Virus record (IMG/VR): IMGVR_UViG_3300048576_000525
Span: 1-36,978 of that record
Length of the DNA: 36,978 nucleotides
Strand: one strand, 5' to 3'
Origin: a virus
Lineage: Duplodnaviria > Caudoviricetes
The notes below the pieces were generated by a model that did no database searches, had not been told where the DNA came from, and saw nothing but the letters and a program-made list of their open reading frames with translations. Below are positions 1 to 36,978 of this stretch, piece by piece. A program made the translations under genes and the position numbers. Numbering within the stretch: position 1 is the stretch's first letter; the number at the start of each line of letters is the position of its first letter.

Positions 1-525
1 GTCCCGCAGCGCGGCGTAGGCTGCGAGGTAGGTGGAGTGCACGGCCAGCGGCTCGCTCGAAATCGACGGGTACTCCGCCTGGATCGCCTGCCACTCCGCG
101 ACCCAGCGCGGCTTCTCGGCGATGCTGAGCACACTGTCCGCCGCCACGTCCACCAGGACCACGACCTCGGGGTAGCACACGCCCGCCTGGCGCACCCGGA
201 AGACGTAGCTCACGGGGCTCTGCGGACTCTCTAGCGTCCAGTCGAGCGGCCCGGCGGTGACCCCCACGGACGTCCAGGTGGGGGCTGCGGGACGGTCCCC
301 GCGATACGACGTCCACTCCAGGGTCCAGATCCCGGGGGGCAGGCCCTCCGGGGAGATCGTGGTAACGCGGATCAGGCTGCGGGGCACCACCTCCCAGGCG
401 GCCTGGATCATGGGCGTGATCCCCTCCGGGAGCGGATAGGGGATCGACGTGCGGGGCATGGCCCGCTTGCTGGTCTCGCACACGAGACGCAGCCCGGTCT
501 TCGTCCACTGCAGGCGAGTGCTCAT
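1..525 (-). CDS. Tail fibre / minor tail protein, N-terminal part (runs off the window; not in the ORF track)
   Basis: ATG at 525 overlaps the upstream TGA (TGATG); open for 175 codons to the edge (MSTRLQWTKTG...); contains DSVLSIAEKPRWVAEWQAIQAEY, like the D-x-x-L-S/T-x-x-EK...W-x-x-I-x-x-EY motif of phage tail proteins. Confidence 0.7.
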   Translation of the reverse strand, partial: MSTRLQWTKTGLRLVCETSKRAMPRTSIPYPLPEGITPMIQAAWEVVPRSLIRVTTISPEGLPPGIWTLEWTSYRGDRPAAPTWTSVGVTAGPLDWTLESPQSPVSYVFRVRQAGVCYPEVVVLVDVAADSVLSIAEKPRWVAEWQAIQAEYPSISSEPLAVHSTYLAAYAALRD

Positions 526-989
526 CAGAAGGCCTCGAGGTAGCGGCTGGAGAGCACCTGGCGGCCACGGAACACGATCTGGAGGTCCCCACCGATGCCG
601 GGTGCCAACAGGACCGCGCCCCCCACCTTGATCTCGCCGCAGGTGAACCCGCCGGCGGGGGCCGGGCCAGCGGAGACCCGGAGCGTTCCGGGCGTCCCGG
701 AGAGCACCTGGAGGAGCTGCTCCAGCGTGGGCCGCTGGCCGTCCGCGGTCCCGAGCGTGTAGCCCTGCCCCGGCCGGTCGTCGTAGGCGCTCCACTTCAG
801 GGTGAGCACCGGCAGGTAGCCCAGCACGCGCATGCGCTCGCTGCCGTCCAGCAACTCCTGCTTGGTGCCCTTCGTCTCCCACTCCAGCTTGGGGTTCTTA
901 CGGTCCGGAGGCGGCAGGTAGAGTGTCTTCGCCTTGGTGCCGTCCGCGTTGAGCACTGCGAGCCGGATGGGTCCAGGGGCCATCAGCAC
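525..989 (-). CDS. Small tail protein, possibly distal-tail (Dit)-like
   Basis: 154 aa, RBS GGAGG, tail module position; ELLDGSERMR...LTLKWS resembles Dit-type beta proteins; alternative ATG at 983. Confidence 0.5.
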   Translation of the reverse strand: MLMAPGPIRLAVLNADGTKAKTLYLPPPDRKNPKLEWETKGTKQELLDGSERMRVLGYLPVLTLKWSAYDDRPGQGYTLGTADGQRPTLEQLLQVLSGTPGTLRVSAGPAPAGGFTCGEIKVGGAVLLAPGIGGDLQIVFRGRQVLSSRYLEAF

Positions 990-990
990 G

Positions 991-3588
991 TCACACCTCC
1001 TCGAGGAGCGTGGCCTTGGCCTCGCCCTTCACGATGTCTTCGGAGAGCCCGATCAGCCGCGCCGTGCGGCCGCCCTCGGCGATCTTCTGCCAGGGCCCCA
1101 GGGCCTCCCAGGGGGGCGCGGTGCCCGGGTCCTCATGCACCCACGTGGCCTCCCACTGGCGGCGGGGCCGCCCGAACCACGCGGCATAGGCCGAGGCGAC
1201 GCCGTACGCCTGGCCAGGGCTCGCCACCAAGGGGTGGTCGCTGATTTCGAGGGCCCGCCCGCCCTGCACGGGGCCGAAGGCGTCCGCGTAGGCGTCCTCC
1301 TCCTTGCCGCCCACGCGCACCACGCTGAAGAAGTGCGCGGAGATCCGCTGGGACGTGAGCTTGGAGGTGTCCACCGTCAGGGCCGTGGCGCTGGAGGACT
1401 CCCCACGGGAGATCACCTGGAGCACCCCGTCAGGCCGCGGGACCACCACCGCCAGCTGGAGCTGGGCCACGTGCTCCAGCAGCTCGGCCCCGGTGAGGCC
1501 GTACGCGGAGACCCGCTCCACCGTGCGTGGCAGCGTGGCGGAGACCTGGAAGACGCGCGAGCCCAGGATCCCGACGAGCCGCGTGGGGCACGACGGGTCC
1601 CGCAGGGCCATCGCCAGGCGCGGCACACCCGCATAGACGCGATCGCTCCACAGCACGGGCGAGGCCCCATCGGTGGGCGTGGCCGTGAGGTGCAGGAGCC
1701 AGGTCTCCGTGAGGGTCTTCCCCTCGTCGTCCGTCCCGGAGACGCGGGCGCACACGTAGATGCCCGAGTCGTCCAGGGCGGCGAAGGTGCTGGGCAGCAG
1801 CGTCGTGCCCGTGTCGCGGACGTTGCTCCAGGCCAGGGACAGCACGCCCCCGGCGTAGCTCACGCGCCCATATCCCCCGGAGCCCAGCAGGTAGACCCCC
1901 CACGGGGTGGTGCAGAGCTTGGCGCCCTGCATGCCCGCGGCCAGAGCACAGGTCGCCTCCGCCCCGGCCCCGCGCACGAGCTGCAGCTGCAGGGCCCCAC
2001 TGGAATTCGCCGCCAGGGCCAGGATCGCGCAGCCGGTGCCGCTGGCGTGGGGGACGCCGATCATCGGGGCGATCTCGCAGGGGTGCCACCCGGCCACAGG
2101 CCAGGACGCCGCAGAGGACCACGCACCCCAGGTCGAGCCATCCCAGGCGGCCTCCTGCCAGGTCGAGGTCCCGGTCTTCGTGTTCGGGTTGGTGACGCGC
2201 ATCCGGCGCCGTCCGGCGCAGTCGTGGGCCAGAGCGTAGCCCGTCCACCAGAGGGACCGCCCCTCATCCTCGTCCCTGGAGAGCGGGTTCCACGACCCGT
2301 CCACCTCGCGGGACCGCCCGGCCTTCCAGGTCCCATAGGCCCGGTTGCGCCGATCCTGGTACGGCGCGAGGGCCGCGCTCTCGTCCACCATGAGGCTGTA
2401 GGGAGCGCTGGCCAGCTGCGAGGTCCAGTCCACGTGCCGCGGAGAGGTGGACTGGCTGAAGGTCCAGCCGCCCTCGATCGTGCCCGTCCAGCTCCCGCCC
2501 GCGGCGAAGAACCGCAGCCCGTCCAGGGTGGGCTCCGCGTCGGAGGCCTGCGTGATGCGCGGGGCGTCTCCGTCCGTGGGGACCCAGGAAAGGATCGGGC
2601 GCGGCAGCACCGCGGGCGTGAACCGCGAGAGGTCCACGGTGTAGGGCGCCGCAGCGGATTCCACCAGCCGCCAGGCGTCCACGTGCACCAGCGTGCGGCG
2701 GGAATCCTCGGAGAGGTAGAGCTTGTCGCCGTCCCGGAGCTCCGTGGTGAGGGGCTCCGTGAGGGTGATCGTGCGCCGCTCGGCGTCCACGTCCAGGATC
2801 TTCAGCTCCGCGTCGGAGGTCGTGAGCATCACGTCCCCGGGCGTCAGGTGCTCCACCGTGTCCAGGGGCACCGCCACGATGGAGGGCTGGTCGTCCGCAG
2901 GCTTCAGGTTGGCCGTGACGCTGTAGTAGAGGGACTCCCCGGTGCTCGCGGACTTGCGGTAGATCGGGAACGTGGCCGGCTTGCCGCTGGAGGTCCAGCC
3001 GATCAGGCGCACGATCCAGATCCCGAACAGGTCGAAACAGGAGTGCACGACGTACTCCTCGGCCCCGTAGAGCATCACGTCGTCCTTCTGGAGGTCCGGC
3101 TGCTCCGTGAGCTGGAGCATGTCGGAGCCCTTGATGCACTTCGCCGTCCAGGGCCCTGCCCCGGGCCGTGTGGAGGCGACCTTGGGCAGCGGGCGCTCCC
3201 AGGCCTTCCCGTCCAGAATCACGTCCCGGAGCAGCACGCTCCAATCATCCGCCTGGAGCTCCACCTGGAGGTCCCTCTCGTCGCGGCGGCAGGAGGCCAG
3301 GTCCACGACGCCCAGAAAGCGCTGCACCCCGCCCACGGTGAGCTGGAGCCAAGGCGCAAACAGGCGGGCACCGCCCGCCGTCGCGATCTGGTCCTGGATC
3401 CAGGCCCACACGGTGCCGCCCTCGTCCCAGACCTTGCAGCTGAAGCCGCCAGGCTGGAGCTTGGTGAGCTGCTCGTCGATCGTCCAGCCCAGCTGGCCCA
3501 GGCTCGCAAGGTTCGCTGAGATCTGGCACGAGACGGAGGCCCCGCCCGCTCCGTCGTTCTGGTAGAGCGTGACGACGCAGGGCCTCAT
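991..3588 (-). CDS. Large tail-tip/hub protein
   Basis: 865 aa, ATGA-coupled to the tape measure gene, beta- and Trp-rich composition. Confidence 0.6.
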   Translation of the reverse strand: MRPCVVTLYQNDGAGGASVSCQISANLASLGQLGWTIDEQLTKLQPGGFSCKVWDEGGTVWAWIQDQIATAGGARLFAPWLQLTVGGVQRFLGVVDLASCRRDERDLQVELQADDWSVLLRDVILDGKAWERPLPKVASTRPGAGPWTAKCIKGSDMLQLTEQPDLQKDDVMLYGAEEYVVHSCFDLFGIWIVRLIGWTSSGKPATFPIYRKSASTGESLYYSVTANLKPADDQPSIVAVPLDTVEHLTPGDVMLTTSDAELKILDVDAERRTITLTEPLTTELRDGDKLYLSEDSRRTLVHVDAWRLVESAAAPYTVDLSRFTPAVLPRPILSWVPTDGDAPRITQASDAEPTLDGLRFFAAGGSWTGTIEGGWTFSQSTSPRHVDWTSQLASAPYSLMVDESAALAPYQDRRNRAYGTWKAGRSREVDGSWNPLSRDEDEGRSLWWTGYALAHDCAGRRRMRVTNPNTKTGTSTWQEAAWDGSTWGAWSSAASWPVAGWHPCEIAPMIGVPHASGTGCAILALAANSSGALQLQLVRGAGAEATCALAAGMQGAKLCTTPWGVYLLGSGGYGRVSYAGGVLSLAWSNVRDTGTTLLPSTFAALDDSGIYVCARVSGTDDEGKTLTETWLLHLTATPTDGASPVLWSDRVYAGVPRLAMALRDPSCPTRLVGILGSRVFQVSATLPRTVERVSAYGLTGAELLEHVAQLQLAVVVPRPDGVLQVISRGESSSATALTVDTSKLTSQRISAHFFSVVRVGGKEEDAYADAFGPVQGGRALEISDHPLVASPGQAYGVASAYAAWFGRPRRQWEATWVHEDPGTAPPWEALGPWQKIAEGGRTARLIGLSEDIVKGEAKATLLEEV

Positions 3589-6500
3589 ACGTTCCTCCGG
3601 TCGCGGTCGTTGAGCATCCGCCGGATGCGATCCCCGATCAGGCGGTCCGTCTCCGTGGACTCGCCCAAGATCGTGGCGCCGCGGAGGTCAACGTAGGCCC
3701 CGCCACCCGAGGCGGAGGACGCGTACCCGGCCGCCTGGTAGCGGTAGCTGGCCGCTGCGCGCTCATCGGCGATCACGTTGGCCGTGAGGTTGCGCGCCCA
3801 CTCCTTGAAGCTCACGTCAGGCGCCACGATCTCCGTCTGCCCGGGGACCTCGCCCATGAGCGCCCAGGTGGGGCCGGTGATCGGGCCGCCCTGGGCGTAG
3901 GCTTTCGCGGCGGCGCCCATGCCGGTGGCAGCGCCCGCGTTGGCTGCGAGGGTGGCGGTCATCATGGCCACCAGGGCGGCTGCGATCACGGGGCCCACGT
4001 AGGGGATGCCCGCGTGCGCGCGGAAGATCTCAGCGGCGGCGGCGATCTGCGCGCCCACGGCCTGCTGTGCGCCAGACTCCGCGGCGGTCTTCCCCAGGAG
4101 TTTGTTCGCTACGGCGGCCACCATCCACTTCGCCACGAGCTGCGCCACGAGGCCGGCCACCGTGGACACGATGCCCTTCCAGACGGTCTTCAGGCCCTGG
4201 GCCAGCTTCATCTGGCCCGTGAGGATGCCCTGCACGCCCTGGGCGAAGCTGTTCTCCACGCCCTGCATCAGGTTCTGGGCGAAGGTGCCCCACTGCTGCA
4301 GCGCCTGCTGCGCGCCGTTGATGTAGGCGGTGAGCCCGCCGTCCCAGTTGGTCTGTTGGTTGGCCCCCTGGAGGCCGAATGCGCTCTGCTGCTTCGCCTG
4401 CGCGTGCCGGTCGTCCAGCGCCTGGAGCTGGGAGTAGAGCCGCTGCCGGGCCAGGATCTCCTGTGCCGGCAGCTCGGTGATGCGGCGCTCCAGGGCCGCC
4501 CGCTCGGTCTCGTAGCGCCGCTGCTCCAGGGCCGCCAGGTCCTGGATCTCCTGCGTGGCGCTGATCTCCCCCAGGTTCCGCCGCTGTTCAATCGCCGAGC
4601 GCTCCAGCTCGTAGAGGGCCTCCTCGTGCGTCCGCTGCCGGTCGAAGATCACGTCGGTGAGGCGGGCCTTCTGGTCCGCGATGTCCTGCTCGACCTTCAG
4701 CACCTCACGCCGGGCCGCGGCCGCCTCCTTGGACTCCTTGCCGTGGACAGCCGCTTCCTTCGCGGCGATCTGGCGGGCGATCTCGAGGCGCTTCTCGCCG
4801 TCGTGCTTGTACGCCTCCAGGTCCGTCTTGAGGCTCTCGATCTCGGCGTCGTGCCCTTCCTTCAGGACGGCCCGCTTGGCGTCGAGGAGCATGCGGTCCG
4901 CCTGCGCCTTCTCCTTGGCGTTGAGGTTGTAGAGGCCCACGTTTTCGGTGAGCCAGCGCACCTCCTGGGCCTTGGTCCACTCCATCAGCTGCCCGGCCTT
5001 GGCGCTGGTGGCCTCGAACTCGTAGCGGGCCTGCTCAAGGTCGCTCTTGAGGCGGGAGAGGGCGGCATCGGAATCGCCACCGCCGCCGAAGGTCTTCCCG
5101 CCCGAGGCCGCCTCCGTGCCCTGGAGCAGCCTGGAGAGAGCCTGGTCCGCCTGGGCCAAGGCCTGGCGCAGCGCGATCACCTTCCGGTGCGCGGCCTCCG
5201 CCGTGTTCCCCATCATCAGGTTGCCCGCGGCCATGGCGGCGCCTTCACGCCCGCCAATGCGAGCGCCCGCGCTGCGCTCCTCGATCTTGAGCCGGGCCTC
5301 GGTCTCCTCGGCCGCCAGGACCTCCGCCGCGATCGCATCCCGCTTGAGCTGCAGCTCCTCGCGCTTCTTGGCGTTGACCTGCTCGATCGCCTTCAGGATG
5401 TCCTGGTAGTTCTTCGCCTCACCCTTCAGGGCCTCGGCGTACTCCGGGGCCATGGCGATCAGCTCGTTCTGGATGTCCTGCAACTGGCGCTGGTTCGATC
5501 GCTTCTGGGCCTCGGTCTGGTTTCCCTTCTCCATGGCCTCGCCCAGGGCCTTCGTGCGCTCCGCCAGCCGCTCCGCGTTCTGGACCTGCGCGGTCTGGGC
5601 CGGGAGACTGTCCAGGAAGGCCTTGCGCGCACGATCCGCCGCCGTGGCCCAGCGCTCGATTGCCCAGGCCGCACCGCCCACAACGGCGATCGTGGCCGTG
5701 AGGGGATTCACCAGGGACGCCAGGGCCCCACCGAAGGCCCGCACACCCGTGACGCCCTGCATGGCGCCCAGGGCCATCTGCACACGGATCTTGTCGATCA
5801 CCGCGCCCAGGGGCCCCACCAGAGAGGCCAGCGTCCCGCGCAGCATGTAGAGCGCGCCCACCACCAGGGCCACCTGGACCACCTGGGACGAGAGGATGCT
5901 GCCCAGCGTCTGCAGCAGGCCCACCACCACGCGGATCCCGCCAGGCGCCACGTCGGAGAACCACTGCCCCAGGCTCGTGAGCGCGGGCAGGGCCTCCAGC
6001 CCAGCACGCACCTTCAGGGCCTTCAGGGCATCGTCCACGTCGTTCATCGCGGCCCGATACTGCTTCACCTTCATGGATGCATCCGGCCCAAGCGCGAGGC
6101 CGAGCGTGTCCACCTTGCGGCGCGCCTCCTCCATGACCTCGGGGGTGAGCTGCACGTAGCGCAGCATGTCCCGCCAGCCGCGCCCGAAGACCTGGGCCGC
6201 CGCGGCGTCGCGGTCGGTGCCGGCCTTGAACTCCAGCAGCTTGGCGTTGACGTCCGCCAGCAGCTCCGGAAGGGCCCGGAAGTTGCCGTTGACGTCGCGG
6301 GTCGCAACGCCCATGCCGCGGATCGCGGCCTCGTTCGAGCCGAGGGTGCGCACCAGCTTCTGCGCCCCGCCCAGGAACTCGTCCACGTTGCCGTAGATGT
6401 CCCCAATCGCCGTCCCGAGGATCGCGCTCTCGCGCGCCGTGGTGCCCAGCGCCCGGGACAGGGCGCCGTTTTCCTTGGCCAGGGCCACCGTGCCATCCAC

Positions 6501-6710
6501 GGCGCCCTTGAAGATCGCACCGCCCCCGAGCGCAGCCGCGACAGCCGCGATGGGGGCGGTGAGGTTGCCCACCACCTTGGAGAGCCCACCGAACTGGCCC
6601 TCGATCTGGGACGTGGCGTTCTTGATGGCCCCCGTCGCCTGGTTCAGGCCATCCATCAGCGCGCGGGTTTCCGCCGTGATCTCGACCTGGACTTTGGGGT
6701 TGGAGGCCAT
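3585..6710 (-). CDS. Tail tape measure protein
   Basis: 1041 aa, Ala-rich helical/coiled-coil; N-term KVQVEITAET..L..GL; C-term YAQGGPITGPTWALMGE; follows the chaperone genes. Confidence 0.92.
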   Translation of the reverse strand: MASNPKVQVEITAETRALMDGLNQATGAIKNATSQIEGQFGGLSKVVGNLTAPIAAVAAALGGGAIFKGAVDGTVALAKENGALSRALGTTARESAILGTAIGDIYGNVDEFLGGAQKLVRTLGSNEAAIRGMGVATRDVNGNFRALPELLADVNAKLLEFKAGTDRDAAAAQVFGRGWRDMLRYVQLTPEVMEEARRKVDTLGLALGPDASMKVKQYRAAMNDVDDALKALKVRAGLEALPALTSLGQWFSDVAPGGIRVVVGLLQTLGSILSSQVVQVALVVGALYMLRGTLASLVGPLGAVIDKIRVQMALGAMQGVTGVRAFGGALASLVNPLTATIAVVGGAAWAIERWATAADRARKAFLDSLPAQTAQVQNAERLAERTKALGEAMEKGNQTEAQKRSNQRQLQDIQNELIAMAPEYAEALKGEAKNYQDILKAIEQVNAKKREELQLKRDAIAAEVLAAEETEARLKIEERSAGARIGGREGAAMAAGNLMMGNTAEAAHRKVIALRQALAQADQALSRLLQGTEAASGGKTFGGGGDSDAALSRLKSDLEQARYEFEATSAKAGQLMEWTKAQEVRWLTENVGLYNLNAKEKAQADRMLLDAKRAVLKEGHDAEIESLKTDLEAYKHDGEKRLEIARQIAAKEAAVHGKESKEAAAARREVLKVEQDIADQKARLTDVIFDRQRTHEEALYELERSAIEQRRNLGEISATQEIQDLAALEQRRYETERAALERRITELPAQEILARQRLYSQLQALDDRHAQAKQQSAFGLQGANQQTNWDGGLTAYINGAQQALQQWGTFAQNLMQGVENSFAQGVQGILTGQMKLAQGLKTVWKGIVSTVAGLVAQLVAKWMVAAVANKLLGKTAAESGAQQAVGAQIAAAAEIFRAHAGIPYVGPVIAAALVAMMTATLAANAGAATGMGAAAKAYAQGGPITGPTWALMGEVPGQTEIVAPDVSFKEWARNLTANVIADERAAASYRYQAAGYASSASGGGAYVDLRGATILGESTETDRLIGDRIRRMLNDRDRRNV

Positions 6711-6713
6711 CGC

Positions 6714-7010
6714 TCAGTCCTCAGGGGGTTCAGGGGGTGGGGGTGCTTCCTTGCAGGCCGGGAGCATGGAGGCCCAGATCTGGAGCGCCTGGGCGTGGGC
6801 CTTCCACTTGCCTTCGCGGAGGTGAGCCTCGACCCAGGCGAGGGCCTCATCCGCGGGGAGGAGGGCGGCCTGCGTCCACCCCCCCGCGAGCGGGGCTAGG
6901 ATTCGGCGGAGCGGGAAGCGCCCGCCGTTTCGGCCTTCGTCCCCTGCCCCGTCTGGTTCTCGGAAGAGGCGGGGGGCACGCCCAGCGAGGCGGCCCATTC
7001 CGTAAAAAAA
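6714..7010 (-). CDS. T portion of the G-T tail assembly chaperone (reached by -1 frameshift)
   Basis: -1 frame ORF (YGMGRLAGR...PEPPED) opens right at the T7 slippery run and ends just before the tape measure start. Confidence 0.8.
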   Translation of the reverse strand, partial: FFYGMGRLAGRAPRLFREPDGAGDEGRNGGRFPLRRILAPLAGGWTQAALLPADEALAWVEAHLREGKWKAHAQALQIWASMLPACKEAPPPPEPPED

Positions 7011-7300
7011 CGGATCGCATCCCCGAAGGTCTCCCCGAAGGGCTTCAGGGCGGCTGCCTGCTCCATCTCGGCGAGCTTCGCGGGGGTCCGCTCGGCCTCC
7101 AGCAGATCCTCCGCGGAGGCGTTCACCACCGCGGAGAGCTTCCGGATGACCCGCATGCCCCCGGCCTTGCCGAGGGCCTTCATCACGTCCGCGATCGCGC
7201 TGGGGTCGTTCTTCGCCAGGCGCTCCTGAGCCTCAAGGATGAGGCCCAGGTCCAGATCCGCCATCAGAGGGAGCCCGTGCTCCATGTGCACCGTCAGCAT
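6896..7300 (-). CDS. Tail assembly chaperone (gpG analogue)
   Basis: ATG at 7300 with GAGG RBS; lies between tail tube and tape measure genes; contains CGT TTT TTT slippery site. Confidence 0.8.
   Translation of the reverse strand: MLTVHMEHGLPLMADLDLGLILEAQERLAKNDPSAIADVMKALGKAGGMRVIRKLSAVVNASAEDLLEAERTPAKLAEMEQAAALKPFGETFGDAIRFFTEWAASLGVPPASSENQTGQGTKAETAGASRSAES
7004..7010 (-). other. Programmed -1 ribosomal frameshift slippery heptamer T-TTT-TTT
   Basis: A7 on the + strand in a very GC-rich gene, X-XXY-YYZ phase correct, -1 frame open to 6714. Confidence 0.85.
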
Positions 7301-7308
7301 CGCAGGCC

Positions 7309-7974
7309 TCAAAGCGCGGCCGCGTCGGCGGTGTCGGCCAGCATGATCACGCCGTTACCGGCGGCGTTCAGCGCGTAGGGGCTGGGCCGCAGGGAAAGCG
7401 TGACCTTCACGCTGTAGGCGTCCTTCTTGCTGAGCTTCACGTCGATCTCAGGCACGAAGGAGGCCAGGGGCCAGAGGAAGTGGTCGTACTCGCCGGGGAT
7501 CAGCACGGACGCCATGCGGGCCATGGCCACCACGTTGTTGTAGTTGGCGTTCGCGCCGATGGCGGCGATCTTGCGGCCAGCCTTCCCGGCGGCGGCGGCC
7601 ACGGCAATCAGGTCTGCGGTGGCGAGGCCGAACACGTCCTTCAGGTGGGCCGTGTCCACGTCGTAGAAGCTGAACTCCACACTGGCCTCATCGATGCCGG
7701 AGAGCATCTTGGTCTTGGGCCCGTTGTTGTAGTCGAACTCCACCGTGGAGGGCTTCACCTTCTGCGAGATGCCGTCCGCGGTGAGGTTGCAGTAGGGCGT
7801 CACGCCCGACTTGAGCACCTTCTTGGCCGCGGCGTCCTGGTAGAACAGGCCGTAGTAGCCGTCCGCCGTGGACGCGAGCGTGCCCGCGCCGGGGTCGGCC
7901 GAGGGCGCGGCCACCAAGTAGAGCTGGCAGGTGCCGACCTTCTGAAAGTTGCCGTTGAGCGCTGCGAGAGCCAT
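7309..7974 (-). CDS. Major tail (tube) protein
   Basis: 221 aa, strong RBS AAGGA, position upstream of the chaperone, tube-like beta pattern. Confidence 0.8.
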   Translation of the reverse strand: MALAALNGNFQKVGTCQLYLVAAPSADPGAGTLASTADGYYGLFYQDAAAKKVLKSGVTPYCNLTADGISQKVKPSTVEFDYNNGPKTKMLSGIDEASVEFSFYDVDTAHLKDVFGLATADLIAVAAAAGKAGRKIAAIGANANYNNVVAMARMASVLIPGEYDHFLWPLASFVPEIDVKLSKKDAYSVKVTLSLRPSPYALNAAGNGVIMLADTADAAAL

Positions 7975-7977
7975 GGT

Positions 7978-8163
7978 TTAGTCCTTTCCTTCGGGTTCGT
8001 GGTTGGTGAGCTGCGCCTCCACCACGCCGGGCATGGTGAGGACGCGTTCCAGGTGCTCGCGCGGGATGGCCACCACCTCGCCAGCGGGCAGCTCGAGGCC
8101 CAGGTCCGGGAAGGTCGTGGTGCACTCCGTCGAGGTGACGAAGACTTCGGCAGGGGCCTTCAT
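7978..8163 (-). CDS. Small hypothetical virion/assembly protein
   Basis: 61 aa, ATGA-coupled to the upstream gene. Confidence 0.6.
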   Translation of the reverse strand: MKAPAEVFVTSTECTTTFPDLGLELPAGEVVAIPREHLERVLTMPGVVEAQLTNHEPEGKD

Positions 8164-8579
8164 TCGGGCCTCCAGAGGTAGAAGACGTTGAAGTTCAGGA
8201 GCGTGCCGGAGAGGGGGAACTCCCCCTCGCTGCCGTCCCAGGTCTGCTCGGCCCAGGTGATCCGGTTCACGATTCCGCCCAGGGTGTCGTCCGCCAGCAC
8301 CGCGCGGCGCACGGACACGGCGATGTCATCCGTGGCGTCATCGTCCCCGCGGGCCGCCGCAAGGATCTCCACGCGCAGGGTGTAGACGCGGTTGTGCGCC
8401 TGCTGGTGGTCGTCCTCGTCCCCGTTCTCGGGGCGATCGGTGAGCCCGAAGAGGCACACCGCGGGCAGCTCCGCCTCCGCGAGGTCGCGGTGCGGCGCGC
8501 GGAAGAAGTGCACCTCGGGCATGGCGGCCTGGATGCGGGAGGCGACGACGTCGCGGATCTTGCGCTGGGTGGTGGTCAT
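8160..8579 (-). CDS. Tail terminator protein (lambda gpU-like)
   Basis: Start MTTTQRKIRDVVASRI at 8579 (ATGA overlap); ELPAVCLF and D..A..VRRAV.AD.TLGG motifs. Confidence 0.75.
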   Translation of the reverse strand: MTTTQRKIRDVVASRIQAAMPEVHFFRAPHRDLAEAELPAVCLFGLTDRPENGDEDDHQQAHNRVYTLRVEILAAARGDDDATDDIAVSVRRAVLADDTLGGIVNRITWAEQTWDGSEGEFPLSGTLLNFNVFYLWRPE

Positions 8580-8869
8580 GGCTGCCCCAGGAAGACGCGG
8601 AGCAGCTGGCCCATGGCCGCGAGCTGCACACGCAGCACGCGCCACTGCCGGCTGTTCCAGGTGAGGTTCTGGCCCTCCCGCAGGTCCGGGGCATCGGCGG
8701 CCACGAGGCGGAGCACACGGGTGCGCCCCGCCACGATGGTTTCGCCGCCGTCCAGGCTGTCCTGGCTCGATGCCACGCTGGGCGCGCCCTGGACCACGCT
8801 CCCGTTGGGGAGCGTGACCGGCTCGGCGAACTCGCCCAGCGCGTCGCGGAGGTCAGCGGAGAGATCCAC
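8576..8869 (-). CDS. Head-tail joining/closure protein (gpFII-like)
   Basis: 97 aa, LGEFAEPVTL...L.EG..L......WRV pattern and position. Confidence 0.7.
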   Translation of the reverse strand: MDLSADLRDALGEFAEPVTLPNGSVVQGAPSVASSQDSLDGGETIVAGRTRVLRLVAADAPDLREGQNLTWNSRQWRVLRVQLAAMGQLLRVFLGQP

Positions 8870-8871
8870 GG

Positions 8872-9087
8872 TCAGGCCTTGGACTCGTTATCACCAGAGC
8901 CCCCCGGAGGAGGCGTGCTGGGGGCGCTGGGCCTCTTCTGGGCGTCCGCGATCTCGCGCTTCGTGGCCTCGCGCACACGGCCATAGGCAACCATCTGCCT
9001 CGCGTCCGCGTCTTCCAGTTCGAGGAGTTCGCCCTCTTCGCAGTGCTCACCGTTGATGGCGCAGCTCTGAATCACCTTGACGTGCAT
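8872..9087 (-). CDS. Small capsid-associated protein
   Basis: MHVKVIQSCAINGEHCEEGELLELEDADARQMV..G, typical short gene after a capsid gene; RBS GGAG. Confidence 0.7.
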   Translation of the reverse strand: MHVKVIQSCAINGEHCEEGELLELEDADARQMVAYGRVREATKREIADAQKRPSAPSTPPPGGSGDNESKA

Positions 9088-9103
9088 GGTTGGCTCCAAA
9101 TGG

Positions 9104-9135
9104 AAAGCGGGGGCAAGCCCGAAGGCCCGCCCCCG
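9104..9135 (-). terminator. GC hairpin with UUCG loop after the capsid gene (terminator/attenuator)
   Basis: Minus strand GGGGCGGGCC-TTCG-GGCTTGCCCC followed by a short CTTTCC tract. Confidence 0.6.
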
Positions 9136-9143
9136 GTGAGGTC

Positions 9144-10991
9144 TTAGGCCTGGGCGTCCACGCAGGCCGCGAAGGACTGCACATGGCGCAGGTTGATGTC
9201 CACGAGCTGCGTGGAGATCACCCGGATCAGGCCCTTGTCCGCGAGGCTGTAGGGGTCGGTGATGATCTCGAGCGCGCCCCACTCCAGGACCAGCAGCTCC
9301 TGCCACGCGCCGAACAGAATCGCGCTCAGGTTGGTGCCGGAGCCCTTGGTGAGGTTCGAGGCCACCTGGTTGGTCGCCATGGCCTTGTAGCCGTTGATGG
9401 TGTTGTCCTTGTTCCAGATCCAGGTGGACCCGGCGACAGCGGATTCCAGGGTCTTCTTGAGCTTCCCGCGCACCTTCGTGTTGGTCAGGTAACCCATGTT
9501 CCCGTCGTCCGCGTTGGCGTTGGCCAGGGCGGTCTCCAGGTCCACCACCGTGTCCCAGGTGGGCGCACCACCGTTGGTCCCGACCGCAACGGACCCGATG
9601 CCGCTGAAGTTCAGGATGCCCCTGGGCTGGTTGGACGACCCGAGGCCATGGACGCCACAGCGGTCAACCTCCAGCGCGTGGGCGCTCGCCAGGTCGGCGG
9701 TCACGTAGTTGTCCGCGTAGCCGCTGGTCTGCACGAGCAGCTGCTTGCTGTACTGCCGCTGCGCCATGAGCTGCTTGGGGCTCATGGAGAAGGTCTCCAG
9801 CGTGGGGTCGCTGTTGCTCACGGCCGAGGCGGGGTTGTCTCCGGTCCAGGTCGCGCTGCCTCCGGTGATCTGGCGCGCGAAGGGCACGACGCCGACCATG
9901 CCGGGCAGATACGTGGCTCCCATCTGCAGCAGGCGGGCCTTGGCCCGCAGGAGCTCGATGAAGGTCACAGGCTGCTGCGAGACCAGGCCCGCGGCCGTGG
10001 CGGTGACGGCGGCATCGAGCGCGCGGAGCTTGACCGCGGTGGGGATGAAGATGCCGTTGGTCTCGCGCCCCAGGCGCTTGGCGAGATCCTGGGACACCTC
10101 ACGCTCGAGGCCGTTGGTGCCGGTCGCGGCGAGCAGGATGGCGCGCGCGATGGAATACTCGCGCTCCTCCTTCTCGTTCATGCCGCTCTGCGGGGGCTGG
10201 TCGCCCAGGGGCTTCCCACCGCGGGCCACCATCTCGTCCAGCATGATCTTGCGCAGCTGCTCTTCCTTGGCGCCCTCGCCCATGGCCTTGCGGACCTTGT
10301 CGGTCACGCCGAGACGCTGGGCCTGGTCCAGGATGTTGAGCACCTGCTCGGGGGTGAGCTCCCTGACCTCGGGAGCGGAGGGAGCGGGGGCCGCCGGAGC
10401 GGCCGGGGTGTTGGGGGTTTCCGGCATGCGGACCTCCTGTTGGCCGGCCCCGGAGGCCGGTAGGGTTGTGGGTGGTTCCGGGGTGTCCCCGGGGTTGGCA
10501 CTGCGGCCGATGCCCACGGCGTCATCCGCGGGCACGGAAACGATGGAGGCCTCGTAGGGCATCCAATTCGTGAAGCGGTAGCTGTCGGGCGCGCCGTTCG
10601 CACCCTTGGTCATCACGTAGTCCGTGGTGTCGTAGCCCACGGAGACCTTCGTGCGGATGCCGTCCAGCACGTCCTGCCAGATCTCCTCAGCGCGCGCGGA
10701 CTTGCCGAAACGCACGACGCAGCGCAGCACGCGGTCAGGGTCCAGGCGCGCGGATTCCACGACGCCGATCTGGTCGCGCATGTTGTGGTCCATGAGCAGA
10801 GCCGCGGAGTTCAGCAGGCGCGAGAGATCCACCTCGCCGGGCCCGTGGCCCAGGATCTCCGTCCCGTACCAGCGCTCGTACGGCGTCTCGCTGGAGAGTG
10901 CGAGCTCAACCGTCCGCGCCTCCTGATTGATCGCGGAGCGCTCGACAGAAAATGTCCGCTCGTAGCGGCCCTTGATCTCACGCGTCGCCAT
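9144..10991 (-). CDS. Fused HK97-type prohead protease + major capsid protein
   Basis: N-term LLMDHN...IGVV, KVSVGY, PYEASIVSVPAD (protease); C-term HK97-fold capsid motifs; RBS AAGGAGG before ATG 10991. Confidence 0.92.
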   Translation of the reverse strand: MATREIKGRYERTFSVERSAINQEARTVELALSSETPYERWYGTEILGHGPGEVDLSRLLNSAALLMDHNMRDQIGVVESARLDPDRVLRCVVRFGKSARAEEIWQDVLDGIRTKVSVGYDTTDYVMTKGANGAPDSYRFTNWMPYEASIVSVPADDAVGIGRSANPGDTPEPPTTLPASGAGQQEVRMPETPNTPAAPAAPAPSAPEVRELTPEQVLNILDQAQRLGVTDKVRKAMGEGAKEEQLRKIMLDEMVARGGKPLGDQPPQSGMNEKEEREYSIARAILLAATGTNGLEREVSQDLAKRLGRETNGIFIPTAVKLRALDAAVTATAAGLVSQQPVTFIELLRAKARLLQMGATYLPGMVGVVPFARQITGGSATWTGDNPASAVSNSDPTLETFSMSPKQLMAQRQYSKQLLVQTSGYADNYVTADLASAHALEVDRCGVHGLGSSNQPRGILNFSGIGSVAVGTNGGAPTWDTVVDLETALANANADDGNMGYLTNTKVRGKLKKTLESAVAGSTWIWNKDNTINGYKAMATNQVASNLTKGSGTNLSAILFGAWQELLVLEWGALEIITDPYSLADKGLIRVISTQLVDINLRHVQSFAACVDAQA

Positions 10992-12462
10992 CGGCGTCCT
11001 CCTTGTCGCTCGATTCCTCTTCACCGGCCTTCGGCGCGGACTTCGGGGCCGCCACCGTGGGCACCATGCCGGCCCCCTTCAGGGCCTCTTCCTCGGCCAC
11101 GAGCTCCGCCAGCACGTCCTGGAAGTCGATTCCCTGCTCCGCGAGGATCCGCGTGCGGCTCGTGGTGCGGTTCTTCAGGGCTGTGTCGCGGGCGGTCCCA
11201 TCAGCCTTGGGGTCCACGGACTCCCATCCGCGCGGGCACCACGCATGATCGAAGAGGCGCTCGTATCCATAGCCCGCAGGCAGTGCGAGGCGCCCCGTGA
11301 GCTGCGCAGCGTCGAACCAAGGCTCGAAGACCCAATCGAGGAAAGCGCAGAGCTGGTCCTGCTGCAGCTCGCGGTAATACTCGCGATCATCCTGCGTTCC
11401 CTGGCGGATGGAACTGAAGGACACCTCCGTCAGGTCCGACGCCAGCGCCGCGTAGGAGATCCCCATGCCGCTCGCAATACCCTTGAGCATGGCCTTGGAG
11501 AACTCAGCAAAGGCCGTCGTGGGGTGCTGGACATCGGGAATGATGGGCTTGTACCCGGCGGGCAGGCCGTGCCACCGGATGTCACCAGGCACCTGAGCAG
11601 CCGCGTCAGCGGGATCTGCCAGGGGAAGGCCATTCCGCAGCGGCGCCCCATCCTCGTCCAGCTGGTCAAACTCGGAGCTGAGGAACCCGGGGCGTTCCGA
11701 CTCCTGCCGAGCCGCCGAGACCTCCGCCTCCCAGTAGTGGCAGAGCATGTCCAGGAGGAACATCGCGGACGCCGTCCAGGGCATCCCACGCGTCTGGAGC
11801 GGGCGCTCCGGGTCGTAGCCGTGGAAGACCTCGGAGGCAGGGATGCGGATCTTCTGAGCGCGCGAGTAGAGCGTGGATGCCTGCGCGGGGTCCGAGAACC
11901 AGTAGGCGACTGGTGCCCCGAAGGCGTCCAACTCGATCCCCATGACGATGGCGTTGAGACCGCCGCCAGCGGGCCGATTGAAGCCCACGTCCAGAAGATC
12001 CGCGTCCAGAAACTGGATCGCGAAACCGTATTTCCCGCGGCCCCACACGCGGCGGACGAAGACCTCACCGTCCACCGCCATCGTGCGCAGGAACAAGCGC
12101 AGCGCCTGGGGCCCGGAGAATCGGCCGCACACCGTGAAGTTGCCGCGACGCAGGAAATCCTGCCACCCAGCCTCGATGCGCGACTGGTAGGGTCCTGGCG
12201 CCTTGGACTGCAGCGTGACGCCCTTGGCGCCCACCACCTGTCCACCCAGCGTGCGCACGTAGCGCCGCATGAAGGGGTTGTTGTTCACCAGCAGCCGTGA
12301 GTTCCGCCGCGTGGCCACTGCGTCTTTCTTCAGCTCCTGGTCCTTGTGCTGCAGCGACCCGAAGGGCATGCCGCCGTTGAGGTGAGCCGCGACGTAGTGG
12401 CGCTTCTTGGGCTCCTGCCGGGGCTTCTCCTCCGGGAGGGGAGTGGGCGTCCAGTCGGACAT
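10978..12462 (-). CDS. Portal protein, lambda family
   Basis: RRNSRLLVNNNP, DGEVF, GIELDAFGAPVAYW, RPLQTRGMP, DLTEVSFSSIRQG, PRGWESVDPKAD; start at ATG 12462 or GTG 12480. Confidence 0.93.
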   Translation of the reverse strand: MSDWTPTPLPEEKPRQEPKKRHYVAAHLNGGMPFGSLQHKDQELKKDAVATRRNSRLLVNNNPFMRRYVRTLGGQVVGAKGVTLQSKAPGPYQSRIEAGWQDFLRRGNFTVCGRFSGPQALRLFLRTMAVDGEVFVRRVWGRGKYGFAIQFLDADLLDVGFNRPAGGGLNAIVMGIELDAFGAPVAYWFSDPAQASTLYSRAQKIRIPASEVFHGYDPERPLQTRGMPWTASAMFLLDMLCHYWEAEVSAARQESERPGFLSSEFDQLDEDGAPLRNGLPLADPADAAAQVPGDIRWHGLPAGYKPIIPDVQHPTTAFAEFSKAMLKGIASGMGISYAALASDLTEVSFSSIRQGTQDDREYYRELQQDQLCAFLDWVFEPWFDAAQLTGRLALPAGYGYERLFDHAWCPRGWESVDPKADGTARDTALKNRTTSRTRILAEQGIDFQDVLAELVAEEEALKGAGMVPTVAAPKSAPKAGEEESSDKEDADGDA

Positions 12463-12476
12463 GCGCACGCCGGGGA

Positions 12477-12974
12477 TCACAGGCGCACCCGCGTGCACAC
12501 GGGGTAGCCCCGCTCGCGCCGAACCTTGAACGCGTAAAATCCGCGCAGCCTCAGCAGCTCCGAGCGGTCCTTCTTGACGCGCACACCGTCCAGCTCGCAC
12601 TCCACGGTGGCGGAGCCCACGGAGGCCTCGAGGGCCTGCTCGATCGACGCGAGGCAGCGCTCGGCGTGCGTCCGAGGATCGTGGGTCGTGCTGGGGTCCG
12701 GGAGCACCACCAGCTGGCCCGTGCCCACCGTCCGCACGTCCGTGCCATCGGTAGCGCGCGCCGTCCAGGCATAGGCTCCGGCGGTCCACGTTGCGGTGGT
12801 GGCCGCGGCAACGGACACCACGTGATCGGCCCCAGACGCGGCGGCCACGATCGCGATCGGAGCCGCCCCGGCGCGCTGGAGGTAGTAGGTGAGGGTCCAC
12901 GCAGGCGCAGGCGTGTCCTGGAGCTGGACGCTCCATGTCACCGTGTCGCCAGCTCGCACCTGAGTGGGTTCCAC
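12477..12974 (-). CDS. Head-tail adaptor (gpW-like, with N-terminal extension)
   Basis: GTG with GGAGG RBS; EPTQVRAGDTVTW...WTLTYYL; C-term ELDGVRVKK...ELLRLR; directly upstream of portal. Confidence 0.7.
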   Translation of the reverse strand: MEPTQVRAGDTVTWSVQLQDTPAPAWTLTYYLQRAGAAPIAIVAAASGADHVVSVAAATTATWTAGAYAWTARATDGTDVRTVGTGQLVVLPDPSTTHDPRTHAERCLASIEQALEASVGSATVECELDGVRVKKDRSELLRLRGFYAFKVRRERGYPVCTRVRL

Positions 12975-13017
12975 CGCCCCTCCCCGGCACAGGTTCGGGC
13001 GGTATTCGACAGTGAGT

Positions 13018-13036
13018 GTTCTACTCGGAGTAGAAC
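13018..13036. promoter_or_regulatory. Perfect 9-1-9 inverted repeat, candidate late promoter/regulator site
   Basis: GTTCTACTC-G-GAGTAGAAC in the intergenic gap; 15/17 copy at 15110-15126. Confidence 0.5.
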
Positions 13037-13039
13037 GGT

Positions 13040-13327
13040 CTAGCGCTCCAGGTGCCGGTCCAGGCGCGTGATCCACTCCCGCAGGGTGTCCGCGAGGCCC
13101 CGGATAGTGGCCTGCAGCTCGCGCATCTCACCGCGCAGGGCCTCGGATGCGGCCTTCGCTTCGCTGTGCCCGTCCTCGAGGTCCGTCAGGCGGTCGTCGT
13201 GCTTCCCTAGCTCCTCACCGTGCACCTTCTGACGCTCCAGCACACGGCCGTAGCGCACCAGCAGGCCGCCAACGGTCACGGCCAGGCCTGCGAAGGCGAC
13301 CCACAGCCCCGCGGTCTCTGCCTGCAT
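13040..13327 (-). CDS. Single-TM + coiled-coil membrane protein of the lysis module
   Basis: GLWVAFAGLAVTVGGLLV then heptads; TGATG-coupled. Confidence 0.6.
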   Translation of the reverse strand: MQAETAGLWVAFAGLAVTVGGLLVRYGRVLERQKVHGEELGKHDDRLTDLEDGHSEAKAASEALRGEMRELQATIRGLADTLREWITRLDRHLER

Positions 13328-14118
13328 CACCACCTCCAGCCCGCGCCCAAGGCGGTCCTGTCTCCGACCTGCACCACCTGGAGATCTACCCTGCGGTAGC
13401 TCCAGCCCACGTACCCGCCCACGTAGGACCGGCCCTGCCAGTCCCGCGCTCCCAGTAGCCCCGCACGCCAGGGGCGCAGCGGCCCCCGGTCACGCGCCAA
13501 AGCCTCCGCGGCGTCAGCTCGCCTCTCCTGGGCCGTGGCACGCTCATCAGCCGCACCAAGGGCCGTGGTCAGGTGAGCCACCTGGAGGAGGCGGGCATCT
13601 GATATGCCCGCCTGAGCCCGGGCCAGGGCTGTGGCGGTGTCCAGTCTTTCGACCAGAGGCCCCACGCGCTGAGCCTCGCGGCCCCACTGGATGGCGGTGA
13701 GAGTGTCGGGAAGGGTCAGACCAGCAGCGAGGGGCGATCCCAGCACCACAGGATGGAGCCCCATGCCCACCAACTCGGATAGAGCGGCGGGTGCGGCAGT
13801 GCCAGGGTCAACGGGACGGGGGCCTGGGTCACGGGGCAGCGCGTCCAGGCGAGCCTGGAGAGCGTCCCGCTCGCGTTCCCGCTGCGCAGCCATTGCCCCG
13901 GCGGCACGCGCCTCTGCCTTGGCCTCGGCCTCACGCTGCTCTGCATCCTGGGCCCTCCGAGTTTCTGCGGCCAGGGCCGCTTGGTGCTCTGCCTCTTGGC
14001 GCTCCGCCGCGCATCTCCAGCCGCACAGCCCCAGCGCCAGGGCCGAGACGGCGACGGCGGCCAGGATCAGGCGGCGGGTGTTGATCGCACCCGAGGGGAG
14101 CCGCGGCAGGAGGTTCAT
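13327..14118 (-). CDS. Candidate spanin (N-terminal TM, coiled coil, C-terminal beta strands)
   Basis: RRLILAAVAVSALALGL, long Ala/Glu/Arg coil, C-term YVGGYVGWSY...ALGAGWRW; ATG 14118 coupled to the upstream stop. Confidence 0.5.
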   Translation of the reverse strand: MNLLPRLPSGAINTRRLILAAVAVSALALGLCGWRCAAERQEAEHQAALAAETRRAQDAEQREAEAKAEARAAGAMAAQRERERDALQARLDALPRDPGPRPVDPGTAAPAALSELVGMGLHPVVLGSPLAAGLTLPDTLTAIQWGREAQRVGPLVERLDTATALARAQAGISDARLLQVAHLTTALGAADERATAQERRADAAEALARDRGPLRPWRAGLLGARDWQGRSYVGGYVGWSYRRVDLQVVQVGDRTALGAGWRW

Positions 14119-14285
14119 CGGAAGACCACCACGAGGATGAGGGCCGCCAGGGACCCCGCGGCACCCAAGAGGCACGCCAGGAACAGGCACCCGTTGGCCA
14201 AGCTGTCAGGCCCTGCCGCCCTGTCGAGCCTCATGGCCGCCCACAGGAACAGGCAGAAGAGCGCGACCCTGATCCAGGCCATCAT
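14115..14285 (-). CDS. Small two-TM membrane protein (holin/antiholin candidate)
   Basis: 56 aa MMAWIRVALFCLFLWAA...CLFLACLLGAAGSLAALILVVVFR; coupled at both ends. Confidence 0.55.
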   Translation of the reverse strand: MMAWIRVALFCLFLWAAMRLDRAAGPDSLANGCLFLACLLGAAGSLAALILVVVFR

Positions 14286-14368
14286 TCCGCCGCCTCCAGC
14301 GTCTCCAGGTCTTCGTCCATGTGGACGTGGAGCTGTCCGCACTTGGCGCAGCGCATCACGATCCTCAT
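14282..14368 (-). CDS. 28-aa peptide with CxxC..HxH
   Basis: MRIVMRCAKCGQLHVHMDEDLETLEAAE; ATGA overlaps at both ends fill the gap exactly. Confidence 0.5.
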   Translation of the reverse strand: MRIVMRCAKCGQLHVHMDEDLETLEAAE

Positions 14369-14646
14369 GACCGCTCCCCGGTGGAGGGAATGCTCGTGGA
14401 GCTCACACCGTCCGCCGCAGGGCTCGGGACAGGTGCGCCAGGGTTCGGGGATTTGGAGCACCGTACCTCCGTCAGCTTGGACACGCCGTAGTTGCCGAGG
14501 GCCACGCCCAGCCAGAGGCCGACGTGCGCAAGGTCCGCGCCGTTGAACTCGCGCCAGACGGCCACCACCAGGGCCACAGCAGCACAGACGCGGCCCCAGG
14601 AGAGCTGCCCGCGCCAGTCCTGGAGGATCGTGCGGAGCTTAGCCAT
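14365..14646 (-). CDS. Holin-like membrane protein
   Basis: LQDWRGQLSWGRV plus two hydrophobic segments, directly after the putative endolysin. Confidence 0.6.
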   Translation of the reverse strand: MAKLRTILQDWRGQLSWGRVCAAVALVVAVWREFNGADLAHVGLWLGVALGNYGVSKLTEVRCSKSPNPGAPVPSPAADGVSSTSIPSTGERS

Positions 14647-15076
14647 GGTCCACCACCCGAATCCAGATAGGCTCCTTGGCCTCCTTGAGCTTGGAGAACA
14701 GGGCCTTGAAGGCGGGCGTGCTGGTGCCGCCAACGATGCGCCCGTCATCCGTCAGGCGCTGTCCGACCAGGATGCAGCCGTGCGTGTCCTCCACGGTGTT
14801 GCCGGAGTGGATCAGGATGCCGGTGAAGCCCGGCACGCCCTCCAGCCTGGGCAGGATGCGCCCGAATCGAGGGCTCACCACGTCCATGCGCACGCGGTAG
14901 CGCCCGGCGGGGATGGCCGTCTGGCCCCAGACCTTCTTGCCCTCATCCTGGGGCGTGGCAGGGTCATCCACCCGCACCACGTCCTCCAGCGTCCGGCACT
15001 CCAGGGCCCCGTCCACGTAGAGGTCCCCCGGCGTGGCGGTGCCGACTGTGGGGCGGCGGTAGAGGGTCAGTTCCAT
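14639..15076 (-). CDS. DUF5675-like protein, putative endolysin
   Basis: T.G.LYVDG...C.TLED, TAIPAGRY, VPGFTGILIHSGNTVEDTHGCILVG signature; sits among holin-like genes. Confidence 0.8.
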   Translation of the reverse strand: MELTLYRRPTVGTATPGDLYVDGALECRTLEDVVRVDDPATPQDEGKKVWGQTAIPAGRYRVRMDVVSPRFGRILPRLEGVPGFTGILIHSGNTVEDTHGCILVGQRLTDDGRIVGGTSTPAFKALFSKLKEAKEPIWIRVVDHG

Positions 15077-15109
15077 GCCCCCAGGCTGGGGCGGCACCGG
15101 AGGGCGGGC

Positions 15110-15126
15110 GTTCTAGTCGGAGTGGA
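15110..15126. promoter_or_regulatory. Second copy of the 13018 motif, upstream of the lysis cassette
   Basis: GTTCTAGTCGGAGTGGA vs GTTCTACTCGGAGTAGA (15/17). Confidence 0.45.
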
Positions 15127-15132
15127 CTGCCC

Positions 15133-17004
15133 TCACCACGCCCCCCCGAAGCCGGTCATCCCTCCCCCGCCACGCCGCGGGGCGATCCGCCGGACGGGGG
15201 CGGTGGGGGCATCCTCGGCCTCGGGATCAGGCTCCGGTGCGGCCTGCGGCGCCCGGGCCTGCAGGTTGCGCTGGACCAGGGCCTCGAGGTCGCGGGGGGC
15301 GTAGATCTCCAGGGCGGCGTAGCTGTAGACCACGCAGTCCAACACCTCGTTCCGCGTGTCCGGACCGTCCTTCTTCTCGTAGGCGCGCCGCCCGGACTTT
15401 GTGCAGGGGCGCTCGGACAGCAGCTGTTCAATCGTCCCTTGGTCCACGTCATTCGGCAGATGGACGTAGCCTGGGCCTGGCTTCTCAATCGCGAGCTGGC
15501 CGTAGATCAGGTCCTTCGCCGAGACTCCGTCCACCAGGCGCAGGGAGCTTTTTTTGGTGGCCCTGCGCACCAGTGTGCGCTGCGGCTGGGTCGCGCCCTT
15601 CACAGGGTGCGCCAGGCCGCGCATCTTCGGGCGCTTGCAGAACGCGTAGACAGGCTTGTTGTAGTGCCCGCCCACGTCCAGGCCCACGGCCTTGATCCGG
15701 TGCCCGTCCCAGTCCTGCAGGAGCAGCTCCTCCAGGCGGTTCCATGGCTCCTGCGTCGCGAGGTTGCCCGGGATCACGCGGTGCTCGATCAGCCAGAGCT
15801 CCATCCCGACTCCCACACCCCAGACGCCCACCTCGAGGCGCTGCGGTGAGGTCTGGTTGTCCACGCCGGCCACCAGCAGGGCCACCCCCTCGGGGACCTC
15901 GCCGGTAACGTAGCTTTCCTGCCGCGCCCGGGCCAGCAGCCCATCCACCTGGAGGTCGTCCCCTTCCCTGGGGTCCCACCACTCGCCGCACTGCGTGTTG
16001 ACCCACACCTGCAGCGCCTTCGGGCCCTTCCGCTTCGCCCGCTGGAATTTCGCGACCAGCGAGGCCATGGACCGCACCATCAGCCCATGGACCTGGAAAC
16101 CAGCGTGGTCGTCCACCTCCGGGTGCTGCGCGATCCACCCGCCGCCCTCGGACTCGGCCCGGTTGATCGCCTGGCGGAGCTGGTGCTCCGTGATCTCGCA
16201 CCCGCCCCCCCGGCACGCGTACACGGGGTCCTTCGGGCGCCCGTCGAACACCACCTGGCGGAAGTCGCACACCTGGAGGTGCCCGCAGTGAGGGCAGCGC
16301 CACCACCAGAGCCTCCAGTCGGATTCCTTCAGGGAGTTTTCGATGCGGCTCCGGCCCTTGATCGTGGGGGAGGAGCAACGGTAGATCAGGCGCCGGCCCT
16401 CGAAATCGGACGTGCGGGCCTCCGCCAGCTCCTCGAAATCGCCCTCTTTCCCGGCGCTCTCGTCGATCGGGATGCGGTCGATTTCGTCCATCAGCAGATC
16501 GCGGATGGGCTGCTGGGCGAGCCCCGAGGGGACGTTCGCGCCCACGCACACCAGCACGCCGCCGGGGAATTCCTTCTCCGTGATCGTGTTCGAGGTGTTC
16601 CGGCCCTCCCCAATGCGCTCCGCGAGCTCCGGGCAGTCCCGGACCATCGGCATGAACCGGGTCTTCGACCACTTCTCCACGGCGTGGATCGTGGGGGCCA
16701 CCGCCATGATCGGGCCCGGGTTGAGGTGGATCCTGGACCCCAAGATGTTGTTCAGGATCTGCGTCTTGCCCCACTGGGAGGGCCCCGCCACGGTCACGAA
16801 CTGGATCCGGGGGACGCTGCAGGCGTCCATGATCCCGCGCTGGTAGGGGCGCTCATCGCAGGAGAACCGCCCCGCGGCTGCAGAATCCACAGCGCTGAGC
16901 ACGCGGTATGTCTCGGCCCACTGCGTGACGGTCAGGTCAGGCGGGGGCTCGAGCACCGCCGCAGCCTCGCGGACGGTGCCGGCGGGCGAGGCGGTCGCGA
17001 TCAC
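15133..17004 (-). CDS. terL: Terminase large subunit, lambda gpA family
   Basis: PPPDLTVTQWAE, PYQRGIMDA, SQWGKT Walker A, LLMDEID, SSPTIKGRSRIE, CPHCG, AGVDNQ, RNEVLDC. Confidence 0.96.
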   Translation of the reverse strand: MIATASPAGTVREAAAVLEPPPDLTVTQWAETYRVLSAVDSAAAGRFSCDERPYQRGIMDACSVPRIQFVTVAGPSQWGKTQILNNILGSRIHLNPGPIMAVAPTIHAVEKWSKTRFMPMVRDCPELAERIGEGRNTSNTITEKEFPGGVLVCVGANVPSGLAQQPIRDLLMDEIDRIPIDESAGKEGDFEELAEARTSDFEGRRLIYRCSSPTIKGRSRIENSLKESDWRLWWWRCPHCGHLQVCDFRQVVFDGRPKDPVYACRGGGCEITEHQLRQAINRAESEGGGWIAQHPEVDDHAGFQVHGLMVRSMASLVAKFQRAKRKGPKALQVWVNTQCGEWWDPREGDDLQVDGLLARARQESYVTGEVPEGVALLVAGVDNQTSPQRLEVGVWGVGVGMELWLIEHRVIPGNLATQEPWNRLEELLLQDWDGHRIKAVGLDVGGHYNKPVYAFCKRPKMRGLAHPVKGATQPQRTLVRRATKKSSLRLVDGVSAKDLIYGQLAIEKPGPGYVHLPNDVDQGTIEQLLSERPCTKSGRRAYEKKDGPDTRNEVLDCVVYSYAALEIYAPRDLEALVQRNLQARAPQAAPEPDPEAEDAPTAPVRRIAPRRGGGGMTGFGGAW

Positions 17005-17474
17005 GGCTCGTCCTCCAGGCGCTGCGCCTCGGCCACCAGCTCGCGGAGGCTGGCCCGCATCTCCCGGTCCAGGACATCCTGGCGCTCCGCCAGCGTCTGT
17101 CCATCCACCAGGCGGGGCGCCACGCGCCCACCGTAGCCCAGGAGGTTTTGCTTCAGGCGGCCGAGATAGGCGCTCCAGGCGCGCACGGCTCCAGCGCGGT
17201 CCACCAGGGAGCCCGCCATCTGGTCCCGCTTGAGCTCCGCCATGTCCGCGTCGGCTCGTTCCTTCCGCTTCCGGTCGTCTCCGGACTCCTCACCTGGCGA
17301 CAAATCGGGGTTCAGCCAGGCCCAAAACTCGGACCAAACGTAGTAGCAGCCTTGCCCGGAGCCGTGTCGCAGCTTCTCCAGGTGCGGATTCCGCTGGATT
17401 GTTCTCACTGTCCGCCCCAGCAGGGCCGCAAATTGCGGCTGAGAGAGGCGATTTAGGTCCATTTTCTCGTTCAT
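17001..17474 (-). CDS. terS: Terminase small subunit (Nu1-like)
   Basis: N-term HTH (LSQPQFAALLGRTVRTIQ), RKERADADMAELK..GSLV; GTGA-coupled to terL. Confidence 0.88.
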   Translation of the reverse strand: MNEKMDLNRLSQPQFAALLGRTVRTIQRNPHLEKLRHGSGQGCYYVWSEFWAWLNPDLSPGEESGDDRKRKERADADMAELKRDQMAGSLVDRAGAVRAWSAYLGRLKQNLLGYGGRVAPRLVDGQTLAERQDVLDREMRASLRELVAEAQRLEDEP

Positions 17475-17517
17475 GAGGCACCTTAAATGAGCGGCGACAT
17501 GCACAAATTGCCTTTAG

Positions 17518-17574
17518 CTAGCGAATCCAGGCGGGTTGCCGCGATACCCTTCCCACGGCCCCCCGGAAGGACCC
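17518..17574 (-). other. Lambda-like cos region (cosQ GGGTCCT + cosN-like)
   Basis: Minus strand GGGTCCT-N25-GCGGCAACC-CGCCTGGA-TTCGCTA, paralleling lambda GGGTCCT-N25-GCGGCGACC...TTCGCTA (lambda sequence from memory); just upstream of terS. Confidence 0.7.
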
Positions 17575-17609
17575 AAACTCATATGAATGTCGATGAGCCC
17601 ATGCGCACC

Positions 17610-18347
17610 TCATCGAGTCGCCTCGGCCATCGCGCGCCGCAGCTCGTCAGGGAACGTAGCCGCAGCCACACCTCCCACGGTGGGCACGAACTCCAGACGG
17701 GCAGGGATGCGCACGCGGTCCACGAGGCGGTAGAGCAGGCGCGTGCCTGCGGTGCGATGGATGGCCTTGACCTTGCGCCTGTGCGGGCCCATGCCCACGG
17801 CCACGTTGTCCAGCGTGAGGCCCTTCAGGCGTGCACGGCTGGCCTTGGTGAGCCCCTGATCCACGCGCTGGAGGATCAGCACCTGGCTCCGCACACGCAC
17901 GAGGAACGTGCGCTGATCGCCCACGATGCGGCCGCCCTTGTCCTTGTGGAGCTTGAGATTCTTGGGGTGCAGCTTGTTCGCCCGGCCGATCACCTTGGAC
18001 CTGAACACCTCGGCGTTGGGCTGCCACAGGCGCTTGCCGCCGTGGCGCACACGCTGGGCGCCCTGCTCGTGGTCGTCGAGGAAGTGCCGCTCGTCCGGGT
18101 AGGCGACCGACACCACCACGCGCCAGGTGGACTTGGTCGCGCGATCGGCCTTGGCGATCTTGATCCCGCGCACCACGAACTGCTCACGGCGCAGCTTGAA
18201 CTTGGACTTGAGCTTGCTGCGCTCGGCCTCCTGGCCCTTGTTCGCGCTGCGGTTGAGCGCGAGGCTCACGGCGTAGGGCAGCTGGCGCTGCTGGTAGTCC
18301 GTGAGCCAGCCGAGAACGGCGGTTGGATCGACGTGGAAGCGGATCAC
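17610..18347 (-). CDS. gpZ-like tail completion/neck protein, displaced upstream of cos
   Basis: GTG 18347 with AAGGAGG RBS; RQLPYAVSLALNRSA N-term, basic, C-term F..ELRRAM. Confidence 0.6.
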   Translation of the reverse strand: MIRFHVDPTAVLGWLTDYQQRQLPYAVSLALNRSANKGQEAERSKLKSKFKLRREQFVVRGIKIAKADRATKSTWRVVVSVAYPDERHFLDDHEQGAQRVRHGGKRLWQPNAEVFRSKVIGRANKLHPKNLKLHKDKGGRIVGDQRTFLVRVRSQVLILQRVDQGLTKASRARLKGLTLDNVAVGMGPHRRKVKAIHRTAGTRLLYRLVDRVRIPARLEFVPTVGGVAAATFPDELRRAMAEATR

Positions 18348-18622
18348 TTGGGCCTCCTTGGGCCGTAGTAGAGGGCCCGGATGTAGGACTCGCTGAGTCC
18401 CGCGTGCAGCGCCACGGCCTGGATGGCCTGCCGGGTGCTGCAGTGGGAGGAGAGGGCAGCCCGCACGAGGGCCGGCACCCTGGAGCGCAGGCGCTCGGAC
18501 CGGGCCGCCCGGAGGAGGGCCTGCTCGAGGCGGGTGTCCTCCTCGCGGTGGGGTGCCTCGACCTGGGCGAGGGCGTCCCGGATCTCCTCCGGGACCTGGG
18601 AGAGGTGGACCCAGCACGTCAC
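18344..18622 (-). CDS. Small HTH protein, possible late-gene activator (Mor-like C-terminus)
   Basis: AIQAVALHAGLSESYIRALYY helix-turn-helix; last gene before the late module. Confidence 0.45.
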   Translation of the reverse strand: MTCWVHLSQVPEEIRDALAQVEAPHREEDTRLEQALLRAARSERLRSRVPALVRAALSSHCSTRQAIQAVALHAGLSESYIRALYYGPRRPK

Positions 18623-19107
18623 CGCGGCCCCCTGCTGCCCCCTGGAGCCTTCGAACGGGTCCGGGTGGTGGGGTTGGTGCACCTAGGGGCCTTCGGCGGT
18701 TCTGGGAGGTCCTGGAAGCCGAGGGCGAGGAGGGCCTGATAGACCTCCTCCACGGAGGTGGCCCAGAAGGCGGGGCAGCCCCGGGCAGCCTGGCGGGCGA
18801 GGAAGGCCACCTGGAGCGCCGTGGGCCGGTTGCCCGGCACCTTGACCTCGCAGTAGGCGTTCCGCCCGCGGAACTGGGCAGGCACGGCGTGGCTGGCGTC
18901 CAGCTCCACGACCAGATCCGAGTGCCCGGGCTCGCCGAACCGCACCGGGCGGCCCTTGGGCCCCCAGGGGTGCTGGGAGCCGCCCACCCACACCTGCCCG
19001 GTGTTGACGCGGCGCACCAGCCCGATCCGGCAGGACTTGAGGTAATCGCTGATTTTGCGCTGGATTGCAGTCTCGGGGTTGGAGCCGCGGGGGCCACGGG
19101 CGGTCAT
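18619..19107 (-). CDS. VRR-NUC domain nuclease (Holliday junction resolvase-like)
   Basis: ETAIQRKI..YL, PGHSDL, CEVK.PG.RPT.LQ..FL, SVEEV. Confidence 0.88.
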   Translation of the reverse strand: MTARGPRGSNPETAIQRKISDYLKSCRIGLVRRVNTGQVWVGGSQHPWGPKGRPVRFGEPGHSDLVVELDASHAVPAQFRGRNAYCEVKVPGNRPTALQVAFLARQAARGCPAFWATSVEEVYQALLALGFQDLPEPPKAPRCTNPTTRTRSKAPGGSRGPR

Positions 19108-19118
19108 GCGGCACCCCC

Positions 19119-19304
19119 GAAACGGACATTCCGGACACGGACACGGGGGGTATATATACGAGAGGAAGAAAAGCACTTAGATGGAAAACGGACATTTCGG
19201 ACACACGTTATCTGGCCGGAATATCCGAATCCGGGAAGAGCTATGCATTTCCTCTCTCTCTCATAATACGCGTAGTGTCCGACGTGTCCGAAATGTCCGT
19301 TTTC
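19119..19304. repeat. Iteron cluster, putative replication origin
   Basis: Five CGGACA plus three inverted TGTCCG; perfect 21-bp inverted repeat 19184-19204 / 19284-19304; AT-richer spacers; directly after the primase-helicase. Confidence 0.75.
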
Positions 19305-21687
19305 ACGCTTCGTGGTCATGGGAAGCCTCTTCAAAAACAGGATGGAAGTGCAACATTCGATTAGTGCTTGACGTTCTCGGGCCCATGGAAATGTCCCAGG
19401 TGCCGAGGCGGAGCCGGCCTGGGACGCCCATGGCGCGCTCCAGCTGGTCCAGCCAGCGGCGGAGCTTCCGCGTGCCGGTCTCGTCCGGGCTGCAGGCGAA
19501 CACCTGTGCCACCCTCGCCTCGTGGTAGCTCGCCTGCTCGGCGAGGTCGTGGCGGACGTAATCCTGGAGGGATTGGAACCACGGGAGCCCCTGGCGGATG
19601 GCCAGATCCTTCGCGGCCTGGGCGGCTGCGATCACCTCGTCCGGGTTGAGATGGAGGCGAGCGCTTGCGAAGTCCAGGGCCGCGTCGAACACCTGGGAAC
19701 GGGTCCACCTCGCGGGCGGGATGGGGAGCCCCCGGAAGTCCCTATAGAGCAGGATCCCGGCCCGGTGCACCACCTGGCGCCCCCCTGCGTCCAGCCACGT
19801 GTAGAACGCGTCGAAGGCGGCGTTGCGTTGGGCCTTCGTGCTGATGGGGCTCGGCTCGAGCTGGACGAGGTTCACGCGGTCCTTGGTGGCCTCGTCGTCC
19901 TCGTTGATCTTCAGGGCGTTGGAGCTGAATACCACGGGCTTCGGAGCGATGGTCATGTCGCTTCCGAACTTCTTGCGCAGCTGCAGAGGTTCGCCGGAAG
20001 CGTAGGTTTTCAGATCCTCGAGGTAGGCGGCGCTGAGGAACTGGTCCAGTTCGTCCCGGAAGCAGATCGGGAGGTGCAGGACGGATTCCGTCAGCCAGCC
20101 TCCCTCCCCGCCGTCGAACCGCTGGGAGCCGTAGGTGCGAGGCTCGCCCGCCACCAGGAGGGCGCAGATCTTCGCGGCCGTGCCCTTCCCTGTCGCGGCT
20201 CCGCCGAAGAACCAGGTGATTGGCAGGAACCCGCAGGGCTCCCCTGCCTGCCACCGCTCCTCCGCCCAGAGGGCCGAGAGCGCCGTCGCGAGGCAGAACG
20301 CGGCCACCCGCTCCCCCACCTCGGAATCGGGGACGCCGGGGATCCGCACGTGCAGGTAGGCCCTGCGCAGCCGCTCTACCGTGGCGTCCAGGTCCGCGGG
20401 CGTGGGTGCGCCTGGGTCCTTCCCCGTCCAGGGTTCCCAACCACGCTCCCGGGCATAGCCGGCCCTCTGGGCCTGGGGGATCTCCGTCCAGTGGCGCCCG
20501 TCCTCCAGGAACTGCGGGGGGAGCCAGGCGGGGGACATGTGCGTCTCCGTGGGCCCGCCTTCCACCGTGGCCGCGAGGTCCGGATAGTCCTCTCGCAGCT
20601 TGCGCATCAGGCGGTGCCCGAGGAGCGCCGTGAACTCGTGCAGGCCCTCGGCCACGGGCATCTGATCGTTGATGCGGGCCCGGATCCCGAAGTACCGCCG
20701 GCCGCCGCGAGGGTGAGCGCAGATCCCCGCGCACCGCTGCCCGAAGCGCCAGGCCTCGAGGTCCCGCATGCCCTGGCCCTTGGCCCGGAGGGCACCCTCC
20801 AGGGCCCGGCGCGCGATCTTGGCGAGGCCGTGCTCCTCCCCGGGCGCAGGCACGCTGAGGGCGTGCTCGATCGCCTCTAGGAGGGCGTCCCAGCGCTTCG
20901 CCGGGTCCGCCTCGCGGTAATCCTTCGCCAGCCCGCAGCCGGGCAGGATCGCAGGCGTGGCCACCCGCGCCAGTCGGGTCCGTGCGGACTTGCCGGAGGG
21001 GTCCTGGTCCGTGACCAGGAGGGCCGGCACACCGGGGAAGTGCGCCTGGAGCGTGCGCTCCAGATCCGCGGCGCCGAAGCCGGCCGGGATGGAGCAGAAG
21101 GCGTAGCGGTGCGGCTCCCCCGCGTTGAACGCGTCCCAGGCTGCGGCGATCGCGTCCCACGTGCCCTCGAAGATGACCACGGTGGACGGCTGCAGGCGGG
21201 GATTGGCGATGTAGAGGCCCCGGGCCCCGAGCATCTTGGTCCACTTGGTGCAGGGGGCACCGCTGGCGCGCTCGATCTGGCGCACCTCGAGGCCCACGAA
21301 CTCGGCCCCGAGATACTGCGGCGCCAGCGTCAGGGCGGCGCTCTGGCTCTCCGCGCGGATCCAGTCCTTCTCCGTGGGGAGGAGGGGCTGGACCTGCTGA
21401 ATCGCCTTGCGACTGCACACGTAGACGCCGCAGTGCTCCGCAAGGAAGGCCGCCCCGAAGCCCCGGGCGCCTTCCGCCTCGGCCGCCCGGTAGAGCAGCT
21501 CGTGCGGCTGGAGCTCCACGTGCTGGAGGAGGGCCCCGCTCTCGGCGTCGAACACCACGCGGCCCCGCCCGTCGTGCCCGTGGAAGCACACGGCGGTGAG
21601 GCGGCCGTCCCGGTAGAACCGGGGCTCGTCCTTCGCGGCGATCGCGTCTTCGCGTCCACAAACGGGGCAGATCAGGCCGCATTTCAT
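19303..21687 (-). CDS. Primase-helicase (Zn finger, TOPRIM, SF3 helicase)
   Basis: CPVCG...CFHGH; IFEGTWDAIAA and TDQDPSG (TOPRIM); GGAATGKGT Walker A, FRDE Walker B, FSSN motif C. Confidence 0.85.
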   Translation of the reverse strand: MKCGLICPVCGREDAIAAKDEPRFYRDGRLTAVCFHGHDGRGRVVFDAESGALLQHVELQPHELLYRAAEAEGARGFGAAFLAEHCGVYVCSRKAIQQVQPLLPTEKDWIRAESQSAALTLAPQYLGAEFVGLEVRQIERASGAPCTKWTKMLGARGLYIANPRLQPSTVVIFEGTWDAIAAAWDAFNAGEPHRYAFCSIPAGFGAADLERTLQAHFPGVPALLVTDQDPSGKSARTRLARVATPAILPGCGLAKDYREADPAKRWDALLEAIEHALSVPAPGEEHGLAKIARRALEGALRAKGQGMRDLEAWRFGQRCAGICAHPRGGRRYFGIRARINDQMPVAEGLHEFTALLGHRLMRKLREDYPDLAATVEGGPTETHMSPAWLPPQFLEDGRHWTEIPQAQRAGYARERGWEPWTGKDPGAPTPADLDATVERLRRAYLHVRIPGVPDSEVGERVAAFCLATALSALWAEERWQAGEPCGFLPITWFFGGAATGKGTAAKICALLVAGEPRTYGSQRFDGGEGGWLTESVLHLPICFRDELDQFLSAAYLEDLKTYASGEPLQLRKKFGSDMTIAPKPVVFSSNALKINEDDEATKDRVNLVQLEPSPISTKAQRNAAFDAFYTWLDAGGRQVVHRAGILLYRDFRGLPIPPARWTRSQVFDAALDFASARLHLNPDEVIAAAQAAKDLAIRQGLPWFQSLQDYVRHDLAEQASYHEARVAQVFACSPDETGTRKLRRWLDQLERAMGVPGRLRLGTWDISMGPRTSSTNRMLHFHPVFEEASHDHEA

Positions 21688-21830
21688 GCCTGGCCCCCGA
21701 GCGCCTTGCGGGCCCTGGCGAGGGCACGCTCCTGCTCACGGGTGCGTTGCCCCGCGGATTCGCAGAGCCAGCGGCACACGGCGTCATCAGGCGCGGTGAG
21801 CAGCCAGCGTAGAAAGTCGTTCTGGCTCAC
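21684..21830 (-). CDS. 48-aa hypothetical protein
   Basis: MSQNDFLRWLL...LGGQA, GTGA/ATGA-coupled at both ends. Confidence 0.55.
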   Translation of the reverse strand: MSQNDFLRWLLTAPDDAVCRWLCESAGQRTREQERALARARKALGGQA

Positions 21831-22192
21831 GGTTTCATCTCCCGGGCGCGTGCGTGGTGTTCCTCGCAGCGCTCAGAGCAGACGCCACACCAGCGCTGGC
21901 CCCGGATGGCCTCCCGGCACCCGCAGACGATGCAGATCCCGAGGGCCCTCCAGGCCGGGCGGCGGCGGGCGAGGTTGGCTTTGGATTTCCTGGCGGCCAC
22001 GGCCGCGCAGGCTGCACAGCGGCAGCCCGGCGCGCCGTTGCGCCCCGGCTTGGCAGGCTCGCGCCCGCACTGGACGCAGAGCCCAGCGGCCCGCAGCCCG
22101 GCGCGCCGTTGCGCCTGGTAGCCGCGGTTGTAGGAGCGGCGGTGGGAGGCCCTCCCGGGCGCGTGGTCAGCAGGCATGGGGGGCGGGCTCAC
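21827..22192 (-). CDS. Cys-rich protein with two zinc-ribbon repeats
   Basis: GLCVQCG...CAAC and GICIVCG...CGVC; GTGA-coupled. Confidence 0.65.
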   Translation of the reverse strand: MSPPPMPADHAPGRASHRRSYNRGYQAQRRAGLRAAGLCVQCGREPAKPGRNGAPGCRCAACAAVAARKSKANLARRRPAWRALGICIVCGCREAIRGQRWCGVCSERCEEHHARAREMKP

Positions 22193-22491
22193 GAGCACCA
22201 CCCGCGGAAGCACCAGCGGCGGCCGGTGGTGGCGTTGCGGACTTCGACGCGGGCGGCTCCGAGGCCGATAGCCCACACGCAGGCGCCCACCAGCCACCAG
22301 GAGGCGTCCGCGCTGGCGTGGTAGAGGGGGCGGAGCCGGTCGATCAGGTGGACGCCCATCTCACCCTTGGGGACCGTGAGGACGCCCGCCTTGTTGAGCA
22401 GTTCGTGGGCGCTCTCCCAGTCGCTCCTGATGTAGATGTCGGCCTCGGTTCGGTTGCGCAGGTCTTCGGGGTGCAGGCGGGGGCTAACCAC
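22189..22491 (-). CDS. Hypothetical protein
   Basis: 100 aa, GGAGG RBS before GTG. Confidence 0.6.
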   Translation of the reverse strand: MVSPRLHPEDLRNRTEADIYIRSDWESAHELLNKAGVLTVPKGEMGVHLIDRLRPLYHASADASWWLVGACVWAIGLGAARVEVRNATTGRRWCFRGWCS

Positions 22492-22569
22492 GGCTCACCT
22501 CCAGCTCTCTAGCGTGTCTTTCCGTCTCATTACCGATTTTCCAGATAGACATTGGTTGGTCCTGTGTGT

Positions 22570-22631
22570 GTTGCGCTGAGAACTACGTTTGGTTGCGCTG
22601 ATTTGTTAGGTCGCCTAATTGAAAGTTAGGC
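22570..22631 (+). other. attI-like integron recombination site
   Basis: L box GCCTAAT (22613-19), 5-nt spacer, R box G/TTAGGC (22625-31); upstream direct repeats GTTGCGCTGA (22570, 22592); resembles attI1 GTCGCCCTAAAACAAAG/TTRRRY. Confidence 0.65.
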
Positions 22632-22874
22632 GCCCAGCGCCAGCCTTGTTCTCTCTTTCAGGTTTTCCAACCATTCCGTGCCCGCTGCATCCCCAGCCTG
22701 AACATCAGCCGCGAATACCTGCCAATCCGCCAGGATCTTTTTCAGCCGCTTGCACTCATTCACTTTCGCTTCATGGCAGCGCCTTGCATCAACAAGGTTT
22801 CGTTCAAGCATTAGCTCCAGCCTAACCGTTGCATCAACCCGGACGGTGCCTTCGCTGGTCGGTTCATTCGTCAT
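22626..22874 (-). CDS. Cassette 1 hypothetical protein (82 aa), antisense to attC
   Basis: AAAGGA RBS and ATG inside the attC1 loop; TAA lies in the attI R box. Confidence 0.65.
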   Translation of the reverse strand: MTNEPTSEGTVRVDATVRLELMLERNLVDARRCHEAKVNECKRLKKILADWQVFAADVQAGDAAGTEWLENLKERTRLALGA

Positions 22875-22919
22875 TCTGGTTCCTTTCCCCGGCACCGCCG
22901 GTTATGCCAATCGTTGGGC
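22820..22919 (+). other. attC site 1
   Basis: GCCTAAC-CGTTG-CATCAACC...GGTTATG-CCAATC-GTTGGGC, inner stem CGGTGCC/GGCACCG. Confidence 0.9.
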
Positions 22920-22933
22920 GACACAGATCTACC

Positions 22934-23101
22934 TCAATCCACGTATTCAACGGTGACTTTCCAGTGGTCCGTCTTGCCATCTGGCCGACCCGTTTCAACG
23001 GGTATCTCACACTTCGACGCGCCCATGCGGTCAAGGTGCTGCACCAGCGCAAGGGCTGGAGCATCGGCAGTCTTCAGTTCGTCTTCAAGCTCTTTGCACA
23101 T
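22934..23101 (-). CDS. Cassette 2 hypothetical protein (55 aa; not in the ORF track)
   Basis: GGAGG RBS; MCKELEDELKTADAPALALVQHLDRMGASKCEIPVETGRPDGKTDHWKVTVEYVD. Confidence 0.65.
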   Translation of the reverse strand: MCKELEDELKTADAPALALVQHLDRMGASKCEIPVETGRPDGKTDHWKVTVEYVD

Positions 23102-23139
23102 CGTTTCCTCCGGGGGCGGCTGTTTATGGAGGGCCAGCC

Positions 23140-23207
23140 GCCCAACCCATCGTTCAACCGGACGTTCGGGCTAGCGCCCGCCCGCCGGTTAACTCCATAC
23201 GTTAGGC
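23140..23207 (+). other. attC site 2
   Basis: GCCCAAC-CCATC-GTTCAACC...GGTTAAC-TCCATAC-GTTAGGC, canonical layout with the extra base in L''. Confidence 0.92.
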
Positions 23208-23513
23208 CTGTTCAGCATTCGGAAAATTGGGGTTCGGGATGGTTTCATCTTCGATGTTCACGGCCTGGATCATCGGTATCCCATCGTCAACCCAAGTGAA
23301 GGTATCCAGTGCATATCCCGTCTCGCGTTGCACCTTGCGGAACTCGAACAAACAGCAGACAAACTCCTGAATACAAGCGGAAAGCCGATCATCCGGCACA
23401 TTGGCAAAGTCAGCGATTGAAACAATGTGATATTCGGCAGGGCCTAACCCGTCGCTCAACCTTGACGCTGCCTCTTCCGGCAACCCCCCGGAATTTCCGG
23501 ATACTTCAACCAT
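23202..23513 (-). CDS. Cassette 3 hypothetical protein (103 aa), antisense to attC
   Basis: AAAGGAG RBS and ATG inside the attC3 loop; TAA in the R' box of attC2. Confidence 0.7.
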   Translation of the reverse strand: MVEVSGNSGGLPEEAASRLSDGLGPAEYHIVSIADFANVPDDRLSACIQEFVCCLFEFRKVQRETGYALDTFTWVDDGIPMIQAVNIEDETIPNPNFPNAEQA

Positions 23514-23570
23514 TTCATCTCCTTTCATCGTTTCGCTGCGGCAACGCCGCTTAACTCCGAGGCGTTAGGC
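23442..23570 (+). other. attC site 3 (slightly degenerate L')
   Basis: GCCTAAC-CCGTC-GCTCAACC...GCTTAAC-TCCGAGGC-GTTAGGC, inner stem CGCTGCC/GGCAACG. Confidence 0.8.
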
Positions 23571-23774
23571 GCCCTCTTCTTCCCACCCGCAGTCCCAGGA
23601 GAAGCGGTCATGGGTTCCGTCCTGGTAGGGGTTTGTGTTCTTCGGGTGGCCATATTCCCTCGCCCTCGCCCCAGCTAGCGCCGGCGGAAGGAGCACGAGT
23701 TCCTTCCCACAGGAGGTGCACCTGAAGTCGGGGCTCATCTCGTCGTGGTGGCAGCGTCGTGCGTCAGCAGGCAT
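23565..23774 (-). CDS. Small protein with an Rmf/CrpP-like motif
   Basis: GAGGAGG RBS; NPY....DRFSWDCGW motif and CTSC; its TAA is in the last GTTAGGC core. Confidence 0.6.
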   Translation of the reverse strand: MPADARRCHHDEMSPDFRCTSCGKELVLLPPALAGARAREYGHPKNTNPYQDGTHDRFSWDCGWEEEGA

Positions 23775-25227
23775 GGGGGACGTCCTCCTCAGAACCGCTC
23801 GGACAGCACGCGCCATGCGAGCGCAGCGCACTGTGGGACTTGGCCGTTGCCGAGGGCCTTGAGGCGTCCAACACGGCGAGGGACGCCGCTCGCAACGCGC
23901 GGAAGGTCTGCGGGTTCAGCGGCCCAAGGTCCGTCCAGCCACGGGGCCAGCCCATCAGCCACTCCACCCATTCCGGGTTGAGGGGGCCGTTCAGTTCCGC
24001 AGGGGTGACCATCGTGCGGAGTTTGGCCCGCGCACCGCTGCCGCCCCACTTGCAGAGGGCCGCTCCCCCCGTGTCCGTCACGGCTGTCGGTGTGGGCCAC
24101 AGGGCCTTGGAGGCCATCGTCTGAAGGCTGGGGCGCGTCCTCCCGGTCCTCCCGGCAGAGCCGCCCTGGTTCGTCCCGTAGCTGGTCGCCGTTGGCGTGG
24201 GCCAGAATCCAGATCCGCTTTCGGATGTGCGGAGCACCGGCATCGTCCGCGCCCAGCACGCCCCATTCCGCAGCGAACCCCAGCGCGGCCAGGTCCCCGA
24301 GAACGGTACCGAGTCCCCGAGAAGTGAGCAGTGGGGAGTTCTCCACGAAGACGTAGCGGGGTCGAACCTCGCGAACGATCCGTGCAAACTCCCGCCAGAG
24401 GCCGGAGCGGGCACCGTCGATTCCTTCGCCTCGACCAGCGGCGCTGATGTCCTGGCAGGGGAAGCCTCCGGCGATGAGATCAACGTGGCCTCGCCAGGGG
24501 TTGCCGTCGAAGGTCCGAACGTCGTCCCACACGGGGAACCAGGGGAGGATGCCGTCCCGCTGCCGCTGGAGGAGGACAGACCGAGGGTATTCCTCCAGTT
24601 CAACGGCGCAGACTGGCACATGGCCGAGAAGGAGTCCGCCGAGGATTCCGCCCCCGGCTCCGGCGAAGAGGTGCAGTTCACGAAGTGCCACATGCACCGC
24701 CCCTCCCGCACCGCCGCGAGCACCTGGCAGGCACATGGATCCTCCAGCGGAATGAGGCCCAACGTCTTGCAGGCAGCGGCGTAGACATTCCAGTCGTCGA
24801 CCGTGTAGCACCCGGTCAAGGTGTAGCGGTCGATGATGCGCTTCCGTGCGGCCCTGGCCTCGTCCAGCTCCGCCCGTGCCTCGTTCCGCTCCGCGGTGAG
24901 CGTGCCGATGGTCTCGGCCTGGGCGCGGATGGTCTCCCGGGCCTCCACGAGCAGCGCCTCCGCCTGGGGGCCCAGGGTGATGCCCTTGGGCTTCGCCAGC
25001 GGCTTGCGCGTCTGGATTTCGTAGCCGACGGGGAGCCAGCGATCGGAACCGGCTGGCACCACGACCTTGAGCTCGGCCACGGCCGGGTTCTCGTTGAAAA
25101 GACGGATGGCCTGCTCCACGTTGGCGGCCATGACCTCGGCCACCAGCTGGCGGCGGCCGTGGTGGCTCAGCCTGGGGGGGCCGACCAGCACGTAGCGGCG
25201 CATAGTGGGGGTGGCAGCGGCGCTCAT
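23764..25227 (-). CDS. Overlapping-frame methyltransferase beta polypeptide (own ATG at 24693), in frame with an upstream 178-codon hypothetical ORF
   Basis: WPTP repeats and LNPEWVEWLMGWPRGWT (motif IX-like) in the alternative frame; ATG 25227 is ATGA-coupled. Confidence 0.7.
   Translation of the reverse strand: MSAAATPTMRRYVLVGPPRLSHHGRRQLVAEVMAANVEQAIRLFNENPAVAELKVVVPAGSDRWLPVGYEIQTRKPLAKPKGITLGPQAEALLVEARETIRAQAETIGTLTAERNEARAELDEARAARKRIIDRYTLTGCYTVDDWNVYAAACKTLGLIPLEDPCACQVLAAVREGRCMWHFVNCTSSPEPGAESSADSFSAMCQSAPLNWRNTLGLSSSSGSGTASSPGSPCGTTFGPSTATPGEATLISSPEASPARTSAPLVEAKESTVPAPASGGSLHGSFARFDPATSSWRTPHCSLLGDSVPFSGTWPRWGSLRNGACWARTMPVLRTSESGSGFWPTPTATSYGTNQGGSAGRTGRTRPSLQTMASKALWPTPTAVTDTGGAALCKWGGSGARAKLRTMVTPAELNGPLNPEWVEWLMGWPRGWTDLGPLNPQTFRALRAASLAVLDASRPSATAKSHSALRSHGACCPSGSEEDVPHAC
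23789..24691 (-). CDS. C5 cytosine DNA methyltransferase, main (alpha) polypeptide
   Basis: LFAGAGG (I), GGFPCQDIS (IV), ENSP (VI), PHIRKRIWI (VIII), RLKALGNGQVP (X); motif IX not seen in this frame. Confidence 0.92.
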   Translation of the reverse strand: MALRELHLFAGAGGGILGGLLLGHVPVCAVELEEYPRSVLLQRQRDGILPWFPVWDDVRTFDGNPWRGHVDLIAGGFPCQDISAAGRGEGIDGARSGLWREFARIVREVRPRYVFVENSPLLTSRGLGTVLGDLAALGFAAEWGVLGADDAGAPHIRKRIWILAHANGDQLRDEPGRLCREDREDAPQPSDDGLQGPVAHTDSRDGHGGSGPLQVGRQRCAGQTPHDGHPCGTERPPQPGMGGVADGLAPWLDGPWAAEPADLPRVASGVPRRVGRLKALGNGQVPQCAALAWRVLSERF

Positions 25228-25703
25228 CCTTCCACCTCCTGGGGCAGGGACGTGACCACCACCTGGCTCTTCAGGAGGTCCACCGTGTTCTGGAAGGCCC
25301 GCTCCAGCACGGCTGGCGGGAGATGAAGGGCGTAGACAGAGCCAGAGCGCGCCATACCAGCCATCACGCAATCGGTGATGAACTCCAGCACGTCGATGAG
25401 GTTCACGTCGTCGGGCACACCATCAGGACTATTCAGATGATGGCGGTTGACCTTCCGATGGTTGTCCCACCACCCCGTCTGTTCAAAGCCGGTGATGAAG
25501 TCGGCGTGGAACTGATCGAGAGCGTCTAGCTTGTCAGGGTCGTGGTGGACTCCAGCCTTCTCGATGAGCACAGCGAAGAGGTGCATGCCGTCGTAGACGT
25601 CGCGGCAGTGCATGAGGCTGCTGAGCTGGAGCTGCTGTTTCGTGACCTTGGAGTAGTCGCAGGTTCGGGTGTCCGCAGTCGGGCTCGGGGAGATATGGAT
25701 CAC
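25224..25703 (-). CDS. DUF5662-like HD-superfamily phosphohydrolase
   Basis: H...HDPDK...H...NRHH...LIDVLE...D..A pattern. Confidence 0.65.
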   Translation of the reverse strand: MIHISPSPTADTRTCDYSKVTKQQLQLSSLMHCRDVYDGMHLFAVLIEKAGVHHDPDKLDALDQFHADFITGFEQTGWWDNHRKVNRHHLNSPDGVPDDVNLIDVLEFITDCVMAGMARSGSVYALHLPPAVLERAFQNTVDLLKSQVVVTSLPQEVEG

Positions 25704-25879
25704 GGCTTCACCTCCTGGGCGGAGGCGCGGCGGCCCAGGCGGTCGATCTCCGCCTCAAGGTCGCGGAGCTCCTGGGACCTGATCTCCTCCAGCGCGCGGC
25801 CGAAGTCGAGCATGGAGCTATGCGCGTGCTTGGTCTTGCTCGTCAGGCGGGCGAACGCTCTCGCTATGGTCGTCCTCAT
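25700..25879 (-). CDS. 59-aa hypothetical protein
   Basis: GGAGG RBS, coupled at both ends. Confidence 0.55.
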   Translation of the reverse strand: MRTTIARAFARLTSKTKHAHSSMLDFGRALEEIRSQELRDLEAEIDRLGRRASAQEVKP

Positions 25880-26334
25880 TTCCCACCTCCATTCCGGGGC
25901 CCGTTCCAGCGGGTGCTGATGCGGGCGGATACGCAGCGCTCCTTGGCGCGCCACAGGCCGATCAACGCCAGGAACAGGACGAGCACCACGAGGGCCCCGG
26001 GGAGATCCCCGGAGGCCATCAGCGCGGCCACCACGTCCGGGAGGAACCACAGGGCCGCGAGGGCCCCGGCGGCAAGCACCGCCAGGGCCAGCACGGTTGA
26101 AACGCGGATGCCGCCCATCATCGCGAGGCGGATGCGCTCGGCCTTCTCGTGCCGCAGCTCATCGCGCTCGGCCAGTACGCGGCGCCAGTCGTCCACGTGG
26201 AGCACCACGCGCTGGCTGCTTTCGCCGAGGGCGAAGCCCTCATCGAACATGCGCAGGAGGTCGTCAGCGGGCAGGCTCAGCGTCCCACCAGGGCCGGTCT
26301 CGAGCGCGGCATTGCGGAGATCTTCGAAGTTCAT
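25876..26334 (-). CDS. Hypothetical membrane protein
   Basis: 152 aa, two C-terminal hydrophobic helices, GAGG RBS. Confidence 0.65.
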   Translation of the reverse strand: MNFEDLRNAALETGPGGTLSLPADDLLRMFDEGFALGESSQRVVLHVDDWRRVLAERDELRHEKAERIRLAMMGGIRVSTVLALAVLAAGALAALWFLPDVVAALMASGDLPGALVVLVLFLALIGLWRAKERCVSARISTRWNGPRNGGGK

Positions 26335-26342
26335 GGCCCACC

Positions 26343-26930
26343 TCAGAACGGGATGTCGTCGTCGCCGAGGGGGTCACGCATCGGGGCCGGCGCAGCCGGG
26401 AGGGCGGCGCCAGGCAGGGGCGGCAGCTGCACGGACGGGTCGATCGGCAGCAGGGCGGGCGCGGCACCCGTGAGGATCAGGGTGATCTTGTGGTAGTGCT
26501 TCCCGTCGTACTGGCGGAAGCCCTTGTGCTTCGCGATGATCTCCACGATCTGGCCGGAGGCCTTCTCGAGCTTCACGGTGTCGAGCTGCCCGTTGGTGTG
26601 GGCGCCCAGGAGCTTCACGGCCATCTGCAGCGTCGCGAGGTTCTTTTCCATGGCGGCCTGGGCCTTCTCGGGCGTCAGGCCGGTGGGGATGTCGCGGGCG
26701 TCCAGTGCGATCAGCAGCTCGTCCGAGCACTGCCCGTTCTCGACCCGCAGGCCGATGTAATCCTTGCCGCTGTTGTCGAAGTGCTTGATGTAGGCCTTGC
26801 GCACGGTGGCCGTGTGCTTGGTCCAGCCATTGGCGTCGCAGGGGAAGGGCCGGCCGCCGGTGCTGGTGGGCTCCGTGCTGGTGTCCGCGATGCTCTGGGC
26901 GGTCATGCCGGGGATGGGGATGAGGGTCAT
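26343..26930 (-). CDS. Single-stranded DNA-binding protein (phage type)
   Basis: Pro/Ala linker and acidic tail DDDIPF; directly downstream of the Sak4-like gene. Confidence 0.7.
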   Translation of the reverse strand: MTLIPIPGMTAQSIADTSTEPTSTGGRPFPCDANGWTKHTATVRKAYIKHFDNSGKDYIGLRVENGQCSDELLIALDARDIPTGLTPEKAQAAMEKNLATLQMAVKLLGAHTNGQLDTVKLEKASGQIVEIIAKHKGFRQYDGKHYHKITLILTGAAPALLPIDPSVQLPPLPGAALPAAPAPMRDPLGDDDIPF

Positions 26931-26961
26931 GGTTCAGTCCTTTTCGAATGGGGGATGGGAT

Positions 26962-26985
26962 GGGGCGGCAGCGAACCGCCGCCCC
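26962..26985 (-). other. Intergenic UUCG hairpin
   Basis: GGGGCGGCGG-TTCG-CTGCCGCCCC, no U-tract. Confidence 0.5.
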
Positions 26986-26991
26986 GGTTGG

Positions 26992-28296
26992 TCACTGCTG
27001 GAAGCGCTGGTGGAGCCAGGGGATGAACGCGGCGCGCTTCTGGGGGTCCTTCAGCTGGGCCACCACCGCGGCGCAGAACTTGACGCTGAGGGAGGTCCAG
27101 TCCGCCGCGCCGTCCTTCGTGGGCTTGGCAGCGCCTTCCTTGGAGAGGGCGTACGCCCACATGGCGGTGGTGCGGACCTTGTGCTCGGCGCAGAGGTCCA
27201 GCAGCTCCCGCGCGTCTTCGGGCTTGGCCCGCTCCGGGCTGATGGCGTCCACGAAATCGGAGGCGGCCTGGGAGACCTGCGCGGGGGCCTTCTCCTCCGT
27301 GCGCTCCTCCAGGATCGTGCCCGCGACCTTCTTGTAGCCTTCGGGGTCCTTCTCGGGATCCGGCACGCGGGGGTCCGGCGCGGTGAGGGACTGGCGCAGC
27401 TCGGACTTGGCGGCCTCGGGATCCTCCGCGTAGCGGGCCTCCCATCGCGCCAGATCAGCCTTGCGCTCGGCCTCGGGCGTCTTCGCCGTGCTGGTGGCCC
27501 AGCTCGCGAGGAGGTCCAGCCACACCTGATCCACGGCCGGAGCCGCAGGCTCAGGGGCGGGTGCAGGAGGTGCAGGAGGTGCAGGAGCATCCACGGGGGG
27601 CAGCTCGAGCTTGCCCTCGGGCCCGGCCTCGATCAGGCGGAGGTAATCCAGGCAGGGGCCCTGCCACACGGCAGGGACCCAGGGCAGGCCGCAGCGCTGG
27701 GAGTGCTCGGCGGGCGTGGTGTCCACCACGTAGCCCAGCTCGGCGTCGAAGCGCGCCTCGGCGGTGGGCAGGAGCTTGCCGGGGAGCTCCTCCACGCTCC
27801 TGCCCATGCCGTCCGGCTGGATGCGCTCCACGAGCCCGGAGCGCTTGGACACGCTGCGCCCGATCACGACGCCGGGGAGGCCCGTCAGCTGGGCGGCCTT
27901 GACGACGGCCAGCGCATAGTCGCGGAGGTCGCCGTACTGGGACAGCTCCAGCTTCAGGAGCACCTGCGAGCCCTGGCCCGCGCGCTCCTTCAGCCAGCGC
28001 GGAATCGCGAGCGTCAGCTCCGTGAAGCTGTCGAGCACGATGCGGTCGAACTGCGCGGTCTTCTCGGGGTTGCCCAGGATTTCGAGGATCTTGTCCAGGT
28101 CGTCCAGGCTCTCCGGGACCATGCCCACGGCAGCCGGGTTGAGCTGCCGCAGCACGGAGGCGGCCTTGGGCTCGGTGAGGAGCACCAGCGGCTTCCCGCC
28201 GCACGTGGCCCAGGTGGATTTGCCACCGCCTGTCACCCCGTGGAGGAACATGAACGGGCGGCAGATGGCGGGGGTTTCGGCGGTGAGGTACTTCAT
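26992..28296 (-). CDS. Sak4-like (AAA_24) ATPase/recombinase with C-terminal extension
   Basis: HGVTGGGKST Walker A, IVLDSFTE Walker B; flanked by Gp157 and SSB. Confidence 0.8.
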   Translation of the reverse strand: MKYLTAETPAICRPFMFLHGVTGGGKSTWATCGGKPLVLLTEPKAASVLRQLNPAAVGMVPESLDDLDKILEILGNPEKTAQFDRIVLDSFTELTLAIPRWLKERAGQGSQVLLKLELSQYGDLRDYALAVVKAAQLTGLPGVVIGRSVSKRSGLVERIQPDGMGRSVEELPGKLLPTAEARFDAELGYVVDTTPAEHSQRCGLPWVPAVWQGPCLDYLRLIEAGPEGKLELPPVDAPAPPAPPAPAPEPAAPAVDQVWLDLLASWATSTAKTPEAERKADLARWEARYAEDPEAAKSELRQSLTAPDPRVPDPEKDPEGYKKVAGTILEERTEEKAPAQVSQAASDFVDAISPERAKPEDARELLDLCAEHKVRTTAMWAYALSKEGAAKPTKDGAADWTSLSVKFCAAVVAQLKDPQKRAAFIPWLHQRFQQ

Positions 28297-28409
28297 CGCG
28301 CACCCCCGGCCCAGCCGTTGATCTTGCCGTCAGGCTGCCCGTGCTTCAGCCAGCCGCGCGCAACGCCGAAGGTCAGGAGGACGATCATCACAATCTGGGG
28401 CGCGTTCAT
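28293..28409 (-). CDS. 38-aa membrane peptide
   Basis: MNAPQIVMIVLLTFGVARGWLKHGQPDGKINGWAGGAR, ATGA-coupled at both ends. Confidence 0.55.
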   Translation of the reverse strand: MNAPQIVMIVLLTFGVARGWLKHGQPDGKINGWAGGAR

Positions 28410-28921
28410 CGGATCACCGGATACGTCGTGGAGCCTTCGGACATCACCACGCCCTCGGGCAGGGGCTCACCCGCCTTCAGCGCGTCCTTCAGGGCGGCCT
28501 TGTTCAGCTCGGGATCGCGGACCCGGTAGAACCGGGCGTCCAGCTCCCACGCGTTCACGCCGGGCTTCAGTTCGAAGGCCTGCGTGGAGCGGGTCTGGTT
28601 GTAGACCGTGAACCGGGGCGTCTTGACCTTGCCGCCCAGCGCCTCGAGGGCCGGGACGAGCAGGGACTTCAGGCGGGCCTGGGCGCTCTCCAGGGACTCC
28701 TTGCGCCCCTGCAGGCGCCCGATCTCCGCGGCCAGCGCCTCAGCCTCGAGGCCCATGGACTTGACGACGCAGGCCGTGGCTTCCACCTTCTCGGCGCCGG
28801 CGGCTTCGATCGCCTCCCAGGCCGCCTGGATCTCGGGCGTCAACTCGCCGCCGGACTCCTCCAGCGCCTGCGCGATGCGCTCGAACTCGATCGGGATCTC
28901 GTAGAGCCGGAGGGTGCTCAC
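28406..28921 (-). CDS. Siphovirus Gp157-family protein
   Basis: LYEI...GELTPE...EKVE...EI.RLQ.RK...KVKTPRFTV...LNK..LK.ALKAG. Confidence 0.85.
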   Translation of the reverse strand: MSTLRLYEIPIEFERIAQALEESGGELTPEIQAAWEAIEAAGAEKVEATACVVKSMGLEAEALAAEIGRLQGRKESLESAQARLKSLLVPALEALGGKVKTPRFTVYNQTRSTQAFELKPGVNAWELDARFYRVRDPELNKAALKDALKAGEPLPEGVVMSEGSTTYPVIR

Positions 28922-29721
28922 TTCTCACCTCCGTCTTCCGCCGGGACGTCCCAGCTGTAGAGGTCGATCGCACGCTGGAGGGCAGCCCAGGCCTTGGGCC
29001 GGTCCTGCGCCCAGAGCGCACGCCACACGGCCTCGGAGGCGGGCCAGGCCTTGCGCCTGAGGCCGGCGGCCACACCCGCCTCCTCGAGCTGGTCCAGGGC
29101 CGCGTCGAACAGCTGCTGCTGCTCCCCAGGGGGGCGCAGCTCGAACGGCTCCTCGGCATCGGCGGGGGCCATCTCAGGCTCGGCGGAGGCGTACTGGGCC
29201 AGCCAGGAGGCGATCTCCTCACCCGTGGGGATGGAGGTATGCTCGGCGCCCTCGCGCATGGCGACGTGCAGGGCGGTGTAGGCGGCCTTGCGGTCCTTCT
29301 TGAAGGCCTCGAGCCACTCCGTGGTGTTCACCTCCGCGCCATCCGATTCCGAGCGGTCGCAGAGCTGGCTCAGCAGGCTGTCGAAAGCCTCCTCCTGGTC
29401 CTCACCGGAGAGGTTCGGGAAGACCAGGAGCTCCAACGGCAGCTCCGGCAGTTCCTGCGCGGCGGCCCCATCGAACGGCAGGGGCACACCCGGGGCGGGA
29501 ACCTCAGGCACCGGGTCCGGACGTGGGCCGGTCTCGTACACGTCCTCCTCCTCGAGGCCCACGGCGCTGTCCAGCACCTTGGCGGCGCGCTTGTAGTAGT
29601 CCCGCGCGTCCTTCTTGTCCTTCAGCGTGGGCTTGGCGGTGTATTCCAGCCGCGTGGCCGCACGGGCACCAAGCTGCAGCGCCAGGTCGATCGCGGTGGT
29701 GGGGGTGGTGGAGTCAGCCAT
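28918..29721 (-). CDS. Acidic hypothetical protein with an internal duplication
   Basis: 267 aa; two related segments Q..FD..L.QL...W......D...A...L. Confidence 0.7.
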   Translation of the reverse strand: MADSTTPTTAIDLALQLGARAATRLEYTAKPTLKDKKDARDYYKRAAKVLDSAVGLEEEDVYETGPRPDPVPEVPAPGVPLPFDGAAAQELPELPLELLVFPNLSGEDQEEAFDSLLSQLCDRSESDGAEVNTTEWLEAFKKDRKAAYTALHVAMREGAEHTSIPTGEEIASWLAQYASAEPEMAPADAEEPFELRPPGEQQQLFDAALDQLEEAGVAAGLRRKAWPASEAVWRALWAQDRPKAWAALQRAIDLYSWDVPAEDGGEK

Positions 29722-29990
29722 CACAGCCCCCTCGTCACCAGCACCGGGCACTGGACGGCCACGACCACGTCAACGGAGAACGCGACAGCCATCCGGCGGC
29801 GGCGCATCTCGCGGGCCACGGTCTCGCCCACGCAGGTGATCTCGCGGCCGATCTCCTGGATCCGGTCCCAGGCGCGGGGATCGTCGGAGAGCTGCAGGTG
29901 GTGGAGCTGCTCCACCAGCCCGCGCAGCGTCTCGCGCGCGACGTCCTCCGTGCGCCGTGGCGCGATGGGGGGTTTGAGACTATTGTTCAT
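29721..29990 (-). CDS. Hypothetical early protein
   Basis: 89 aa, AAGGAG RBS, TGATG-coupled. Confidence 0.7.
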   Translation of the reverse strand: MNNSLKPPIAPRRTEDVARETLRGLVEQLHHLQLSDDPRAWDRIQEIGREITCVGETVAREMRRRRMAVAFSVDVVVAVQCPVLVTRGL

Positions 29991-30288
29991 GAGTGCTCCT
30001 TGCGCGCTGTGCGCGCGGTTTGCCTGCCCCCGTTGCCGCGGGGGTTTTTCGTGGGACCCGGGGAACCGCCCGGGCGGTGGGAGTGGCCGCCTGCGGGTTG
30101 CGCAGCCACTCCTCGATCTCAGACCAGTAGAAAATCCAGCCCGGCCCGAAGGGATTCGGATGGGCCGGGAACCCGGCGCGGCGGATCGCCCGCGTCAGGG
30201 TGTAGCCGTGCATGGTCTTCCGGCCCCGGAGCTGTGCCAGGCGGGCGCGGACGTCCACGGCGCAGAGGATGGGCTCCCCCTGGATCAC
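29980..30288 (-). CDS. Excisionase/AlpA-like DNA-binding protein
   Basis: GTGA-coupled to cro; TLTRAIRRAGFP...WIFYWSEIEEWL winged-helix pattern. Confidence 0.7.
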   Translation of the reverse strand: MIQGEPILCAVDVRARLAQLRGRKTMHGYTLTRAIRRAGFPAHPNPFGPGWIFYWSEIEEWLRNPQAATPTARAVPRVPRKTPAATGAGKPRAQRARSTHEQ

Positions 30289-30512
30289 AGGCCCGGCTCC
30301 CCGGCGCCCGTGGCCAGCCAGGGGGCGGGGACGCCCAGGGCCAGGGCCAAGCGGCCCAGGTTGCGCGCCCGGGGGGAACGGTTGCTCGACTCCCACCGGG
30401 AGACTGCCCCCCTGGTTGCGGGGACCCTGGACGCGAGGTCCTCCTGGGTCCACCCGCGCATAACCCTTGCGTATTCAACGCGCCCGCCGAAAGTCGAGGT
30501 GTCGAACTGCAT
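30285..30512 (-). CDS. Cro-like XRE HTH regulator
   Basis: FGGRVEYAR..RGWTQEDLA...RGAVSRWE...P....LA.ALGV...WL..G. Confidence 0.88.
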   Translation of the reverse strand: MQFDTSTFGGRVEYARVMRGWTQEDLASRVPATRGAVSRWESSNRSPRARNLGRLALALGVPAPWLATGAGEPGL

Positions 30513-30526
30513 GTTTTTCCCCAAAA

Positions 30527-30656
30527 TAGTTGCGTCGCCTGTTGACAAAACGAACCCACAACGCAAAATGTTCTGCGTTGGTGAAAGCGGACTCGGCGAT
30601 TCCGAGGTGCCTCAAGGGTTGCGCTAGTTGCGCAACTTGTCAACAGGGGTTGCGCG
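30527..30656. promoter_or_regulatory. Immunity region: face-to-face promoters and GTTGCG operators
   Basis: TTGACA at 30542 (+) and 30643 (-) within an 11-bp inverted repeat; palindromes AGTTGCGCAACT and CAACGCA-N8-TGCGTTG. Confidence 0.7.
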
Positions 30657-30667
30657 GGGGGTGTGAT

Positions 30668-31075
30668 TTGGATCACAGCATCGGGGAGTGCATAGCCGCA
30701 GCCAGGAAGGCTAAGGGCTGGAGCCAGCAAGACTTAGCCGATGCTGCAGGAGTGGGGAACAAGTCCACCGTGAGCCGCTGGGAGCGCGGGGAGGGGCTAT
30801 CGCCTGAGCGGGTCGCGCAACTGGAGAACCTGCTGGACGTGACTCTGGAGGCCGGGTGGCACAACGGGGACTCCCGGGAGGCGAAGCTCGCCGCTGCCAT
30901 CACCCTGGACTGGTGCCTCGTGGCCCGCGCCTGCTGTCTCTTGGATACCGTGGGCCTCAACATGACCGAGCGCCACAGGGCCGCGGCGCTGAAGCAGCTC
31001 TACGTCCTGGGGATCAAGAACCCATCCAGGCTCACCGAAGACGCAGCCGCAACGATCGCGCACTCAATTTCCTAG
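30668..31075 (+). CDS. Repressor (XRE HTH, no peptidase domain)
   Basis: IGECIAAARKAKGWSQQDLADAAGV..KSTVSRWERG; divergent from cro; TTG start inferred. Confidence 0.8.
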   Translation: MDHSIGECIAAARKAKGWSQQDLADAAGVGNKSTVSRWERGEGLSPERVAQLENLLDVTLEAGWHNGDSREAKLAAAITLDWCLVARACCLLDTVGLNMTERHRAAALKQLYVLGIKNPSRLTEDAAATIAHSIS

Positions 31076-31084
31076 GAGGCCCGC

Positions 31085-32302
31085 ATGGCACGCGCGTTTG
31101 GCCTCCGGAAGGTTGGCCGCTACTGGCACGCCGATTTCTGGGTGGGCGCGAAGCACATCCACCGCTCCACCCGCATGACGTCCTTCCCGGACGCTGAGGA
31201 CGTCGCGCGGCAGTGGCACACGGAGGAGCAGCGCAAGGCGCAGGGGTTGCCCGTGGACCAGGGCCTCACCGTGCGCGAGCTGTGGGCGCGCTGGTGGGCT
31301 GGCACGGAGTCGTACCTCTCGGAGAGCCACCGCAACCGGGTTGCGCAGGACTGGGACCTCTACGTGCTCCCGGCCTGGGGGGATCGTCCCGCGAAGGGCA
31401 TCCGCACCGCGGACGCGGAGGAGCTCCGCCGGGACTTCCTGGCCTCTCCCAGCCTGCGCAACGCCCACTACGCGGAGAAGATCACGGCACGCTGCAAGCG
31501 GGAGGAGAGGGACGTACCGCCCCCTGCCCCGCGGTCGATCGCCAGCGGGAACAAGCTGCTGTTGCACGCCCACCTCGTCTGGACCTGGGCGGTCAAGCGC
31601 GCGGAGATCCTGGCCCGCGTGCCCTGGAGCGTGCATATCGATGACGCCCAGGAGAAGCCGAAGGACACCTTGAGCGAGAGCCAGATCCGGGACTTCCTGG
31701 CGCAGATCGACCGGACGGCACGGAACCCGCACGTGCACGTTGCCGTGCGCGCGATGCTCTACCTCGCGCTGCGCGAGAAAGAGGCCCTGGTGATGCGCTG
31801 GGAGTGGTTCAGCCCGGACCTCGCGACGTTCCAACACGGGGAGCGCAAGGCGAAGGACGCCCCGCGGTATCCGGTCCCCCTGGACCTCCGGGAGCGCCTG
31901 CAGGCCCTGTGCCCTGCCCCTCCTGGGAAGGCCTGGGAGCGCCCGGCCTCGGGGCTCGTGCTCCCGCGGATGGTGGACGGCGAAGAGGCCCGGCACTGGG
32001 GGCAGTTCACGACGAAGGCCATCGCACGGGCCGCGAAGACCCTGAAGCTGAAGCTCACCCCGCACTCCCTGCGGCACAGCTGGGCCACGATGACCGCCCG
32101 TAAAACGGGAAATGCCCATCTCGTGAAAGATGGGCTGGGCCACAAGGCCCTCAACACCGCGACGAAGTACGTGAAGCTCAGCACCCGCGACCTGGCGGAG
32201 GCCCAGGCCAAGGTGTTCGGAGACCTGGCGGAAAAACCCTCACAGCCCGCGCACAAGTTAATTCACCACACCCTCGCAAGGATGCGCAAGAAAACGGGTT
32301 AG
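31085..32302 (+). CDS. int: Tyrosine recombinase, phage integrase
   Basis: ALREKEAL (R), HSLRHSWAT, LGHKALNTATKY; AGGAGG RBS; abuts att. Confidence 0.95.
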   Translation: MARAFGLRKVGRYWHADFWVGAKHIHRSTRMTSFPDAEDVARQWHTEEQRKAQGLPVDQGLTVRELWARWWAGTESYLSESHRNRVAQDWDLYVLPAWGDRPAKGIRTADAEELRRDFLASPSLRNAHYAEKITARCKREERDVPPPAPRSIASGNKLLLHAHLVWTWAVKRAEILARVPWSVHIDDAQEKPKDTLSESQIRDFLAQIDRTARNPHVHVAVRAMLYLALREKEALVMRWEWFSPDLATFQHGERKAKDAPRYPVPLDLRERLQALCPAPPGKAWERPASGLVLPRMVDGEEARHWGQFTTKAIARAAKTLKLKLTPHSLRHSWATMTARKTGNAHLVKDGLGHKALNTATKYVKLSTRDLAEAQAKVFGDLAEKPSQPAHKLIHHTLARMRKKTG

Positions 32303-32314
32303 GCCGCGGGAGCG

Positions 32315-32364
32315 AAGGTCTCATAATCCTTAGGTCCCCGGTTCGAATCCGGGCCCAGCCACCA
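32315..32364 (+). pseudogene. 3' half of tRNA-CAT (probably elongator Met) = prophage att core
   Basis: CTCATAA loop, TCCTT, AGGTC, CCCGG-TTCGAAT-CCGGG, CCCAGCC-A-CCA; no D arm or 5' acceptor upstream. Confidence 0.9.
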
Positions 32365-32376
32365 GCAGCCATCTTG

Positions 32377-32401
32377 AACGGAGCCCCGCGCTCCGTTTTT
32401 T
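32377..32401 (+). terminator. Rho-independent terminator (repeat unit 1)
   Basis: AACGGAGC-CCCGC-GCTCCGTT followed by a T run. Confidence 0.8.
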
Positions 32402-32567
32402 GTGCCTCCCTGGAGGAACGCGGGCCCGGATCCGGACCGGGGAGAGCCAGCGGCGGCCCGGCAAGCCCGCAGCGAGCAGGGCCCCGGTGGGGCCCGGCGC
32501 AGCGCCCGCGGGCGGGGCCAGCCGCTGGCGGTTCGAATCCGCCCCCAGCCACCAGCAGCCATCTTGT

Positions 32568-32592
32568 ACGGAGCCCCGCGCTCCGTTTTTTT
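32568..32592 (+). terminator. Rho-independent terminator (repeat unit 2)
   Basis: ACGGAGC-CCCGC-GCTCCGT followed by a T run. Confidence 0.8.
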
Positions 32593-32867
32593 GTGCCTCC
32601 CTGAAGGAACGCGGCCCGGATCCGGACCGGGGAGAGCCAGCGGCGGCCCGGCAAGCCCGCAGCGAGCAGGGCCCCGGTGGGGCCCGGCGCAGCGCCCGCG
32701 GGCGGGGCCAGCCGCTGGCGGTTCGAATCCACCCCCAGCCACCAGCAGCCGAGCCTCGCGGCTTCCGATTCCTGCATTCCCACCCACCCTGGCAGCCGCA
32801 CTGGTGGTGCCTTGGCCGTGGAATAAGGCATGCATCCCCAGCCCCCATGCCCGATAGAATCGAGTCC

Positions 32868-35552
32868 ATGGCTCCCGAAACCGAGGCTCAGACGCGCCGG
32901 AAGCGCATCGATCCCCTGCTGAGGCAACTTGGCTGGGAGATCGTGCCCTTCGGGCCCGGCCTCGATCCAGCCATGCTCCAGCGCCATGCCGTCACGGAGC
33001 ACCCCACCAGTAGCGGCCCCTCCGACTACGTGCTCTTCGTGAAGGGCAAGCCCCTCGGGGCCCTAGAGGCGAAGAAGTTGGAAGTCGGCTCCGAAGGCGT
33101 GCTGGTCCAGGCGCAGCGCTATTCGCGAGACATCGAGACCGGGGCTGGGAACTGGAATGGCTACCGGATTCCCTTCCTGTACGCGAGTAATGGGGAGCAG
33201 CATTGGTTCGCGGATGTACGCCGGGAGAACTACGCCTCTCGCCAACTCGCAGGCGGCCTCCACGCACCCGAGGCCCTGGCGGACATGTTCAGCGCCGATC
33301 CCGGAAAGGCTTTCGCGTGGTTCAGGTCACACCCCACCACCGAGATCTCGCGGCTGCGGGACTACCAGCGCGAGGCCATCACCAAGGTGGAAGAGGCCCT
33401 CGCCAAGCACCGTCGGGACCTGATGCTCGCCATGGCCACGGGCACCGGGAAGACCTTCACCATCGCGGCCCTGGTCTATCGCCTGTTGGCTTCTGGCTTT
33501 GCCAAACGGGTTCTCTTCCTGGTGGACCGCAAGGCCCTGGCGGCCCAGGCCGTGCGCGAATTGGCCAGCTTCGATACGCCCCACAACCGGAAGTTCAACA
33601 CCGAGTACGAGGTCTACAGCCAGCGCTTCAAGCGCGAGGACTTCGGGGACGAGGATCCCTTCGATCCCAAGGTCCTGCCCGAGTCCTACCTGACGAAGCC
33701 CGACGGGGCCCAGACCTTCGTCTACGTGAGCACCATCCAGCGCATGGCCCTGAACCTATTCGGGAAGGGCTTCGGGGCCGAGGATGATGCGGAGGATGAG
33801 GAAGATGCCAACACTCTCGACATCCCCATCCACGCCTTCGACCTGATCATCGCGGACGAGTGCCACCGGGGCTACACGCTCCAGGACCAGCAGGTTTGGC
33901 GCGAGACGCTGAATCACTTCGATGCCGTGAAGCTCGGCCTCACCGCCACGCCCGCCAAGCACACCACCGCCATCTTCGGCAGCCCCGTCTTCACCTACGG
34001 CATGCAGCAGGCCATCGACGCGGGCTACCTGGTGGACTTCGACCAGGTGAACATCGACTCCCAGGTGCGGCTGCAAGGCGTGCCCGTGAAGGAGGGCGAG
34101 CAGATCGTCTCCGTGGACCGCGAAACGGGCGAACAGGTGGTGGACGAAGCCGCCGCCACCATGCTGTTCCCGGTGACCGAGACCGAACGGGATATCACGG
34201 CCCCCGACAGCAACCGCAAGATCGTTGAAGAAGTCGCGAAGGTCGCCCTGGCCCACGAGCAGGAGCATGGCCGCTTCCCCAAGATCCTCTTTTTCGCGGT
34301 CAACGACCTGCCCCATGTCAGCCACGCCGACCAGCTCGTGCGGGCCTGCCGCGAGATCTTCGGCCGGGGCGATGAATTCGTCCAGAAGATCACCGGCAGC
34401 AAGACCGTGGACCGGCCCCTCCAGCGCATCCGCGAGTTCCGCAACCGGCCCAAGCCCATGGTGGCCGTCACGGTGGACCTGCTCAGCACGGGCGTGGACA
34501 TCCCCGACCTGGAGTTCATCGTCTTCCTGCGGCCCGTGCAGTCACCCATCCTCTGGACCCAGATGATCGGGCGCGGCACGCGCCGCTCCCCGAACTTCAA
34601 GAAGGACCGCTTCCTGGTTTTCGATTGCTTCAACGGCACCCTGGTGGACCGATTCAAGGACCTGAAGGACTTCGGCGAAATGAAGACCAAAGCCCGCACG
34701 CAGTCCAACAAGGAACTGATCGAAACCATCTGGACTTCCAAGGGATGGCAGCAGGACGAGGCCCTGCGCAAGCTCGCCCAGCGCCTGAAAGGCATCGACG
34801 AGAAGATGAGCGGCCAAGCCCGCCAGGACTTCGCGGCCCACGTCGAGGGGGGCAACCTCAAGGCCTTCGCCCTGGCCCTGCCTCAGAAGCTCAAGGATGA
34901 CTTCCTGGGCACCATGGCCACCCTGCGCAAGCCCGAATTCCAGGACCTCCTGGAGAACTTTGATCGGGCCAAGGAGGACTTCCTCATCGCCCCCATGGTC
35001 GAAGACACCGTGGCCTCCGAAATGCGTTTCCGCCGGGGCCAGGACTACCTGCCCGCCGGGGACTACCTCATGGCCTTCTCTGCCTGGGTGGAGGGCCACA
35101 AGGACGCCATCGAGGCCATGCGCATCCTCCTCCAGAAGCCCCAGGACTGGTCGCCCAAGGCCCTCAAGGAACTGAAGGAAGCCCTGCAAGGGGGCCACTT
35201 CGAGGTGGGGCCGTTGCAGAAGGCCCACGCCCTGGTGCACCACAAGGATCTGGCGGACATCCTCTCCATGGTGAAGCACGCCGTGCGCGAGGAAGAGCCG
35301 CTGCTCACCGCCGCCGAGCGCGTGGACCGGGCCCTTGCCGCCCTCATGGCCGGAAAGAGCTTCAACCAGGAACAGAAGGCCTGGCTCGGCTACCTGCGTG
35401 AGCACCTGGTGGCCAACCTCAGCCTGGATCCCGAGGATTTCGATCTGGCCCCGGCCCTGGAGAACCACGGCGGCCTCAGCCGGGCCCGGAAGGTCTTCGG
35501 CTCGCAGCTTGATAGCCTGATCCAGGATCTGAACGCCGCCTGCGCGGCTTGA
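32868..35552 (+). CDS. hsdR: Type I restriction enzyme R subunit (EcoAI/EcoEI-like)
   Basis: EAQTRRKRID..L...GW, SDYVL..LEAKK nuclease, MATGTGKT, IIADECHRG, GLTATP, QMIGRGTR; start at ATG 32868. Confidence 0.95.
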   Translation: MAPETEAQTRRKRIDPLLRQLGWEIVPFGPGLDPAMLQRHAVTEHPTSSGPSDYVLFVKGKPLGALEAKKLEVGSEGVLVQAQRYSRDIETGAGNWNGYRIPFLYASNGEQHWFADVRRENYASRQLAGGLHAPEALADMFSADPGKAFAWFRSHPTTEISRLRDYQREAITKVEEALAKHRRDLMLAMATGTGKTFTIAALVYRLLASGFAKRVLFLVDRKALAAQAVRELASFDTPHNRKFNTEYEVYSQRFKREDFGDEDPFDPKVLPESYLTKPDGAQTFVYVSTIQRMALNLFGKGFGAEDDAEDEEDANTLDIPIHAFDLIIADECHRGYTLQDQQVWRETLNHFDAVKLGLTATPAKHTTAIFGSPVFTYGMQQAIDAGYLVDFDQVNIDSQVRLQGVPVKEGEQIVSVDRETGEQVVDEAAATMLFPVTETERDITAPDSNRKIVEEVAKVALAHEQEHGRFPKILFFAVNDLPHVSHADQLVRACREIFGRGDEFVQKITGSKTVDRPLQRIREFRNRPKPMVAVTVDLLSTGVDIPDLEFIVFLRPVQSPILWTQMIGRGTRRSPNFKKDRFLVFDCFNGTLVDRFKDLKDFGEMKTKARTQSNKELIETIWTSKGWQQDEALRKLAQRLKGIDEKMSGQARQDFAAHVEGGNLKAFALALPQKLKDDFLGTMATLRKPEFQDLLENFDRAKEDFLIAPMVEDTVASEMRFRRGQDYLPAGDYLMAFSAWVEGHKDAIEAMRILLQKPQDWSPKALKELKEALQGGHFEVGPLQKAHALVHHKDLADILSMVKHAVREEEPLLTAAERVDRALAALMAGKSFNQEQKAWLGYLREHLVANLSLDPEDFDLAPALENHGGLSRARKVFGSQLDSLIQDLNAACAA

Positions 35553-35562
35553 GGGGAAGCCA

Positions 35563-36978
35563 TTGGCCGACATCGTCAACAAGCTCTGGGGCTTCTGCCA
35601 CACCCTGCGCCACGACGGCGTGGACTACGGCGACTACATCGAACAACTCACCTACCTGCTCTTCCTCAAGATGGCGGACGAGAAGGATGTGAAGGTGCCT
35701 TCAGGTTGCTCCTGGGACCACCTGAAGCCCCTCAGCGGCCAGACGCTGTTGGATGCCTACACGGACGCCCTGCGCAAGCTGCGCGGCGAGAAGGGCCTGC
35801 TGGGCGATATCTTCGCGGGGGCCGAGAGCCGCTTCGGAAATCCTGTGAACCTGAAGAAGCTCATCGCCCTCATCGACGAGGAGGAGTGGACGTCCTTGGG
35901 CCTGGACGTGAAGGGGGCCGCCTTCGAGGGCTTGTTGGAGAAGGCCGCCAGCGAAGGGAAGAAGGGCGCGGGGCAGTACTTCACACCGCGCTACCTCATC
36001 GAGAGCATCGTGAACGTCATGAAGCCCGACCCAAGGGGCCGCGAGGACTTCCGCATCATGGATCCCGCCTGCGGCACCGGCGGCTTCCTCATGAAGGCCT
36101 ACGAGTGGCTGGTGGCCCCTGGCCAAAAGGCCCTGGAGCGCGACGAGATCAGGCGCATCAAGACCCAGACCTACTACGGCCAGGAACTGGTGCCCCGGCC
36201 CCGCCGCCTGGCCCTCATGAACCTCTACCTCCACGGCCTCACGCCCACCATCTACCTGGGCGACACGCTCTACGAGGCCGACCGGAACGAGCGCTACGAC
36301 GTGATCCTCACCAATCCGCCCTTCGGGACGAAGGGCGCGAACGCAGCCCCCGAGCGCGACGACTTCACCATCGAGACCAGCAACAAGCAGTTGAACTTCG
36401 TCCAGCACGTCCACACCGTCCTGGAAAAGGGCGGCCGGGCCGCCATGGTGCTGCCCGACAACTGCCTCTTCGAGAACAAGGCGGGCGAGGTCTTCAAGGA
36501 CCTCATGGCCACCTGCAACGTGCACACGGTCCTGCGCCTGCCCCGGGGCACCTTCACTCCCTACAGCCAGGGCGTGAAGGCCAACGTGGTCTTCTTCCAG
36601 AAGGGCCTGCCCACCGAAGCCGTGTGGATCTTCGACGGGCGCAGCAACGTCCCCGGCATCACCAAGAAGGAGCGGCCCCTCAGCCCCAAGCACTTCGAGG
36701 AGTTCGAAGCTTGCTATGGCACGGACCCCAACGGACGCGGCAAGCGTGAGGACCAAGGCGAAGCGGGCCGCTGGCGGAAGTTCCACATCAGCGACATCCA
36801 GGCCCGCGACTACAAGCTCGACCTCACCTGGCTCAAGGACGAAAGCCTGGATGATCCCGATGAACTCCCCGAGCCCCAGGACCTCGCGGTCGAGGCCATC
36901 AGCGAACTGGAAGCCATCGTGGACGACCTCAAGGACATCGTCGCCCTGCTGGAGCGGGAAGAGGGTGTGGAGGCATGA
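35563..36978 (+). CDS. hsdM: Type I restriction-modification methyltransferase M subunit
   Basis: GAGQYFTPR, DPACGTGGFL, TNPPFG; ends in GGAGG..ATGA, suggesting a coupled hsdS start at 36975. Confidence 0.96.
   Translation: MADIVNKLWGFCHTLRHDGVDYGDYIEQLTYLLFLKMADEKDVKVPSGCSWDHLKPLSGQTLLDAYTDALRKLRGEKGLLGDIFAGAESRFGNPVNLKKLIALIDEEEWTSLGLDVKGAAFEGLLEKAASEGKKGAGQYFTPRYLIESIVNVMKPDPRGREDFRIMDPACGTGGFLMKAYEWLVAPGQKALERDEIRRIKTQTYYGQELVPRPRRLALMNLYLHGLTPTIYLGDTLYEADRNERYDVILTNPPFGTKGANAAPERDDFTIETSNKQLNFVQHVHTVLEKGGRAAMVLPDNCLFENKAGEVFKDLMATCNVHTVLRLPRGTFTPYSQGVKANVVFFQKGLPTEAVWIFDGRSNVPGITKKERPLSPKHFEEFEACYGTDPNGRGKREDQGEAGRWRKFHISDIQARDYKLDLTWLKDESLDDPDELPEPQDLAVEAISELEAIVDDLKDIVALLEREEGVEA

Follow-up and report, generated by a model that had tools for sequence, protein, structure and literature searches.

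Integrons are regarded as bacterial devices that align genes behind the promoter Pc, and recent work describes their cassettes as anti-phage stores. Clusters of attC sites lacking an intI gene (CALINs) have already been published in phages. In Qi 2023 (PMC9892861), phage CALINs comprise at least two attC sites with intI absent, the prophage CALIN of Shewanella M16-3 begins with an attI site, and five of the six phage attC sites tested recombined with attI1 through IntI1 in E. coli. The CALINs of Cury 2016 (PMC4889954) are, in the available portion of that text, bacterial, and their expression is unknown. Integron parts together with intI are carried by Vibrio Va_90-11-286_p16, Shewanella M16-3 and phage P1 L-II (Qi 2023), and by virus Rctr41k.

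The locus described here lies in the IMG/VR virus record IMGVR_UViG_3300048576_000525 (Duplodnaviria; Caudoviricetes), and "the window" denotes the whole stretch analysed, positions 1 to 36,978 of that record. Three attC sites stand behind an attI-like site, and the block resembles the Qi 2023 phage CALINs in its number of attC sites and absence of intI, the Shewanella M16-3 CALIN in its opening attI, and the CALIN definition given in the accessible part of PMC4889954. In the TJE1 CALIN, attC sites and genes share a strand; those of the window lie antisense, with starts placed in the attC loop and stops in the core. This contrast with PMC9892861 covers TJE1, which stands beside 16 other CALINs in that paper. 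Genes and attC sites also share a strand in Rctr41k, unlike in the window. Compared with the Cury 2016 CALINs as described in the part of the paper available, the window retains an attI-like site and has its genes placed for a phage operon. The text of PMC9892861 describes no unrelated phages that share an attI core yet differ in the array behind it, as the window and a second prophage, G001, do. With class 1 integrons the window shares the spacing of the simple site, two upstream direct repeats at similar distances and, judged against the accessible sections of Nivina 2016 (PMC5027507), bottom-strand attC sites with an extrahelical G and a purine-rich loop; it differs in having neither intI nor Pc, and its genes face attI, whereas the "correct orientation" of those sections points genes away from Pc. 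What distinguishes the locus from TJE1 is its antisense genes. Of antisense arrays led by attI, a search of full-text literature (subscription papers, bioRxiv supplements and the Dryad annotation of Qi 2023 lying outside its scope) returned no description in phages. A closer match is the prophage G010 (see below), which combines intI with antisense cassettes.

The window is a whole virus record with prophage hallmarks (terminase, major capsid and tape-measure families). Its plus strand carries a repressor-like HTH gene and a phage integrase, and leftward from the cro-like HTH gene the phage genes are on the minus strand; the integron block is flanked by a C5 DNA methyltransferase gene (23789-24811) and by small genes preceding a primase-like gene. 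The tRNA-like sequence listed in Table 1 was the sole Rfam match in the window, with none inside the integron block, and ARAGORN detected no tRNA in the window. Partial copies of the tRNA-like sequence at 32529-32611 (94%) and 32719-32750, within the region 32297-32750, suggest that integration at one tRNA has recurred; beyond this region come type I restriction genes. A 17-bp gene-boundary sequence is repeated at 22166-22182 and 23763-23779, at the starts of two early genes whose products both begin MPAD; G001 and the read contigs diverge at this repeat, which is likely an exchange linker. The nearest true relative (G002; terminase 72%, primase 70%) lacks an array and shows no synteny at the block; it was rejected as an empty-site allele, the genes upstream of its primase being unrelated.

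Table 1. Features of the integron block and related loci (window positions unless a record is named).
Feature	Position	Strand	Remarks
Platform block	22505..22631	+	left edge at RBS of next phage gene; right edge at attI core
Micro-ORF, 22 codons	22484..22552	-	inside platform; overlaps start of next phage gene (22189-22491)
attI-like site	22570..22631	+	10-bp direct repeats at 22570 and 22592; L box 22613-22619; 5-nt spacer; core G/TTAGGC
Cassette 1	22626..22913 (288 bp)	+	contigs start at 22625 in 4/4 runs
Cassette 1 ORF, 82 aa	22626..22874	-	RBS and ATG within attC1 loop; stop TAA is the core
attC1	22820..22919 (100 nt)	+	spacer 6; 40.1 bits; L-box pairs 7/7
Cassette 2	22914..23201 (288 bp)	+	bounded by contig ends and one joint
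Cassette 2 ORF, 55 aa	22934-23101	-	own RBS outside attC2; stop 20 nt before core
attC2	23140..23207 (68 nt)	+	spacer 7; 49.6 bits
Cassette 3	23202..23564 (363 bp)	+	initial 324 nt identical to both G001 copies
Cassette 3 ORF, 103 aa	23202-23513	-	RBS and ATG within attC3 loop; stop TAA is the core
attC3	23442..23570 (129 nt)	+	spacer 8; 25.1 bits; hybrid
Terminal unit	23565..23784	-	69-aa ORF 23565-23774; stop in core; no attC of its own
cro-like HTH gene	30300-30512	-	
tRNA-like sequence	32297-32361		Rfam; overlaps integrase stop; partial repeats behind
Complete integron in G010	G010:C1:25563-31389 (L087, L092, L032)		all genes co-oriented
XerC-like tyrosine recombinase, 344 aa	L003:864-1898 (G001)		beside phage integrase; about 2.1 kb left of attI; below IntI cut-off

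The three attC sites of the preliminary description were recovered, at the positions and with the layout given there, by a pattern scan and by a covariance model. The pattern scan of the 37 kb returned these three places only, and shuffled windows (n=8) gave 0-1 matches each. The covariance model, for which other phages supplied 44 short attC sites (IMG/VR loci 41, TJE1 3) and the window none, gave exactly three matches at E of at most 1, all on the bottom strand and at the same places; with the filters off, only the 68-nt site was recovered whole. In the model alignment, compensatory changes were found in 12 of the 13 pairs of the inner helix, and 136 cells were changed on both sides against 40 in shuffles, a comparison that is partly circular because sites had been preselected for L-box pairing. 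An extrahelical G is present on the bottom strand of each of the three sites. attC1 and attC2 have R'' and R' cores, paired L boxes, an unpaired central spacer and a bottom-strand hairpin; in attC3 the same elements come with one mismatch, a G-G pair of the L box, and with a fold predicted to be poor. The canonical hairpin lies 1.0, 1.4 and 6.4 kcal/mol above the lowest-energy fold for attC1, attC2 and attC3, respectively, and attC3 is accordingly predicted to be a weak hybrid site that folds poorly. Its right arm diverges from that of the G001 copy at 23526, immediately past the RBS; this switch, being away from G/TT, indicates that homologous exchange also reshapes arrays. Pairing of R'' with the cassette's own core is perfect in all three cassettes, as had been claimed, cassette 2 opening with TTGGGC and carrying GCCCAAC as its R''. 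A search with attC1 returned matches of only 24-27 nt, which were dismissed as chance, and the integron block as a whole had no match in GenBank phages or PLSDB plasmids.

The attI1-like simple site reported earlier, GCCTAAT-TGAAA-GTTAGGC, was found at 22613-22631, with the crossover G at 22625. Two direct repeats also lie upstream of attI1; we take them to be DR1 and DR2. Measured on plasmid NZ_MT077883.1, attI1 has the same spacing from TAA to core and from L box to core as the window site, and its repeats lie 32 and 51 nt before the core, against 33 and 55 nt in the window. Judged by sequence alone, the site has the composition of an attI, that is, an L box, 5 nt and a GTTRRRY core, with cassettes taken at G/TT. 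No promoter-like site resembling Pc was found near it, and the genes face the opposite way. The lower GC content of the block also held (0.548 over 22500-23571; flanking DNA 0.726 and 0.685).

The platform to the left of the first cassette matches G001 at 74% over 124 bp (window 22510-22631), the final 23 bp being identical. In wastewater contigs of three runs the match begins at 22505-22509 and other genes adjoin it; its left part occurs in these contigs in several variants, one of which is the G001 form. These comparisons suggest that the platform block may have been carried between phages. The micro-ORF inside it likely couples translation (on attI micro-ORFs, see the accessible portion of PMC8876359). 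It stands where intI starts in a complete integron such as that of G010, and was considered as an intI remnant; the position fits, but tblastn gave no similarity to IntI and the candidate was rejected.

The ORFs of the three cassettes all occupy the minus strand, running against attC polarity and in the direction of the phage early operon; none shows the classical arrangement, in which the gene lies on the top strand of attC and terminates at R''. The cassette 1 and cassette 3 proteins owe their first 20-25 residues to the attC arm, and their reading frames close at the core TTA read backwards. This orientation was absent from the preliminary description and changes how the cassettes would be expressed. 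No cargo protein matched a Pfam or PHROG family above cut-off, and ESM Atlas gave no usable match: the cassette 1 ORF has five homologues whose heads are varied or absent, and its C-terminal part of 61 aa had no Pfam or PHROG match; the cassette 2 ORF belongs to no family in Pfam, PHROG or ESM Atlas, and a pattern scan for cassette 2 returned no match; and the terminal gene gave a weak RMF-like match of 20.4 bits, under the cut-off of 27.9. The cargo comprises small accessory proteins of the phage that belong to no known family; our guess is a role in host takeover or counter-defence. The terminal unit differs from the unit closing the G001 array by 1 mismatch in 220 nt, and homologues of its gene occur with an attC-type head (P0038) and without one (P0037). 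It may be a former cassette whose attC was lost, or a resident anchor gene able to acquire one. The clean junction at the stop codon of this gene, from which an empty allele had been argued, is not diagnostic of one, since a stop within the core is common among antisense cassettes (64 of 135 families) and this gene too has a form with an attC head.

Related arrays of the same attC family were compared. A 20-base seed from the left arm of attC3 identified 65 stretches in viral contigs, of which 7 overlapping or G001 stretches were dropped, leaving 58; at least two attC sites were present in 46 of the 58 contigs and at least four in 31, in a set that was seeded from attC3 and includes near-duplicates. 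Polarity and orientation were scored on 139 cassettes from 48 loci. Of the 94 informative cassettes, 75 have an R'' that matches their own left core more closely than the core that follows (13 match it less closely and 6 are tied; p=9e-12), which is the standard polarity. ORFs of at least 45 aa with an RBS were found on the bottom strand only in 89 of the 139 cassettes, on the top strand only in 2, on both in 2 and on neither in 46. Own-core polarity and these strand counts together argue that the sites are not attC sites read in the wrong direction. With the RBS filter removed, the longest ORF is on the bottom strand in 86 and on the top strand in 49 of 135 families, a count affected by shadow frames in GC-rich DNA. 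An ORF ends at the core TAA in the 64 families mentioned above, compared with 12% of shuffles. Among long attC loops, 90 of 94 are more than 50% purine. Where an array had room on its left (n=30), a leading core was present in 24, and 14 of these 24 had a box like that of the simple site against a background of 2.8%, although the motif was written after the sites had been seen and the counts include the window and G001.

Alleles carrying different cassettes at the same core, as would be expected of the dock proposed in the preliminary description, were found in G001 and in contigs of three runs, with breaks at cores and with a duplicate in first position. G001 is unrelated in its core genes, with no tblastn hits for six core proteins and with terminase, portal and capsid families different from those of the window phage. 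It nevertheless has the same 23-bp attI core, behind which come six attC cassettes and then the terminal gene known from the window. In G001, cassette 3 recurs as cassette 1 with 360/360 identity; the duplicate could be an assembly artefact. According to the available text of PMC8024014, a first-position duplicate is the commonest IntI1 product in evolved populations, attributed to "copy and paste" at attI. Copies of cassette 3 were also present in the metagenome contigs L095 (90%) and L096 (79%). In all four arrays (window, G001, L095, L096) the cassette begins at an identical point, and its neighbours differ: in L096 it is first behind another attI-like simple site, and in L095 it lies between other cassettes. 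Bounded by G/TT, present in different arrays (four in the case of cassette 3) and paired by R'' to their own cores, the cassettes have these attributes of integron gene cassettes. Eleven of 15 metagenome loci of the cassette 3 family (those other than L095-L098) matched weakly, at 28-50% identity and with no flanking attC, and were not used. The L095 array opens with half an attC site (right arm only) that adjoins the RBS of a phage gene and resembles the right arm of the window attC3 at 18/19 nt.

Contig evidence was drawn from public wastewater runs (n=4). Contigs break at 22625 for cassette 1 in all four runs, at 23563 for the terminal unit in 3/4 and at 23200-23201 for cassette 3 in 2/4, and in run X1 one contig joins a different attC end to 22911 (cassette 2). 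Three different sequences follow 22632, in 3/4 runs, and one of the contigs has zero mismatches to the window attI. No run gave read cover left of 22471, and two runs gave none on cassette 2; neither gap was counted as evidence. Across the contigs of the four runs there was no joint spanning the array, as an empty allele would give, and no circle joint of an excised cassette, contigs being prone to drop rare forms. From RNA run X15 nothing was placed on attI. Scans for the attI core were made in viral contigs, one pattern returning two stretches (G001 real; L004 a chance match inside a coding gene, without an array) and another four (G001 real; L007-L009 chance), in genomes (the sole match, L010, judged chance) and in metagenomes (0 matches); scans of viral contigs for the terminal gene returned G001 only.

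Further likenesses between the two phages were noted outside the array. The C5 DNA methyltransferase sequence at window 23781-24695 is 97% identical to G001:41150-42064, which lies in another early operon and is inverted relative to the G001 array, a different methyltransferase standing beside that array. A 132-bp gene end is common to both phages (window 1-132, G001:67812-67943, 98%) at the ends of late genes, and they also share blocks at window 14000-14624. Elsewhere in G001, L016:15011-15096 is a single attC site with L boxes like those of attC1, a classical sense gene in front of it and a low-GC island around it.

As the preliminary description had stated, no intI lies left of the attI-like site. 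In the window as a whole, tblastn with two IntI proteins found neither intI nor a remnant of it and matched only the phage integrase, weakly. In a comparison with the IntI family, this integrase scored 22 bits against the cut-off of 265; the block thus has the clustered attC sites of a CALIN with no intI nearby, and lacks the intI of a complete integron. An IntI search of 50 of the 58 contigs returned one protein above the cut-off (G010, 426.8 bits against 265) and three weak tyrosine-recombinase matches. IntI was absent from all 9 records that were at least 90% complete among the 50 searched; since the other 41 were less than 90% complete, its absence from them is weak evidence. In G010 the order is tRNA, integrase, xis-like gene, full-length intI, attI-like site (38 nt from the start of intI) and eight attC sites whose antisense genes are phage-like, and its IntI is 53% identical to IntI1. 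G001 has the gene order of G010 minus intI. An IntI donor need not, then, be the host's, a prophage with a full IntI existing within the cassette family itself. In virus Rctr41k (L094, KX853513.1; 4680-9434), a gene annotated xerD shows 41% identity to G010 IntI across 97% of its length. Behind it lie at least five attC-like sites whose genes are sense, and this intI is co-oriented with the cassettes.

We consider it likely that the locus is a live integrase-less phage integron platform of antisense type, to which IntI is supplied in trans. Of the preliminary description's gene-shuffling system, the phage's own landing site, the gain and reordering of cassettes at G/TT and the lack of an integrase of its own stand, and the argument from the clean junction falls. 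A dock shared by unrelated phages and followed by different rows of cassettes indicates that these phages likely borrow an integron enzyme, by which small early genes would be acquired and rearranged. IntI from elsewhere in the cell, encoded by a host integron or by a co-resident prophage of G010 type, would insert, copy and remove cassettes at G/TT. As in classical integrons, it would fold and cut the attC bottom strand, and the folded strand would recombine with the double-stranded attI-like site (PMC9892861 and the accessible sections of PMC5027507), placing each new cassette next to attI. Given the antisense genes, no Pc promoter would be required. Judging from gene order, a phage early promoter would transcribe the array from its far end, on the cro side, with the oldest cassette read first; a minus-strand promoter for the array was not found. 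Each gene would be translated from its own RBS, located within the loop of the hairpin where the attC site is long. The newest cassette would be read last, and position should matter less than in classical integrons because every gene brings its own RBS. The platform may descend from a complete phage integron (an operon of cassettes, attI, intI, xis and int, as in G010) by loss of intI, and may move between unrelated phages by homologous exchange at gene-boundary sequences.

The strongest competitor, though an unlikely one, is that the block is a frozen relic, captured whole by homologous recombination from a once complete phage or host integron, with IntI inactive here and the arrays differing because they were built before capture or were reshuffled by RecA or a phage recombinase between attC arms. 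The edges of the platform, which fall at gene-boundary sequences away from att cores, would suit such a capture, as would the absence of IntI from the window, the half attC that opens the L095 array and the poorly folding hybrid attC3 with its switch at the RBS; for most CALINs, moreover, activity is untested in the part of PMC4889954 available. A relic does not readily explain the exact first-position duplicate in G001, the several first cassettes behind one core in independent runs, the breaks that fall on the core's single G or the intact state of attC1 and attC2, nor why an attI-like simple site opens so many more arrays (14/24) than the background, even with a motif written after the sites had been seen.

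Service of the sites by a small Xer-like phage tyrosine recombinase rather than by a classical IntI is very improbable. The XerC-like gene of G001 makes the idea worth stating, but within the attC family the only recombinase directly beside attI is the full-length IntI of G010, the others inspected resemble ordinary phage integrases beside xis or far from attI, only 4/50 contigs gave any match, and the sites have canonical IntI geometry. Least credible of all is that the hairpins have no part in DNA recombination, being either chance repeats or elements that regulate small phage genes at the RNA level. The attC bottom strand indeed has the sense of the mRNA and, for two of the three cassettes, contains the RBS, so that a role at the RNA level is also possible; this account is opposed by the invariant AAC/GTT, the extrahelical G, the compensatory changes (partly circular, as noted), own-core polarity and the presence of intI beside such an array in G010.

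Alongside exchange at G/TT, a second process is apparent from comparison of the sequences, in which attC3 has switched arms and attC-encoded heads and gene bodies get mixed. The body of cassette 3 carries three different attC heads or none (P0004, P0005, P0006, P0007); the headless gene (L097) is an ordinary phage gene whose neighbours lack attC. Two heads of the cassette 3 family recur on other gene bodies, cassette 3's own head in P0008 and the second in G001 cassette 5. De novo formation of cassettes is described as largely unknown in the accessible part of PMC5371416, a source on cassette genesis. With one gene found plain or under three heads, and the terminal gene with or without a head, we tentatively entertain, as a possibility short of an expectation, that phages are a workshop for new cassettes, in which a long attC would be a portable start module (RBS, ATG and the opening 20-25 codons, all in the hairpin) grafted onto ordinary early genes of phages. 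The grafts would make these genes into antisense cassettes that IntI can move, and a community-wide pool of them would be traded among unrelated phages through the shared attI dock and a few IntI-encoding prophages.

Genes seen both plain and as cassettes with interchangeable heads are concrete substrates for tests of cassette formation, and the locus is a good test case, since two matched arrays share a core and G010 supplies a candidate for the donor integrase. The same recombination grammar that bacteria use is apparently run by phages for their own early genes, reversed and mostly without paying for an integrase. If this is true, it would provide a site-specific route to phage mosaicism, the cassette pools of phages and bacteria would be linked, and induction of IntI would reshape prophages.

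Follow-up and report, generated by a model that had tools for sequence, protein, structure and literature searches.

The window analysed here comprises 36,978 bases out of a 232-kb parent contig and belongs to a wastewater prophage, in which positions 22570-23570 hold one attI-like docking site and three integron cassettes. The features of the locus are as follows.

22189..22491, minus strand: phage gene that comes next downstream of the docking site; GGAGGTGA precedes its GTG start
22570..22631, plus strand: attI-like docking site, assigned from sequence, with GTCGCCTAA as its left half; it occupies the end of the array and is directly abutted by the first cassette body
Between G22625 and T22626, plus strand: docking-site crossover, placed by sequence
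22626..22913, plus strand: cassette 1 (top-strand definition TTAGGC...G), nearest the docking site, with G↓TT bounds at 22625/26 and 22913/14 (the arrow marks the crossover)
22626..22874, minus strand: ORF1, 82 aa, with AAGGA 6 nt before the ATG, both within the attC A loop; TAA stop
22820-22919, bottom strand on minus: attC A, 100 nt, GCCTAAC...GTTGGGC, extrahelical G16 and T24
22914..23201, plus strand: cassette 2, bounded by sequence and attC folds
22934..23101, minus strand: ORF2, 55 aa, with GGAGG and ATG inside the cassette but 39 nt away from attC B; TGA stop
23140-23207, bottom strand on minus: attC B, 68 nt, GCCCAAC...GTTAGGC, extrahelical G16 and T23
23202..23564, plus strand: cassette 3, at the far end of the array from the docking site, where it abuts a phage gene
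23202..23513, minus strand: ORF3, 103 aa, with AAAGGAG and ATG within the attC C loop; TAA stop
23442-23570, bottom strand on minus: attC C, 129 nt, GCCTAAC...GTTAGGC, G16, L box poorly paired
23565..23774, minus strand: small phage gene of roughly 69 aa if started at ATG 23774 (23565-23831 in the ORF list)
23789..24811, minus strand: phage C-5 cytosine DNA methyltransferase (PF00145, E 5.4e-28), upstream of the array and co-oriented with it

The start of the small phage gene at 23774 is the reading from an upstream GAGGAGG. This gene gave a weak RMF-like match below the cut-off (PF04957, E 6.8e-4), and the phage gene at 22189..22491 had no family match in Pfam, NCBIfam or PHROGs. Along the plus strand the parts follow the canonical order of docking site, three units of body and attC, and then phage DNA, with the cassette junctions placed precisely at G↓TT at either end. 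The three attC lie within 751 bp, all on the minus strand and without IntI, and the array thus fits the definition of a CALIN in the cited part of Cury 2016 (PMC4889954), namely at least two attC within 4 kb on one strand and no intI. Neither the integron integrase nor the Pc of a complete integron was found. The array also departs from the canonical promoterless cassette, in which the ORF lies on the attC top strand upstream of the attC, since all three ORFs are on the bottom strand.

That orientation depends on the polarity of the attC. The earlier note had taken the extra L'' base to identify the plus strand as the attC top strand, and at the level of sequence this is confirmed by bulge placement, the layout of the aadA1 attC in plasmid R100, a covariance model and the geometry of the array. 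In each of the three attC, core sites in imperfect inverted repeat (RYYYAAC ... GTTRRRY) enclose L boxes that pair and a loop that varies. An extra C in the plus-strand 5' arm (GCAT-C-AACC; GTT-C-AACC) corresponds to an extrahelical G in the minus-strand 3' arm, 16 nt from the 3' end of that strand. Under the bottom-strand rule as quoted from Nivina 2016 (PMC5027507), extrahelical bases lie on the arm opposite the cleaved 5'-AAC-3', on one strand only, and the bulged bases G16 and T23/T24 sit on the minus-strand arm opposite the AAC triplet. The aadA1 attC of R100, used as a control, has its extra base in the 5' arm of the coding strand (GTT-C-AAGC ... GCTTAAC), like the plus strand of the window. 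A covariance model of structure and sequence (R1), built from 65 attC of bacterial arrays only, was run over both strands of the 36,978 bases and at E <= 1 returned exactly attC B (55.9 bits, E 8.6e-12), A (53.0 bits, 4.8e-11) and C (30.3 bits, 3.5e-05), all on the minus strand, and nothing else. Since a bacterial-only model finds precisely these three sites, they are not chance matches. In R100 the same model scored the aadA1 attC at 49.7 bits on the strand opposite aadA1. In addition, the DNA fold z-score of attC B was -3.18 on the minus strand and -1.91 on the plus strand.

The ORFs backed by ribosome-binding sites had been described as antisense to the attC, with translation signals built into the recombination sites, and both statements held. 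In cassettes 1 and 3 the Shine-Dalgarno (SD) sequence and ATG lie in the attC loop, and the attC arm encodes the peptides EGTVRVDATVR (ORF1) and EAASRLSDGLG (ORF3) that had been listed; residues 1-24 of ORF3 are encoded by attC. As also claimed, three genes end on a TAA inside GTTAGGC, these being ORF1 (22625-31), ORF3 (23201-07) and the small phage gene (23564-70). For ORF1 and ORF3 the final A of the TAA is the final base of the cassette (RYYTAA↓C).

Several lines of evidence favour the minus-strand ORFs as the genes of the cassettes. ORF1 has five homologues of 69-93 aa, and its exact sequence is a called gene in a public collection, in a cluster of eight. ORF2, likewise a called gene there, has eight homologues of 55-74 aa, seven of which begin with MCKELE, while the eighth has a 19-residue N-terminal extension before this motif. 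Homologues of the same length exist for all three ORFs. Four of five minus-strand ORF versions were called genes in the collection, versus none of five plus-strand ORFs. The log-likelihood ratio for codon-position composition was +4.1 for ORF1 and +8.0 for ORF2, versus -7.2 to -14.6 for the plus-strand ORFs, which have TTG starts and no SD sequence. On the plus strand, cassettes 1 and 2 are crossed by stop-free frames, and in cassette 3 all frames contain stops.

The dN/dS comparison of the two strands proposed in the earlier note was made for ORF3 alone, the one ORF with homologous DNA. It showed constraint on the minus frame, with a dN/dS of 0.09-0.17 in the body and 0.34-0.59 in the leader. 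Third codon positions hold 30 of the 49 differences between ORF3 and its L010 homologue, and the ORF3 frame is the sole frame open in all four homologues. Constraint on the leader is relaxed, and the role of this segment may lie in its DNA sequence and not in the peptide. Three variant letters in ORF2, read by hand at 23049, 23059 and 23064, occupy second, first and second codon positions, respectively, in the minus frame; all three would change residues there, and they are too few to weigh.

No match above threshold was found for ORF1-ORF3 in Pfam, NCBIfam or PHROGs, and no cassette protein matched a toxin-antitoxin family in these collections. Sub-threshold matches linked ORF3 to phrog_28704 (E 0.0022) and the protein of cassette 5 in a related phage array, L001, to Exonuc_VII_S (E 0.014). 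The structure model of ORF3 had a mean pLDDT of 63, with residues 1-21 below 50, and gave no Foldseek match in PDB or BFVD at E <= 0.001. Its best three Atlas matches (0.80) were set aside as not meaningful, one third of shuffled proteins scoring as high. The cassette products would be small phage accessory proteins.

Together with the window (3 cassettes), four other phage or phage-like contigs, L001 (6), L009 (2), L010 (1) and L140 (5), bring the number of cassettes to 17, every one of which is built backwards. The TAA inside RYYTAAC ends the gene in 14 of the 17, and by our own reading 11 of the 17 carry the SD sequence and ATG in the attC loop. A 325-nt stretch of cassette 3 (23201-23525) is 100% identical to both copies of the ORF3 cassette in L001, which are themselves identical over 367 of 367 bases; the duplicated unit pairs an attC with the body lying after it along the gene strand, and it adjoins the docking site. 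The small phage gene is 99.55% identical in L001 over 222 nt. Between window positions 17001-30000 and 12.3 kb of L001, DNA matches were confined to the small gene, cassette 3 and an attC. The same cassette units recur in other orders, in otherwise unrelated phages, and relatives of ORF3 occur as plain genes in a viral contig without attC (L002) and also in L011. These observations bear out the proposal of a phage-linked cassette class, with its inverted genes, shared docking site and ORF3 relatives that are also plain viral genes, and on sequence grounds we regard this class as supported.

In attC C, the 5' part includes a 66-nt exact block common to attC 2 of L140 and the 3' arm is that of the ORF3 cassette of L001. 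This site, which has the weakest R1 score of the three, is a mispaired hybrid that is perhaps recombination-incompetent now. BLAST of the region against phage records and plasmids gave no match, nor did scans of viral contigs with ORF1 and ORF2 alignments or a search of viral contigs for the type-D loop pattern. Another loop pattern gave one extra locus (L138), which lacked attC and was rejected as a chance match. The ORF upstream of the L010 cassette shows a DPPY motif by eye and has no Pfam match.

We consider it likely that the locus is an integrase-less cassette array within a prophage operon, with its genes on the attC bottom strand, recombined in trans by a host IntI and transcribed with the phage operon. 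The docking site sits at the end of a small phage gene, and its orientation is such that each insertion at G↓TT sets the bottom strand of the cassette on the phage coding strand. On the gene strand each unit begins with its own attC, followed by the gene body, and the cassette is complete in itself; in cassettes 1 and 3 the attC loop supplies ribosome-binding site, ATG and some 20 codons of leader. The cassettes were likely inserted and exchanged in trans by an integron integrase of the host, probably a betaproteobacterium with an IntI1-like enzyme. As no IntI was found, the recombinase is an assumption of the model: with TIGR02249 (cut-off 265 bits) the best scores were 22.7 bits in the window and 35.9 bits in the whole 67.9-kb L001 record, with none in L140. 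A consensus scan of 21800-26200 returned no promoter-like site on either strand and no terminator-like site on the minus strand. The cassettes are likely transcribed from an upstream phage promoter, which may be an early one as the earlier note proposed. With a strand reversed from the standard arrangement and most starts located within the recombination hairpins, their genes are likely read only with the phage operon. Placed in a canonical integron they would point towards Pc and are predicted to be silent, by the orientation rule in the quoted part of Nivina 2016 (PMC5027507). The attC hairpin in the mRNA may also affect translation, as the earlier note suggested.

Wastewater contigs start or stop at cassette boundaries, those of cassette 1 among them, and a contig from run X1 joins 22911 onward (cassette 2) to a different upstream attC end; runs X1 and X5 are probably DNA. 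Contig branching at G↓TT, the L001 duplicate and the occurrence of one cassette at differing array positions are indirect signs that an integron integrase may recombine these sites as folded single strands. Contigs from the RNA libraries X15 and X16, which are unstranded and may reflect DNA carry-over, covered 23213-23500 (ORF3) and 22698-22873 (ORF1). The empty site, with the small phage gene joined to the docking site, was not seen among the contigs, which drop rare forms, and the docking-site 20-mer was absent from metagenome contigs.

The docking site consists of a 10-bp direct repeat, GTTGCGCTGA (22570-79 and 22593-602), followed by GTCGCCTAATTGAAAG↓TTAGGC. Its likeness to attI1 of R100 is only suggestive, since the local alignment score of 23 was reached by 35 of 2000 shuffles, and the attI regions of 11 IntI-bearing bacterial loci were unlike one another and unlike the phage site. 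An attI-like string in L058 has no adjoining IntI, may be an attC remnant and was discarded. The modest resemblance to attI1 and the lack of a nearby intI would both suit an ordinary secondary target of the attG type, in which a chance attC x attG insertion by IntI created a junction that was reused later and selection after insertion set the orientation; in the cited portion of Loot et al. (bioRxiv 10.1101/2022.09.11.507474), numerous genomic positions that share a short consensus serve as IntI1 targets for cassettes, which are expressed when a resident promoter is close by. We nevertheless regard this explanation as improbable. The 22-mer at 22610-22631 is identical in L001, differs by one letter in L140 and carries three substitutions in L010, yet the compared stretches of the window and L001 otherwise share almost nothing. 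All four docking sites are occupied, each by a different cassette set, and the L001 duplicate lies beside the site. Conservation in dissimilar phages, differing cassette sets and this adjacent duplicate together argue for a reused entry site. Moreover, an attG target would leave unexplained why all 17 cassettes carry start and stop backwards.

The presence of tyrosine recombinase genes in the window (31085-32302) and in L001 (7539-8807 and 9153-10187) raises the alternative that a phage enzyme moves the cassettes with no integron integrase involved, the sites being merely attC-like. This is highly unlikely, as the window integrase shows no relationship to the P4-type enzyme in L001 (best BLASTP E 0.022), yet the two phages share an identical docking site and an identical cassette. 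In addition, the L140 record (76% complete) gave no tyrosine recombinase match, and the sites fit the bacterial attC model down to the G16 and T23-24 bulges, with IntI1 homologues in 15 of the source loci.

For comparison, bacterial attC of the same family were found at 127 loci, mostly in Betaproteobacteria, and the IntI1 homologues in those 15 loci were 40-100% identical. One ORF-length rule divided 129 bacterial sites into 65 canonical, 29 inverted and 35 ambiguous, and a second divided 125 sites into 66 canonical, 32 inverted, 14 ambiguous and 13 without an ORF. Both rules were noisy, and we therefore relied on Pfam-supported counts. Beside these attC, 23 of the 83 candidate ORFs on the top strand matched Pfam, against none of 62 on the bottom strand. 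None of the 32 sites called inverted by rule had a Pfam match either, an absence that does not disprove inverted ORFs in bacteria because the phage cassette genes likewise match no Pfam family. A tblastn search with eight proteins from the cassettes, plus the small phage protein that flanks them, found nothing at E <= 1e-3 in 123 same-family bacterial loci. Passive pickup of a chromosomal integron piece by illegitimate recombination or imprecise excision, with real plus-strand ORFs and artefactual antisense ones, is scarcely tenable: phages are known to carry host integron fragments and CALINs (Qi et al. 2023, PMC9892861, in part) and the plus frames of cassettes 1 and 2 are open, but it is opposed by the constraint on the ORF3 minus frame (0.09-0.17) with stops in every plus frame of cassette 3, by plus-strand ORFs with TTG starts, no SD sequence, negative composition scores and no called gene among five, by junctions precise at G↓TT on either side, and by the lack of a tblastn match for any of the nine phage proteins in the 123 bacterial loci.

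An integrase-less array with host IntI in trans, the reading we prefer, can be set beside known systems. The class 1 integron In2 of R100 (intI1, attI1, aadA1) shares the attC architecture of R'', 5 nt, L'' with an extra base, then L' and R', as well as the G↓TT junction, the order of attI, body and attC, and a simple site, GTCGCCCTAAAACAAAG↓TT, that compares with GTCGCCTAATTGAAAG↓TT in the window. In contrast to In2, the window has no intI and no Pc, its genes are on the opposite strand, its attC precede the genes in the reading direction, and it has long coding loops (100-129 nt). A share of toxin-antitoxin cassettes in sedentary chromosomal integrons is also reverse-oriented; these have their own promoter and form a minority in canonical arrays, whereas the array in the window is wholly reversed, with no promoter-like site found and no toxin-antitoxin family match. 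Some chromosomal-integron cassettes are expressed independently of Pc, as the cited part of Richard et al. 2024 (PMC13108822) has it. The attG route described by Loot et al. (bioRxiv 10.1101/2022.09.11.507474, in part) resembles the locus in its non-platform cassettes, resident promoters, G↓TT-type cleavage and IntI in trans, but its sites are many and dissimilar, unlike the one conserved site and arrays of up to six cassettes seen here.

There is also a likeness to phage CALINs, whose attC are IntI1 substrates as bottom strands in the part of Qi et al. 2023 (PMC9892861) cited here. They share attC-bounded cassettes without intI and nearby DNA methyltransferase genes, and differ in that here all genes are on the bottom strand, most starts lie inside attC and the entry site is common to dissimilar phages. 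How genes are oriented with respect to attC goes unmentioned in the cited parts of that paper, whose main text uses neither 'antisense' nor 'opposite'; 'orientation' occurs twice in it, once for the oriT of a vector. More broadly, a backwards cassette layout was not found described in the literature searched.

A wider reading, which we advance only tentatively, is that of a mirror-image integron, in which phages of wastewater Betaproteobacteria borrow the SOS-induced IntI of their hosts to swap accessory genes from a separate pool, with expression and mobility coupled. A conserved docking site would lie where an early gene ends, and the host IntI would be induced by the SOS response, as is the prophage itself. 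Ribosome-binding site, start, gene and stop would travel as one unit on the recombining strand, within a cassette pool of their own, and small accessory genes would be exchanged among unrelated phages. Because the recombining strand is the non-template strand, transcription would aid folding of the attC hairpin and so couple expression to mobility.

Integrons as taught are bacterial devices, with promoterless genes on the attC top strand that are read from Pc. The locus described here suggests that the recombination grammar of the integron is run in reverse inside phages that lack an integron integrase. If this is true, phages trade early genes by means of the integron integrases of their hosts, the genes being plausible candidates for counter-defence or host takeover, and a cassette pool exists that standard pipelines mis-orient or deem 'empty'. 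In addition, attC loops would double as translation-initiation regions and leader peptides, and since ORF3 is known in cassette form and also as an ordinary phage gene, such coding within the attC loop bears on the question of where cassettes originate.

On its - strand, the provirus record (36,978 bases, ~70% G+C) carries lambda-type terminase, portal and capsid genes as well as genes for an AAA_24 ATPase and a C-5 DNA methyltransferase. The cassette array lies within an island of lower G+C content, and its attC sites, read from the sequence together with DNA folding, all show the attC architecture on the + strand. The features are as follows.

22189-22491, - strand: gene on one side of the island
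roughly 22500-23570: low-G+C island (~55%), ending at the small gene 23565-23774
22570-22631: attI-like docking site, crossover G22625|T22626
22820-22919, + strand: attC A
23140-23207, + strand: attC B
23442-23570, + strand: attC C
22874-22626, - strand: ORF1 (cassette 1)
23101-22934, - strand: ORF2 (cassette 2)
23513-23202, - strand: ORF3 (cassette 3)
31085-32302: tyrosine integrase, right end of the window
right end of the window: host-like type I restriction genes

Immediately past the integrase gene of the prophage, 32400-36978 holds an hsdR-like gene (1050 aa) and an hsdM-like gene cut by the window end; these type I restriction-modification genes are probably host flank. Just downstream of the docking site, the - strand ORFs 21827-22297 and 22189-22491 overlap by ~100 bases, and the longer gives weak HNH-endonuclease PHROG matches (E 0.004-0.007).

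The + strand has been confirmed as the attC top strand, and the - strand as the recombining one, by four tests. The first is bulge placement: the + strand 5' arm carries a single additional C (GCAT-C-AACC, GTT-C-AACC), and the - strand 3' arm has an extrahelical G 16 nt from the 3' end plus T24 (attC A) or T23 (attC B). Nivina et al. (PMC5027507) place the extrahelical bases on the arm opposite the cleaved 5'-AAC-3' of the bottom strand, a description that fits the - strand of the window, and G16, T23 and T24 share the numbering of mutants named there for attCaadA7, attCoxa2 and VCR2. As a control, the attC on the aadA1 coding strand of the class 1 integron In2 of plasmid R100 (GTCTAAC-aattc-GTT-C-AAGC ... 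GCTTAAC-tcaagc-GTTAGAT) has the same layout as the window + strand. A covariance model derived from 65 different bacterial attC sites recognized the window in exactly three places at E <= 1 (55.9, 53.0 and 30.3 bits), each time on the - strand; in R100 it matched the attC on the strand that does not encode aadA1. Finally, the + strand order, docking site followed by three body-attC units and then phage DNA, is canonical, whereas on the opposite strand the array would start with a body-less attC. A repeated ORF3-cassette unit in the phage contig L001 likewise consists of an attC with its body downstream on the gene strand.

The genes nevertheless run on the bottom strand. The earlier note had described - strand ORFs with ribosome-binding sites, stretches of protein encoded by attC (EGTVRVDATVR; EAASRLSDGLG) and three TAA stop codons within GTTAGGC; all were recovered in the sequence, and the ORF2 start, 39 nt outside attC B, agrees with it. 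Homologues of matching length and start were found for ORF1, ORF2 and ORF3. Against homologous DNA from the contigs L009, L010 and L011, the ORF3 body has a dN/dS of 0.09-0.17, with 30 of the 49 differences from L010 at third codon positions, while its attC-encoded leader is under relaxed constraint (0.34-0.59). The gene-strand frame alone is open in each of the four homologues, and in cassette 3 stops interrupt all + frames. Cassettes 1 and 2 have stop-free + strand frames as well, and the case for ORF1 and ORF2 as - strand genes is weaker than for ORF3, coming from their SD and ATG starts, composition and public gene calls. In a codon-position composition model for which 500 codons from other phage cassettes served as training data, ORF1 and ORF2 scored +4.1 and +8.0, and four + ORFs ranged from -7.2 to -14.6; the public collection calls genes for 4/5 - strand ORF versions but 0/5 + strand ORFs. 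Three variant letters of ORF2 in wastewater contigs would, by a hand count, all change residues in the - frame, but so small a number carries no weight. The 90% clusters of ORF2 (P0032), ORF1 (P0028) and ORF3 (P0042) include members of 278, 96 and 120 aa, respectively, which on other contigs may reflect reading through, or fusion across, cassette boundaries.

The same layout recurs in other phage or phage-like contigs.

L001, 67.9-kb viral record: six cassettes, bounded by the same small gene and an identical 22-bp docking site
L140, 34.5 kb: a run of five cassettes that ends at the docking site with one letter changed
L010: one cassette between another ORF (TAA in GTCTAAC) and a 3-letter docking-site variant
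L009: two cassettes

All 14 of their attCs were matched by the covariance model on the gene strand and, with the window included, 17/17 cassettes carry a bottom-strand ORF. In 14 of the 17 the stop is the TAA of RYYTAA|C; since the cut lies between A and C, the mobile unit closes with the stop codon as its final triplet and each gene moves complete. By-eye reading placed SD and ATG inside the attC loop in 11/17 cassettes (8/8 sites of at least 100 nt outside L140, 3/5 in L140). When 17001-30000 was compared with 12.3 kb of L001, only the small gene (222 nt, 99.55% identity), cassette 3 (325 nt, 100%) and an attC matched at the DNA level, and the two integrases are unrelated; over the stretches compared, platform and cassettes are thus common to phages with almost no other DNA likeness. 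The small gene (zinc-ribbon/RMF-like; window 23563-23784, L001 4850-5071) and the docking site behave as a single shared module. Relatives of ORF3 also occur as plain genes lacking an attC, in a viral (L002) and a metagenome contig (L011). Leaders and bodies have been reassorted, as L001 5332-5458 and L009 536-662 share a nearly identical attC loop and leader (MDELVSKADELP...) ahead of two different bodies, and in protein P0008 an unrelated body follows the ORF3 leader.

In addition, several observations bear on cassette mobility. Parts of the region are present in wastewater runs from 9 studies; in the runs examined, contigs start and stop at G|TT boundaries (22625-22850, 22911-23207, 23200-23516), and in one of them cassette 2 is linked to another attC end. 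The ORF3 cassette occurs twice in L001 (5959-6325 and 6669-7035) with 0 differences in 367 bases; one copy lies beside the docking site, where excision and reinsertion would be expected to put it. Two attC types make up the hybrid attC C: a 66-nt exact block shared with L140 attC 2 and, after it, the 3' arm found in the ORF3 cassette of L001. The mixture accounts for the poor L box and low score of attC C. This make-up suggests exchange within shared loop sequence, and the oldest cassette, with its poorly paired L box, may be fixed in place.

For a bacterial baseline, one genome per prokaryote species was scanned with the stem motif of the phage sites in - strand orientation; the pattern allowed loops of up to 35 nt and is hence blind to long coding loops in bacteria. 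It returned 127 loci, mostly in Betaproteobacteria, 15 of them with IntI1 homologues (40-100% identity). Taking the best ORF of at least 55 aa per orientation next to each attC, Pfam matches at E <= 1e-4 were found for 23/83 top-strand candidates (APH, Barstar, GNAT, glyoxalase, SDR and others) but 0/62 bottom-strand ones, so that the strand recognized by the covariance model is the normally non-coding strand. These counts are no proof against backwards bacterial cassettes, since the phage cassette genes also lack Pfam matches, and cruder ORF rules class about a quarter of bacterial sites as 'inverted'. The exact 3' arm of the phage type-C attC, GTTGAGCGACGGGTTAGGC, also occurs in attCs of two MAGs, one from Casimicrobiaceae (L061) and one from an uncultured betaproteobacterium (L071), a hint as to the clade of the host or the place from which the sites came.

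No integron integrase was found in the window or the whole L001 and L140 records, and the array is a CALIN as that term is defined in the IntegronFinder text (PMC4889954). The docking site resembles attI1 (GTCGCCTAATTGAAAG|TT versus GTCGCCCTAAAACAAAG|TT) and has direct repeats upstream, but 35/2000 shuffles reach the alignment score, so the likeness to attI1 is no more than suggestive. Phage CALINs and phage integrons are already published (Qi et al. 2023, PMC9892861); the main texts of freely accessible papers yielded no description of cassettes with backwards genes, of attC loops that are coding or of a phage docking site lacking an integrase.

Taken together, we propose that host IntI, acting in trans, would insert folded bottom strands at the phage docking site, whose orientation is such that each bottom strand comes to lie on the strand that codes for the phage genes. 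intI is SOS-induced. The array would share its transcription with the flanking phage genes, as a consensus scan of 21800-26200 detected neither a promoter-like site nor a - strand terminator-like one. In a canonical integron, by a rule quoted by Nivina et al. (PMC5027507), backwards genes would instead face Pc. Owing to the docking-site orientation, only cassettes with backwards genes would be useful at the phage site, and a pool of them would circulate among phages.
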